A DNA stretch of 64,000 bases from Heterodontus francisci (lineage: Eukaryota). Under the pieces are notes generated by a model. It worked only from the letters and a program-made list of their open reading frames with translations, did not search any database and was not told the DNA's origin. Of this stretch, positions 1 to 64,000 are shown piece by piece. Numbering within the stretch: the stretch's first letter is position 1; every line of letters begins with the position of its first letter. The stretch covers positions 216,807,056-216,871,055 of the forward strand of contig NC_090371.1 in NCBI RefSeq assembly GCF_036365525.1, written 5' to 3'. Both the position numbers and the translations under genes were made by a program.

Positions 1-1255
1 GTTTAGCTTCTCTGCCATTTCCCTATTCCCCACCATAAAGTCTCCTGATTCCGCTTGTAATGGACCCACATTTGTCTTTGCTAATCTTTTCTGTTTTACA
101 TAGCTATAGAAGCTTTTACAGTCTGATTTTATGTTTCTCGCGAGTTTACTCTCATTCTATTCATTCCTTTCTTAATCTTTTTCTTGGTCCTCCTTTGCAG
201 AATTCTGAAATGGTCCCAATCCTCAGGCTACCATTTTTTGGCAACTTTGTACTCCTCTTCCTTTGATCTAATAGAATCCTTGATTTATTTTGTTAGTCAT
301 AGTTAGAACACTTTCCTTGCTGGGTTTTTGTGCATTAAAGGAATGTATTTTTGTTGTAAACTATGTATTAGTTCTTTAAATGTTAGCCATTGCCTGTCTG
401 TCGTCATACCTTTTAACTTTGTTTCCCAATCCATCATGGCCAATTTGCCCCTCATAAGCTTCATAGTTTTCTTTGCTTAGATATAAGACCCTAGTTTCTG
501 ATTGAACTACATCACTTTCAAACTTAATGTAAAATTCTATCATATTATGATCACTCCTTCCTAAAGGCTCCTTTGCAACAAGATTATTAATTAGCCCTTT
601 TTCATTGCACAATACTAAATCTAAAATAGCCCATTCTCTAGGTTCCTCAACGTACTGCTCTAGAACACTATCTCACATACATTCCAAGAATTTGTCCTCC
701 ACAACGTTAGTACTAATAAAGTTTACCCTGTCCATATGTAGATTGAAATCCTGCATGATTACTGTATTACCCGTGTTACATGCACCTCTAATTTCCTGAT
801 TCATATTGTGATTTACAGTACCACTGCTGTTTGGTGACCTATAAATGACTCCAAATTTTTTCTGCCCCTTGCTGCTTCTTAGTTCCACCCAAACTGATTC
901 TACGTCTTGATCTTTAGAACTAAGATCATCTCTCACTACAGTACTAATGTAATTTAATTAACAGAGCTACCCCACTACCTTTTCCTAACTTCCTGTCCTT
1001 CCTGAATGTCATGTACCCTTGGATATTTGGGTCCCAGCTTTGATTTCCTTGTAGCCAAGTCGTTGTAATGGCTATCAGGTCATACGTATGGATTTCTATT
1101 TGAGCTGACAATTCATCTGTTTTATTGCGAATGCTGCCAGCAATCAAATACAGAGCCCTTAATTCAGTATTTTTTTTACTGTTTTTGTAAACTCTGGCCC
1201 TATCTGCTGCCACACTCTTAAGTTTGCAATCACTGTCCCTTCCTGCCATACTCTG
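1..1255 (-). mobile_element. Decayed CR1 LINE, endonuclease (APE) region of ORF2
   Basis: Fragmented ORFs 944..1249, 673..936 and 376..612 read YLIAGSIRNK, DLIAITTTWL, ESVWVEL, GVIYRSP, QDFN and LGRSDHNM, typical of CR1 endonucleases. Confidence 0.85.
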
Positions 1256-1259
1256 ATCA

Positions 1260-1878
1260 TAGCGTGTGATGATATGAGCCAGTGTCTGAGGTCATTGGTG
1301 CAGTTGGTGCAATATGGCATTTGAAGATGCATTCACTGACCTTGACCACTCAGCATTCCATCCAGGTCCTCAGAGCTTAAATTCTGGCATTGACCTCCAT
1401 GTCTATTTGCTCCCAATGCCCTTTGACTATGTGTCTGGAGGGCCTTGTGCCTCCACTGTGTATACAGGACATCTCTCCTCCATTCCAACTTCTCCATCAA
1501 AACTTCCAATGCAATGCCTGGAAACCTTGAAGTCTGTTTTCTACCCTATTGTGCCATTCCTCACTGTTTCCCAGGACAGGTTCACTTCCTGCACAACTCC
1601 CAACACCTGCTCTGGCCACAATGTATCTCCCCTTTAAGAGATGTAGATTAACTTTAAGCAGTGGTGGCTCATTTTAAGTGATGCTAGAAAGTTACGATTT
1701 TGGGCCCCGGGCTGATACTTGAAGCCAATGAATAACGCAGTTAGTGCTGGCAGCATGCAGCGATCATTATAATGAGCAGGAAGCACAAAGTTGTTCTGCA
1801 TTTCAATCAACAGATATGGATTAATCACGCATCATGATCCCCACACCCATTTTCGGGGTCTATCCAATTTAGCTCCCT
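1260..1878 (-). mobile_element. Harbinger/PIF fragment with Myb/SANT-like gene remnant
   Basis: Minus strand reads RKQTSRF..ALEVL..RRDVLY and WEQIDMEVNAR..LRTWMEC; TIR-like end ccaatttagctccc. Confidence 0.55.
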
Positions 1879-2724
1879 CTCACCAGGAATTCTCTCCACT
1901 GTTCTCTTGATGATCTGCCATACCTTCAACAAAAACTCGATAGTAACAGAATACTCTGTTTCAATTGGGAGAAGCCCTGCAGAAATTCTACCCCTCTCTG
2001 CATGTCAAAGACACGGCTGACCTAGAGAAAAAAGCATCTGTTGAAACTGGGGTCTGTCAGAAGAAACATCTATTACCCAAAAATGTCTACATTCCTCAGT
2101 GAAAGGTTACTTAGATAAAATACAATTTCTAATGCAAAATCATCCAGCCATGTCCCAAACTTGTCTCTTTGTCAGTTAAAATGCACTAACACTGAAATAT
2201 CTCTTCCTAATAACCAGTAACAATGATTCATGCCGTGCCAACAGCTTATTGCTGCAGTTTAATATTTACTATGTTGCAGATTACATGTTAACTATTTTGT
2301 AAAGAACTTAGGGGTAGAATTTCTGCGAGGATGCGTTGGTTTTTCCAGCACAATTTGCCCAAAGTCACCAAACCAGCCCAAAAGATAGAGAAATTTCCAG
2401 TGCAAGTTATACCCAAGCAAATCGAGTTTCCACAATCTTTTGCGCTTGTTTAAAAAACATTGCATTGGAAGCTGGCCCTGTCCACACAACTGGCCAGACC
2501 CCCAGGTTAAACTGATCACTGACTAATGGACACCAATGAAATAGTAAATGTTTCTGTATAGGTTTTTAAAGTCATTTTCAGTGATTTAAAATCTGGTTAT
2601 TCACAGGTGGTGGACTAGACACTGATTAAAAATGCTTATTTTGTGATAAACCCATTTTCAGGCTGCATTAATTATACTGCAGCACATTATCTCTCTTAAA
2701 TATAACAAGGTTTTTTTTTCATCC

Positions 2725-2862
2725 GGATTCTGATGAAGGTTCATTGATCTGAAATGTTATCTCCACTTCTCTCTCCACTGGTGCTGCCAGACCTACTGCG
2801 TATTTCCAGTATATTCTGCTTTTATTTCAGATTTCCAGCATCTGCAGTATTTTGCTCTTGTA
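2725..2862 (+). mobile_element. Penelope-like element terminal fragment with degenerate minimal hammerhead motif
   Basis: CTGATGA-aggttcattgatct-GAAATGTT followed by the ctctctccac..gctgccagacc..tatttccagc family sequence also seen near 6640 and 58984. Confidence 0.65.
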
Positions 2863-3234
2863 ATAGCATTCTCCTTAGTCAACCCACCCCTAGTACAAAC
2901 AGCTAACTCACCCAGTGGTTAAGTGAATAGTGACATTGCCTAGTGTAGCATTATATAGATCAGTTGATCCTATCCATGCTGGAAAGTGCATTTGAGTGGT
3001 ATCAGGTTAAAATAGAACTGGATAAACTTTCATCTCCACCACTTGGAATGAAAGTCGACAAGCTCGGTAATAGATAGCCGATCCTCTCTGTAAGTTTCAG
3101 ATGGATGTTACTTGAATAGAGGTGAGACAGAGGATCTGGTGGCAGATCAGGATAACGCTCATCCAGACATCACTGTCTAGAGTCAGGCATCAAAAATGAT
3201 CACTTGTGCAGGGATCCGGAGAATGACCAGAACG

Positions 3235-4688
3235 CATGTAACTGTACACCAGCCCATGGAGCTGTACATCAACCCATGCAACTGTACACCAACCCATGTA
3301 ACTGTACACCAACCCATGTAACTGTACACCAGCCCATGGAGCTGTACATCAGCCCATGCAACTGCACACCAACCCATGGAACTGTACACCAGCCCATGCA
3401 GCTGCACATCAGCCCATGCAGCTGCACATCAGCCCATGCAACTGCACACCAGCCCATGGAACTGTACACCAGCCCATGGAGCTGTACACCAGCCCATGTA
3501 ACTGTACACCAGCCTATGGAACTGTACACCAGCCCATGGAGCAGTACACCAGCCCATGTAACTGTACACCAGCCCATGTAACTGTCCACCAGCCCATGGA
3601 ACTATACACCAGCCCATGAACTGTACACCAGCCCATGCACTGTACACCAGCCCATGGAGCTGTACACTAGCCTATGGAGCTGTCCACCAGCCCACGTAAC
3701 TGTACACCAGCCCATGTAACTGTACACCAGCCGATGGAGCTGTCCACCAGCCTATGTAACTGTCCACCAGCCCATGTAACTGTACACCAGCCCATGGAAC
3801 TGTACACCAGCCCATGTAATTGTACACCAGCCTATGGAGCTGTACACCAGCCCATGTCACTGTACACCAGCCCATGGAACTGTACACCAGCCCATGTAAT
3901 TGTACACCAGCCCATGGAGCTGTACACCGGCCCATGGAACTGTACACCAGCCCATGTAATTGTACACCAGCCTATGGAGCTGTACACCAGCCCATGTAAC
4001 TGTACACCAGCCCATGGAACTGTACACCAGCCCATGTAATTGTACACCAGCCCATGGAACTGTACACCAGCCCATGTAATTGTACACCAGCCCATGGAGC
4101 TGTACACCAGCCCATGGAACTGTACACCAGCCCATGTAATTGTACACCAGCCTATGGAGCTGTACACTAGCCCATGGAACTGTACACCAGCCCATGTAAT
4201 TGTACACCAGCCCATGGAGCTGTCCACCAGCCCATGGAGCTGTCCACCAGCCCATGGAACTGTACACCAGCCCATGGAACTGTACACCAGCCCATGAACT
4301 GTACACCAGCCCATGGAACTGTACACCAGCCCATGGAACTGTACATCAGCCTATGAAGCTGTACACCAGCCCATTAAATAATACACCAGCCCATGTAACT
4401 GTACACCAGCCCGTGGAACTGTACACCAGCCCGTGGAACTGTACACCAGCCCATGGAGCTGTCCACCAGCCTATGTAACTGTACACCAGCCCATGGAGCT
4501 GTACACCGGCCCATGGAGCTGTACACCGGCCCATGGAACTGTACACCAACCCATGGAACTGTACACCAGCCCATGAAGCTGTACACCAGCCCATGGAGCT
4601 GTACACCGGCCCATGGAACTGTACACCAGCCCATGTAACTGTACACCAGCCCATGGAGCTGTACATCAGCCCATTAAACAATACACCA
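3235..4688. repeat. 20-bp minisatellite (TGTACACCAGCCCATGGAAC-type), about 70 units
   Basis: Direct tandem periodicity of 20; explains the dense ORF cluster in all frames. Confidence 0.97.
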
Positions 4689-5109
4689 GAAAATGTTGGA
4701 ACTTTCAGCAATTGAGGTGATAAACTTGGGGAAACAAAAAACAATGAAGGCAGCTAAACTTTGATGGTAAGGTCATTTGTAGGTGGCTTTTTGGAATTGT
4801 TTTAGGTAGTATTGCTTTTCAGATAATAATTTTTTATCATAGTGCAACTTTTCTTTTCTTATTTGTGGTGCCCCCTGGCCCATTCTGGAATAACTGGAAG
4901 AGTGTGTGAAGGTCATTAGAGTGTGAGAGACAATAATCAGAATTTTAACTGCCAAGGGGGCGTGTGTCTGGGTGTGGGCAGGGAGGTAAAGCCCCGAAAA
5001 GTGGTGTTGAGCCAGAAACCCAGCATGATCCCGCCCAATTACAGGTTTAATCGGGCTGTGTTGGAGGCCAGTGGGAAACCTCCATGGGAGTTGTTGGATT
5101 GTGATGGAA

Positions 5110-6356
5110 GGAGTCCTCGAAAGTGCTATCAACCACCAGGCAAATAGCAACAACCTGCTCACTGGTGCTCAGTTTGGGTTCTGCCAGGGCCACTCGGCTC
5201 CTGACCTCATTACAGCCTTGGTCCAAACATGGATTCAAGAGGTGAGGTGAGACTGATTGCCCTTAATATCAAGGCAGCACTTGACGAAGTGTGGCATCAA
5301 AGAGCCCTAAAAAATTTGAAGTCATGCGGAATCGGGAAAACTCTCCACTGGTTGGAGCCATACCTAGCGCAAAGGAAGATGGTTGTGGTTGTTGGAGGTC
5401 AATCATCTCAGTCCCAGGACATCACTGCAGGAGTTCTTCAGGGTGGTGTCCTAGGCCCAACCATCTTTAGTTGCTTCATCAATGACCTTCCCTCCATTAC
5501 AAGGTCAGAAGTGGGGATGTTCGCTGATGATTGTACAAGGTTCAGTACCATTTGCAACTGCTCAGATACAGAAGAAATCCATGTCCATATGCAACAAAAC
5601 CTGGACAACATTCAGGCTTGGGCTGATAACTGGTAATTTACATTCATGCCACACATTACCATTACTGATTCCCCGCCCCCACCCCCCACCTCCACTATTA
5701 ACATCCTGGGGGTTACCATTGACCAGAAAACTGAACTGGAGCAGCCGCATAAATACTGTCGCTACAAGAGAAGGTCAGAAGCTGGGAATTCTGTGGAGAG
5801 TAGCCCACCTCCTGACTCTCCAAATCCTGTCCATCATCTACAAGACACAAGTCAGGAGCTTGATGGAATACTATCCATGTGCCTGGATGGGTGCAGTTCC
5901 AAGCAACACTCAGGAAGCTCAACATCATCCAGGACAAAGCAGCCTGCTTGATCGGCACCCCATCCACCACCTTAAGCACTCACTCCCTCCTTCACCGATG
6001 CACAGTGTTAGCAGTGTGCACCATATACAAGATGCACTGCAGCAACTCGCCAAGCTTCCTTCAATGGCATCTTCCAAATCCATGACCTCTACCATCTAAA
6101 AAGACAAGTTTCATCTGCAAGTTCCCCTCCCAGCCACACACCATCCTGACTTGGAACTATATCGCCTTCCTTCACTGTCGCCGGATCAAAATCCTGGAAC
6201 TCCCTTCCTAATAGCATTTTGGGTGTACCCGCACTAGATGGATTGCAGAGCTTCAAGAAAGCAGCTCACCACCACCTTCTCAAGGGCATTAAGGATGGGC
6301 AACAAATGCTGGCCTTGCCAGTGATGCTGACACCCCATAAAACAAATAAAAAAAAG
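5110..6356 (+). mobile_element. 5'-truncated CR1-group LINE (RT plus 3' UTR), family with the 'gggatgggcaataaatgctggcc' tail
   Basis: ORF 5229..5636 has LQGGVLGPTIFSCFINDLP and MFADD; A-rich tail at about 6345-6356. Confidence 0.85.
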
Positions 6357-6634
6357 TAATTTCAATATTTAAATTGAAAATTAATTGTGAATTTATTCCA
6401 GCATTCTGTCTTTAACAGCCAGCATACGGGTTTCCAGTGCTGTTTGAAACTTCCCACGGTAAGCAAGATGAGAGCTCAGCGGGGAACCATTGAACAATGA
6501 AGCTGACAGGCTGGAAAGCCTTTAAGCAGTGAAATTGCATGGCTGCTGGTCACCTGTGTGAAAGGCTTGTGTTCACAGCACTTGTTCAGAAAGCCTGATT
6601 TCACTGCTTCACTACCTTGGCCTTTACTCATCAA

Positions 6635-6832
6635 TACAAAAACAAAATACTGTGGATGCTCCAATCTGAAATAAAAACAGAAGGCGTTGGAAATACTCAG
6701 CAGATCTGGAAGCGTCTGTGGAGAGAGAATCAGTTCTGATTAAATGTTTTTGACTTAAACGTTAACTTTGTTTGTCTTTCCACAGCTGCTGCCTGACCTG
6801 CTGAGTATTTCCAGCATTTTCTGTTTTTATTT
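6635..6832. mobile_element. Penelope-derived inverted (palindromic) terminal fragment
   Basis: aaataaaaacagaa..ggaaatactcagcag..tgtggagaga arm and its reverse complement either side of a degenerate CTGATTA..AAACGTTAACT core. Confidence 0.7.
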
Positions 6833-6879
6833 TGGACTTTGCTCAACTTGATCTGATCTTCCCTGCTGTCAGCCTTCGC

Positions 6880-8136
6880 TGCAGCATGGGGAATAGCTTA
6901 TGAAGCTCTACCTTGGACCTCTGATGAGGAACAAGAGGGGCAGCAACACCAAGACCAACCATGCCAGGAACTGCAGGCTCAACAGCAGCAACAGCACCTG
7001 CTATCTTCTCCACAACCTCCTGCCGCTCTACAGGACAGTGGAGGTGGACACAGAGCACCAGCTTGAAGCAGGCGATATCCCCAACATAGGATCTACAGGC
7101 AGAGCATCAGCTTTCTTGACATGTCTGAGCAACAGTGCCTCGTGAGGCCCTGGCTTTCATGGCAGGTCATCTCTGACATCTGTAGCCGCTTGGAGGAAGA
7201 CCTCCTCTGTTGTGGACCCAGTGGGCACGGATTGCTTGAGGCTGTCAAGGTCCCTATCACTGGATGGCCACCTCCAATTCTGTGCATCTCCCTGGAGTTG
7301 TGCACTCTCTTATCCTGCAAAGAGAGAAAGCAGAGAGTTATGAGTGTGAGAAATTGATTGTGTGGAGAGCAGGGAATGACAACATTTGTGCAGAGTGACT
7401 GTGAGGGATAGGTGTGAGATATCAATAAGATGAGGGTGAGTGGGGCTGTTCAGGTGGGGATGTGAGGAGATGTATCGAAGAGAGGATTGAGTGAAGCTGC
7501 AAGTTGTGTTGATGTTAGCTGTGTAGGAGAATGCTGGGGAAGTCAGAGTGGGGGCTTGGCACCTGAAAGTGAGATCCACTCACCTTTCCTGCCCTCATGA
7601 GGTAATTGAAACTCTTGTAGCACTGTATCCAGATTTGAGGGGCCACACTTCTGCTGCTCACTCCCTCAGCGACTTCCTTCCATGTCTGATTGGTTTGAGA
7701 GTCTGGCCCCTACCTTCCATCCATGGGAATGAACACTTTACTTCAGTTCCTCAGATCCACAGTGGGACCTCCAGGGAAGAGACAGGAACCTAGGAGGAGT
7801 GAGGTGGGTGGGGGGTGAGGGCAGGGAGTTTGTGGTGGGGCAGCCTTCCTATGTCTCCTTTCCATTCCTGTGGTTGCTGAAGGCTCAGGAAGCAATGTAC
7901 AGTTCAGACACTCTGACCCCTACTATGGCCCCTTGAACTAAACATTCTTCCTTTGACAGATGCGAGTCATCAGCATGTCCGCACTCTGTAATTAGTCAGG
8001 AAACCTAGAAGCGGGATGCTAATGCAATTATTGAGTTAAACAGCTATGGCAAAGCCTGCTTCAATGACAAATGGATTCCTAACCCACTGCTAGCCCCCGT
8101 GTTGTGATGGGTCTGTTATGTTAAAATTTCTCCCAA
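6880..8136. mobile_element. Internally deleted Harbinger: transposase N-terminus (+) and convergent Myb/SANT gene (-)
   Basis: + strand RRYPQHRIYRQSISFLDMSEQQCL (HARBI1-like); - strand WKEVAEGVSSRSVAPQIWIQCYKSFNYLMRAGK followed by a gtgag donor; TIR-like end gttaaaatttctccc. Confidence 0.7.
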
Positions 8137-8274
8137 TATTAAATCAAATGGTGACATCACTACTGCCATGCTGTATGTGAGCTCATTCCTGCAACTTGGG
8201 TATGTGTTAACCATGTGTTAAGCCCCGACTTAGCCAGTCTGAATGTTCCTTCACAATTAATTGGGACTGGGTTC

Positions 8275-9790
8275 TTGTAGCGCAGTGTTTCCTTGTCTAA
8301 CTTATATAAGCCTGTCATAATCTTGTACACCTCTACCAAATCTCCCTTCAATCTCCTTTGCTCCAAGGAGAACAACCCCAGTTTTACCAACCTAACCTTG
8401 TAGCTAAAATCCCCCACCCCTAGTAAATCTTCTTTGCACCCTCTCAAGGACCCTCACAGCCTTCCTCAAATGTAGTGACCAGAACTGGACACAATACTCT
8501 AGTTGGGGCCTAACCAGAGCTTTATAAAGGTTCAGCTTAACTTCCTTGCTTTTGCGCTCTATGCCTCTATTTATGAAGCCAAAGATCCAATATGCTTTGC
8601 TAACCATTCTTTCAATATGTCCTGCCACCTTCAAAGATCAATGCACATGCACCCCCAGGTCCCTCTGTTGCTGCTCACTCTTTAGAACTGCTCCATTAAG
8701 TATATATTACCTCACCCTATCCCTTCTGCCAAAATGCATCACCTCACTCTTGTCTGTATTAGATTCCATTTGCCACTTGACTGTCCATTCTGCTAGCCTA
8801 TCTATGTTCTGTTGTCGACAGTTCGTATCATCCTCACTGTTTGCAACCCCTCCAAGTTTGGTATCATCAGCAAATTTTGAAATTCTACTCTGTATTCCAA
8901 GATCCAAATCATTTATATATTGCAAAAAAAGCAGTAGCCTTAGCACTGAATGTTGGGGAACGCCACTGTCTACCATCCTCCAGTCTGTAAAACAACCAGT
9001 TACTACTGCAACTCGCTGTTTTCTGTCGTTAAGCCAATTTTTTTATCCAACTAGAAACTTACCCTTCTATTCTTGAGCCTCAATTTTGTTAATCAGCCTT
9101 TTATGTGGTACTTTATCAAACGCTTTCTTAAAATCCATATAGACAACATCCACCACATTCTCTTCATTCACCTTCTCTGTTATTTCATCAACAAATTCAA
9201 TTAGATTAGTTAAGTATGATCTGCCTTTTACAAGTTTGTGCTGGCTCTCCTTAACACATACCTCTCCAAGTGCCTGTTGATTTCTTTCTAAAACTGTACC
9301 CACCACTGATGTTAAACGAACTGGCCTGTAGTTGGTAGGAATGTCCTTACACCCTTTCTTAAATAAGGGTGTCACATTGGCACTCTCCAATACTCTGGCA
9401 CCTCCCCCATATCAAGGGAAGATTGGAAGATTATGGCAAACCCTTCCACTATTTTTAGCAACCTGGGATGCAAGCCATCTGAACCAGGTGACTTATCTAC
9501 CCTAAGCATAGCCAGCCTTTCCAGTACCTCCTCCCTCAATTTTTACCCTATCCCTTCCCTGCATTCTCTCCATTTCTACCGATATTTTGTCAGATTGTAA
9601 ACACCGATACAAAGTACTCATTAAGTATTATAGCCTTGCTCTGTGCCACAAACATATATTACCCTCTTTATCCTTAATAGGCCCCACTCCACCTCTTAAT
9701 ACCCGCTTACTATTTACATGCCAGTGGAAGATTTTTGGGTTCCCTTTTATGTTGACTGCCATTCTATTCTCATATTTTCTCCTTACCTAC
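8275..9790 (-). mobile_element. Decayed CR1 LINE RT region
   Basis: ANVTPLFKKG, NYRPV, VYMDFKKAFDKVPH, SKFADDTK, LVRPQLEYCVQFW. Confidence 0.9.
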
Positions 9791-11299
9791 ATTACAGCAC
9801 TGACTATGCTCCCAAAGTACTTCATTGGCTGTAAAGTGCTTTGGGAGAACCAATGATCATGAAAGGCACTATTTAAAAGCAAGTCTTCTTATTTGATTAT
9901 CTTGGGAAATCAAATCTTCATCCACTTGGGAGAATTGTGCTGTCATCTATTTTGGCCGCTTTGAGTGGTTGGGGGTCAAATCTTGATCTTTGGTAGAATG
10001 TTAGTGTGATAGTCATTCATCCAAAAAAAAGCTAACTAAATAACCCAGAACCTAATCCTGCGAAATGTACAGAATCAGATCCTCAGGTATGGCAGACTAA
10101 CCAAAGCCGAGAAATGTATGCAAACTCATTTTATTGAGAATGCAGATGTCACTGAGGGGCAGTTGAAGCAAGCAGGTAGCACTTTGCCAGTGAATTCCAG
10201 TGGAGAACTGCTATAATTCAATGGTCTTATCTCAGCAACATCTCAGATGTGCAAAAGGCAAAGGACCGAAACAGACTCCAGTCCATTTATCTGTCCTCCC
10301 TAACACAGTTAGGTATGGAACAAATGCACTGCTACTGGTTTTTGCACTGCAGGAATGCTTGTGTTAATTAAGAGCTAAAAAGCATTGCTTAAAGAGGCTC
10401 ATGTTTCCTTATCTGTCCAGATATTTTTTCAAAATTGCCCTCCCATAGGAAAGGTAGATTTCATGAAGCACAGAGCTTCATGTGGTGTGAGGGCTCAGTG
10501 AGAATGTTTGCATGGAGGTCAGTCGCCCCCAGCAGATTTTTCTGCCCATTAAAACTAACAGTCAGAAAATCATTGCCGGAAACACAGATTTATAAAATTT
10601 ATCACAATACTTTGAAAACTTGTGAGATTTGTGGAACACCCCACAACGATTTATAACATGCACAGGGGCTTGGACCATTTTCCCATGTTCATTGGTTCAC
10701 ATTTTATTCTTGTAACAGTACAAAACAAAAGTTGGTGATCTGGAAATATAAATTGATCTATGGTGTAATTCAGTAGCTCTGTTGATCTTTTTTTTACATC
10801 TAATGGGAAATCTGTCCTTGTGCTGCTATGCATTTTCAGCTGGTCTCATACTGAACCCATTAACTGTTAGGCTGAATTTATTTAAGAACACTTTAATTGC
10901 TCTTAGCTCTGTCCTAAAAATGCACGAGCACAGTTCTGTGAGCACCGGTGGCCATCCATATTCATATTTGAGCATGGACAGTGAGTGGTATTGGGCTATT
11001 TGACCATGCAGGGAGGTGGAGGGTAACAATTGAACCTGTTCTTTGCTGATATCCATATCAAGAGTGGGAACCCTTCCTTTGTATTTCCGTCTCTAGGCCT
11101 CCAAAGCTGGGGATAACTAAAGCCAATTGTTGCATCCCCAGCATTGCCATGGCTGAGTCAGCACACAATAACAGACTGTAGTTTAAATCTGTGATCTTCC
11201 TGGTGTGCATGTGCACCATTTACTTATCCTACCTTGGGAGGGGAGAATCATGGTTGAAGTAACTTAGATACTTAGATAACTTAGTAATTTATGCAGCAT

Positions 11300-11530
11300 T
11301 GAAGTCGAAGAGACTTAGTAATTGGCAGGAAAAAAGACAGAGGTGCAAGGGGAGAGCCAACTGTGTAACAGCCCCAACAAACAAATTTCTCTGCAGCACC
11401 TGTGGAAGAGTCTGTCACTCTAGAATTAGCCTTTATAGCCACTCCAGGCGCTGCTTCACAAACCACTGACCACCCCCAGGCGCTTATCCATTGTCTCTCG
11501 AGATAAGGAGGCCAAAGAGAGAGAGAGAGA
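11300..11530 (+). mobile_element. RTE-clade LINE 3' end
   Basis: STCGRVCHSRISLYSHSRRC C-terminal Cys/His motif, then tgtctctcgagataaggaggcc and a (GA)n tail. Confidence 0.7.
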
Positions 11531-11554
11531 TTTGATCAGTAATAATTTTAAAAT

Positions 11555-12322
11555 ACAATAACAATAACTTACATTTATATAGCACCTTTAACGTAATAAA
11601 ACATCCCAAGGCACTTCACAGGGGCATTATATTTAAAAAATGACACCGAGCCACATAAGGATATATAAGGACAGGTGAACAAAAGCTTGGCCAAAGAGGT
11701 AGGTTTTAACAAGCATCTTAAAGGAGGAAAGCAAGTTAGAGAGGTGGAAAGGTTTAGGGAGTGAATTCCAGAGATTAGGGCTCAGGCAGCTGAAGGCATA
11801 GCCACCAATGGTGGAGGGATTAAAATTAGAGATGCTTAAGAAACCAGAATTAGAGAGTGCAGATACTCAGAGGGTTGTGGAGCTGGAGGAGGTTTGAAAA
11901 CAAGAATGAGAATTTCAAAATTGAGGCATTGCTTAACCAGCGGCCAATGTAGGCAAGCAAACACAGGGGTGATGGGTGAACAAGACTTGGTGCAAGTTAG
12001 GACACAGGCAGTAGAGCTTAGGATGACCTCAAGTTTACCGAGGGTAGAACGTGGAAGGCCGGCTAGGAGTACATGAGAATAATCAAGTCTAGAGGAAACT
12101 AAGGCATCGATGAGTGTTTCAGCAGCAGATGAGCAGAGATAAGGGTGAAATCAGATGATGTTACAGAGGTGGAAATAGGTGGTCTTAGTGGTGGCATGGA
12201 TATGTGGTTGGAATCTTATCTCAGTGTCAAATATGACACCAAGTTTGCGAACATATTGGTTTCGTCTCAGACAGTTGCCAGGGTTAGGAATGGAGTTGGT
12301 GGCCAAGAAGTGGAGTTTGTGG
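11555..12322 (-). mobile_element. L2 LINE 3' fragment
   Basis: RKLGVIFDTEIRFQPHIHATTKTTYFHLCNI on the - strand; (caa)n/atttatatagcacc 3' terminus. Confidence 0.8.
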
Positions 12323-12324
12323 CC

Positions 12325-13474
12325 TATATGGATTTTAGCAAGGCTTTTGATAAGGTCCCACATTGCAGACTAGTCATGGAAGTAAAAGCCCATAGGATGC
12401 AAGGCAAAGTGACAAGTTGCATCCAAAATTGGTTTAGAGGTAGGAATCAAAGGGTAATGGCTTTTGTGATTGGAAGGCTGTTTCCAGTGGTGTTCTGCAA
12501 GGCTCAGTACTAGGTCCCTTGCTTTTTGTGCTATATATCAATGATTTGGATGAGAGTATAGGACGTATGATTAAGAAGTTTGCAGACAATACAAAAATTA
12601 GCTGTATAGTTGATATTCTGGAAGAAAGCTATAGACTGCAGGAAGATATAAAAGGACTAGTCAGGTGACCAGAACAGTGTCAAATGGAGTTCAATCCAGA
12701 CAAGTGTGAAGTAATGCATTTGGGGAAGGCTAACAAGGCAAGGGAATACACAATAAATGACAGGATGCTAAGAAGTGTAGAGGAACACAGGGACCTTGGA
12801 GTGCATGTCCGCAAATTCTGGAAGGTTGCTGGACAGATAAATAAGGTGGTTAAGAAGGTATACGGGATACTTGTCTTTATTAGCCAAGGCATAGAATATA
12901 AGACCTGGGACGTTATGCCGGAACTGTATAAAACACTAGTTAGACCACAGCTGGAGTACTGCGTGAAGTCCGGTCACCACATTATAGGAAAGATGTGATT
13001 GCACTTGAGAGGGTATAGAGGAGATTTACATGGGTGTTGCCTGGACTGAGAATTTTAGTTATGAGGCAAGATTGGATAGGCTAGGGTTGTTTTCTTTGGA
13101 ACAGAGAAGGCTGAGGGGGGAGCTAGTTAAGTGTATAAAATTCTGAGGGGTCCAGATAGAGTGGATAGGAAGGTCCTATTCCTCTTGGTTAAGGGGTCCA
13201 TAACCAGGGATCATAGATTTAGGGTAAGAGGTAGGAGGTCTAGAGGGGACTCAAGGGGACATTTTTTTACCCAGAGGGTGGTGGGAATCTGGAATTAACT
13301 GCCTGAAAGAGTGATAGAGGCAGAAATCCTCATAACATTTAAAAACAATTTGGATATGCATTTTAAGTGCCGTACGCTACAAGGGTAGAGACCAAGAGTT
13401 GAAAAGCGGCGCAGACACAATGGGCCAAATGGCCTCCTCCTGTGCTGTTTATTTCTATGATTCTATGATTCTAT
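12325..13474 (+). mobile_element. 5'-truncated CR1 LINE
   Basis: YMDFSKAFDKVPH, FNPDKCEVMHLG, LVRPQLEYC; (ttctatga)n CR1 tail at 13452-13474. Confidence 0.9.
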
Positions 13475-14405
13475 AAGATTCTGCCATATTTTTTCAATGG
13501 TAGAGTGTTAGACTAGTTCTGACAGTGACTCACAAGATATAGTTATGGACTGAATGGTGCTTAATTCTGGCTGAGCTAGAAGTGTGATTCCAATTCTGAA
13601 GACTAAATACAATTAAAGTCATCATTATATCCTAGTGTTTTAACATTTTTCTTGGTCTATACTTGTCTGAAGCCCTATTTTCAGTTGGAGAGAGATATTT
13701 CTGGTGGCTGTAACTCTTAGTAAATGTGCTACTTTGTGTGGTGCAGTGTATTTTGCTTTGATTTTAATTCAGTGAGTCTGTCAAATATGAGTGTCAGATT
13801 TAAAGCTAACTTAAATGGAGGCCAAGCATTGAGCTACTGTAAACAAGATAGGGGATCAACTGTCTTATGCAGACGATAGGAAAATTAATTTTGGAACAAG
13901 ACCTTAGGAATGACTGCTGTGATGTTGGAAAACAACAATGTATTTGTATAACATTCCTATGTCTCCTATCCCAACTGAGCCTTCAATAAGTTTGTTTGAA
14001 ATTGTTAACTTCTCTGGTAAAACAGCAGACAAAGGAATGACTTACACACGCTAGTATTTTAATATTGTCAATATTAATTTCTAGGCAAAGAGAAGGCCAT
14101 TTGGCCCCTGGAGTCTGTTCCTACTTCTTTCAGTAGACCATTTACTGGCATCATAACAAACTTTTTCTAATGTATTGACTTATCACAGAAGCACAGAGAA
14201 AATTTCCGAAAAGAGAAAATTCTCTGAAATTTCTCCTGGATTGCTAAAAGTAACAAAGAGAGAACTGCAGGATGTCAGATGAATATCACAACCTGTATCA
14301 CTCAACACTCACCAATTATTTTCCAGAGATGACAGTACCATGATCCTAGGAGGACTGGAACCAAATTGTTCCATGGAGGACCTGATGATCAATGTCAATG
14401 GCTAT

Positions 14406-15243
14406 TGTTACGACCAGGTGAAAAAGGTGTCTAGGGGTCCCTTTCAGCCTTCACCTGGTCTTACTGTAACAGGATTTAATTATAAACACTCGGTGTTTTG
14501 AGCTTCCCCTTGTGAATCCTTGTTCGCCCCTTTCCAATTATAAGGCAAAAAAATGAGCACAAACAGGCTTTCTTAGGTTTAAAGAAGAAAAGTGAAATTT
14601 ATTAAAACTTAAACACTAATTTGGTAATGCCTACTGATACACCCCATACCTCATGCTAGCATGCATATGCGATATGCACATGCAAATAGAGACAGAAAAG
14701 AGCAGAAGAAAAATAAAGTGGAGAGGTTTGAGGCAATGTCTGAAGAGTTTCTTGTTACTGTGCTTCGAGCTCACTGTAGAGTCCTTTTGTAGGTAGTTCT
14801 TGCTTGTAGATAATTCTTGCATTTCGTTGGGGCCCAGTATTCTTCTTAAACCTTGTTCATTGCAGGAGACTTTGCTCTCTTGGAGTTCCAATGTCTTCAA
14901 TGGATTCCAAAGCTGATGAGAGCAGAGAGGAGAGAGATGTTCTCAATCCAGGAATTCTCTGTCTTCAAAACACTGTTTCTCCAATTTAAAACTCTCAGTT
15001 CAAAACTCTGCAACAGCCAGTTAGTCATGTGACTAAACTGGTCTGACCATGTCCGTTCTGTATATTGGGAGCAGGGACTGGTTCCTTTATTCCAACATTG
15101 TCTGCTAATATGCAAAAATGTCTTTCCGGCTTGGGGCCTGACAATTCCTTGTAACAGGCCCTCTTTTCTTCCCAGCAACAATTTGGTGAAAATGTGGTGA
15201 AATTAATATGCCTCATTCTTGGCAGTTGGGGGTCTGCATGACA
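14406..15243 (-). repeat. 3' LTR of the Gmr1-like element
   Basis: Near-identical to 18139-19001; preceded on the - strand by purine-rich gggtgtggagg (PPT-like). Confidence 0.9.
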
Positions 15244-16431
15244 CCTCCACACCCAGGGGAATAAAATGCAATTTGAGAAAAAAGGTGCATGTCATTAAAA
15301 GGTTTGAGAGAAATATAAGATACAGAAAGAAAAAACATGCATTTTTCTCATTCATTTCCATTTATTCATAAATCTTAAAGCTTATTAAAATTGTCTTTTC
15401 TGGGTGCCAGTGCTGCTTTAATTTCCCCTTTTTAACATCCCAGTAACCCTGTGGTTCTTTAGGGAAGTTTTTCTTCAGTTTGCCGATTGCCATGACTGCC
15501 TAGGGTCTTTGTTCCTGTTGAGGTCATTTTTTTTTCAGGCGTGTTAGTAGTGGGCGGGTCTATCCTGAACACTCTTTCAGTGTTTGCTGAGTCATGCAAA
15601 GGCCTTTGACTTCAGGGGATGGGTGATTTTCTTTTCCTCTGACGGTGGGCGAGGATTCTTTTTTAATCTCCCCTTTGTTCTCTGGGACACCCCTGCCTGT
15701 AGGGACTTGAGCAGACTTGACTGCACTCTCCTGTGGCACTTCGACTAGGTGAGACATCACCCTCACAGTTTCTGTGCCCCCAAGAGCTCTCTCTTTCTCT
15801 CTGCAGGTTCCTGTAAATGCTGTTAGCAACTCTGGTGGGGTGCTTCTAGAGTCTGCATTTACATAGGAGGATGTGGGATCTAACTTTGCAAATTTTTCAG
15901 GATTGGCTGACTGGTCAGTAGAGGTTTTGATCCAGGATTCCTCCTGGACTTCCTTTAACCTACCCTCTTGGTCACTTTTTCCCCTTCCCTGTCTAACCTT
16001 TTGCCAGCCATGTGCCTGCCTGCCCCTTTTTGTACTCGGTGGGGGTTCACCAGCCCTCTGCTGGAGGGTCCTCCTAACACCGGTGCAGGATTTAGGGGTG
16101 CAGGTTTCACTGTAGGTTGGGGTTTCTCCTCAATCTGGCACATGTGCAGCTCCTGCAATACTCCAATACATCTTTGTGGAGTTTTGGCCAGTCAAACTGT
16201 TGTCTTATGTGGACGTTGATCTTTTGTATACTGGCATGTCATCTCGTGGGCCCTTCTTAATACTTCTCCCCGGTACCTCTGTGGCAGCACTAACTGGTGA
16301 ACTACTATCCACTCCTTGCCCTCAGGTCTGTGAGGAGAACTCCATTTCCTCATCAGTACCTCATTCTTTAAATAGTAGCAATCAGGGACTCCCTCTGCTT
16401 CACTTTCAGACTGGGCAGTCTTTGCTAACTC

Positions 16432-17451
16432 TTACAATACTGGGTCGGCTCGCTGAGCCTCAGCTAGGGAAAATCCATTTAATTCATTCTCTGGGTCTCC
16501 TAACCTTCCAAAGAAAGTTTCGGACAGGCAGACCTCATGGTCACCCGCCTGCAGTGCCAATGCAATCTCCTCTGGAGGAGCTGGTTTGATCATGGCCTGA
16601 TCTATTGCACATTCAGGGAAACTGCAGGGGTCCATCTCCCGCCACTGCCCTGTCTCTCTGCCCTCCTGCGGTCTTTCTTTCACTACTGGAGGGGCTACCA
16701 CCTTCTTCACCCCGGCCAGATCATGACCTAGGAGCAGGTCAACCCTGTCCACAGGCAAACTAGGAACAATCCCTACAGTTATCGATCCTGAAACTAGGTC
16801 GCGCTCCAGGTGCACCCGGTGTAAAGGTACGGGCATTAAGTGCCCTCCAATACCATTCACCACCATTCTGGTGTTCACTGCACTCTCTGGGGGAAAGGTG
16901 AGGCCTTTCCCCAGTAAAAGGGATCTAATGAACCCTGGGTCCCTGAGAATTACTATGGGCTTGCTTGCCCCACTCGAGGGGTATGGTATTACTTTCCCTT
17001 CAAACACAAAACCCTGATAACCTTCAGGAATCCTATTAGCTTTTCCTGCACTGGCCATAGTAAGTTTCCTGGGTTGCATTCTTATTGCAGTTAAAGCCAC
17101 AGCTTGTTCTGCTGTGCTTTCCATCAGGTTCTCGTCCTTGTTGAACGGGTGTGCCCTGATTAACCCTACCGGTTTTGCCTTTAGTTTCCAGCAGTCAGCT
17201 TTTAAATGCCCTGCTTTATTACAATGGAAACACACAGATCTCCGGGTCTCACTCTTGCTCACAGCACCTTTCCTTTTGGCTGGAGGAGGGTCCCCTGTGT
17301 CTCCTGCTTTCCTTTCTCTTCCAGGACTGCTTGGGCAGAGATCACCTTCCCACCCTTCATCCTTTTTGGATTTGCGGGGATGATTGGGAAAGATTCTCCC
17401 CTGGGAAACCGACTTATAAATTAAAGCAAATTCATCAGCCAGAATGGCCAC
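16432..17451 (-). pseudogene. gag C-terminus / zinc knuckle / protease ORF of the LTR element (339 aa)
   Basis: LADEF, CFHCNKAGHLKADC, ILRDPG, LLLGHDL motifs. Confidence 0.8.
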
Positions 17452-18138
17452 TTGCCAGGCGCTGCTCCTCCATATTGGCTATGCTTTTGCTGGGGTTACT
17501 CTGTCGCCCCCTAGTTAATTCAAGCCGCTTCAACTCTCTTTCTTCGCATTTTTTTCTGGAATATTCTCTCTCTCTCTCTCTCCTGTCTTTCATTTTCTTC
17601 ATATTCCTTCTGGAAGGCTCTTTCTTTCTCTTCCCGTTCCTTCTGGAAGGCTCTCTCTTTCCCCCTCTTCTGCCTCTCTTTCCTGTCTCTTCCTTTCTCT
17701 TTCCTGTCTCTCTCTCTCTCTTTCTCTGTCCCTGTCTTCTAATTCGAGTTTCTTCTGTTCCAATTGTATCTTTGCTAGAGTACCCTGTCACAGTCTGCTT
17801 CTAACACTGCTTCTGATTCTTCAGATTCAAGGGAAAAATGGTTGGCCACTAGCCTTAGGAGTTCAGACTTCCTAGCCTTGCCACGTAAAGTGATTGCACA
17901 TTGCTCAGCCAATTTTCTCAGCTCCTCCATAGACATTGCTTTGAACTTATCCCAAGTTACCTCACCCTGGCTTGGCGAACTACTAGCTTCAGTTGCAAAC
18001 ATGTGACTATTCAATCACACACAACCACAAGAAAACCTATATTAATCTTGCTTTTTTTTTGATAGGGAGCAATTTGGCTTCCCACTTCCAATTTCTCTCG
18101 TTTGTGGGTAAAACTCTGGACGCTAGCACCCAAATTTC

Positions 18139-19001
18139 TGTTACGACCAGATGAGAAAGGCATCTAGGGGTCCCATTCAGTCTTCATCTGGTCTTACAAC
18201 AGGATTTAATTTTAAACACACCGTATTTTGTGCTCCCCCTTGGTGAATCCTTGTTCACCGCTTTCCAATTACAAGGCAAACAAATGAGCACAAACAGGCT
18301 TTCTCAGGTTTAAAGATGAAAAGTGATATTTATTAAAACTTAAACTTAAATTCTAAGTCAGTTAACGCCTACCGATACATGCCGCGCCCCACGCTAGCAT
18401 GCATATGTAATACGCACATGCAAATAGAGACCGGAAAGAGCAGAAGAAAAATAAAGTAGAGAGGTTTGAGGCAATATTTGAAGAGTTTCTTGTTACTGTG
18501 CTTCGATCGCACTGTAGAGTCCTTTTGTAGGTAGTTCTTGCTTATAGGTAATTCTTGCTTTTCGTTGGGGCCCAGTATTCTTCTTAAACCTTGTTCACTG
18601 TAGGAGACTTTGCTGTCTTGGGGTTCCTGTGTCTCCAATGGATTCTAAAGCTGGTAAGAACGAGATGAGAGCAGACAGGAGAAAGATGTCCTCAATCCAG
18701 GAGCTTTCTGTCAGTTCAAAACACTGTTTCTCCAATTTAAAACTCTCAGTTCAAAACTCTGCAACAGCCAGTTAGTCATGTGACTAAACTGGTCTGACCA
18801 CGTCCATTCTGTGTATTGGGAGCAGGGACTGGTTCCTTTGTTCCAACATTGTCTGCTAGTATGAAAATATGTCTTTCCGGCTTGGGGCCTGGCAATACCT
18901 TGTAAAAGGCCCTCTTTTCTTCCCAGCAGCAATTTGAAGTTTAATGTCCATGTGGTGAAATTAATATGCCTCATTCTTGGCAGGTGGGGGCCTGCATGAC
19001 A
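18139..19001 (-). repeat. 5' LTR of the Gmr1-like element
   Basis: Followed on the - strand by tgggtgctagcgtcc, a degenerate tRNA-Pro-type PBS. Confidence 0.9.
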
Positions 19002-19629
19002 CTATCCTTAAGCACTTCAAATCCTTTTTGTACCCAAACATTCTTCCAGCTCCTTTTTAAAGAAGTTAATCAACATAGCATTAGCATTAGTTGCCTTTGA
19101 TTGGAGCCTGATCCTCATATCTGTTACGCTGCATGAAAACATGTATATTTTAATCTTCAATTTCACTTGACACTTGTTAATTTTGCACTTCAGTCTTCTA
19201 ATCTTGCAATCACAGTCTAATTTAAAGCCGCAAATCAAAGATCTAGCATGTGTACCGGGACTAATAATCTCATACTCACTCGGACTTGTTCTGGCATTTT
19301 GATATCCCCTGACAATGTTGGTCATGGGGTCATTCTCCCTTTTCACTCTACTGCTCAGTTTTATTTTATCCCATCCAATAACCATTCGTACACAGTAATT
19401 CAAACACATTACATTTTATCAGTAATGGATTTAAGATACTCTCACTCAGACTATTAATAACTGCAAATTTTTGACTTGTTACATGTGCTTATTTTGCTAT
19501 GTTCTTTGCTGGACCATCATATGTACTATAACACTTGGAATGTCCTGAGGTTGTGAAAGACACTATATAAATCCAGGTCTTACTTTTCTTTTAATCCCAA
19601 CCATCCCTTAACTGCAGTCTCTAGCTGAA

Positions 19630-20385
19630 TTTTTTAAATTCTTTCATGGGATGCAGTCATCCCTGGCTAGGCCAACAGTTGTTGCCCATCCCGAGTTGCC
19701 CTTCAGAAAGTGGTGGTGAGCTGCCTTCTTGAACCATTGCAGTCCACCTGGTATAAGTAAACCCACAGTGCTGTTGGGGAGGGAGTTCCAGGTTTTGATC
19801 CAGCAACCGTGAAGGAAAGGTGATATAGTTCCAAGTCAGGATGGTGTGTGCCTTGAAGGGAAACTTGCAGATGGTGGTGTTCCCATGCATCTGCTGCACT
19901 TGGCCTTCTAGGTGGTAGAGTTTAGAAGGTGCTGTCAAAGGAGGCTTGGCGAGTTGCTGCAGTGCATCTTGTATATGGTACACACTGCTGCCACCATGCA
20001 TGGGTGATGGAGGGAATGAATGTTTAAGGTGCTGGATGGGGTGCCAATCAAGTGGGCTGCTTTGTTCTGATTGGTGTCAATCTTCTTGAGTGTTGTTGGA
20101 GCTGCACCCATCCAGGCAAGTGGAGAGTATTCCATCACACTCCTGATTTGTGCCTTGTAGATGGTGGACAGGTTTTGGGGAGTCAGGAGGTGAGTTACTT
20201 GCCAGAGAATTCCCAGCCTCTGACCTGCTCTTGTAGCCACAGTATTTATATGGCTACTCCAGTTCAGTTTCTGGTCAATGGTAATCCCCAGGATGTTGAT
20301 AGTGGGGTATTCAGCGATGAATGTCAAGGGGAGATGGTTAGATCCTCTCTTGTTGGAGATGGTAATTTCCTGGCACTTGTGTAGC
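19630..20385 (-). mobile_element. CR1-group LINE 3' fragment (same family as 5110-6356)
   Basis: ORF 19935..20327 ILGITIDQKLNW..YKAQIRSVMEYSPLAW. Confidence 0.85.
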
Positions 20386-22544
20386 TCAATTGCTTCTGAC
20401 CCTGGGATTTAGATGGCCTCTGGGATGTACAGGCAAACCTTCTGCCCCTGCCCAGATCAAACTCCCCATCCCAAAAGCCGGTCAATGGAATTTCTGATCT
20501 AATCTTTTCCATAACTTCAGTTACATAATAATGATAGCTCAATATTTAATGACACACTTTAATAAAATAATACCATATTGCACAATATAAATTAAACTGA
20601 TCCGTTGCACTGAATCTTGATAAAATGTTTCAGATTTTATCGTGTGCATTGAGTCTGTCGTCTAGATCCCGATTGCTGAGCCTGTTACCTTTCCTCATTG
20701 GCTCAGTCGCTGTGTTTTTCTCCTTTTCTGTCGTCATTTTATTTTCATTATTCACCATTCATGTTGCATAAAAGCTTTCTCCAATTTTCACTCCAATGAC
20801 ATTTCACCAAACAATCCACCAAATCAAATTGCACAAAAAAATCTCTTCAAGGTACAGCCAGCTCAGCCTATTGCCATGAGAAAGCCACCAGCAATGTATA
20901 CATGTTTAATTCTATTTGTTTTATTCTTAAGTATTATCAAGAATGTCAGTAAAGATTGAAGAATATAGGGCAAGAGTTTAACCCATTCAAAACCCATCTG
21001 CTTGCATAGAATTATAATTGGGCCCTATGTTGTTAATGATATGCTACAAGGTTACAGTCAAGCCATACAGTGTGTAGCTGCAGCCAATCGCCATTACAAT
21101 CTGACAAGGTTTACAGTGATCACTGTGTGAAACAAAATGGCATATTTACCTTTAACTCAAACATAGTAGCCAGAACAAGGGCTGTCTTTTACCAAAGCGG
21201 GGCCCTTTGGTCTATCTAGAGCAACATACTGGAATCAACACAGTGCCTATCATCAGTGAACCACAGTCCAGGTGGTTCCGGGATGGAACAAGACAGATAA
21301 GGATCTGTGCTAGTCATATAGATGAGAAAGCAAGGAAAAGAAAAATTGCCTCAACATTTGCTGATTGGTGGAGGTCCCTCATGCATCCAGGGACCTTGTT
21401 TCTAAGGCTGTCACAGGCAGCTAAAGCCAGGTTTGGCACAGTCTTAGAATCCAGGCAGAAGCTAGCTTGAAAGCTGCATGAGGATCTGAGGATAGAATCA
21501 TCCAGAGTGTTTTTTGCTGCTGGTCATGATTACTATATCTTCCAACTTCTAAACAATGGCATAGGGAAGTCAAGGTGGTGATTTCCGGAGACTCGCCAGT
21601 TTATCGGAGATTTTCAACAGGTAGTGTTTATTTTCGAATATTATCTCTGCTGCATAATTTTAACAAATTGCTGCAGAAGGGTTTCTTTGAATTTCCTTCT
21701 GTAAACTTTGAAGCAAATTTCTTATTTTTACAAAGCTTACAACTTACCGATAGACTGTCAGCAGACTTCAAACAAAATCTGTCTCCCTTTTTCCACTTAT
21801 TCTGACACCCTGGCTAAATACAACAGTAAATAGATTTTTTATTCTTTCTGCAGAAATTCTGTTTTTTTTTTAACCTTCTAATAGGTTCTATCTCAGGCTT
21901 TTGATGAAATGTCTTTTTCCTCTGAAGGCTCACTCCAACAGGTTCCTCTTTCCTCTGTATGTGAAGTTTCTTCAAAATATTCACTCTTCCAATTCTTTTC
22001 ATCTAAGTTCCTTTTTTGTTGCTTTCCTTCTTTGAGTTGAGAAGAGCTTTTCTCCCTCTTAAAACATCTCAAAACAAGGTAGATCTTGTGACAGTCGAGC
22101 ACCCTACTTTAAATCTTCCATGTGCGCCATTGTCACCACTGATCAATCTGAACTGCAGTGACCAGTTTGATATCAACGGATTACCACCAAATCAGTCAAT
22201 CGCTGACAACCGTGAGTACCGAGATTCAGAAAAGATGTGAATGTAGTGACAAGTCGAATCACTCCAGTGTGAGACTCATAAGAAAATTCAGGATCCTGCT
22301 GGACATTTTGTGACCCTAGGAGGGTCTATATTACTACTTTAGAATACATATCTGTAAAAGTAAAAGGTTTACATTTAACTTGCTTATGCCACTGTCCAGG
22401 CATCACACTTTATTATAGATGCAAAGTTAAATTAAACTGTGATGCAATCTTAAAAAAAGAGAAGGAAAACCAGAAATTCAGAGAGAAGCAGATTAGGTAC
22501 ATAATTGCTTGAGAGATGATTTTTTTCTGCAGTGAGCTGTTATG

Positions 22545-22716
22545 ATCTGTAACGCATTGCCTAAAGGAAGGTGAAGCAGGTTCAATAGTAACTTTCAAAA
22601 AGATATATATTTGAAGGGGAAAACATTGCAGTGATATGGGAAAATGTAGGGGAGTGGGACTTTCAAAGAGCTGGCACAGGAGCCTCCTTCTGTGGTGTGT
22701 GATTCTATGATTCTGT
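22545..22716 (+). mobile_element. CR1 3' end
   Basis: gaagcaggttcaatagtaactttcaaaa..gattctatgattct tail. Confidence 0.6.
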
Positions 22717-22738
22717 GACGTTGAAGGGAAGACATCAG

Positions 22739-23174
22739 GGCTGGAATTTTACGGTCCCAAACGAATGGGCTGGTGGTGAGTGGGAGGCAGTGAGGGCAGG
22801 GGGTAGCCATTCCCGACCCCCTCCTGTCCCCGCTGCAATTTGACGTGGGGCAGAGGCAATGGCGTGAAACAGCACAACACACGCCCGCCCCACAACACGC
22901 CCCCCACATCCCCCAACCGACCACCCTTGCCTCCCCAGGGGCTGGCCAATTGTCCCCAGCGAGGCCCCAAAAACTTACCGTCCTTCCTATTGCTGTGGTG
23001 GCTGGGTGTAGTCCCTGCAGTGGCCTTCTCTCCCGGTAAAGTCCCACCGAAGGCTACTTAAGGACCTGGGGAGTGAAAAATCCCAATGTGGCACCCCAAG
23101 CTCAGTGGAGGCGGGCTCACCAATGACTTTTTGGCCGGTGGGTGGTGCCTCTCACCTAACGTAAAATTCCGGCC
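22739..23174. mobile_element. Harbinger-type MITE
   Basis: TIRs ggctggaattttacg / cgtaaaattccggcc; 3-bp TSD CAG. Confidence 0.8.
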
Positions 23175-23269
23175 CAGGTTTCTGGAGTTCCGGGTGTATT
23201 CTGGGACAGAGAGAAGTTGTACAAGGGGATGCATTGGTTATGGTGTCCAATGCACATTTGATTTGAAAA

Positions 23270-23705
23270 TGATATAAGAGGATTGAAAGATAAAAAGTTT
23301 TTCACCATTATTCAAGTAGGGAGAAAGGGACAAACCAAGAGATTTCAATGTCAGTAATGGGAAATTGCTGGAATCCATTATCAAGGACAGATGACGTGTG
23401 CACTTTGAAAAGTGAGAGTTCGCACTGCATTGTGAAAGACAGGCTGCATCTAAATAACCTAATAATGTTCTTTGAAGAGGCACTGAGGTGATAGATAGAG
23501 GATTAATGGATGTTGTACACATAGCTTTGTAGAAGCATTTGATAAAATTCGAAACAATAAGATATAAGCTTAAATTCAAGTTTATAGAACTGGAGATAAC
23601 ATTGTGTCATGGAGAGGAAATTGGTGCATGGGTAAGCGGCAAAAAGTTGGGATAAAAGGAATATTCTTGGGTTCATGATCAGTGACAAATGGTGCTCCAG
23701 GGATC
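23270..23705 (+). mobile_element. Highly decayed CR1 RT fragment
   Basis: Remnants of GKLLESII, KAFDK and VTNGAP-like motifs. Confidence 0.5.
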
Positions 23706-23879
23706 AATGCTTTTTGCTTTGTAAAGATAAATGTAGAAACCTGCATTCCTGATTGGGAGACATATCAGGAATTGAAATGTGTGATCCCCAAGATGTTCCA
23801 TCCAATGCACTTGCATTTGGAACATTCTAATAAGGTACCATATAATTACAAGTTCTTCCTTTCTTTTTTAAGAGTTTGA

Positions 23880-24550
23880 TTTGACCAGCCTGCTGAAGAT
23901 GGGCTTGGAGGTAGGAGGGATGGTACAATGGTTGTTGAAAGCATCAGGAGGAGAGCCTGCCATCTTCCTGCTGCCATGGGATATTACCAGCGGCGGAGGC
24001 AGGCAACCAATTCAGCCAATAATTGGCCCATTATCAGCCACTTCCCACCTCCACCAACATTTTACAGGTGGCAGCAGGAGTCGCTGCCGTGTGGGAAGAA
24101 CACCAGGTAAAACCTAGTGGTCTCTTAACGGGTTCTCGGGGGTGGGGGAGGGGTGGGGGAGGGGTGGCCTCCTTTACTGCTGCTCCATGGCCCAAGGAGG
24201 GGCCCCACAGCAGCAATGGCCACCCCCGTGGCTAGAGTGCCGTTGCTGGAAGGTACAACCCCCTGACCACTCGTGCCCAATCACCAGTGCCTGCCTGCTT
24301 GGCCCAGGCCTGGTTTAAAAAACTTACCTTGCCTTTGAGGACGCCTCAGTGTGGTGGCACCCTCTTCTTCCTGTAGCCTCAGCAGCGGCCACCTCTATCA
24401 TCTTCAATTGGACGGTGGTCCCGGCAGTGGCCACTTAATTGGCCGCCACTGGCAAAATGCTGCCCAGGGCCCCGCCACCCACCTGCGTACAGTCAGGTCC
24501 CACTTTTGGTCCTGGTGGCAGGACTACTAACTTTTTTGAAAAATTCCAGC
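23880..24550. mobile_element. Partial Harbinger-type MITE
   Basis: GC-rich family motifs (ggccacttaattggcc) and right TIR aaaattccagc. Confidence 0.55.
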
Positions 24551-26478
24551 TTCTGTCTCTGATCTACACTGTCCCGGCGTGGAGTGCTAGATACTGACAT
24601 TGGAATTCAGAAGTGGAAATTCCTCAGCGCTGGCATTCTTCATTTTGATGAGCACAAAACTTGTCAAAGGGTTAGAGTTATCTCACAAAGAATCTATTTT
24701 GCCAATGTTGGGGAAAATAGAGATTATTTGCAAATGTGTTCAGCCCTGAAATGACTTCCACTCTTCACTATTTATTGGAGAACCTTTATTAAAATAATAG
24801 AGAAACTTGAAATGAATGCTTTAAGCATTCATATATGAGTATGCACATTGAGTAATTTCAAAACTTGATAAGTTAATTTCTCAGGAAACAGCTAAGAATC
24901 ACTTATATCTTGGCTGGAAAATTGCAAATCACCAAATAACTAGATCACCCAACATGATTCATTGTTAACCCACGAAGGACAGGAACTGATTTAAAAGAAA
25001 TTTCCAAAGATTAAAAGGTTCAGCCAACAAAATAAATAGGTAAAAGAAAACCACTGCTTTTAACACCATTGTGTGGATGCAGCTAAGTATTCTTAAGTTT
25101 CAACTGAAGTGTTAAATATGCTTATATTTGAACAATTATAACTGTTATTGTAAGGGGCTCGAAGGTAGCCAAATGAGAAAAGAGACATTCTGACTCAGGG
25201 AGGTCCATTTGAAAGTGAAACAATAAGGTGCTGTTCTACCAGAGTCCAGCTAATCCACAGTAATGCTAATCTGATATGTAATGGGCATCTCTTCAAAATG
25301 TGCTGGAGATCTGGGAGCAGCTATCAGTCCTGGAGACCATCAGAAAATAATGCAGTTAGGGAATTGTCTGCTACTGTCTATCAAAACACAATGTTCCCAA
25401 AGATTCTGTAATCAGCCATGATTAAATAACAGCAGCACAACTCACTTTTATATACTGCACTTCACTAGAAGAACCTCTTGGAGTGTTTTATAGTAGGAGG
25501 AAGACACTGAAGAGGAAACAGAAAATAAGTACCTAAAGGATTCAGGTGTTCTAAAGTGACACAGCAGACTCCCATTATAATGTATCTCTTTAGCTCCCCA
25601 AGGAAAAACAGCAGGTAAAACATTGTAAAACTACTTCAGGTGCATTTGGGGAATTACATCCAAAATGTGCTTGAAATTGTGCTTGTTAGGCTACGCATCA
25701 AGTTTCCAATAAACTTCATTTGTAAAATCACAAACGTAAGGTCTTCTATGAACCAGTGCAATTGGTCAACATAATTGTTTCATTTCTTCTTCCTGTTATG
25801 TGATTCTTCTCATTACATTTCCTACTAAAAATTATTCCTTGATATATTTAAGAGCTAATTAATACAGCTGAAAACAGGTTTATCACCAAAATTAAGCATT
25901 TTTAATCAGGGTTTCCAGACCTCCACCTGCGACTGATTTGATTTAAAATCACTGAAAATTACTGAAAAAAAAATACTGAACCATTTAATAATTTCATTGG
26001 TGTAACTAATCGGTTTCTTCAAAAATTTAATATTTTTTGATATGAAGAAACTTTTAAAATGTGCCTGTGCACCTAAGTAAATGAAAGCAATTTGAAGAGC
26101 CTTCCTGAACCAGTGCAATCAGTGTACGCTTGCAATTTTGACTTGCAGGTGTAGCCAGTTTTGTGTCGGAGCCTGATACCGGTGAATTAAAACTTGAAGT
26201 AAAAGCTCGTGGATAACATATGCATGAGTGGTTTTGGTCATAACTCACCTATGTTTTAAATTCCCAATCATTTGTGTAGTTTGGCCAATTCCACCCAGAT
26301 TGCACTAGGATCTAGATGCAAAACTTGAGGAAACATGGGGTAACATCCCACATGTCCTTTTCCCAGAACCAAACTAAAGGGATGCCATCCTACTGAAAAA
26401 AATGCCTTTGCCAATCTTTTTCTTTGTTTACAAATCTAGGAGCAAATGGTGAAAATCACATTGCATAATTTACTTATG

Positions 26479-27206
26479 GGCTGAAATTTTACGAGGAGGT
26501 GGTGGCCCCACCCACCAGGCTGGAAAGTCAGAGCGAGCCTGTCTCCACCAACTCTGGAAGCCAGAACTGTATTTTGTGTGGCTCAGGCAATTAATTGCCT
26601 GTAGTCATGGCTTCCGCCCCTCTGAGGCACAATTTCCCACCTCCAGGAGCTACCAGCTAATCAGAGGGCCAGCAACTCTTCAGTCCCAGCAGTGGCCACT
26701 GCTCCCAGTGGCCACTGTTGGGACTGCAGCAGGACTCAGACCCAGCCAGCGATGGGAGCTGGAGAGAAAGGTAAGTGGGGTCGGGGCTCGCCTGGGACCA
26801 GTAAGCACGAGGGTGGGGTGGTGGTGTTCCAGCGGGGGCATCTTATGCCGCTGGGTGGGCCCTCCATGGGGCACAGGGTACCCAATCAGCAGGACCCCCC
26901 TCCCCCAACCTGCAAGGAGGCCACCAGATATTACTGAGCAGCCTCCCCAGGTGGCGGAGTCCATACACGACTGGTAAAATACCAGTAGTAGCAGGAAGAA
27001 GCTCTCAGGTAAACATTAATTGGCCATTTTAGAGCCACAGTTGGCCTAAGGACAGGTGGGCAGGCTGCACCTCCCCCACAGCTGGTAAAATATCAACAGG
27101 GGCGGGTAGCGATTGGTACAGCATCCCCTGCCGTCCCACCCGATTTTACACTCCCGCCTCCCAGCTTGCTCCCAAGGGGAGAAGTAGGGTGTGTAAAATT
27201 CCAGCC
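26479..27206. mobile_element. Harbinger-type MITE
   Basis: TIRs ggctgaaattttac / gtaaaattccagcc; TSD ATG. Confidence 0.8.
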
Positions 27207-28944
27207 ATGCTGTCAATGTGCCGTAAAATGCTCATTAGATTTGCCAAATTGTCTTTGATAGAGTTAGTCCCCTTTAATTTGGTCAAATATATCAAAACTT
27301 GGGTAAAAAACAATAAAATTACAGTTTCTCATATTAAGTAAATGGTAAAGTGCCTTACAGTGCCTGCTCAATCTCGGTGTCCCAGAACACTTCAGTCAAT
27401 GAAATAGTCCCTTTTGTTATTGTGCAAACACTATAAAACATTTCATGACTCGGTATTCACCCAGCTGCAAGGCAATTTACTGTAGTGATGCCTATCTCTA
27501 AAATGGGTTTCAACTCTATTTAATTACAAATGTATTGTGACTGATTAATGATGAGCAGTCTTTAAGTGTTACTTTATTAATAGTTACATATTTAAAGTGT
27601 GTACATTCCAGTATATTTCAATACCATCCAATGCTTTCTGGACCTGCCTACTGCAAGCTCAGCAGCTTTTTGTATATAGACTAACTCTCTGACCTTGACC
27701 GGTACAAGAGAGAATAATTATTCTTGATCATTGAAGTAATTAGGTTATTAGATTCCTCACAGCTGAAGACACTGTTTGATGATCCAGTTGCATCCGAGGA
27801 GGACAACAAATTATGGGGCCGATTTTAACCTGACCCACCCAGTGGAAATCGGGAGGGTGACCAGTTTAAATAGAGCTAGCTACTTTCCCATTCGCAACCC
27901 AATTCTAACTTTAACCAGCAGCATTCTGCAGGCAGCTGAGGCACCCAACTAAAGCGGGCAAGAAGCTGACCAATTTATACAAATAGGGGCCCTGTGATGT
28001 CAGTTGGATGCCAATGATATTTTAACTGGGATCTGTGCAGGGAGGTCACCGTGGCTTTACTGCCAGGCTGGAGCAGACTGGCAGCTGGTGGGAAGGATGA
28101 AGTAAGTGAAAAAATTATCTTTGTGGGACTAGGAAGAGCAGAAGTGCTCCTCAGACCTCACAAGTAAAATCACAGCCTTCCCCCACCTTCCCTCCCATAA
28201 AAGAAGCCTGAAGGTTGCAGGAGTAAGAAAAGACTATTTAAAAACATTTCCTATTTTTATACTGACATTTAAACCTATTATAGGCCAGGCAGTAACTTTT
28301 GCATCTGTACATTAGCCACATCCCTCTGTAATGTAGCAGCAGAAAGCACTTCATGAACTAAACACAAAGCAGAATAAGCAAACAGAATTTTATTAAACCC
28401 AAAGCTGTGATAATGAAAGTGTGTGTATATGTTAACGAGGATGTGTATTTACCTTAAATGTAAGAATGACCAAACTATAATGGTATTCACTGAAGTAAAG
28501 GTATGGCTGAAGGGTGCTGTTGAATGACAAGTAATGAGGTGGTTTTGTTCTCAGTAAAGAGCCACAGAACCCTGGCATGTTGTCTGCTGTAGGACTTGCC
28601 GGCCTTCAATCATCACTCTATATTAACTGAAGTAACTAGCCATTAGTGCTGCTGCTGTGTAATGCTGGCCTTGGGCTATTGGATTGCAGTTTGAAATTGC
28701 AGCCTCAATCTGTTGCTTGATCTTGTGTTCTCTCATTGGCCAAGATTCATGCAAGATTTTGGCTGGCATGCCTTGTGGAGCATTTCACAGCAGAGCAGTC
28801 CACCATCTTGGTGAGGAGAAAGGGAAGCAAGGAAAACTGAGCAGCACAACACTGATGCCAGAAAAGCCTCATCTCCTGTCATGGAACAGTGATGACAGCA
28901 ACTGTGGAGAAGCCTTTCGCCCAGACCATCATATTCTTCCAGCT

Positions 28945-29432
28945 AAAGGAGTAAGCATGGGGAGTAGCGAGATAAAGGAGTGAGCATGGGGAGTAGCGAG
29001 ATAAAGAAGTGAGCATGGGGAGTAGCGAGATAAAGGAATGAGTTTGGGGAGTAGCAAGATAAAAGAGTGAGTGTGGAGAGTAGTGAGATAAAGGAGTGAG
29101 TGTGGAGAGTAGTGAGATAAAGGAGTGAGTGTGGAGAGTAGTGAGATAAAGGAGTGAGTGTGGAAAGTAGTGAGATAAAGGAGTGAGTGTGGAGAGTAGT
29201 GAGATAAAGGAGTGAGTGTGGAGAGTAGTGAGATAAAGGAGTGAGTGTGGAAAGTAGTGAGATAAAGGAGTGAGTGTGGAAAGTAGTGAGATAAAGGAGT
29301 GAGTGTGGAAAGTAGTGAGATAAAGGAGTGAGTGTGGGAAGTAGTGAGATAAAGGAGTGAGTGTGGGAAGTAGTGAGATAAAGGAGTGAGTGTGGGGAGC
29401 AGCAAGATAAAGGAGTGAGTATGGGGAGTACC
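28945..29432. repeat. 29-bp purine-rich minisatellite (GAGATAAAGGAGTGAGTGTGGAGAGTAGT), about 16 units
   Basis: Tandem period of 29. Confidence 0.95.
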
Positions 29433-29584
29433 AAGGGGAATCCAAAGGAGGGGAGGGGAATTTAAAGGTGCAAATGAAAATTTGAAGAGGATTGTACTGC
29501 TTATCCATCAAAAAATAATCATTTACAATCACTCGAGATAGAATATTAGTTCTCAATCCTTGATGGATATGAATAAAAGAACAA

Positions 29585-29770
29585 ACAAAGCTGCATTTAT
29601 ATAGCGCCTTTTCAAATCTTAGGCTATTCCAAAGTTCCGCACAGCCAATGAGGTACAGTTATTGAAATGTAGTCATTGTTGTAATATCGAAAGTGTGGTA
29701 GCCAATATGTACACAGCAAGCTCCCACAAGCTGCAATGTAAAAATGACCAAACTATTTGTTTTTGAATAC
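29585..29770 (-). mobile_element. DeuSINE (SacSINE1-like) 3' fragment
   Basis: gcatttatatagcgcc..acagccaatg..cacagcaagctcccaca motif shared with 53315-53612. Confidence 0.65.
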
Positions 29771-31653
29771 TAGTTCTAGGTGTGACCTGATCAAACTGAA
29801 CCTCCAGTAAGGCTTCCAATTTTTATTTTTGCATCTAATTTGTAATTTGAGTTCATAAGCTAAATGAAATGATTTTGAGTTCAGCAACAGTCCAATGTGA
29901 CAGAGAAATGAAAACACAGCTGCATTTTGCTGCAGGTGTCTGTTTCTTGGCTGCAAGTTCCAGTGTATGGGGAGGCAGTGAGGTCGGCTATCCGAGGTCT
30001 GTGACTGGGAAAGGTCTATTTAAGAGAAAGGATATTTAGTGTGGGATAGGCCTGGAAGGTCACAGTGTTTTAAAGCTCCCCCTTGGTGACTGCTCGTAAA
30101 TATATCTGTTGCTGACACAAAATAAGAGATTTTAACGACATGGTTCACTAATGTCATAGGTCCCAGTTCTGGGTCTTCCATCTGGTGTGACGTTGAGTTT
30201 CCAGTGGGCAGGCCACAGCACTTGGTGTGCTGTTACTTTACTCAGGAACTTGTTAGGCTGCCGGCACTTTGGTGGTGTCTCTTGTACCTGAAAGGAAGAG
30301 GGACCACTGATCATTTTTGCCATACACTAAGAAGAAAATCTTCTGATCAAAACTGTAACCTGTTATAGTGGTAAAGACAGTCATGTCATCTAAATGTTCA
30401 TCTCTCACAGGCTGTCCCTACAAAGCCTCGATCGATGCACCTCTAAAGTCCATTCTTTCCTTTTTTTGACTTCTTCATTCAATGACGCTTGTCTTCAATG
30501 TTGAATAAAGCTGGAGCCTGTGATCTTAGTCTACACATAATAACCATTAATCTCAGCACCTTAATTTCCTCACACCAGTATGACCTGTCAGGATGGCAGT
30601 CAATCTCCAAGAGATGTTGCTGTTCTAGATGATGATTTCATTCTCTGTCTTGACATGCAGAACTCTATATTTCATCACAGGATGTGTATAATTTATTGAA
30701 ATGTTGTGGGTGTTGATGACATGTTTATTTTTTAAGATCCTGAGGCACAGTTGTCATGGTGTGTCAGGTTTCATTTGATGCCATTTGCTATTTTACGTGC
30801 AAAGTATTTCCTTTGTTTTTGTCCGGAGGTGGTTAGGATTTCAAATTAGCCCACGGGTGTCTAACTGTCTATGAACTTGTGATGGAGCAGTCACTCTTAT
30901 TCTGTTTTCTTTTTAATAAACAACAGTTTTTTTTTTAATAAAAAGGTTTTTTGGGTGCTGTGTAAGCTTTGGAGAATTGCTTAACCTGCACTGTCAAAGT
31001 CTTTAAAAGCAAAGTATTTAATCCAAGGCATTGCAAGTAATTTTAAAATGTGGTTTTAATGAAAGTGGAAGGTTGTGAGGATCAGCCGGACAGGTATACT
31101 AGGGTCCAGACATGGATGAAATGTGCACTTCCCATAGTTCAGGGGTTGAGAACTTGATTTTAATGCTGTTGACCCATTGACTTTTCTGTTAGTTTTAAAG
31201 TCATTTTGATTAATCTTTGTAGCAATGGGATCACTTTACATCTACTGTGTCTGTCTTGATACCTTGGCTAGTCAGTGTAAGTAGGTTGGCAAATGATAGA
31301 AAGGATCAGAATCCATTGACCACCCTTGCATAACATTTAGTGAGACCTGTTATTTGAGTTAGTGTGGAGAAGCTGCTGTCCTCAAGCTTGGGGTTGTTTC
31401 CAGCATTGAAAAGGACTGAATGACTCCTGCACTAAAGAGAGATCATTCCCATCAGCGCGACTCAGGCAGGCAGGGGATGGGAAATTCAGTAGCACATAAT
31501 CCCACACATTACTTTATGGAAATATAATAGCAATATTTTCAATTTAAGGTTAAACACCACCCCCCCCCCCCCCCCCCCCCACACCACACACAGATATTAT
31601 GTAAGAGCTTAAGTTAAATAAGTTGATTTTTCATGTAAATGTGAGCACACATG

Positions 31654-32405
31654 GGGCTGGATTCTGTGGAGATGGCAGGGCTCCCAGCGTCAGGACGTAA
31701 AGGTGGGGAGAACCCCACCTCAGCCTTAACGCACACCCCGCCCACCACCGGTGTGATTACTTTTCTGGATGCGAAGTTTCCGGTGCCGGGATCTCTGTCT
31801 CTTTAAAGACGGGGATCCCGCCACCATGAGCTGCTGGCCAATCGCCAGCCACTCAGAAGTATTGGCAGACCCACCGGGAGCGGAGGCCTTGGACGCAGGC
31901 CCAGTGCTGGAACCCTGGACCGCAGGCAAATGAGGAGGGGTTGCCGGGGCCAGTCTGGAAGTCCCAGCGAGGTGGGAGGGGTGGTGGGCTTGAAATCCAA
32001 GGGGAGGGGGACCAGGGTGGTGGAGGTTTTGCTTGTGGGGGTCCTCCGTGGGCCACATAGTGCTGATGGAGGACGGATCCCCCCAAGCCTGCAGGGAGTG
32101 CGTCTCGTATTACAATTCATTCTCACTGTGTGGCGGAGGCCCGCCCCTCCCCCCACCACTGTTGCTGGTTAGAAATTAGCAGAGGCGGAAAGAGGCCATT
32201 AATAGGCCACGCAAGGGCCTCAATTGGCTTCTGGGTGGGAAGGCTGTCATCAGCCTATCTTGCCCTCAGCAAAATCGTTAGGCGACAAGACAGTGACGGG
32301 CCCTCCGCTCCCCCGCCAGACGTCAAGATTCAATGGGCAACCCCCCACACCCTCCCCCTACCGCCTCCGACCCCATCCTGGGGGGGTGGGGCCAAAAATC
32401 CAGCC
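31654..32405. mobile_element. Harbinger-type MITE
   Basis: gggctggatt / aaaatccagcc ends; internally similar to 52261-53016. Confidence 0.75.
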
Positions 32406-32414
32406 TGTGATTTC

Positions 32415-33560
32415 CTGATAGGAACATGGGAACAGGAATAGATCATTTAGCCCCTAAAGCCTGTTCTACCATTCAATTAGATCACAGCTAATCTATCTGA
32501 ACTCCATGTAACCACCTTGGTTATGTAACCCTTAATATCCTTGCCTCACAAAAATCTATCAATCTGAGTTTTGTCATTTTCAATTAACCTTGCATCAATG
32601 GCTTTTTGGGGGAAAACATTCCAGATTTCCACTACCTTTTGGGCTGGATTTTAGGGACCACCACAAGGTGAGATTGGAGGTGGCGGGGGCGGGGAGGAGT
32701 GGGTTGTGAGGTGAGGGACACAGAGTAAAACGATGGATGACACGAGTCTGGCGGGGCTTGTTGCCTCCCCGCTATCCAACATCTTCCTGGGGCGGGATAG
32801 GCCGATGATGGCCTTCTCACCCAGAGGCCAATTGAGGCCCTTAAGTGGCGTATTAACAGCCAATTAGGGGCCTCTTCCCACCACTGATGGGATCTTAGCA
32901 AAGGCGGGGGGGGTGGGGGAGGTCTTCCACTACGTGGAGAGGATGCCTTGTAATACGAGGTCGCCTCCCTGTGGGCTTGGGGTTGGGTCCTTAGTCCGTG
33001 GGCAATTCTTGGCACATGGAGGGCCCCCCATTGGGAACCAATTCACCCCCGGGAGCCCCCTCCCCCTAGTCCACAAGACCACCACCCCCCCCCCCTCATC
33101 GACGGGGTCTTCCGGACTGGCTCCAGCGACTCTGTTTCAGTTACCTTGGGTCTGGGGTTCCAGTGCTGGGCCTGGGTCCAAGGCCTCTGCAGTACCAGTA
33201 GTGGCCACAATTCCCAGCGGCATTGCCGATACTGCTGAGCTGCAGGTTCTCTTTAAAGGGACGGGGATCCCACCTCCTGAAACTTACATTTAAAAACACC
33301 GGAGGATTGCTCCGGGGGGCTGCGAAAATGCAGAGGCGGGGTTCCCCCCGCCTTTTCTGCCTGGCATCTGGAGCCCTGCCTCCGAAACAAGATCCAGCCC
33401 TTTCTGTGGTGAATTGTTCTGACATCAACCCTGAACAGTCAATCGCTACTATTAAGGTTACACTCCCTTGTTCTGGACTCCCCCACCAGAAAAAAATAGT
33501 TTCTAACTACCCTATCAATTCCTTTAATCATCTTCAACCCCTCAATTTGTCCATCCTTTA
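32415..33560 (-). mobile_element. CR1 3' fragment interrupted by a MITE
   Basis: ataggaacatgggaacagga tail; CR1 sequence resumes after 33400. Confidence 0.6.
32641..33400. mobile_element. Harbinger-type MITE (opposite orientation to the 31654 and 52261 copies)
   Basis: TIRs gggctggatt / gatccagccc; TSD TTT. Confidence 0.8.
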
Positions 33561-34534
33561 ATCTTGACATTTACAAAGGAATCCCACTGCATGCTTAGCC
33601 CCTTCTAGCAATGAATCTTACCTGTTGTTTTTAGAAGCTATGCTGCATTATCATCTCCAAGAGAGGGTATCCTAGAATGCCAAACAAGGCAACCCTTCTA
33701 ACACCAGCAGTGCCACTTTACTCAACATCAAAAATAGAGGGTAATTTTCTGCTGCTTGAAGATCTGCTACCATCGGGTTTGTGTCAGTGCTGAAAGTAGA
33801 AGTTGGTCCCCTGATGTTTGCACACTGTGCTGACAATCACCAACCTATAGATAGTTCTTACTTCCATGTGTATTTTAACTACCATCAATTTACACCAGCT
33901 AGTCTTCTGCAAAGGATAAAGATCAATTTGCAGTCTTTTGTAAAAGCTGTAAATCTTTTGACCCCAAAAGAGGGTCACTTACCTTTATTTTGCAGGGAGA
34001 TTTGGGGAAAGGAAATTAGTGTTCCCTAATGTAGGTGCAGGAGTGAGAATAATAGAAGAATTATGTGTGGCCTTTGGATAGAGCAGGCTTTTTGGGCCTG
34101 ATTGTCTTTCTCCTCTCTGGGCTTTCTTTTGTTCTTATCTCTTTAAATTTCAGCAGTTTGTGTCAAAGTTTGATTGATGATGCTTCTATGAAGCATCTTC
34201 GGACATTTTAATACATTAAAGGTGCTATATAAATGCAAGTTGTCATTGTTTTTGATCCTCTCCTGCACTGGCTGCAATGTCGGCTGGGAGCACAACATGA
34301 ATAATGAATTAGGGACGACCCCAGAAAATCCCATGCTGTTGACCAAGTGTGAAGTTGTCCAATATTGCATTCCCCGATGCTCCAGCTCCACTGCCTTAGT
34401 GCCAGGATCAAAAAATTGACACTAGAATTCGTGATACAATATTTGGCATGATCGTCGCTCACCTCGCAGTATTCTGCTCCACAATTTGTGCTGATTTAAC
34501 AAGGTGCTCCTGAAAGTGCTTCTGGTTGTAAGAA

Positions 34535-34681
34535 AGAAAGTCTTGCATTTATCTATCACTTTTCATGGCCTCAGGATGCCCAAAGTATTTACGATCAATT
34601 TTTAAAGTGTAGTCGGTGTTGTAATTGGGGAAACGCAGCAGCCAATTTGTGTACCACAAGCTCCCACAAACAGCAATGAAA
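34535..34681 (-). mobile_element. DeuSINE fragment interrupted by a LINE
   Basis: Deu-domain sequence stops at cagcaatg and resumes as aatgaccaga at about 35491. Confidence 0.65.
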
Positions 34682-35492
34682 TATCCAGGCTTGGGCTAAT
34701 AAGTGGCAAGTAACATTCGCGCCACACAATTGCCAGGCAATGACCATCTCCAACAAGAGAGAATCTAACCATCTCCCCTTGACATTCAATGGCATTACTA
34801 TTGCTGAATTCCCCCACTATCAACATCCTACGGGCGACCATTGACCAGAAATTGAACTGGAGTAGCCATATAAATACTGTGGCTACAGAGCAGATCAGAG
34901 GCTAGGAGTCCTGCGGCGAGTAACTCACCACCTGACTCCCCAAAACCTGTCCTCCAACTACAAGGCACAAGTCAGGAGTGTGATGGAATACTCTCCACTT
35001 GCCTGGATGGGCGCAGCTCCAACAACACTCAAGAAGCTCGACACCATCCAGAACAAAGCAGCCCACTTGATTGGCACCCCATCTACAAACATTCACTCAC
35101 TCCACCACTGACGCACAGTGGCAGCAGTGTGTACCATCTACAAGATGCACTGCAGCAACGCACCAAGGCTCCTTAGACAGCACCTTCCAAACCCGCGACC
35201 TCTACCAACTAGAAGGACAAGGGCAGCAAATGCATGGGAACACCACCACCTGCAAGTTCCCCTCCAAGTCACACACCATCCTGACCTGGAACTATATTGC
35301 TGCTCCTTCACTGTCACTGGGTCAAAATCCTGGAACTCCCTTCCTAACAGCTCTGTGGGTGTACCTACCCCAAATGGACTGCAGCAGTTCAAGAAGGCAG
35401 CTCACCACCACCTTCTCAAGGACAATTAGGGATGGGCAATAAATGCTGGCATAGCCAGCGATGCCCACATCCCATGAATGAATTAAAAAAAA
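34682..35492 (+). mobile_element. CR1-group LINE 3' fragment (same family as 5110-6356)
   Basis: YKAQVRSVMEYSPLAW; gggatgggcaataaatgctgg tail plus poly(A). Confidence 0.85.
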
Positions 35493-35947
35493 TGACCAGA
35501 GGAATCAGAGTTAATGTTTCAGGACGATGACCTTTCATCAGAATTCAAAAACTCAAATATACCAAAATGTATATGTGGCCATTTCTCACCAGCTGAGCAA
35601 CTTAACTCATTTGACTTCTAAAAATATGAGTTGAATAAACCGGTGAATCATTCCACAGATACAAATACCTTACTGTGCAGGACATTGAGGGGACACTTAA
35701 CCAAGAGGCTGCACCATGCTTGTGGAGATTTAGTGCTTTGACTATCCCACTAGTTATTTCACTGATCAACACAATATTTCATTACAGACAAAGCACTACT
35801 TTGTACAGCCCAGTTGAAAGCCATATCTGTCAGCTGTTCTCTAAAGGTTTAGAGCTTATGGCTCAAAAGCACTTTGTGCTAACCAGATTATTTTTGTCAT
35901 TGTGTTATCACTGATTTTTTTTCCCTTCTTTGTCCCTTAATTCTCAG

Positions 35948-36010
35948 GAAGCTGTGCATCTGATCGAGACCTGAAGAAGATTGTCGTCAAGTCTCATAAT
36001 GTTATATAAA
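35948..36010 (+). other. Candidate short terminal exon of an unidentified host gene
   Basis: ctgat branch-like motif, long polypyrimidine tract and ctcag acceptor in non-repetitive DNA; stop codon in every frame; AATAAA at 36641. Confidence 0.3.
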
Positions 36011-36734
36011 GTTGGATTCCATTCTTATTTGGACAAACAGGAAAACGACTTAATCACGCTTGAGCCCAATTCCTATGCCCTGCTGAAAAGCTAGGATTAG
36101 TTAAATCTCTTTTGATAGATCTTGCCACAAAAATAGAAGATTGAGATCTGTGACTTTGCACTCACTGATATTGATCTAGAATAACAAAGGCTTCTTTGCA
36201 TGCACGAGGGAATCAATTAAGATTTGGAATTTTTATACTTTTTTATCAAGTAATTAAAACAATTAACTTATCACAATTCTATGCTGAGTTTTGATTAGTT
36301 CAAAGAGAACACTCCAAGTGTGAAAGGCCAAATGAAAGATCAATTGGGGCAAAGCTCATGAATTTTTTTGCACCTTCTTTACCGTACTTACGGCATTTGT
36401 GGTGTTGTTTCAGCTCAAAGTAACATTTAGACATGCTTGCAGAAGCCTTGCTTCAACAAAATACTATTGATATGTTGACAATTAAAGCAAATCTTCTCAT
36501 TTTTTTGTTTACTCTGAAGGCGACAGTTATGAACTGCTTGTTAGACCATATGCGCTTCCATTGCTTTTTTATGACTTGAAGTGTTGTATGTGAATCTTTA
36601 TCCTGGAATGTTATGAAATGTTTGTGGAAAGCAGATCCAGAATAAAAATACAATTGACTTTTGTTAGTAATTCAGCTATGCTTGCATTGAATTTGCTTTT
36701 GTGATGATGCTGAAAGGAGAGGTCAGTTATCACC

Positions 36735-37109
36735 TATTTCCACCTCCGTAACATTGCCCGATTTCGCCCCTGTCTCAGCTCATCATGCCTTCAAGACCTT
36801 TAGACTTGACTATTCCAGTGCACACCTGGCTGGTCTCCCACATTCTACCTTCCATAAACTTGAGGTCATCCAAAGCTCTGCTGCCCATGTCTTAACTCAC
36901 ACCAAGTCCCGTTCCCCTGTCACCCCTGTGCTCACTGACCTACATTGGCTCCTGGTCAAGCAACGTCTTGATTTTAAAATTCTAATCCTTGCTTTCCAAT
37001 CCCTTCTTGGCCTCGTCCCTCCCTATCTCTGTAATATCCTGTAGCCACAAAACCCTCTAAGATACCTACGCGACTCTAATTCTGGCCCCTTGTGCATCCC
37101 TGATTTTAA
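36735..37109 (+). mobile_element. L2 LINE 3' part (left half, split by the Tx1 array)
   Basis: RLDYSSAHLAGLP..LHWLLVKQRLDFKIL. Confidence 0.85.
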
Positions 37110-38865
37110 TTTTTTTTTCCCAAAAATGTACTTTATTCACAAATATCTGTAAAAAATACATTACAAAACAGTTCAACAAAGCACCAAGCTGACATTCAAA
37201 GGAAAGTGCAAAGGAAATCAGTTTCCGTCAATACAGGAGTGAGTTGCCTCACAACCCTTCCATTCCATTTTTCATGCCATGTACATTTTACAGCCAACCC
37301 ATATTTGGTGTATACAGCCCGAGGGGTTTTCCATGGATCCAGCCCCTCAGTTCAGCTTGGTGGGGGGACCTTACACAGTGGTCTTTCCCCATTGAGCCTT
37401 TGCAGCGGCTGCCCTAAGCTTTAGTGCCTCCCTCAGCACGTAGTCCTGGACCTTGGAATGTGCCAGTCTGCAACATTCGGTCGTGGACAACTCTTTGCAC
37501 TGGAAAACCAGCAAGTTTCGGGCAGACCAAAGAGCGTCTTTCACCGAATTGATGGTCCTCCTGCAGCTGTTGATGTTTATCTCAGTGTGCGTACGTGGGA
37601 ACAGCCCGTGGAGCACAGACTCCTGTTTTACAGAGCTGCTTGGGATGAACCTCGACAAAAACCACCGCATCTCTTTCCACACCTGCTTTGCAAAGACACA
37701 TTCCAGAAGGAGGTGGGCAACTGTCTCTTCCCCACCACAGCCACCTCGAGGGCATTGTGCGGAGGGGGCGAGACTCCGGGCGTGCAGGAAGGATCTGACA
37801 GGAAGAGCCCTTCTCACCACCAGCCAAGCTACGTCTTGGTGCTTGATTAAAAGTTCTGGTGATGAGGCATTCTGCCAAATGACTTTGACGGTCTGCTCGG
37901 GGAACCATCCGACAGGATCCACCATCTCCTTTTACCGTAGGGCCTTGAGGACATTCCGTGCGGACCACTGCCTGATGGATTGGTGGTCAAAGGTGTTTTC
38001 CCGCAGAAACTGCTCCACGAAGGATAGGTGGTACGGCACCGCCCAACTGCATGGAGCGTTCCGCGGCAATGTGACCAGGCCCATCCTTCGCAACAACAGG
38101 GACAGATGGAACCTCAGCACGTAGTGATACTTGGTGTTTGCGTACTGGGGCTGTACGCACAGTTTGATGCAGCCGCACACGAAAGTGGTCATTGGGATGA
38201 GGGTGCGGTGGATACATTTTGCCAGCCCTTATCCAGAGGTTTGAACATCGTGTCCCTCCAGACCCGGTCCATTTTGGATCTCCAGATAAGGCGGAAAATG
38301 GCTCGGGTGACTGCCACAGCGCAGGAGTGGGGTATGGGCCAGACCTGCGCCACATACAGTAACAACGTGAGCACCTCGCACCTGATGACCAGGTTCTTAC
38401 CCACAATGGAGAGAGATCCCTGCCCCCACATGCTCAGTTTATGGTATATCCAGGTTAATCGCTCCTTCCAGGTTTTGGCGCACGCCCCAGCCCTTCCGAA
38501 CCATATCCCCAACACCTTCAGGTAGTCTGACCTGACGGTAAAGGGCTCAAAGGCCCGGTCAGCCCAGCTCCCAAAGAACATGGCCTCGCTCTTGCCGCGG
38601 TTCACTTTGGCTCCCGAGACCAGTTCAAACTGGTCACAGATACTCATCAGTCTGCGAGCTGACAGATCTGAGCAAAAGACAGCAACGTCGTCCATGTACA
38701 GGGAGATTTTTACCTGAGTGCCTCAGCTGCCTGGGATTGTCACCCCTCTTGAGCCCACATCCTTCCTAATGGTCTCATTAAAAGGTTTGATACAGCAAAC
38801 AAACAAGACAGACGAGAGAGGATAGCACTGTCTGTCTCTAGATTGGATCGGGAAACTTTCTGATT
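37110..38865 (-). mobile_element. Tx1-clade copy A, 5'-truncated and decayed
   Basis: YMDD; C-terminal CPRGGCGGEETVAHLLLEC; poly(A) at 37110-37118. Confidence 0.9.
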
Positions 38866-38867
38866 TC

Positions 38868-41800
38868 TTTTTTTATTTACAAAATATACTTTATTCATAA
38901 AAATCTGTAAAAAATACATTACAAAACAGTTCAAAACAGCACCAAGTCAACAATACAAACAGTGCGAAGGAGATCAGTTTCCTTCAATACAGGAGTGAGT
39001 TGCCTCACAACCCTTCCGTGTACTTTTTGCCATGTACTTTTTGCAGCAAACCCATATTTTCTGGATACAGCCCGAGGGGTTTCCATGGATCAAGCCCTTG
39101 AATTCACCTTGGTGGGGGGACCTTACCCTGTGGTCTTTCCCCATTGCACCTTTGCTGCGGCTGCCCCAAGCTTTAGTGCGTCCCTCAGCACGTAGTCCTG
39201 GACCTTGGAATGTGCCAGTCTGCAACATTCGGTCGTGGACAATTCTTTGCGCTGGAAAAGCAGCAAGTATCAGGCAGACCAAAGGGTGTCTTTCACCGAA
39301 TTGATAGTCCTCCAGCAGCAGTTGATGTTTATCTCAGTGTGCGTCCCTGGGAACAGCCCGTAGAGCACAGACTCCTGTGTTACAGGGCTGCTTGGATTGA
39401 AATTCAACAAAAACCACTGCCTCTCTTTCCACACCTGCATTGCAAAGACACATTCCAGAAGGAGGTGGGCAACCGTCTCTTCCCCACCACAGCCACCTCA
39501 AGGGCATTGTGCGAAGGGGGCGAGATTCCGGGCGTGCAGGAAGGATCTGATGGGGAGGGTCCTTCTCACCACCAGCCAAGCTACATCTTGGTGCTTGTTT
39601 GAAAGTTCTGGAGATGAGGCATTCTGCCAAATGACTTTGGCAGTCTGCTCGGGGAACCATCCGACCGGATCCATCATCTCCTTTTCCCGTAGGGCCTTGC
39701 GGACATTCTGTGCAGACCACTGCCTGATGGATTGGTGGTCAAAGGTGTTTCTCCGCAGAAACATTTTCACGAAGGATAGGTGGTACGGCACGGTCCAACT
39801 GGATGGAGCGTTCAGCGGCAATGTAACCAGGCCCATCCTTCCCAACACCGGGGACAGATAGAACCTCAGCACGTAGTGACACTTAGTGTTTGCATACTGG
39901 GGATCTACGCACAGCTTGATGCAGCCACACACGAAGGTGATCATCAGGATGAGGGCGACGTTGTCCCCAGCACCTTCAGGTAGTCTGACCTGACGGTGAA
40001 GGGGACAAAGGATCGGTCAGCACAGTTCCCAAAGAAAATGGCCTCACTCTTGCCGTGGTTAACTTTGGCTCCCGAGGCCAGTTCAAACTGGTTGCCAATG
40101 CTCATCAGTCTGCGCACAGACAGCGGAACCGAGCAGAAGACGGCGACGTCATCCATGTACAGGGAGGTTTTAACCTGAGTGCCTCCACTGCCTGGGATTG
40201 TCACCCCTCTTATGCTCGCATCCTTCCTAATAGACTCAGCAAAGGGTTCAATACAGCAAACAAATAAGACCGGGGAGAGAGGACAGCCCTGTCTGGCTCC
40301 AGATTCGATCGGGAAACTTTCTGATTCCCACCCATTGATTGAGACTGCGCTACTGATGTTTGTATAGAGCAGTTGGATCCAATTGCAGATTCCCTCCCCA
40401 AACCCCATTTTGGAAAGCACGTCCATCATGTAGGTGTGCGATATCCTGTCAAAAGCCTTCTCCTGGTCCAGGCTGATGAGGCAGGTGTCCACCCTCCTGT
40501 CCCGCACATAGGCGATTGTATCCCTGAGTAGCGCGAGACTATCAGAGATCTTCCTGCCAGGCACAGTACAGGTCTGATCGGGTGGATCACCAACTCCAGA
40601 GCAGACTTGACTCGACTGGCTATGACTTTGGACAGAATCTTGTAGTCGACATTAAGCAATGAGATGGGCCGCCAATTTCTGATTTCTGCTCTCTCCCCCT
40701 TCCGCTTGTAAATGAGGGTGATGATGCCTTTCCTCATGGATTCTGACATGCTGCCGGCCAGGAGCATACTCTCGTATGCTTCCAGCAGGTCCGGGCTGAC
40801 CCAGTCCCACAGGGCCGAGTGCAACTCGACCGGTAAGCTGTCGCTTCCAGGAGTTTTACTCATCTCGAAGGACTCGACGGCCTTTGTCAGCTCGTCCAGA
40901 GTTACCGGCTTGTCCAGTCTCTCCCTCCTGCTGTCATCTAAGACCTCTGTGATAGATGACAGGAAGGACTGGGAGGCTCTGCTGTCTGTGGGCTTCGCGT
41001 CATACAGTCCAGCATAAAAGGATTTGCTGATCCTTAGTATGTCGGACTGCGAAGACGTTACTGAGCCATCTTCTTCCTTCAGGCTGCTGATAACAGAGCT
41101 CTCTCTGTGTACATTTTGGAAGAAGTAACCCGAGCACGTCTGATCCTGCTCGATGGAGCAGACTCTGGACCGGAGGATGATCTTGGAGGCCTCCTTGGCA
41201 AAGAGCGAGGCCTGCTGGCTCTTCACCTCTTGGAGGTCCTCCTTGACCTCAACCCCCATTGACTGCAACCAGAGCAGATTTTGCATACTTTTCTGGAGTT
41301 GGGACATTTCCTTCTGTCTCTCTCTCGCCCTCTGAACACCTTTGTGGATGAAGAACTTCTTGATGTTCTCCTTAATCGCTTCCCACCAGTGAACTGGAGA
41401 CTCAAAGAGGGGTTTCACGGTCCTCCAACCTTTGTAATCCATTTTGAGTTCCTCAACGTTCTCTGGGGTTAGCAGTGTAGAATTGAGCTTCCACGTCCCT
41501 CTGCCAACCCGCTGGTCATCCTGTAAGTGACAGTCGGCCAGTAAGAGGCAGTGGTCGGAGAAGAACACCGGCTTGACGTCGGTGGATCCGACCGTGATGG
41601 GACAGGACACAAACAGGAAGTCAATCCTAGAACGGGCAGACCCGTCTGATCTTGACCATGTGTATCTGCGCTGCGCTCCGCCTGCAGGTTTGCTGAAGAC
41701 GTCGTGCAGTTTGGCATCTTTAACTGTTTCTATTAGGAATCTGGACATAGCGTTTGCTGTCGTCACTGCCGGATCGTCCAGCCGCATCGATGATGCAGTT

Positions 41801-42850
41801 CAAGTCACCACCTAGGATGACCGGCCTGGACGTTGCCAGCAGCAGTGGGTGCTGCTGGAAAACGGTCAGCCGCTCGCTGCGTTGTACCGGGGCGTACACG
41901 TTGATCAACCGGAGCGGAGCGTTGTTGTACATTACGTCTGCTACGAGTAGGCGACCGCCCACCACCTCCTTAACTTAGGAGATGGTGAAGTTACCTCCCC
42001 GCAGCAGAATACCCAGGCCGGAGGAACGGCAATCATTACCCCCTGACCAGATCGATGGCCCGTGGGACCACCATCGCGACCACTGCCTGTAGATGCTGAG
42101 GTGTGGTATTCCACACTCCTGCAGAAACAGTAGGTCGGCTTTGACCTTGGCGAAGTAATCCAAGGTTGAAACACATCGCGTAGTAGATTTAATGCTACGC
42201 ACATTAATGGAAGCAATCTTTACACCCATTTTTTTAAAGTTAGTTGTTGCTTCCCATACCATTTGTCCTTGCTAGTCCCAGTCCTTCGGGATGTTCCTGC
42301 ATACCCATTGTGTGAGCAAGCTGTTTCACAATAGTTGGGCTCAGAAACCCCTCCTGGTTTTTCATGCAGGGGTTGTTCCGCTGGGGTGACATTGGGGGGG
42401 ACTTGTAGGCAGCAAAGATTGGGTTATCCTCTGCTGCTTCCATCTGTTCCTCCTCAAAAACATCACTGCTCCCGGCTTCCCGGAGCTGAGGTGCGCCAGA
42501 CGTGTCTTTGCTCTCGGTGTCCCTGAGCTGAGATGCGTTGGCCACGTCGTTACGTGTGGCACTTTGGGGTTAGGGCACGCCGGGCCCATCACAGCTTCCA
42601 GTGCCCGGGGGCTGGGTGGCTTAATCTTCCATCTCCTTGGAGTTCTGCTGCCTCTTTTGAAGGGGCTGTCGTTCCAGCACTCCCCTGTCCAGTGAAGAGG
42701 AGTTGTTGCAGTCTGATTCAGAAGATAGCCTCCTCTTGCCACTGGTTTGGGTTCCGCTTTGGGATGTTTTTTCTTTGTGGTTTTCCTCTGGACCACTTGC
42801 CACTGACCTGTTTGTCCATTTGCTGCCTCCTCCTCCATTGATTCTGTCTG
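38868..42850 (-). mobile_element. Tx1-clade copy B, 5'-truncated in ORF1, with an internal deletion
   Basis: APE (SINVRS, FFSDH), RT (QGCPLSP, YMDD); about 300 bp missing at 39964 relative to copy C. Confidence 0.92.
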
Positions 42851-43131
42851 AGGATGTCGCTGTGTTTTTTTTTATTTCCAAAATATACTTTATTCATAAA
42901 AATCTGTAAAAATTACATTGCCAAACAGTTTCCAAACAGCACCAAAAAATGCAAACATTGCAAGGGAGATCAGTTTCCTTCAATACGGTCATGGGTTTCT
43001 TCCCAACCCTTCTGTTTCACAATTGTCATGTCAATTACAGTTTTACATTTACAGCAATTGAGAATATTAACGATACAGTTCGAGGGGATTCCCATGGATC
43101 CAGCCCCTCAGTCCAGCTTGGTGGGGGAACC

Positions 43132-46100
43132 TTACACTGTGGTCTTTCCCCATTGAGCCTTTGCTGCGGCTGCCCCAAGCTTTAGTGCTTCCCTCAGCAC
43201 GTAGTCCTGGACCTTGGAATGTGCCAGTCTGCAACATTTGGTGGTGGACAACTCTTTGCGCTGGAAGACCAGCAAGTTTCGGGCAGACCAAAGGGCGTCT
43301 TTCACCGAATTGATAGTCCTCCAGCAGCAGTTGATGTTTGTCTCGGTGTGCGTCCCTGGGAACAGCCCGTAGAGCACAGACTCCTGTGTTACAGAGCTGC
43401 TTGGGATGAACCTTGACAAAAACCACTGCATCTCTTTCCACACCTGCTTTGCAAAGGCACATTCCAGGAGGAGGTGGGCGACCGTCTCTTCCCCACCACA
43501 GCCAACGCGGGGGCACTGTGCGGAGGGGGCGAGACTTCGGGTGTGCATGAAGGATCTGACGGGGAGGGCCCTTCTCACCACCAGCCAAGCTACGTCTTGG
43601 TGCTTGTTTGAAAGTTCTGGTGATGAGGCATTCCGCCAAATGACTTTGACGGTCTGCTCGGGGAACCATCCGACATGATCCACCGTTTCCTTTTCCCGTA
43701 GGGCCTTGAGGACATTCCGTGCAGACCACTGCCTGATGGACCGGTGGTCAAAGGTGTTTTCCCGCAGAAACTGCTCCACGAAGGATAGGTGGTACGGCAC
43801 CGCCCAACTGCATGGAGCGTTCCGCGGCAATGTGACCAGGCCCATCCTTCGCAACACCGGGGACAGATAGAACCTCAGCACGTAGTGACACTTGGAGTTT
43901 GCGGACTGGGGATCTACACACAGCTTGATGCAGCCGCACACGAAGGTGATCATCAGGATGAGGGCCACGTTGGGTACATTTTTCCCGCCCTTGTCCAGAG
44001 ATTTGAACATCGTGTCCCTCCGGACCCGGTCCATTTTAGATCCCCAGACGAAGCGGAAAATGGCTCGGGTGACTGCCACGGCGCAGGAGTGGGGTATGGG
44101 CCAGACCTGCGCCACGTACAGCAACAACGTGAGCGCCTCGCACCTGATGACCAGGTTCTTACCCACAATGGAGAGAGATCGCTGCCCCCACATGCCCAAC
44201 TTTTGTCGTACTTTGGCTACTCGCTCCTCCCATGTTTTGGTGCACGCCCCGGCCCTTCCGAACCATATCCCCAGCACCTTCAGGTAGTCTGACCTGACGG
44301 TGAAGGGGACAAAGGATCGGTCAGCCCAGTTGCCAAAGAACATGGCCTCGCTCTTGCCGTGGTTAACTTTGGCTCCCGAGGCCAGTTCGAACTGGTCGCA
44401 GATGCTCATCAGTCTGCGCACGGACAGCGGATCCGAGCAGAAAACGGCGACGTCATCCATGTACAGGGAGGTTTTGACCTGAGTGCCTCCACTGCCTGGG
44501 ATTGCCACCCCTCTTATGCTCGCATCCTTCCTAATAGACTCAGCAAAGGGTTCAATACAGCAAACAAACAAGACCGGGGACAGAGGGCAGCCCTGTCTGA
44601 CTCCAGATTTGATCGGGAAACTTTCAGATTCCCACCCGTTGATTGAGACTGCGCTACTGATGTTTGTGTAGAGCAGTTGGATCCAATTGCAGATTCCCTC
44701 CCCAAACCCCATTTTGGAAAGCACGTCCATCATGTAGGTGTGCGATATCCTGTCAAAAGCCTTCTCCTGGTCCAGGCTGATGAGGCAGGTGTCCACCCTC
44801 CTGTCCCGTACGTAGGCGATCGTATCCCTGAGTAGCGCGAGACTATCAGAGATCTTTCTGCCGGGTACAGTACAGGTCTGATCGGGGTGAATCACCAACT
44901 CCAGAGCAGACTTGACTCGACTGGCTATGACTTTGGACAGAATCTTGTAATCAACATTAAGCAGTGAGATGGGTCGCCAATTTCTGATTTCTGCCCTCTC
45001 CCCCTTCTGCTTGTAAATGAGGGTGATGATGCCTTTTCTCATGGATTCTGACATGCTGCCGGCCAGGAGCATACTCTCGTATACTTCCAGCAGGTCCGGG
45101 CCGACCCAGTCCCACAGGGCCGAGTACAACTCGACCGGTAAGCCGTCGCTCCCGGGAGTTTTACTCGTCTCGAAAGACTCGACGGCCTTTGTCAGCTCGT
45201 CCAGAGTTAGCAGCTTGTCCAGTCTCTCCCTCCTGCTGTCATCTAAGACCTCTGTGATAGATGACAGGAAGGACTGGGAGGCTCTGCTGTCTGTGGGCTT
45301 CGCGTCATACAGCCCAGCATAAAAGGATTTGCTGATCCTTAGTATGTCGGACTGCGAAGACGTTACCGAGCCATCTTCTTCCTTCAGGCTGCTGATAACA
45401 GAGCTCTCTGTGTGTACCTTTTGGAAGAAGTAACGCGAGCACGTCTCATCCTGCTCGATGGAGCGGACTCTGGACCGGAAGATGATCTTGGAGGCCTCCT
45501 TGGCAAAGAGCGAGGCCTGCTGGCTCTTCACCTCTTGGAGGTCCTCCTTGACCTCAACCCCCATTGACTGCAACCGGAGTAGATTTGGCATAATTTTCTG
45601 GAGTCAGGACACTTCCCTCTGTCTCTCTCTCACCTTCTGAACACCTTTGTGGATGAAGAACCTCTTGATGTTCTCCTTAATCGCTTCCCACCAGTGAACT
45701 GGAGACTCAAAGAGGGGTTTCATGGTCCTCCAACCATTGTAATCCCTTTTGAGTTCCTCAACGTTCTCTGGGGTCAGCAGTGTCGCATTGAGCTTCCACG
45801 TCCCTCTGCCCACCCGCTGGTCGTCCTGTAAGTGACAGTCGGCCAGTAAGAGGCAGCGGTCGGAGAAGAACACCGGCTTGACGTCGGTGGATCCGACCGT
45901 GACAGCACGGGACACAAACAGGAAGTCAATCCTGGAACGGGCAGACCCGTCCGATCTTGACCATGTGTATCTGCGCTGCGCTCCGTCTGCAGGTTTGCTG
46001 AAGACGTCGTGCAGTTTGGCATCTTTAACTGTTTCTATTAGGAATCTGGACGTAGCGTCCAGTTTGCTGTCGTCACTGCCGGATCGTCCAGCCGCATCGA

Positions 46101-46539
46101 TGATGCAGTTGAAGTCACCGCCTAGGATGACCGGCCTGGACGTCGCCAGCAGCAGTGGGAGCTGCTGGAAGACGGTCAGCCGCTCGCTGCGTTGTACCGG
46201 GGCGTACACGTTGATCAACCGGAGCGGAGCGTTGTTGTACATCACGTCTGCTACGAGGAGGCGGCCGCCCACCACCTCCTTAACTTCGGAGATGGTGAAG
46301 TTACCTCCCCGCAGCAGAATACCCAGGCCGGAGGAACGGCAGTCATTACCCCCCGACCAGATCGATGGCCCGTGGGACCACCATCGCGACCACTGCCTGT
46401 AGGTGCTGAGGTGTGGTATTCCACACTCCTGCAGAAACAGTAGGTCAGCTTTGACCTAGGCAAGGTAATCCAAGGTTGAAACACATCGCGTAGTAGATTT
46501 AATGCTACGCACATTAATGGAAGCAATTCTTACACCCAT
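43132..46539 (-). pseudogene. Tx1 ORF2 (endonuclease, RT, C-terminal zinc knuckle), about 1135 codons, two in-frame stops
   Basis: Starts MGVRIASINVRS; ORFs 45604..46275 and 43132..45591 are in frame; stops TAG near 46457 and TGA at 45604. Confidence 0.92.
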
Positions 46540-46552
46540 TTTTTACTAAAAA

Positions 46553-48073
46553 TTAGTTGTTGCTTCCCATACCATTTGTCCTCGCTAGTCCCAGTCCTTC
46601 GGGATGTTCCTGCATACCCATCGTGTGCGCAAGCAGTTTCACGTTGGTTGGGCTCAGAAACCCCTCCTGATTTTTCATGCAGGGCTTGTGCCGCTCGGGT
46701 GACATCGGGGGGGTCTTGTAGGCAGAGAGCATTGGGTTGTCTTCAGCTGCTTCCATCTGTTCCTCCTCGAAAACATCACAGCTCCCGGTCTCCCGGAGCT
46801 CAGGTGCGCCAGACGTGTCTTTGCTCCCTGTGTCCCGGAGCTGAGATGCGTTGGCCACGTCATTACGTGTGGGGCATTGGGGTTGGGGCACGCCGGGCCC
46901 ATCACAGTTTCCAGTGCTCGGGGGCTGGGATGCTTTATCATCCATCTCGGAGTTCTGCCGCCTCTTTTGAAGGGGCTGTCATTCCAGCATTTCCCCATCC
47001 AGTGAAGAGGAGTTGTTGCAGTCTGATTCAGAAGAGAGCCTCCTCTTGCCACTGGTTTGGGTGGTGGCTTTGGGATGTTTTTTCTTTGTGGTTTTCCTCT
47101 GGACCACTTGCCACTGACCTGTTTGTCCATCTGCTGCCTCCTCTTCCATTGATTCTGTCTGTGGAGGAGGGGTTTCCGGGCGCTGGGTAGGTGCTGGGTC
47201 GTTGGTTTCAGCTGCCTCCCCTTCCTTCTCAGGTTGAAGTTCCTCACTGCGGAGAAGGTTGCTGGTCTCCTTTCGAACAGCGGACGCCTTCGTCGAACCT
47301 TCTCCCGGCCTTTCCTTGGACCTTGCCGCCTGAGCATAGCTGAGGCAACGTTTGGGGCAGGTCTTGTAGAGATGGCCTGCCGCACCGCACAAGTTGCAAC
47401 ACTTAGTCTGCTTACAGTCCTTGGTCTGATGGCCTTCCTCCTTGCAGTTCTTGCAAACAACCGTGCTGCAGTTGGCTGCCATGTGACCAGATTTGCCACA
47501 GGTGCGGCAAACTCTGGGCTACCCAGCGTAGACCAAGAAGCCTCGACTTCCCCCGATAGCGAAGCTGGAGGGAGGGTGGATGATGGCTCCACTGGGATCT
47601 ACCTTCAAGGTCACCTTGACCTGCCGCTTACTGGTCCAGATCCCAAAGGGGTCCTTGACATCAGTGCTGCTGCCGGCCACCTCGACGTACCTGGCGAGAA
47701 AGGTGAGTACATCCACCACAGGAACATGGGGGTTGTCGAGGTGAATCGTCACCACCCGGTCCCGTTGTAACGGAAGCGTGAAGAGTGGCTCCGCTGTGAG
47801 GATCGACAGTGGCGCCCGGTCCCCTTTCTCCTTGAACGCCTTCAGGAACTTGATGCATCCCGCCACGTTCCGGAACGTCACGTCGAAGTATCCACTGCTG
47901 GGGAAATCCTGCAGGCAGAAGACGTCCGTCGCTTGAAATCCGCAGCAATCGAAGAGAATTTTCTTGATGAAGAAGGTGCGATCGACCGGTGCATCTCCTT
48001 CCTTGTCCTTCACGACCACCCGAAAGGTGTTGCGCACTCCCTGGCCCGAAGCTCGAAAATTGGTTATAGCCAT
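46553..48073 (-). pseudogene. Tx1 ORF1 (ZCCHC3-like N-terminus, 3 CCHC knuckles), about 506 codons, two in-frame stops
   Basis: CRTCGKSGHMAANC, CKNCKEEGHQTKDC, CNLCGAAGHLYKTC; ORFs 47519..48106, 46979..47482 and 46553..46945 share one frame. Confidence 0.9.
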
Positions 48074-48136
48074 TTTACTCAAAGCTTCCCCAGGATCAAA
48101 AGGCAATGATCATGGTCTCTTCTCAATCAAATAAGC

Positions 48137-48186
48137 ACTGATAAGAAAAGATACTACACTTGATCTTAGCCAAAAGGCCGAGAAGC
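48137..48186 (-). ncRNA. RNU2: U2 snRNA 5' fragment (nt 4-53) forming the head of Tx1 copy C; not an intact gene
   Basis: Reverse complement GCTTCTCGGCCTTTTGGCTAAGATCAAGTGTAGTATCTTTTCTTATCAGT matches vertebrate U2 (recalled consensus) at 49/50, including the GTAGTA branch-pairing motif. Confidence 0.93.
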
Positions 48187-48195
48187 TGTGTTTTC

Positions 48196-49140
48196 TTTTT
48201 TTTTTATTTCCAAAATATACTTTATTCATAAAAATCTGTAAAAATTACATTGCCAAACAGTTTCCAAACAGCACCAAAAAATGCAAACATTGCAAGGGAG
48301 ATCAGTTTCCTTCTATACTGTCATGAGTTTCTTCCCAACCCTTCCGTTTCACAATTGTCATGTCAATTACAGTTTTACATTTACAGCAATTGAGAATATT
48401 AACGATACAGTTCGAGGGGTTTCCCATTGATCCAGCCCCTCAGTCCAGCTTGGTGGGGGAACCTTACACTGTGGTCTTTCCCCATTGAGCCTTTGCTGCG
48501 GCTGCCCAAGCTTTAGTGCATCCCTCAGCACGTAGTCCTGGACCTTGGAATGTGCCAGTCTGCAACACTCGGTGGTGGACAACTCTTTGCGCTGGAAGAC
48601 CAGCAAGTTCCGGGCAGACCAAAGGGCGTCTTTCACCGAATTGATAGTCCTCCAGCAGCAGTTGATGTTTGTCTCGGTGTGCGTCCCTGGGAACAGCCCG
48701 TAGAGCACAGACTCCTGTGTTACAGAGCTGCTTGGGATGAACCTTGACAAAAACCACTGCATCTCTTTCCACACCTGCTTTGCAAAGGAACATTCCAGGA
48801 GGAGGTGGGCGGCCGTCTCTTCCCCACCACAGCCAACGCGGGGGCACTGTGCGGAGGGGGCGAGACTTCGGGTGTGCATGAAGGATCTGACGGGGAGGGC
48901 CCTTCTCACCACCAGCCAAGCTACGTCTTGGTGCTTGTTTGAAAGTTCTGGTGATGAGGCATTCCGCCAAATGACTTTGACGGTCTGCTCGGGGAACCAT
49001 CCGACAGGATCCACCGTTTCCTTTTCCCGTAGGGCCTTGAGGACATTCCGTGCAGACCACTGCCTGATGGACCGGTGGTCAAAGGTGTTTTTCCGCAGAA
49101 ACTGCTCCACGAAGGATAGGTGGTACGGCGCCGCCCAACT
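48196..49140 (-). mobile_element. Tx1-clade copy D, 5'-truncated and young
   Basis: Nearly identical to the 3' end of copy C; 19-bp TSD GCCGAGAAGCTGTGTTTTC at 48177-48195 and 49141-49159. Confidence 0.93.
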
Positions 49141-49149
49141 GCCGAGAAG

Positions 49150-49368
49150 CTGTGTTTTCAGTCACCTAAGCTTCAAGCTCTGAAATGTTCTCTTTTTGGA
49201 TCCTGCTTTCCTCTTTTAAGACACTCTTTAAAACTCACCTCTTTTCGTTATCTGACCTAATATCTCCTTTGTGGCTTGGTGTCATAATTTGTTTTATAAT
49301 GCTCCTGTAAAGCACCTTGGAATGTTTTATTATGTTAAAGGTGCTAAATAAATATATGTTGTTGTTGT
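49150..49368 (+). mobile_element. L2 3' end (right half, split by the Tx1 array)
   Basis: ttcagtcacctaagc..aagctctgaaat..aaaggtgcta..(gtt)n tail continues the L2 from 37109. Confidence 0.8.
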
Positions 49369-50249
49369 TATCTAACAGATTCATTGAAACAATAGCTCAG
49401 GATTTGCATATCACAGCATGCCCCATTAGTTAGATTTATTCCCTTACCCATCAGCCCGAACCTTTTTTGACCTGTAAATTGTTGGACTTCACAATTCATG
49501 GGGTATGTCTTTCTCACCACAAGTTGGATGATTTTACATATTAATAACAGCAAGCACCATTAAACTTGCCATTATTTTGGCAGAAAAAGTCTTGGCCAAT
49601 ATTTTACCATTCTACATTGAGGTTGCAGAACTCATACATTTAGAATTCTGTGCGCATTTGAACCGGGAATCGCTGGTCCTAACTGCTCTTTTTGCATTAC
49701 CACAATTATAATCAAGGCCCAATTTTAACTCACTCAATACCCATTCTCTTATACAGAGTTAAAATTAGGCCTTCCAAGTGTGAGTTTGTATCATAGATTA
49801 TACCTGCTGCCAAGAACTCATTCAACAGGCGACAGGTGGTGGGAAATCTAGTTCAAGGGAAGGTGGCTAATTTAAGGGAAGTGACCACTGTGGCAAACAA
49901 AAAATTATTGATGGACAAAAGAGCCATCTCACTTGCAAGTCCTATTGGGAAAGGATCTAGGAGAAGCACTAGAACAGGCTTTGGAGATATACAATAGACA
50001 ATGTTACTAAAGGGAAGCACCAGGGTAATAATTCAGTAATAGCACAAACATTGATCATATATTGGGCATGAGATATTACTATACTTAATTTTTAAAAAAT
50101 TTCAGAGTTTTCTCAGATAGTGCAGTGCAAGATAACAGCAGATTGAAGGACAGCTGAGTTAATGCAGCAGAAATTGTTGGTTATCGTATTATTGGCTATT
50201 GTGTATAATTGGTGAGAACTATTATGGCATTGTGCAGGTGAGGTACTTA

Positions 50250-51350
50250 ACTGAAAGCCTTGTCTATGAGAGTCTGTCTATTGAGGTGTTTCAGCAGGAG
50301 TATCTTCAGAGTCGTTGCCAGGGTCCTGATATGCCCTTGGATGCAATTGGGCCTCCTCCACCTGCTCTGTTGCCAGGCCTGTATGGATTACAGAGTTATA
50401 TGGCATGAAGGGGACAATAATGATTTTGGAGACTCTGGTGGAGATGCACTGTAATAAATCTGTCCAGGTGTCAGAAACACTGCATCAAGATGCTTAGGAT
50501 ACTACTCCTAATGTAGCATAATCCTCATTGTATGTGGGTTCATTCAGTCTTCCTGGCTATTGCAATGGTGTCATGAGAGGATAGCCTTTGAGACCTATGA
50601 GTCATCCTTCCAGTCTGGTTATTCCTTCAAATAATCCGGACATAGGATTCCTCAAAATAAAATAATCATGACTTGCAAGAGAGGTGGGCGTTCACCTGTA
50701 TATTCCTTGTTGCTGGTCATTGACCACTTGGATACTGATGGAGTGGAACTCTCTAGAGCTTGTTCAAGATTTAGGACTCTGTATGGATCCAGGTGGCTGC
50801 ATGGATGCTATTAATAAAGCCTTGAGCTTTGGGGAATTTTGCAAGTGGATGAGTTGTGGCACCTTCTCAATCGGCTGCTAGTTTCTCATGGGAAAATAAT
50901 GAAAGTGTTTCTCCTGTCAAACCTCTTTGATGCATCAGTGCATTGCAGATTGACTCATGCTGTCACTGTTCCCTGCGATAGCTTGGAAATGAGTCTAAGG
51001 ATTAAAAGTTCAAGGCTGTGGGAATGACGAGGCTATTCCAGGCCTGTGGGCGGTTGTCTGTTGACAGGTTTCAGGAGATGGCACTACCCCAACTGTTCCT
51101 GTTGAAGGGGAGTCTGCAAAAGCGGTTGTTCTTGGACATTCCAAGCTAATTGTGCCTGAATCTTTCTGTGGGCTGCAGGAGTAAGGATGATGTAAGTGCA
51201 CCTCCAATGTAAGTGAACACGCCCCACCTTCCATCCTCTCCTTAAAACACAAAGCGAGATGGATGGTCATAGAAATTCCCATGTTCCCTCTTTTGATTGT
51301 AGCAAAAACCAGCAAACAAGCAATCATGAATCCAGCTATCACAACATCTG
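50250..51350 (-). mobile_element. Decayed Harbinger transposase
   Basis: Minus strand FPKAQGFINSIH, FHSISIQVV, SHDYFILR, G*LIGLKGYPLMTP (HARBI1 DDE motifs). Confidence 0.7.
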
Positions 51351-52260
51351 TTGAAATACTACAGTTTAAGCTTTAACAACTAACATCCTCAAAGTCCAGG
51401 ATGTGTTGAACCTTCATTACCAACTTTCTATGGGGGAGCTGAATGCACAGCACATTTTCTGCACAGTCTAATTTAAATACAATTTGCATGAATTTACATA
51501 TGGAAATAGAGCTCTCACATTGAATATGTAAGAGCATTACGGGCTGGCCCAAAATGTTGCCTGGAAGGTTAAGGGCTGATAAAATCAAACAGGGATCCAG
51601 CCATATGCAACAAACACCTGACTTGCTGTCCGACACTTTCCACTTTCATGCCACTGCAATCAAAAATCCAGCAATTTATTCATGTCAGGTATTACGTTAG
51701 CAACATCTGCCTGAATATGTCAACCAGAAATTTCAGCTCAGCAGACAAGAATGGTCTTTTTGTGAAAAGCAGAGGATTACATGCTCAGAACAACAAGGTA
51801 ATTTTTTTGTTATCACATTTATAACAGTGCTCAAAATTCCTACTGAACAAATAAAAGTAGGAGAGAAGAACGGCTTTGAGTGACTTATTTACAAAATTAC
51901 AAGCTTTGAATCGTACTATTTCTGAGAAGTCAATGTTGTTCACTAATCGTTAATTATGGAAAAAGATTGGGGGCACTGAACACTTTTTATTAAAAAAGGA
52001 ATTTTAAGTTAATCTGAAGCCTAATCAATGTTCTTCTCAATTTCTGCTGTATCTGATTACTTTCCCTAGGTCAGTAAACATGGAATGAAAGAGACGAACC
52101 AGGTGTTGGGGTGCAAATAGAGTAGTAGATTGAGAACATTGATATCGCTGCTAGTCTTAGATCAAATAGTGTTCTGTAAATTGTGGCATATAAGGGAAGG
52201 AATGGTTTTGCATTTTCATGATGTTTGAGCAAAGATAAAGGTTGTACACTTTAATACATT

Positions 52261-53016
52261 GGGCTGGATTTTGTGCAGGAGGCAGGGGTCCAGGCACCAG
52301 GCCGAAAGGTTGGGGGGAACCCCGCTTCTGCACTTTTTCAGGACCCGGGAGCGATCCTCCGGTCTTTGGTCAGCAAAGTTTAAGGAGTCGGGATCCCTGT
52401 CCCTTTAAACACTTAATAGAGATGGGGATCCCACCCCGAAGAGTTGCCGGCCAGTCAGAGGGCTGGCAGCTCAACAGTATCCGCAGCGTCACTGGGAACG
52501 ATGGCCACTGCCTGTACTGCAGAGGCCTTGGACCCAGGCCCAGCGTTGGAACACCAGACACGAGGTAGATGAGGCGGGGTTGCCGGGGCTGGTCTGGAAG
52601 GCCCTGGTGCGGGGGGAAGGGGACTGGGTGTTCGGTCCAGGGGGAGGCGTGTCCTGGGGGGTACTGTGGTTCCTGGTGGGGGGGCATCCTCCATGGGCCA
52701 CAAATTGCTCACGAAGGAGGGATCCGCACTGCAAGCCTGAAGGGAGGGCGCCCATTTTCCAAGGTGTCCTCCCCGTGTGGCGGATGCCCACCAGTGGTAA
52801 GATCCCAGCGGCGGCGGGAAGAGGCCCTTAATTGGCCGTCAATAGGCCACTTACTCTGGGCAGTAAGGCTGACGTCGGCCTATCCCGCCCCCTGGGAGGT
52901 TTGGGTCCAGCAATCCCGACGCCAGGTTCTGTGGCGGCCACTGCCACTCCAATTCTCCGGCACCCCCCCACCCTCACCACAGAACCCAATGTCGGGCTGG
53001 ATACAAAATCCAGCCC
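52261..53016. mobile_element. Harbinger-type MITE
   Basis: TIRs gggctggatttt / aaaatccagccc. Confidence 0.82.
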
Positions 53017-53314
53017 TTTCTCTTCCTATACTAATCATATTTATTTGATTTTCTTCTAACAGTGTGGTTTTCATTCATTCAGAAAAAGTCAACTTGATTT
53101 GTCATGATGTCGAAAATTTTGGTTACAAATTTCAGATTGATTTCCAGATGCCCCTGTCTACATTTCTCAGAAATTCTGATTGCAGTGTAAACTTTCCAAA
53201 GGGCTGTTATGCCTGACAGTCTGAGAATGATGTCTGTGGTCAGTTAAGCACAGAGTACTTCAACAATTGGGTCATTTCAGCTCTCCAGATTAATTTAGAT
53301 TCCTCACAATTTGA

Positions 53315-53612
53315 AAGAAAGACTTGCATTTATAAAGTGCTTTTCACGAACACCAGATGTCCCAAAGCAATTTACGGCCAATGAAGTATTTTTGAAATGT
53401 AGTCACTGTTGTAATACAGGAAACATGATAGCCAATTTGTACACAGCAAGCTGCCACAAACAGAAATGTTTTTGTGATGTTGATTGAGGGATAAATATTG
53501 TCCAGGGCACCAGGGGTAACTAACCTGCTCGTTTTCAAATTAGTGCTATGGGATCTTTTACGTCCACCTGAGCAGGCAGAGCGAACCTTAGTTTAATATC
53601 TCGTCTGAAAGC
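53315..53612 (-). mobile_element. DeuSINE (SacSINE1/AmnSINE-like Deu domain)
   Basis: gatgttgattgagggataaatatt..gggatcttttacgtccacctgag Deu-domain motif and L2-like tail. Confidence 0.75.
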
Positions 53613-53769
53613 TCGATAATTCTTTCCAGTGAGTAACCTCAATGGCATTGGTACTTACTGTTCAACAAAACTATGTTTGAATAAGTCCCTCAAAAAAGCA
53701 ATAAATATGAAATTATAATAAGCCATAAGCAAAGCCTGAACAGGGTTGGAATCACAAACGTGATTTTAA

Positions 53770-56700
53770 AAATTATTTCATGGATTGTGAGCATCGCTGA
53801 CAAGGTCAGCATTTGTTACCCAGCCCTAATTGCCCTTGAGAAAGTGGTGGTGAGCCACCTTCTTGAATTGTCGCAGTCCATCTGGTGCGGGTACATCCAG
53901 AGTGCTGTTCGGGATGGAGTTCCAGGTTTTTGAGCCAGCCATAGTGAAGGAGCGGCAATATAGATCCAGGTCATAGAATCACAGGATGCTGTGTGGCTTG
54001 GAGGGCAATTTGCAAATGGTGGTGTTCCCATACATCTGCTGCCCTTATCCTTTTAGGTGGTAAAGGTTGTGAGCTTGGAAGGTGCTATCGAAGGAGGCTT
54101 GGTGAGTTGCTGACATGCATCTTGTATATGGTACACACTGCTGCCACTATGCGCCTGTGGTGGAGGGAGTGAATGTTTAAGGTGCAGGATGGGATGCTGA
54201 TCAAACGGGCTGCTTTGTCCTGGATGGTGTGAGTGTCTTGAATGCTGTTGGAGCTGCACCATCCAGGCAAGTGGAGAGTATTCTATCACACTCTGGATTT
54301 GTGCCTTGTAGATGGTGGGCACACTTTGGGAAGTCAGGAGGTGAGTTCCTCAGCACAGAATTCCCAGCCTCTGACCTTCTCTTGTAGCTGCAGTATTTAT
54401 ATGGCTGGTCCAGTTAGGTTTCTGGCCAATGGTGTAAAGTAGTGTAATGGCGACCTCACCTTTAAGAAACGTTATCTTTAAGAGACCAGGTCACTGATGC
54501 AACTGATGACATCAAAATAAGGAGGAGACCCCATTTTGAGTGACACACTGAACACATGCCCTGCAGATAGAACATGCAAACAAGCGTGGAAAAGACCTGG
54601 ACCTGAGCAATATGTAAAGCTCATGCAATGTAGATAAGTAAGATAATAAATAGTGTCTATGTTAAATCAAAATATAAAGCCTGAGGCTATCATTTAATGA
54701 AGCCTTAAGAACACAGCACAACACAAATTTTTTTTCTGGCAACGTGGAAATAAAAGAGAAAAAAAGACAAGGCTCAGAAGCATCCAAGGGCAACAAACAA
54801 ACACAGGGGTAAACAAAAAAGTTGAGAGGAAACCAGGACTGGATCAGAGAGAAAACATGGACTGGAAAAGAGAGAAAACCTGAGTTGGAACAGAAAAAAA
54901 AGGCTTTACGGGATGGCGAACCACACAGACAACCCAGGAACATACAAAAGACTTGCATTGACAATTCCAGATTTAAGCAAAAAAAAAATCACCATGTATG
55001 TGCAACAATTGCCAGTCTTTCCAGCTTTCACAGAGATGGACAGCAACTCAGGGCCACACTGGAGCAAATTGCTCGTAAGATTCGAATGCCTAATTGTGTC
55101 ACTCGATATCAATACACCGCAAAGCGAGAGAGCATTACTCCTACATTATGCTGAACCAAAAATTAACAATATCTTCGATATACTCACTGACACTGGAACT
55201 GACAATGATTATGATGCAGTGAAGAATGCTCTAACAAGATATTTTCAATGGAGGACAAATCCTCACTTTCAAATGTATGTCTTCAGACAAGCAAAACAAG
55301 ATAAGTGCGAGACCCTATGACCACTATGTGACGAAACTCAGAAGTCTAAGCCAGAATTGTAACTTAACAGACGCGGACAATGAAATCATCTCCCAGATCA
55401 TTATGACTTACCAATCACCAAGACTAAGAAGAAAAGATCTTAGAGAGGGCTAATCGTTAAACTTGCTAAGTGTCACTCGATATTGCCAGAACACTGGAAG
55501 CCAGCGAAAGACAAGCCAAAGTCTTAGAAGGAAAAGGGGCATATAACCTACGACAAAAAACTCCTGAGGCCAGGTCAGGATTGTTGACACATCTGTGAAT
55601 GCCTCAAGAGGAAGATTTCACCAGAGAAACCCACCAAACGCAAGGACACAGAGGAAACCCAGAGAAAGGTCCAAGACATGTCAAGGATGATCAAGACAGA
55701 GATTATAATCACATCACGTTCAAACATGCAGTCATTGTGGTGGTGCATATCCCCACTATAAAACTTGTCCAGCAAGAGGAAAGAAGTGTAAAGCCTGTGG
55801 AAAAATGGGACATTTCACAAGAGTATGCCAACCGAAGACTACAGAAGACATTAATAAAGTTAAATGCCAGAAGGAAGATTACATAGTCGCAGCACTAGAG
55901 AAGATTTTTGTAGCTCACAACCACAAGTACCAGCACCTGCCCATGTGTGATGTATTCATCGGCAATTCAACTATCTTTGCAGTAATTGACTCAGGAGCAA
56001 CAGTCAACATAATGGATGCCCCGACATTCCACAAGTTACAGAGAAAACAGAAACTGCAATTGAATAAGCCTATATCTAAAATCTTCTCCTATGGATCAGA
56101 TACCCCTCTACTAGTCCTAGGGATGATCTAAGTTACTCTCAAATCCTCCCGTGGGTCCACATGTCAGACTGAGTTCCATGTTGTAGACTCAAGCAAAGGA
56201 AATCTGCTAAGTTTCGAAACTGGCAGCGAATTGAAACTGATCACAACTAACACCGTCAGAGGACAGAACTCTTCGAAGACAGGAGACATCAAGAGGAAGT
56301 ATCCACAGCCACAATTCATACCTACACAACCCTACACGCACTCAACAGTAGGCTTGAGGGATAGAGACAAGAGTCAAAAACAGAGGATAAAGACGTGTGC
56401 AGACGGACAGATACACGCAAAAGATAGTGAGATAAAAGATTCTTCTTTAAAAGAGACAAAGTCCTGGTTCAGCAAGAGAAAACTTTGAAAGTTAGCTCAC
56501 ATTTGACCCAAGAGTGCTTACGTTAGTTCAGAGAAAAGGAAGCATGATCATAGCGAAGAGAAGAAACTATATTGTGAAGATAAATGTAATCTTCTTCAAA
56601 AGAGTCAATGCTAAAACACTTCCAGAAGACAGTGACAAAGACAACTTCAATGACATCACACCTGCGACATCTAAAGAAGCAGCTCAGCTCAATCAAGCAC

Positions 56701-58262
56701 AGCCAAGCTCGATACTGCAAGATCCACAAGGAAGGTCATTGAAACCTCATCGATTACCTGTCTGATTTAAAGACTATATCATGCATCGTTGATGATGGGA
56801 GCCAGGCAGAAAAAGGTCTATTGTTGAGAGTGATGCGCCTGAATCCTCTTCTTTCCAAGTTTTCAAACTTCAGTCCAACTGAGTTTTGTTCAATGTAATG
56901 CACGATTAAATAGCTAGAGAGAGCAATTGTTAACCTTTAAAGGGGGAAACTTTAAATCTAAAAGAAGGGGGTAATATAATTTAGTGTAATGGTGACCTCA
57001 CCTTTAAGAAACCTTTCCTTTAAGAGACTTATGCAACTGATGATATCATCATACATATATAAGCAGGGGACACCATTTTGAGAGATGCTCTGCACACATG
57101 ACCTGCAGACAGAATACACACACCAGTGTGGTAAAGACCTGATCCTGAGCAAAGCTTAGAGCTCATGCAATGTAGATATGTAAGATAATAAATAGTGTTT
57201 GTGTTGAATCTGAATATAAAGCCTACAGTTATCGTTTAATGAAGACATAAGAACACAGCACAGCACTACAAATGGTAACCCCAGCACGTTGATGGTGGGG
57301 TATTGAGCGAATGTAATGCCATTGAATGTCAAGGGAGATGGTTGGATTCCCTCTTGTTGGATATGGTCATTGCCTGGCACTTGTGTGGTGTGAATGTTAT
57401 TGCCAATTAGCAACGCAAGCTTGAATGTTGTCAGGTCTTGCTGCATGTGAACAAGAACTGCTTCAGTATCTGAGGAGTTGTGAATGGTGCTGAACATTGT
57501 GCAATCATTAGCAAACATCCCCACTTCTGACCTTACGATGGAGTGAAGGTCATTGTTGAAGCAGCTGAAGATGGTTGGCCTAGGACACTATCCTAAGGAA
57601 CTCCTGCAGTGATGTCCTGGGCCTTAGATATTTGGCATCCAAAAATGACAACCATCTTCCTTTGTACTAGGTATGACTCCAACTAATGGAGAGTTTTCCC
57701 CTGATTCCCATTGACTTCACTTTTGCTAGGTATCCTGGATGCCAGACTCAGTCAAATGCTGCCTTGATGTCAAGGGCAGTCACTCTCACCTCACCTCTTG
57801 AGTTCAGCTCTTTTGTCCATGTTTGGATGAAGGTTGTAATGAGATCTGGAGCTGAGTGGTCCTGGCGGAACCTAAGCTGACCATCGGTGAGCAGGTTCTT
57901 GCTGAGTAACTGCTGCATGATAGCGCTGTTAATGAGACTTCCCATCACTTTGCTGATGATTCAAAGTAGATTGATGCGGTGGTAATTGGCGAGATTGTAT
58001 TTCTCCTGCTTTTGTGGACAGGACATACCTGGGCACTTTTCTACATTGTCGGGTAGATGCCAGGGTTGTTGCTGTACTGGAACAGCTTGGTTGGGGCACG
58101 GCTAGCTCTGGGGCACAAGTCTTCAGTACTACAGCTGGGATGTTGTTAGGGACCATAGCCTTTGCTGTATCCAATGCCTTCAGCCATTTCTGGATATCAC
58201 GGGGAGTAAATTGAATTGGCTGAAGACTGGCATCTGTGATGCTGGGGACCTCAGGAGGAGGC
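53770..58262 (-). mobile_element. CR1-group LINE (family of 5110-6356) split by an LTR element
   Basis: ALDIKAAFD, MFANDC, LKTCAPELA, YKAQIQSVIEYSPLAW; sequence is continuous across 54432/57271. Confidence 0.85.
54433..57270 (+). mobile_element. Internally deleted Gypsy LTR element (Mag/K02A2.6-like)
   Basis: LTRs 54433-54725 and about 56975-57270; 5-bp TSD AATGG; PBS-like tggcaacgtgga; PPT aaaagaaggggg; gag RALLLHYA, knuckle [14 protein letters not shown], protease IDSGATVNI; no RT. Confidence 0.88.
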
Positions 58263-58407
58263 AGATTCTGCCTCACAACCACTACCAATTCAAACTTTAT
58301 TGCTTTTTTTAAGTTGGCTCCAGTGGAAGAACACTCCTGGTAACCTGCCAGGATCAATATTTAAAACCTGAAAGAGCTGAAGAGTCTAAGCCAAAATCTC
58401 ACACAGC

Positions 58408-60631
58408 GGGCTGAATTTTACTGGGGCGTCACCATCCACAGTGGCACGCTTTGAACTCAGCACGGCACCTGCATTTAGCGGCCGCCACAGAGCCCCCGCA
58501 AAATTACGCATGGGTGCTCATTAGCATCACTGTGCCGAGCCTCCCCCCCAATATAACGTGGGGAGAGGCGGGACTTTTGGCGCAGTGAGAGATTTTTTGA
58601 CAGTTGCGCAGCAGGTGCTGGGGTCCTATTTTAAGCGCCCCAGCACCTGCTTCCTGACAGCTGTCAAAGAAATACTTACCTGACTACTGAAGAGTGGGGC
58701 TGCTGTCAATCTGGCAGTGCTGCAGAAATGCAGCAGGTCAGGCAGCATCTGTGGAGAGAGAAGCAGAGTTAACTTGTCCAAGTTCACAGACCTGAAACAT
58801 TAATTCTGCTTCTCTCTCCACAGATGCTGCCTGACCTGCTGAGTGACCCCGGCACTTTCCGCTTTGCTGCCACATACTTACCCTGCTGTGTCCCAGTGTC
58901 CTGTGAAGTTGCGATCCTCTTCTCCCACTCAAGTGTAACATTCCTTCTTGTAGGCGTGCCGTACCTGGGTGAATAATCTTAATTAAAAACAAGAAATGCT
59001 GGAAATACTCAGCAGGTCTGGCAGCATCTGCGGAGAGAGAAGCAGAGTTAACGTTTCAGGTCAGTGACCCTTCTTCAAACGTAAACTCTGCTTCTCTCTC
59101 CACAGATGCTGCCAGACCTGCTGTGTATTTCCAGCATTTCTTGTTTTTATTTCAGATTTCCAGCATCTGCAGTATTTTGCTTTTATTTTAGCGAATAATC
59201 TTAATATTTCACATTCCAGGATATGAGACTTAAATAGACCATAAAAGATATTATTGCATAGAACACACTGACACAAATGGAAATGCACAGGTGCCACAGC
59301 AATGTAAATACGTCTTTCACTAAATATTGCTCACCAACATGTGTATCCTTTCCTCTGTGTGAATGATGTGTGCCAGCATGTAGCGCCAATGTCACATCCC
59401 TTTACACCGTTGGCCCTTTAGGAGAGCCAACGTATGCAATAACATCATTGCCATGCCACCATTACTCATGAGCGTCTCCACGGATGCAGTGACATGGACA
59501 TTGACTCAGTCAGCTGCTGTCTCTAATGGTTTACACAGGGATGCTGCAGATGTGGACTGGTGCACAGCAGGTGAGCGAGGGTGATGTGTGGCTTGCAGAG
59601 TTCATGTCGGTTCCTATGGAGCAGAGAGCCTTTGTCTGATAAGCCACTGCTGTAAATCCCTAGCTCACTGCTATCTCTGCATGCAGAGCCTGGGTGCCAG
59701 CTGCCCTCCCACACGTCTTTCATATTGTAGGTCCTTAGCGTCCTCATAGTCCGAGGAGGAATCCTGTTGACGTCTCTCCTCATCATGCCAGACCTGGGCC
59801 CTATTAGGTGCGTAGTTGTGCAGAGCAGCGAAGAAAGGAGCTGGCCTTTTCGGCCTGTAGTACAGGGCATCACCCTATCCGTCCAGGCTTTGGAGGAGCT
59901 CTTTCAGCATGCCGATCTCCTGCTCAATGGTGGCTCATGTAGCTCAGTGGCTGGCGTTGTATGTCTCCTCTGCAGACGTGGTGGAATCTCTCACCAGTGT
60001 TGGGAGCCATGTCTGCAAAGGATAGCCCTTATCTCCAAGAAGCCACCCCTCCATCTGAGCCAGTTCAGTGAACAGCGGTGGCAGCCGGGACTGGCGCGAG
60101 ACTCAGGTGTCATGGCAGCTGCCTGAGAAGCGGTCACACATTCGCTACAAACATCTGTGGTGTTCACATACCAGCTTCACCTAGGATTTGAAGGCTCCTT
60201 TAATGGTGACGTCTGCAGGTGGTAGCCTGGCAGTAGGTCCGATGGCCACATACGTGCAGTCTATGAACATTACAACCTATGGTTCTCCGGCAATGGTGCC
60301 AGAACCAATGGTCCTCTGGGCCTGGCTGTGAGATTCTGTCCTGAAGCGGACATCCTCACTGGCCACTCTGAGTGTTGGCCAAGATGGGCAATGCCATGGC
60401 ACGCCACATAGTTGATCCAGGAAAGCAGCTGATGTACCCATCGACACCAATCCATGCCGTGTTAGTAACCTTCAAATACATGCAGGGGAGGCACACCGAG
60501 GTCCCGCTGCTGCCGGCAAAATGTGGCGGGCCTGTCTTGTCATCGCAAGTCAAGGCGGGCCTCTCCCCGCAGCATTTTACTGGCCCCCGCACTGCGATCC
60601 ACGGCATCAAGGGGCCGGTAAAATTCAAACC
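58408..60631 (-). mobile_element. Harbinger element with transposase remnant and TIRs
   Basis: TIRs gggctgaattttac / gtaaaattcaaacc; TSD AGC; - strand GWLLGDKGYP, ATIEQEIGMLK, LHN. Confidence 0.75.
58984..59192. mobile_element. Penelope-derived palindromic insertion
   Basis: About 70-bp inverted arms; 13-bp TSD GAATAATCTTAAT at 58971-58983 and 59193-59205; a second palindrome at about 58730-58845. Confidence 0.8.
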
Positions 60632-60679
60632 AGCATGTTGAGAATTTCTCTCAGATTCTCTTGCCCTGAGAGCAGTGGA

Positions 60680-60880
60680 GACCTGGTCATTGAATATATT
60701 CAAGGCTGTGTTAGACAGATTTGTGATCTACAAGGGAGTCAAGGGTTATGAGGGACCAGCAGGAAAGTTGAGTTAAGGCCGCCATCAGATCAGCCATGAT
60801 CTTATTGAATGGTGGAGAAGGCTGGAAGAGCTGAACAGTGTTCTCCTGTTCTATTTCTTATAATCTTATGATTTTATGAA
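60680..60880 (+). mobile_element. CR1 3' end
   Basis: atcagccatgatcttattgaat..ttcttat tail. Confidence 0.65.
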
Positions 60881-61704
60881 ATTGATGGACATAAGTCTCA
60901 CTATTGTGTTTGTTAATTACCCACAGATCTTGAAGGAAATGGCACTCTGCAAATTAGGCTTAAATAACCATAATTCTTTCCAACGTGTTGCAGGTACATT
61001 TTTAAATCTAAATAAGTCAAGTCCTTTTACTATATAAAATAAAAATATGTACTTGGAAATATGAAATGGGAGCTGATATCTTATTCTTCATAAGTCGATT
61101 GTATTTATTTTCTGGCAGATCTGCCTCTTAAAGGTCAGTATTGCATTTTTCCCTGTAAACATACTGGGGTTAAATTGGGCTGAGAAGCACCTTCGTTTTA
61201 GGCTCTATGCAGCCAACTATGGTTTGAAAATGGTGTCCGAGACGCACGCACGCACTTCCAATGAGAAGAGAGCAGGTCCTCATCTTGTTAAAGTTAGTGC
61301 ACGATTGCCTACAGAGCACCAGCAGTGGATAAAGCAGGCAGATCATAACGTTGATTTGCTGGCTCAACTTAACAGACAAATGAACCTCCTGTGCTTACCT
61401 CACTGGGCAAAATATGATGCTAAACAGCATGATGGAACTCCACCAATGCTACTTAAAGGGATCATGCAGTATCCATAGGTTAGTTGCTGTATTATTCCTG
61501 ATGCTTGTTGACTTGTAGGCATTTTGGAGGATACCTAGACTTAATCAAACTTTCTGTAAGCTAGAAGGAGTGGTTTGGTTGCTGTTGCAGTCCTGTTTGT
61601 GTCTAATGGAATATACTGCACAAAGAAGTTGCCTCCATATGTGAGTGGCTTGGTAGGGCTTCCTCTTGTGATAAAGCATGACAGGGCGAACAAAGAGAGA
61701 TCAT

Positions 61705-64000
61705 ATAATCATAGCATGGTTACAGCACAGTAGGAGGGCATTTGACCCATTGTGTCCATGCTGGCTCTCTGCAAGAGTAACTCAGCTTGTTCCACTCCCT
61801 GCCCTTTCGCCTTAGCCCTGCAATTTTTTTCTCTTCAGGTGATTATCCAATTCCATTTTAAAAGCCACAATTGAATCTGCATCCACCTGACTCTCAGGCA
61901 GTGAATTCCAGATCGCTGCGAAAAAGGTTTTCCCTCATGTCACCGATGGCTCTTTTGCCAATCACCTTGTATTAGGACCCTCTGGTTCTCAACCTTTCCA
62001 TCAATGGGAATAGTTTCTCCCCATCTACTCTATCCAGACTCCTCATTATTTTGATCACTTCGATTAAATTTCCTCTCAACCATCTATTCTCGAAGGAGAA
62101 CAACCCTAGCTTCTTCAATCTATCCACGTAACTGAGTCCCTTATCCCCGGAACCATTCTCGTAAATCTTTCCTGCATCCTCTCCAAAGCCTTCATATCCT
62201 TCCTAAAAATGCAGTGACCCAGAATTGGACACAATACTACATTTAAGGCCGTACCAGTGTTTTACAAAGGTTCATCATAATTTCCTTGCTTTTGTACTCT
62301 ATGCCTCCAATTATAAGCCCAAAATCCTATGTGCCTTTATAACCACTTTCTCAATCTGCCCCAGCCACCTTCAATGATTTGTGCAACTATACCTCTCGGT
62401 CTCTCTGCTCCTGCAAACCCTTTCGAACTCTATTTTAAACATTGCCTCTCCTCATTCTTCCTACCAAAATGTATCACTTCACTCTGCTTTACATTAAATT
62501 TTGTCTGCCACAAGTCTGCCTGTTCCACCAGCCTATGTCCTCTTGAAGTCTAGCACTATCCTCCACACAGTGCACAGTACATTCGAGTTTTGTGTCATCT
62601 GCAAATTTTGAAATTGTGCCCTGCACATCCAAGACTAGGTCACTAATATGCATCAAGAAAAGCAGTACTCCTAGTACTGACCCCTGGGGAATCCCACTGT
62701 ATACATTTCTCTAGTCTGAAAAACATTCGCCACTACTCTCCGTTTCCTGTCACTCAGCCAACTACGTACCCATGCTACTGCTGACCTTTTTATTCCATGT
62801 TCTTCAACTTTGCTGGCAAGCCTATTGTGTGGCACTTTATCAGATACCTTTTGAAAATCCATATACACCACATCAACCACATTATCCTCATCAATCCTCT
62901 CTGTTACCTCATCAAAAAGCTTAATCAAGTTAGTTAACCAAGTTCCCATTAACAAATTTGCGCTGGCTTTCCTTAATTAATATACACTTGTCCAAGCGAC
63001 TGCAAATTTTGTCCCAAATTATTGGGCTGAATTTTGATAGCCCTGAGGAAGTCCCACTGCCAGGGCTGAAAGCAGGAGCTGAGCTTGCTTCAGTGAGCAG
63101 CGGGACCCAGGGAAGGCATTTAGCAGGGGGCGGCCAATTAAGAGGTCATCATGCAATTGAGAACGATGGTCCGTACCCAAGAGCTGCTGGCCCAGCAGCT
63201 CAGCAGCCTCAGCAGTGCCACTGCTAACAGTGGCCATTGCTAAGGCTACATCACCTGGGAGAGGGCGCTTCAATGGCAGGACACCCTCGAAGAGAGGTCA
63301 GTTTGGTTGGGGTAAGCCAGAGCCTGGCAACCAGGGCCCAGTGATCAAGGGGAAGGGCCATGGAACACCAGTGGTAAGCAGCCATTGCTGGCGGGGGTTC
63401 CCTCCATGGGCATGGAGCATCCACCAAGGAGGGTTTCCCCAACCCCAGAACCCACTGGGAGGCCACCAGGGCTGATCTGATTGCCTCCCCACATGGCAGC
63501 AAGCCCTCCCGACGTGGGAAAAATGGCCCCAATATGCCATGGCAATGGGTAGACATTGGTCTCCCTTCCCAATGCCTTCCCCCACATATTGCCAGTTTTC
63601 CTGCTGAGCTAGGAAAATTTAGCCCATCATTTCTAAAAGCTTTCCCACCACTGTGGTTAAACTGTAGTTGCTGGGTTTGTCCTTACAGCTTTTTTGAACA
63701 AGTGTGTAACATTTGCAATTCTACACTCCTCTGGCACCATCCCCATATCTGAGGAGGATTGGAAGATTATGGCCAGCACCTTCGCAATTTCCATCCTACT
63801 TCCCTCAGTATCCTCAGATGCATCCCATCTAGTCCTAGTGACTAATCAACTTTAAATACAGCCAGCCTTTCTACAACCCCTCTTTATCAATTTTCAGCAC
63901 AACCAGTATCTCAACTACCTCCTCTTTCATCATGACTTGGGCAGCATCTTCTTCTTTGGTAAAGACTTACCAAAGTACTTATTTAGTACCTTCAGACATG
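61705..64000 (-). mobile_element. Decayed CR1 RT region, interrupted by a MITE and running off the window
   Basis: VYMDFQKVSDKVPH, KFADD; atcata tail at about 61700. Confidence 0.88.
63024..63625. mobile_element. Harbinger-type MITE inserted in CR1
   Basis: TIRs gggctgaatttt / aaaatttagccc; flanks att/atc. Confidence 0.78.

Follow-up and report, generated by a model that had tools for sequence, protein, structure and literature searches.

The window analysed here, a 64-kb stretch of Heterodontus francisci DNA, contains minus-strand copies of a Tx1-clade LINE that occupy positions 37111-49142 and split the 3' tail of an older element, which is probably an L2, as labelled in the initial annotation. 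Along the forward strand, the locus comprises the following segments:

36731..37110, plus strand: left part of the old L2-like 3' region, with 73-75% identity to an L2-like copy at 12181-11557
37111..38866, minus strand: copy A, the most decayed, 5'-truncated in the RT, with an AB-type 3' UTR (self-BLAST, alignment)
38868..39963, minus strand: B1, the poly(A)-bearing 3' part (1.1 kb) of an AB-type copy, of intermediate decay (11.1% from C)
39964..42854, minus strand: B2, a 2.9-kb part of a copy from a C-like subfamily, extending from the ORF1 C-terminus to the RT (5.3% from C)
42855..42868, plus strand: L2-derived spacer, which is target site 2 and holds one copy (42859-42868) of the 10-bp target-site duplication (TSD) of C (L2 alignment)
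42869..48186, minus strand: copy C, a full-length 5.3-kb Keno-related Tx1 LINE (translation, stops, Pfam)
48196..49142, minus strand: copy D, 0.95 kb, 5'-truncated, with a CD-type 3' UTR, the last to insert (differs from C at 16 of 942 nt)
49149..49369, plus strand: right part of the L2-like tail, 76% identical to the comparator L2

As described in the initial annotation, the same-strand copies adjoin head-to-tail. Indeed, self-BLAST places the 3' ends of four mutually similar minus-strand copies at 37110, 38865, 42865-42869 and 48197, and poly(A) is present at these four ends (37111-37119 in A). The L2 halves are separated by 12.0 kb, as had been claimed, and run antisense to the inserts. Both align to another L2 copy of the window, the alignment on the right side starting at 49149/49204 and ending at 49369. 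All eight tblastn HSPs (8/8) of the ORF2 of this family fall within 37374-49140 and none elsewhere in the window, the remaining 52 kb, similar in kind, being devoid of copies of the family. The unequal lengths, divergences and 3' UTR subtypes noted previously were also recovered: stack members differ in their 5' truncations and sequence variants, divergence amounts to 11.9% for A-B, 11.6% for A-C, 6.9% for B-C and 1.7% for C-D, and two 3' UTR types (AB and CD) are distinguished, with an AB|CD split in 47 of 926 four-way columns. Other statements required correction. The presumed four copies are five segments, B being a chimera of B1 and B2, and the presumed single site consists of two target sites located 26 nt apart in L2 coordinates.

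Copy C and its lineage

The initial annotation mentioned neither the full length of C nor the U2 snRNA piece at its head. The features of this copy are:

43132..46539, minus strand: ORF2, with APE endonuclease, RT and zf-RVT (Pfam)
46553..48073, minus strand: ORF1, with two ZCCHC3-type RNA-binding domains and zinc knuckles (PF23057, PF23058, PF00098)
48137..48186, minus strand: U2 snRNA head, model positions 4-53 with one mismatch (Rfam RF00004)

No frameshifts were detected in C, and each ORF contains two premature stops. The ORF2 domains were recognised as PF03372 (E 5e-13), PF00078 (E 1.2e-38) and PF13966 (E 5.5e-11). The hallmarks of Tx1 are present (APE and RT in ORF2, zinc knuckles in ORF1, poly(A), and TSDs for C and D), and the Pfam domains together with the grouping of the RT support the Tx1 assignment proposed initially. 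In a tree of 47 rows, from which two short rows had been dropped and which was built without L1, Kibi, Koshi or Dewa references, the RT forms a clade with the Danio 'transposon TX1 149 kDa protein' and BAD04856 (100/99 support). The latter, presumably KenoFr1 judging from its accession neighbourhood, is 79% identical to the ORF2 of L002, a verified U2-flanked Keno. C joins the clade of L002 with an SH-aLRT of 99 in a second tree (38 rows, midpoint root, quick method, 18 metagenome loci offered), where the U2-flanked L018 lies outside this clade on weakly supported deep branches. No close relatives were found among the best 80 of 516 confirmed metagenome stretches (10 scanned with Rfam, all 80 with U1/U2 probes), best-segment identity being 28-47%.

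The U2 head reaches 56.6 bits against an Rfam gathering score of 46 (E 3.2e-9), is followed by a 63-nt leader and is the sole U2 match within 36500-50000; U2 5' sequence heads the one full-length copy of the stack (1/1). This head would be inherited from a master copy located within a U2 gene or come from a template switch. Its extension about 15 nt beyond the Keno site at nt 38/39, like a 5' flank plus TSD, would fit the master-copy origin. In Keno, the poly(A) is followed by the target, U2 snRNA from nt 38/39 onwards (PMC6136364, PMC4640811). U2 sequence next to poly(A) was found at none of the four junctions of the stack (0/4), and a strict Keno was ruled out by this missing U2 3' flank. 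Thus, as judged from its sequence, the lineage is Keno-related, not Keno.

Composition and decay of the copies

B consists of two segments, and decay drops from A to C/D. Private changes suggest that it falls in the order A > B1 > B2 > C~D, with the youngest copies on the 5' side. At codon positions 1 and 2, these changes amount to 30/314 (9.6%) in the upstream part of A, 30/558 (5.4%) in B1, 3/240 (1.2%) in B2 and 13/798 (1.6%) in C. Over 670 coding nt, C shows 2 private changes and D shows 5, and 5 private changes of C in 926 columns are missing from D, which also differs from C by a 1-nt deletion. Decay measures based on amino acids and CpG vary about twofold by region within C itself.

Copy A, with two stops in ORF2 and about 11% private change at both ends, contains a less altered middle part:

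37330..38099, minus strand: tract inside A with 3% private change versus 11% outside (21/760 versus 76/687)

This contrast was reached in none of 300 shuffles, and the tract probably reflects gene conversion or a mosaic template. Outside it, A carries more private changes than B1, with 22 against 10 over 206 nt and 13 against 3 over 112 nt; an early reading in which B1 was older than A was dropped after the mosaic tract was found. Amino-acid departures leave A and B1 unordered (22/203 versus 19/199, p 0.74), and the differences between their 3' UTRs are clustered indels. Codon positions contribute about equally to the A-B1 differences (27/25/29), and the 3' UTR shows no excess (p 0.37). This even spread counts against separate insertions, since a DNA-level duplication would give it likewise.

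The joint between B1 and B2 is blunt and offset by 295 bp relative to C, B2 having no poly(A). B groups with C at 39 of 54 informative sites in B2 versus 36 of 106 in the coding part of B1 (p 5e-6), and B1 has decayed more than B2 (p 0.009-0.02), with 44/838 versus 8/360 private changes (p 0.02), those of B1 being distributed 14/16/14 over codon positions 1/2/3 of the 838 nt. This shift of divergence and grouping across B rules out a single copy with a simple internal deletion. Departures from the outgroup protein are more numerous in B2 (29/584) than in C (12/572, p 0.010). The differences between B2 and C are biased to the third codon position (24/21/54, and 14/15/36 with CpG removed, p 0.0008), indicating that B2 derives from another master and is neither a duplicate of C nor its conversion product, the latter having been ruled out on this basis.

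Target sites and growth of the stack

Site 1 is a T-rich motif at 37100-37110, where the left L2 part ends, and is also found in the comparator L2; the T run of site 2 is absent there. The alignment score of the site 2 spacer plus right flank with the comparator L2 was reached in none of 5000 shuffles, and 6-13 bp of L2 are missing at the stack. Two direct repeats mark the junctions of A and D:

38860..38866, no strand: 7-bp repeat of 37100-37106 at the 5' junction of A, a possible remnant of its TSD (direct-repeat search)
48177..48195, no strand: first copy of the 19-bp TSD of D, spanning the 5' junction of C (100% identical over 19 bp)

The longest flanking direct repeats measure 19 bp for D, 10 bp for C, 7 bp for A, 5 bp for B and 3 bp for B1; in 3000 random draws, repeats of at least 7 bp arose in 2.9% and of at least 10 bp in 0.3%. 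Thus, a TSD is present at the D|C and C|B2 junctions and absent at B2|B1, and B1|A shows the 7-bp repeat, 6 nt of which also match the element (microhomology). The 10-bp TSD of C lies in L2-derived DNA, its second copy being at 49149-49158. The TSD of D, repeated at 49141-49159, includes about 10 nt of the 5' head of C, so that D inserted after C, at the 5' junction of C. An origin of D by DNA duplication of the 3' end of C was ruled out, as its 3' flank is the C 5' junction and it has the 19-bp TSD. The earlier proposal that each TSD regenerates the target therefore meets a clear TSD for D and C, a weak one for A and none for B. Independent insertion reusing a TSD-preserved target stands for C and D; for A and B it is plausible, a TSD being absent from B and junctions having probably been lost through recombination or deletion at a later stage.

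In our view, these data are probably best explained by repeated insertion of a Keno-related lineage at two sites of the L2 tail, with TSDs making the stack grow one way. A Keno-related Tx1 LINE lineage of cartilaginous fish, whose full-length RNA would be headed by a U2 snRNA piece, probably inserted four or five times by target-primed reverse transcription over a long period, the copies stemming from three or more subfamily variants. All would have entered a single old L2 tail in antisense orientation, at two T-rich sites. Each insertion would duplicate the target; the bases flanking the nick on both sides would be retained only in the duplicate at the 5' junction of the element. With this duplicate intact, the next copy would land 5' of the previous one, hence a one-directional stack. 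A and then B1 would have inserted at site 1, with site 2 receiving B2, C and D. Subsequently, a single deletion or ectopic recombination event between B1 and B2 would have taken the 5' part of B1, a copy of the TSD, the 3' end of B2 and the 6-13 bp of L2, accounting for three anomalies together. Under uniform insertion, three further insertions inside 30 bp have a probability of 4.5e-9 at an assumed density of one copy per 10 kb, and of 5.6e-7 at one per 2 kb. Nevertheless, the missing TSD of B (5 bp) and the marginal one of A (7 bp, 2.9% by chance) count against this explanation, as do the equal private counts of B2 and C (8 versus 7) where they overlap A, over 360 nt, and the middle tract of A, where A seems younger than B1 (20 versus 36 private changes, p 0.044).

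Unoccupied examples of the two site motifs are found elsewhere (10 and 2 over 51.6 kb of the window), indicating that a short motif by itself does not account for the hotspot. Site 1 shares a 5-nt word with the SINEU-3 TSD and with the Keno target known from the literature; this weak lead lies at an inconstant distance from the nick and is matched by just 3/5 or 4/5 at site 2.

A family-wide shift of preference, away from U2 genes and towards a constant position in L2 3' tails, as made by the crocodilian Tx1-Mar towards Mariner-N4, appears unlikely. Different subfamilies used two sites in one L2 tail, always antisense, the site 1 motif recurs in the comparator L2, and two regions of one target TE are also used in the crocodilian precedent (PMC4494074); however, one of the two L2 copies spanning the site in the window is empty, and the site 2 T run, missing from the comparator, may be a local mutation. 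Family-wide targeting would be compatible with the TSD mechanism but would give the hotspot another cause, the stack being an extreme case.

It is quite unlikely that fewer insertions took place, with C and D as true insertions, A/B1 arising by DNA-level tandem duplication via 6-7-nt microhomology, and/or B1-B2 being a template-switch chimera with target-site truncation. The microhomology between L2 flank and ORF2 at the 5' junction of A, the even codon-position spread without UTR excess and the blunt, offset joint of B agree with such events, and both template switch and target-site truncation are reported for this group in the crocodilian study (PMC4494074). Opposed to this are the private changes of A outside the middle tract, about 2-4 times those of B1, the clustered indels separating their 3' UTRs, and the greater decay of B1 than B2, not expected from one event except with an old, dead copy as template.

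Local re-insertion, in which D and perhaps others are daughters of a neighbouring full-length copy, is improbable: full-length C is 98.3% identical to D, but any such event would predate the 5 C-private changes absent from D, origin from the same master fits equally, and A, B1 and B2 belong to different subfamily variants. Highly improbable is a safe haven by selection, with unbiased insertions tolerated and stacks surviving in repeat-rich neutral DNA; the window is repeat-rich and 11 of its longer ORFs, scanned outside the stack, contain no host protein domain (10 without match, one zinc knuckle), but tolerance cannot produce base-pair adjacency, nor does it fit the 52 kb of similar DNA without a family copy. 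The adaptive 'safe haven' suggested initially is not needed, given that the same stack follows from any motif-preferring, TSD-making LINE and that one locus is concerned. Misassembly of dispersed copies into a single array is scarcely credible, for although 94-98% identical repeats extend over 1-3 kb and the junctions are taken from the assembly, the copies are 1.7-12% apart and the exact nested TSDs of D and C, with L2 halves in register, are not assembler inventions. Four read runs, all belonging to one sample of a single study, matched the right flank at 0.96-0.98 of sampled words. As three of the four were flagged as a possible source, these runs are not independent support.

Relation to known systems

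Stacking and snRNA heads are known from other animals, and the stack is a clear new example, not a new phenomenon. It provides a vertebrate case in which a TSD-preserved site was reused for insertion, with a readable event order and a decay-dated subfamily series, and brings a member from a cartilaginous fish into the group of Keno-related, snRNA-headed Tx1 elements. A wider reading is tentative and rather doubtful: a shark/ray Keno lineage would have left the U2 gene, kept a fixed U2 head and retargeted to L2 3' tails, a LINE parasitising an abundant LINE, with one-directional stacks recording subfamily order and ectopic recombination inside them. Were the L2-tail preference true genome-wide, a single endonuclease lineage would have exchanged a conserved RNA gene for another LINE as its target. 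Literature searches gave no paper on Keno in cartilaginous groups, on Tx1 target specificity with nesting in CR1, or on tandem Alu insertion upstream via the L1 endonuclease with TSD.

The stack element resembles Keno, a Tx1 specific to U2 snRNA genes (Keno_Tn AB111948, KenoDr1, Keno-1_SSa; L002), in its APE-RT ORF2, CCHC ORF1, RT clade and the U2 5' piece starting the element. It differs from Keno in that its poly(A) ends do not adjoin U2 nt 38/39; its U2 head covers nt 4-53 versus nt 1-26/27 in L001, L002 and L018, and protein identity to the teleost Keno group is about 39-40%. Human TE-in-TE hotspots, where retrotransposons gather at fixed positions in an older TE, are also similar; they are a genome-wide statistic over many loci, whereas here one locus was reused (PMC2836564).

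Another likeness, by description, is offered by the crocodilian Tx1-Mar/SINEU elements (PMC4494074). These are Keno-related Tx1 with a U1/U2-derived 5' head (e.g., the U2-headed Tx1-11_Crp), insert at two hot regions of another transposon, show both TSDs and target-site truncations, and include tandem SINEU-3 copies sandwiching a TSD. That work defines TE targeting as one TE type in >20% of a family's flanks. Unlike Tx1-Mar, whose host is Mariner, the host here is an L2-like LINE tail, with the preference seen at one locus.

Reuse of a TSD-preserved target is itself a published mechanism (bioRxiv 10.1101/158386 section 17; PMC4494074), and double insertions are recognised by unequal 5' truncations and a junction TSD (bioRxiv 10.1101/158386). 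Like the TE dimers of McGurk and Barbash (R1, jockey, P element), the stack kept its target through TSDs and shows head-to-tail order, differing 5' truncations and junction deletions. Unlike those dimers, it shows no sign of expansion by unequal exchange, and has four or five members of mixed ages and subfamilies, arranged in one direction, in a vertebrate (bioRxiv 10.1101/158386).

Clustered Tx1 copies within a split L2 tail

Self-comparison of the window revealed four related minus-strand Tx1-clade LINE copies (A, B, C and D), with 3' ends at 37110, 38865, 42865-42869 and 48197. This agrees with the four related, abutting copies of the initial annotation, but B turned out to consist of two pieces, as indicated by its divergence from C and by informative sites. 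Both flanks of the stack aligned to one other L2-like copy in the window (73-76% identity), indicating that antisense inserts spanning 12.0 kb interrupt an old plus-strand L2 tail; the host repeat is presumably an L2, a name taken from the initial annotation. In this alignment, the nick used by A lies 26 nt in L2 coordinates from that used by C and D, which makes two target sites instead of the single one originally proposed, and 6-13 bp of L2 are missing.

A search of the 64-kb window found no further ORF2 copies of the stacked family. Under uniform insertion at one copy per 10 kb, the probability of such clustering is 4.5e-9 (a figure that includes no genome-wide trial count); an origin by uniform insertion is very unlikely, and the locus is a real insertion hotspot. 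In the remaining 51.6 kb, the short motifs of the two sites are found without an insert at 10 and 2 positions.

Other repeats were also observed in the window. Two direct repeats of about 850 bp (14406-15244 and 18139-19002, 87.7% identity) enclose a minus-strand ORF (16435-17478) with a weak zinc-knuckle match (E 0.0009), and together possibly represent a decayed LTR element. Two minisatellites, at 3235-4689 (20-bp unit, 73 times) and 28944-29430 (29-bp unit, 17 times), and a roughly 700-bp repeat, dispersed over the window in four to five copies in both orientations (77-85% identity), were also detected.

Copies of the 700-bp dispersed repeat, from self-comparison (both strands)
5101-6355
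19629-20385
34680-35492
53763-54433
57271-57948

Target-site duplications and target renewal at the last step

Copy C and target-site duplications (TSDs)
42869-48186, minus strand: full-length copy C, with ORF1, ORF2 and U2 head
48177-48195 and 49141-49159: exact 19-bp TSD of D, spanning the 5' junction of C and about 10 nt of its U2 head
42859-42868 and 49149-49158: 10-bp TSD of C, within L2-derived DNA

Since the TSD of D covers the 5' junction of C, the insertion of D came later than that of C and used the target copy at the 5' side of C. The proposal that each TSD renews the target was thus directly demonstrated for the D-C step. A repeat match as long as the 10 bp of C was obtained in 0.3% of 3000 random draws. 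The candidate TSD of A is 7 bp long (2.9% by chance), 6 of these bases also matching the element, and no TSD was found at the flanks of B. Target renewal is shown for the last step and likely for the preceding one, and we infer it for the older ones. The safe-haven strategy suggested in the initial annotation is speculative.

Composite structure of B and order of insertion

The 3' 1.1 kb of B (B1) differs from C by 11.1% and carries an A-type UTR, whereas the 5' 2.9 kb (B2) differs by only 5.3%, lacks a poly(A) and shows a 295-bp offset at the joint. In a three-way comparison, the share of informative sites at which B groups with C is 39 of 54 in B2 versus 36 of 106 in the coding part of B1 (p 5e-6); the switch point may fall at the gap or no more than about 110 bp 3' of it. 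The concentration of B2-C differences at third codon positions identifies B2 as the product of a separate master copy. The joint could result from one later event, a deletion or a recombination involving two tandem copies, which would account at once for the loss of the poly(A) and for the absent TSD and L2 bases; the alternative is a template switch within a single insertion.

Private changes at codon positions 1+2 amount to 9.6% in the upstream part of A, 5.4% in B1, 1.2% in B2 and 1.6% in C, the latter value including lineage changes. Over 670 coding bases, C shows 2 private changes and D 5. Amino-acid departures are higher in B2 than in C (p 0.010), and B2 has three frameshifting gaps. The youngest copies sit at the 5' side of the stack, as expected where only the 5'-side TSD copy retains an intact target. 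Several observations run against a clean gradient: B2 and C are equal in private changes over their 360-nt overlap with A, and A appears younger than B1 within a 760-bp tract (37330-38099; 3% private change versus 11% outside, 0 of 300 shuffles). The decay of this tract resembles the level of B2, and one may speculate that the lost 3' part of B2 was a conversion donor. Also against the gradient, amino-acid departures do not separate A from B1, and the differences between these two are spread evenly across codon positions, so that the pair may have arisen when a single old copy was duplicated at the DNA level.

The U2 head and comparison with known systems

Domain searches identified ZCCHC3-type RNA-binding domains and zinc knuckles in ORF1 of C, and APE endonuclease, RT and zf-RVT domains in ORF2, with no frameshifts and two premature stops per ORF. 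Its nearest proteins lie in a cluster that includes skate (72-75%) and in whale shark (56-72%), followed by amphibians (45-49%) and teleosts (36-40%), so that the host is probably a cartilaginous fish. C starts with positions 4-53 of the U2 snRNA model (Rfam, 56.6 bits, one mismatch), a head overlooked in the initial annotation.

Comparators came from metagenome loci among the best 80 of 516 confirmed stretches; the Keno target position in U2 follows PMC4640811 and PMC6136364, and accession labels follow PMC4889948 and PMC4746887. Locus L002 is a true Keno, usable as comparator: U2 nt 1-26 form its 5' end, U2 from nt 38 directly follows its poly(A), and its ORF2 is 79% identical to Takifugu BAD04856. 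The RT of C joined the L002 clade (SH-aLRT 99), a grouping repeated in a second tree (100/99). In the stack, U2 does not adjoin any of the four poly(A) ends; C was consequently rejected as Keno proper, and the stacked element behaves like a relative of Keno at an off-target site. The Keno clade also contains L001, an off-target Keno in another animal: its U2 head (nt 1-26, at 66-91) and non-U2 DNA after the poly(A) at about 5850 indicate that U2-headed copies at off-target sites are found outside the lineage of C as well. Retargeting of a Keno lineage from the U2 gene to a defined spot in L2 3' tails is doubtful. L018, a distant Tx1 outside the vertebrate clade, has a U2 head (107-133) and a U2 3' flank (5851-5977).

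In L006, U1 snRNA nt 1-33 (23-55) precede a Tx1-like LINE and U1 from nt 19 (6060-6205) follows the poly(A), so the insertion looks U1-gene-specific, its TSD measuring about 15 nt. U1-like sequence also lies beside the element at L004, L024 and L026. The list in PMC4640811 (2015) includes no U1-targeting LINE, and no Tx1 with a U1 snRNA target was recognised among paper titles.

No paper was found on Keno in cartilaginous fish or on Tx1 nested in another LINE, which is weak evidence that none exists, subscription papers and Repbase reports being mostly outside coverage. According to PMC4494074, Tx1-Mar comprises Keno-related families that carry U1 or U2 sequence as a head and whose insertions favour two parts of a Mariner element; SINEU-3 occurs in tandem with the TSD sandwiched between copies, and target-site truncations are also described. 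The authors of bioRxiv 10.1101/158386 describe a target kept by the TSD that enables further insertion, with differing 5' truncations as evidence, and PMC2836564 reports insertion hotspots within older TEs. Both mechanism and element type are thus already known, and this locus adds a new example.
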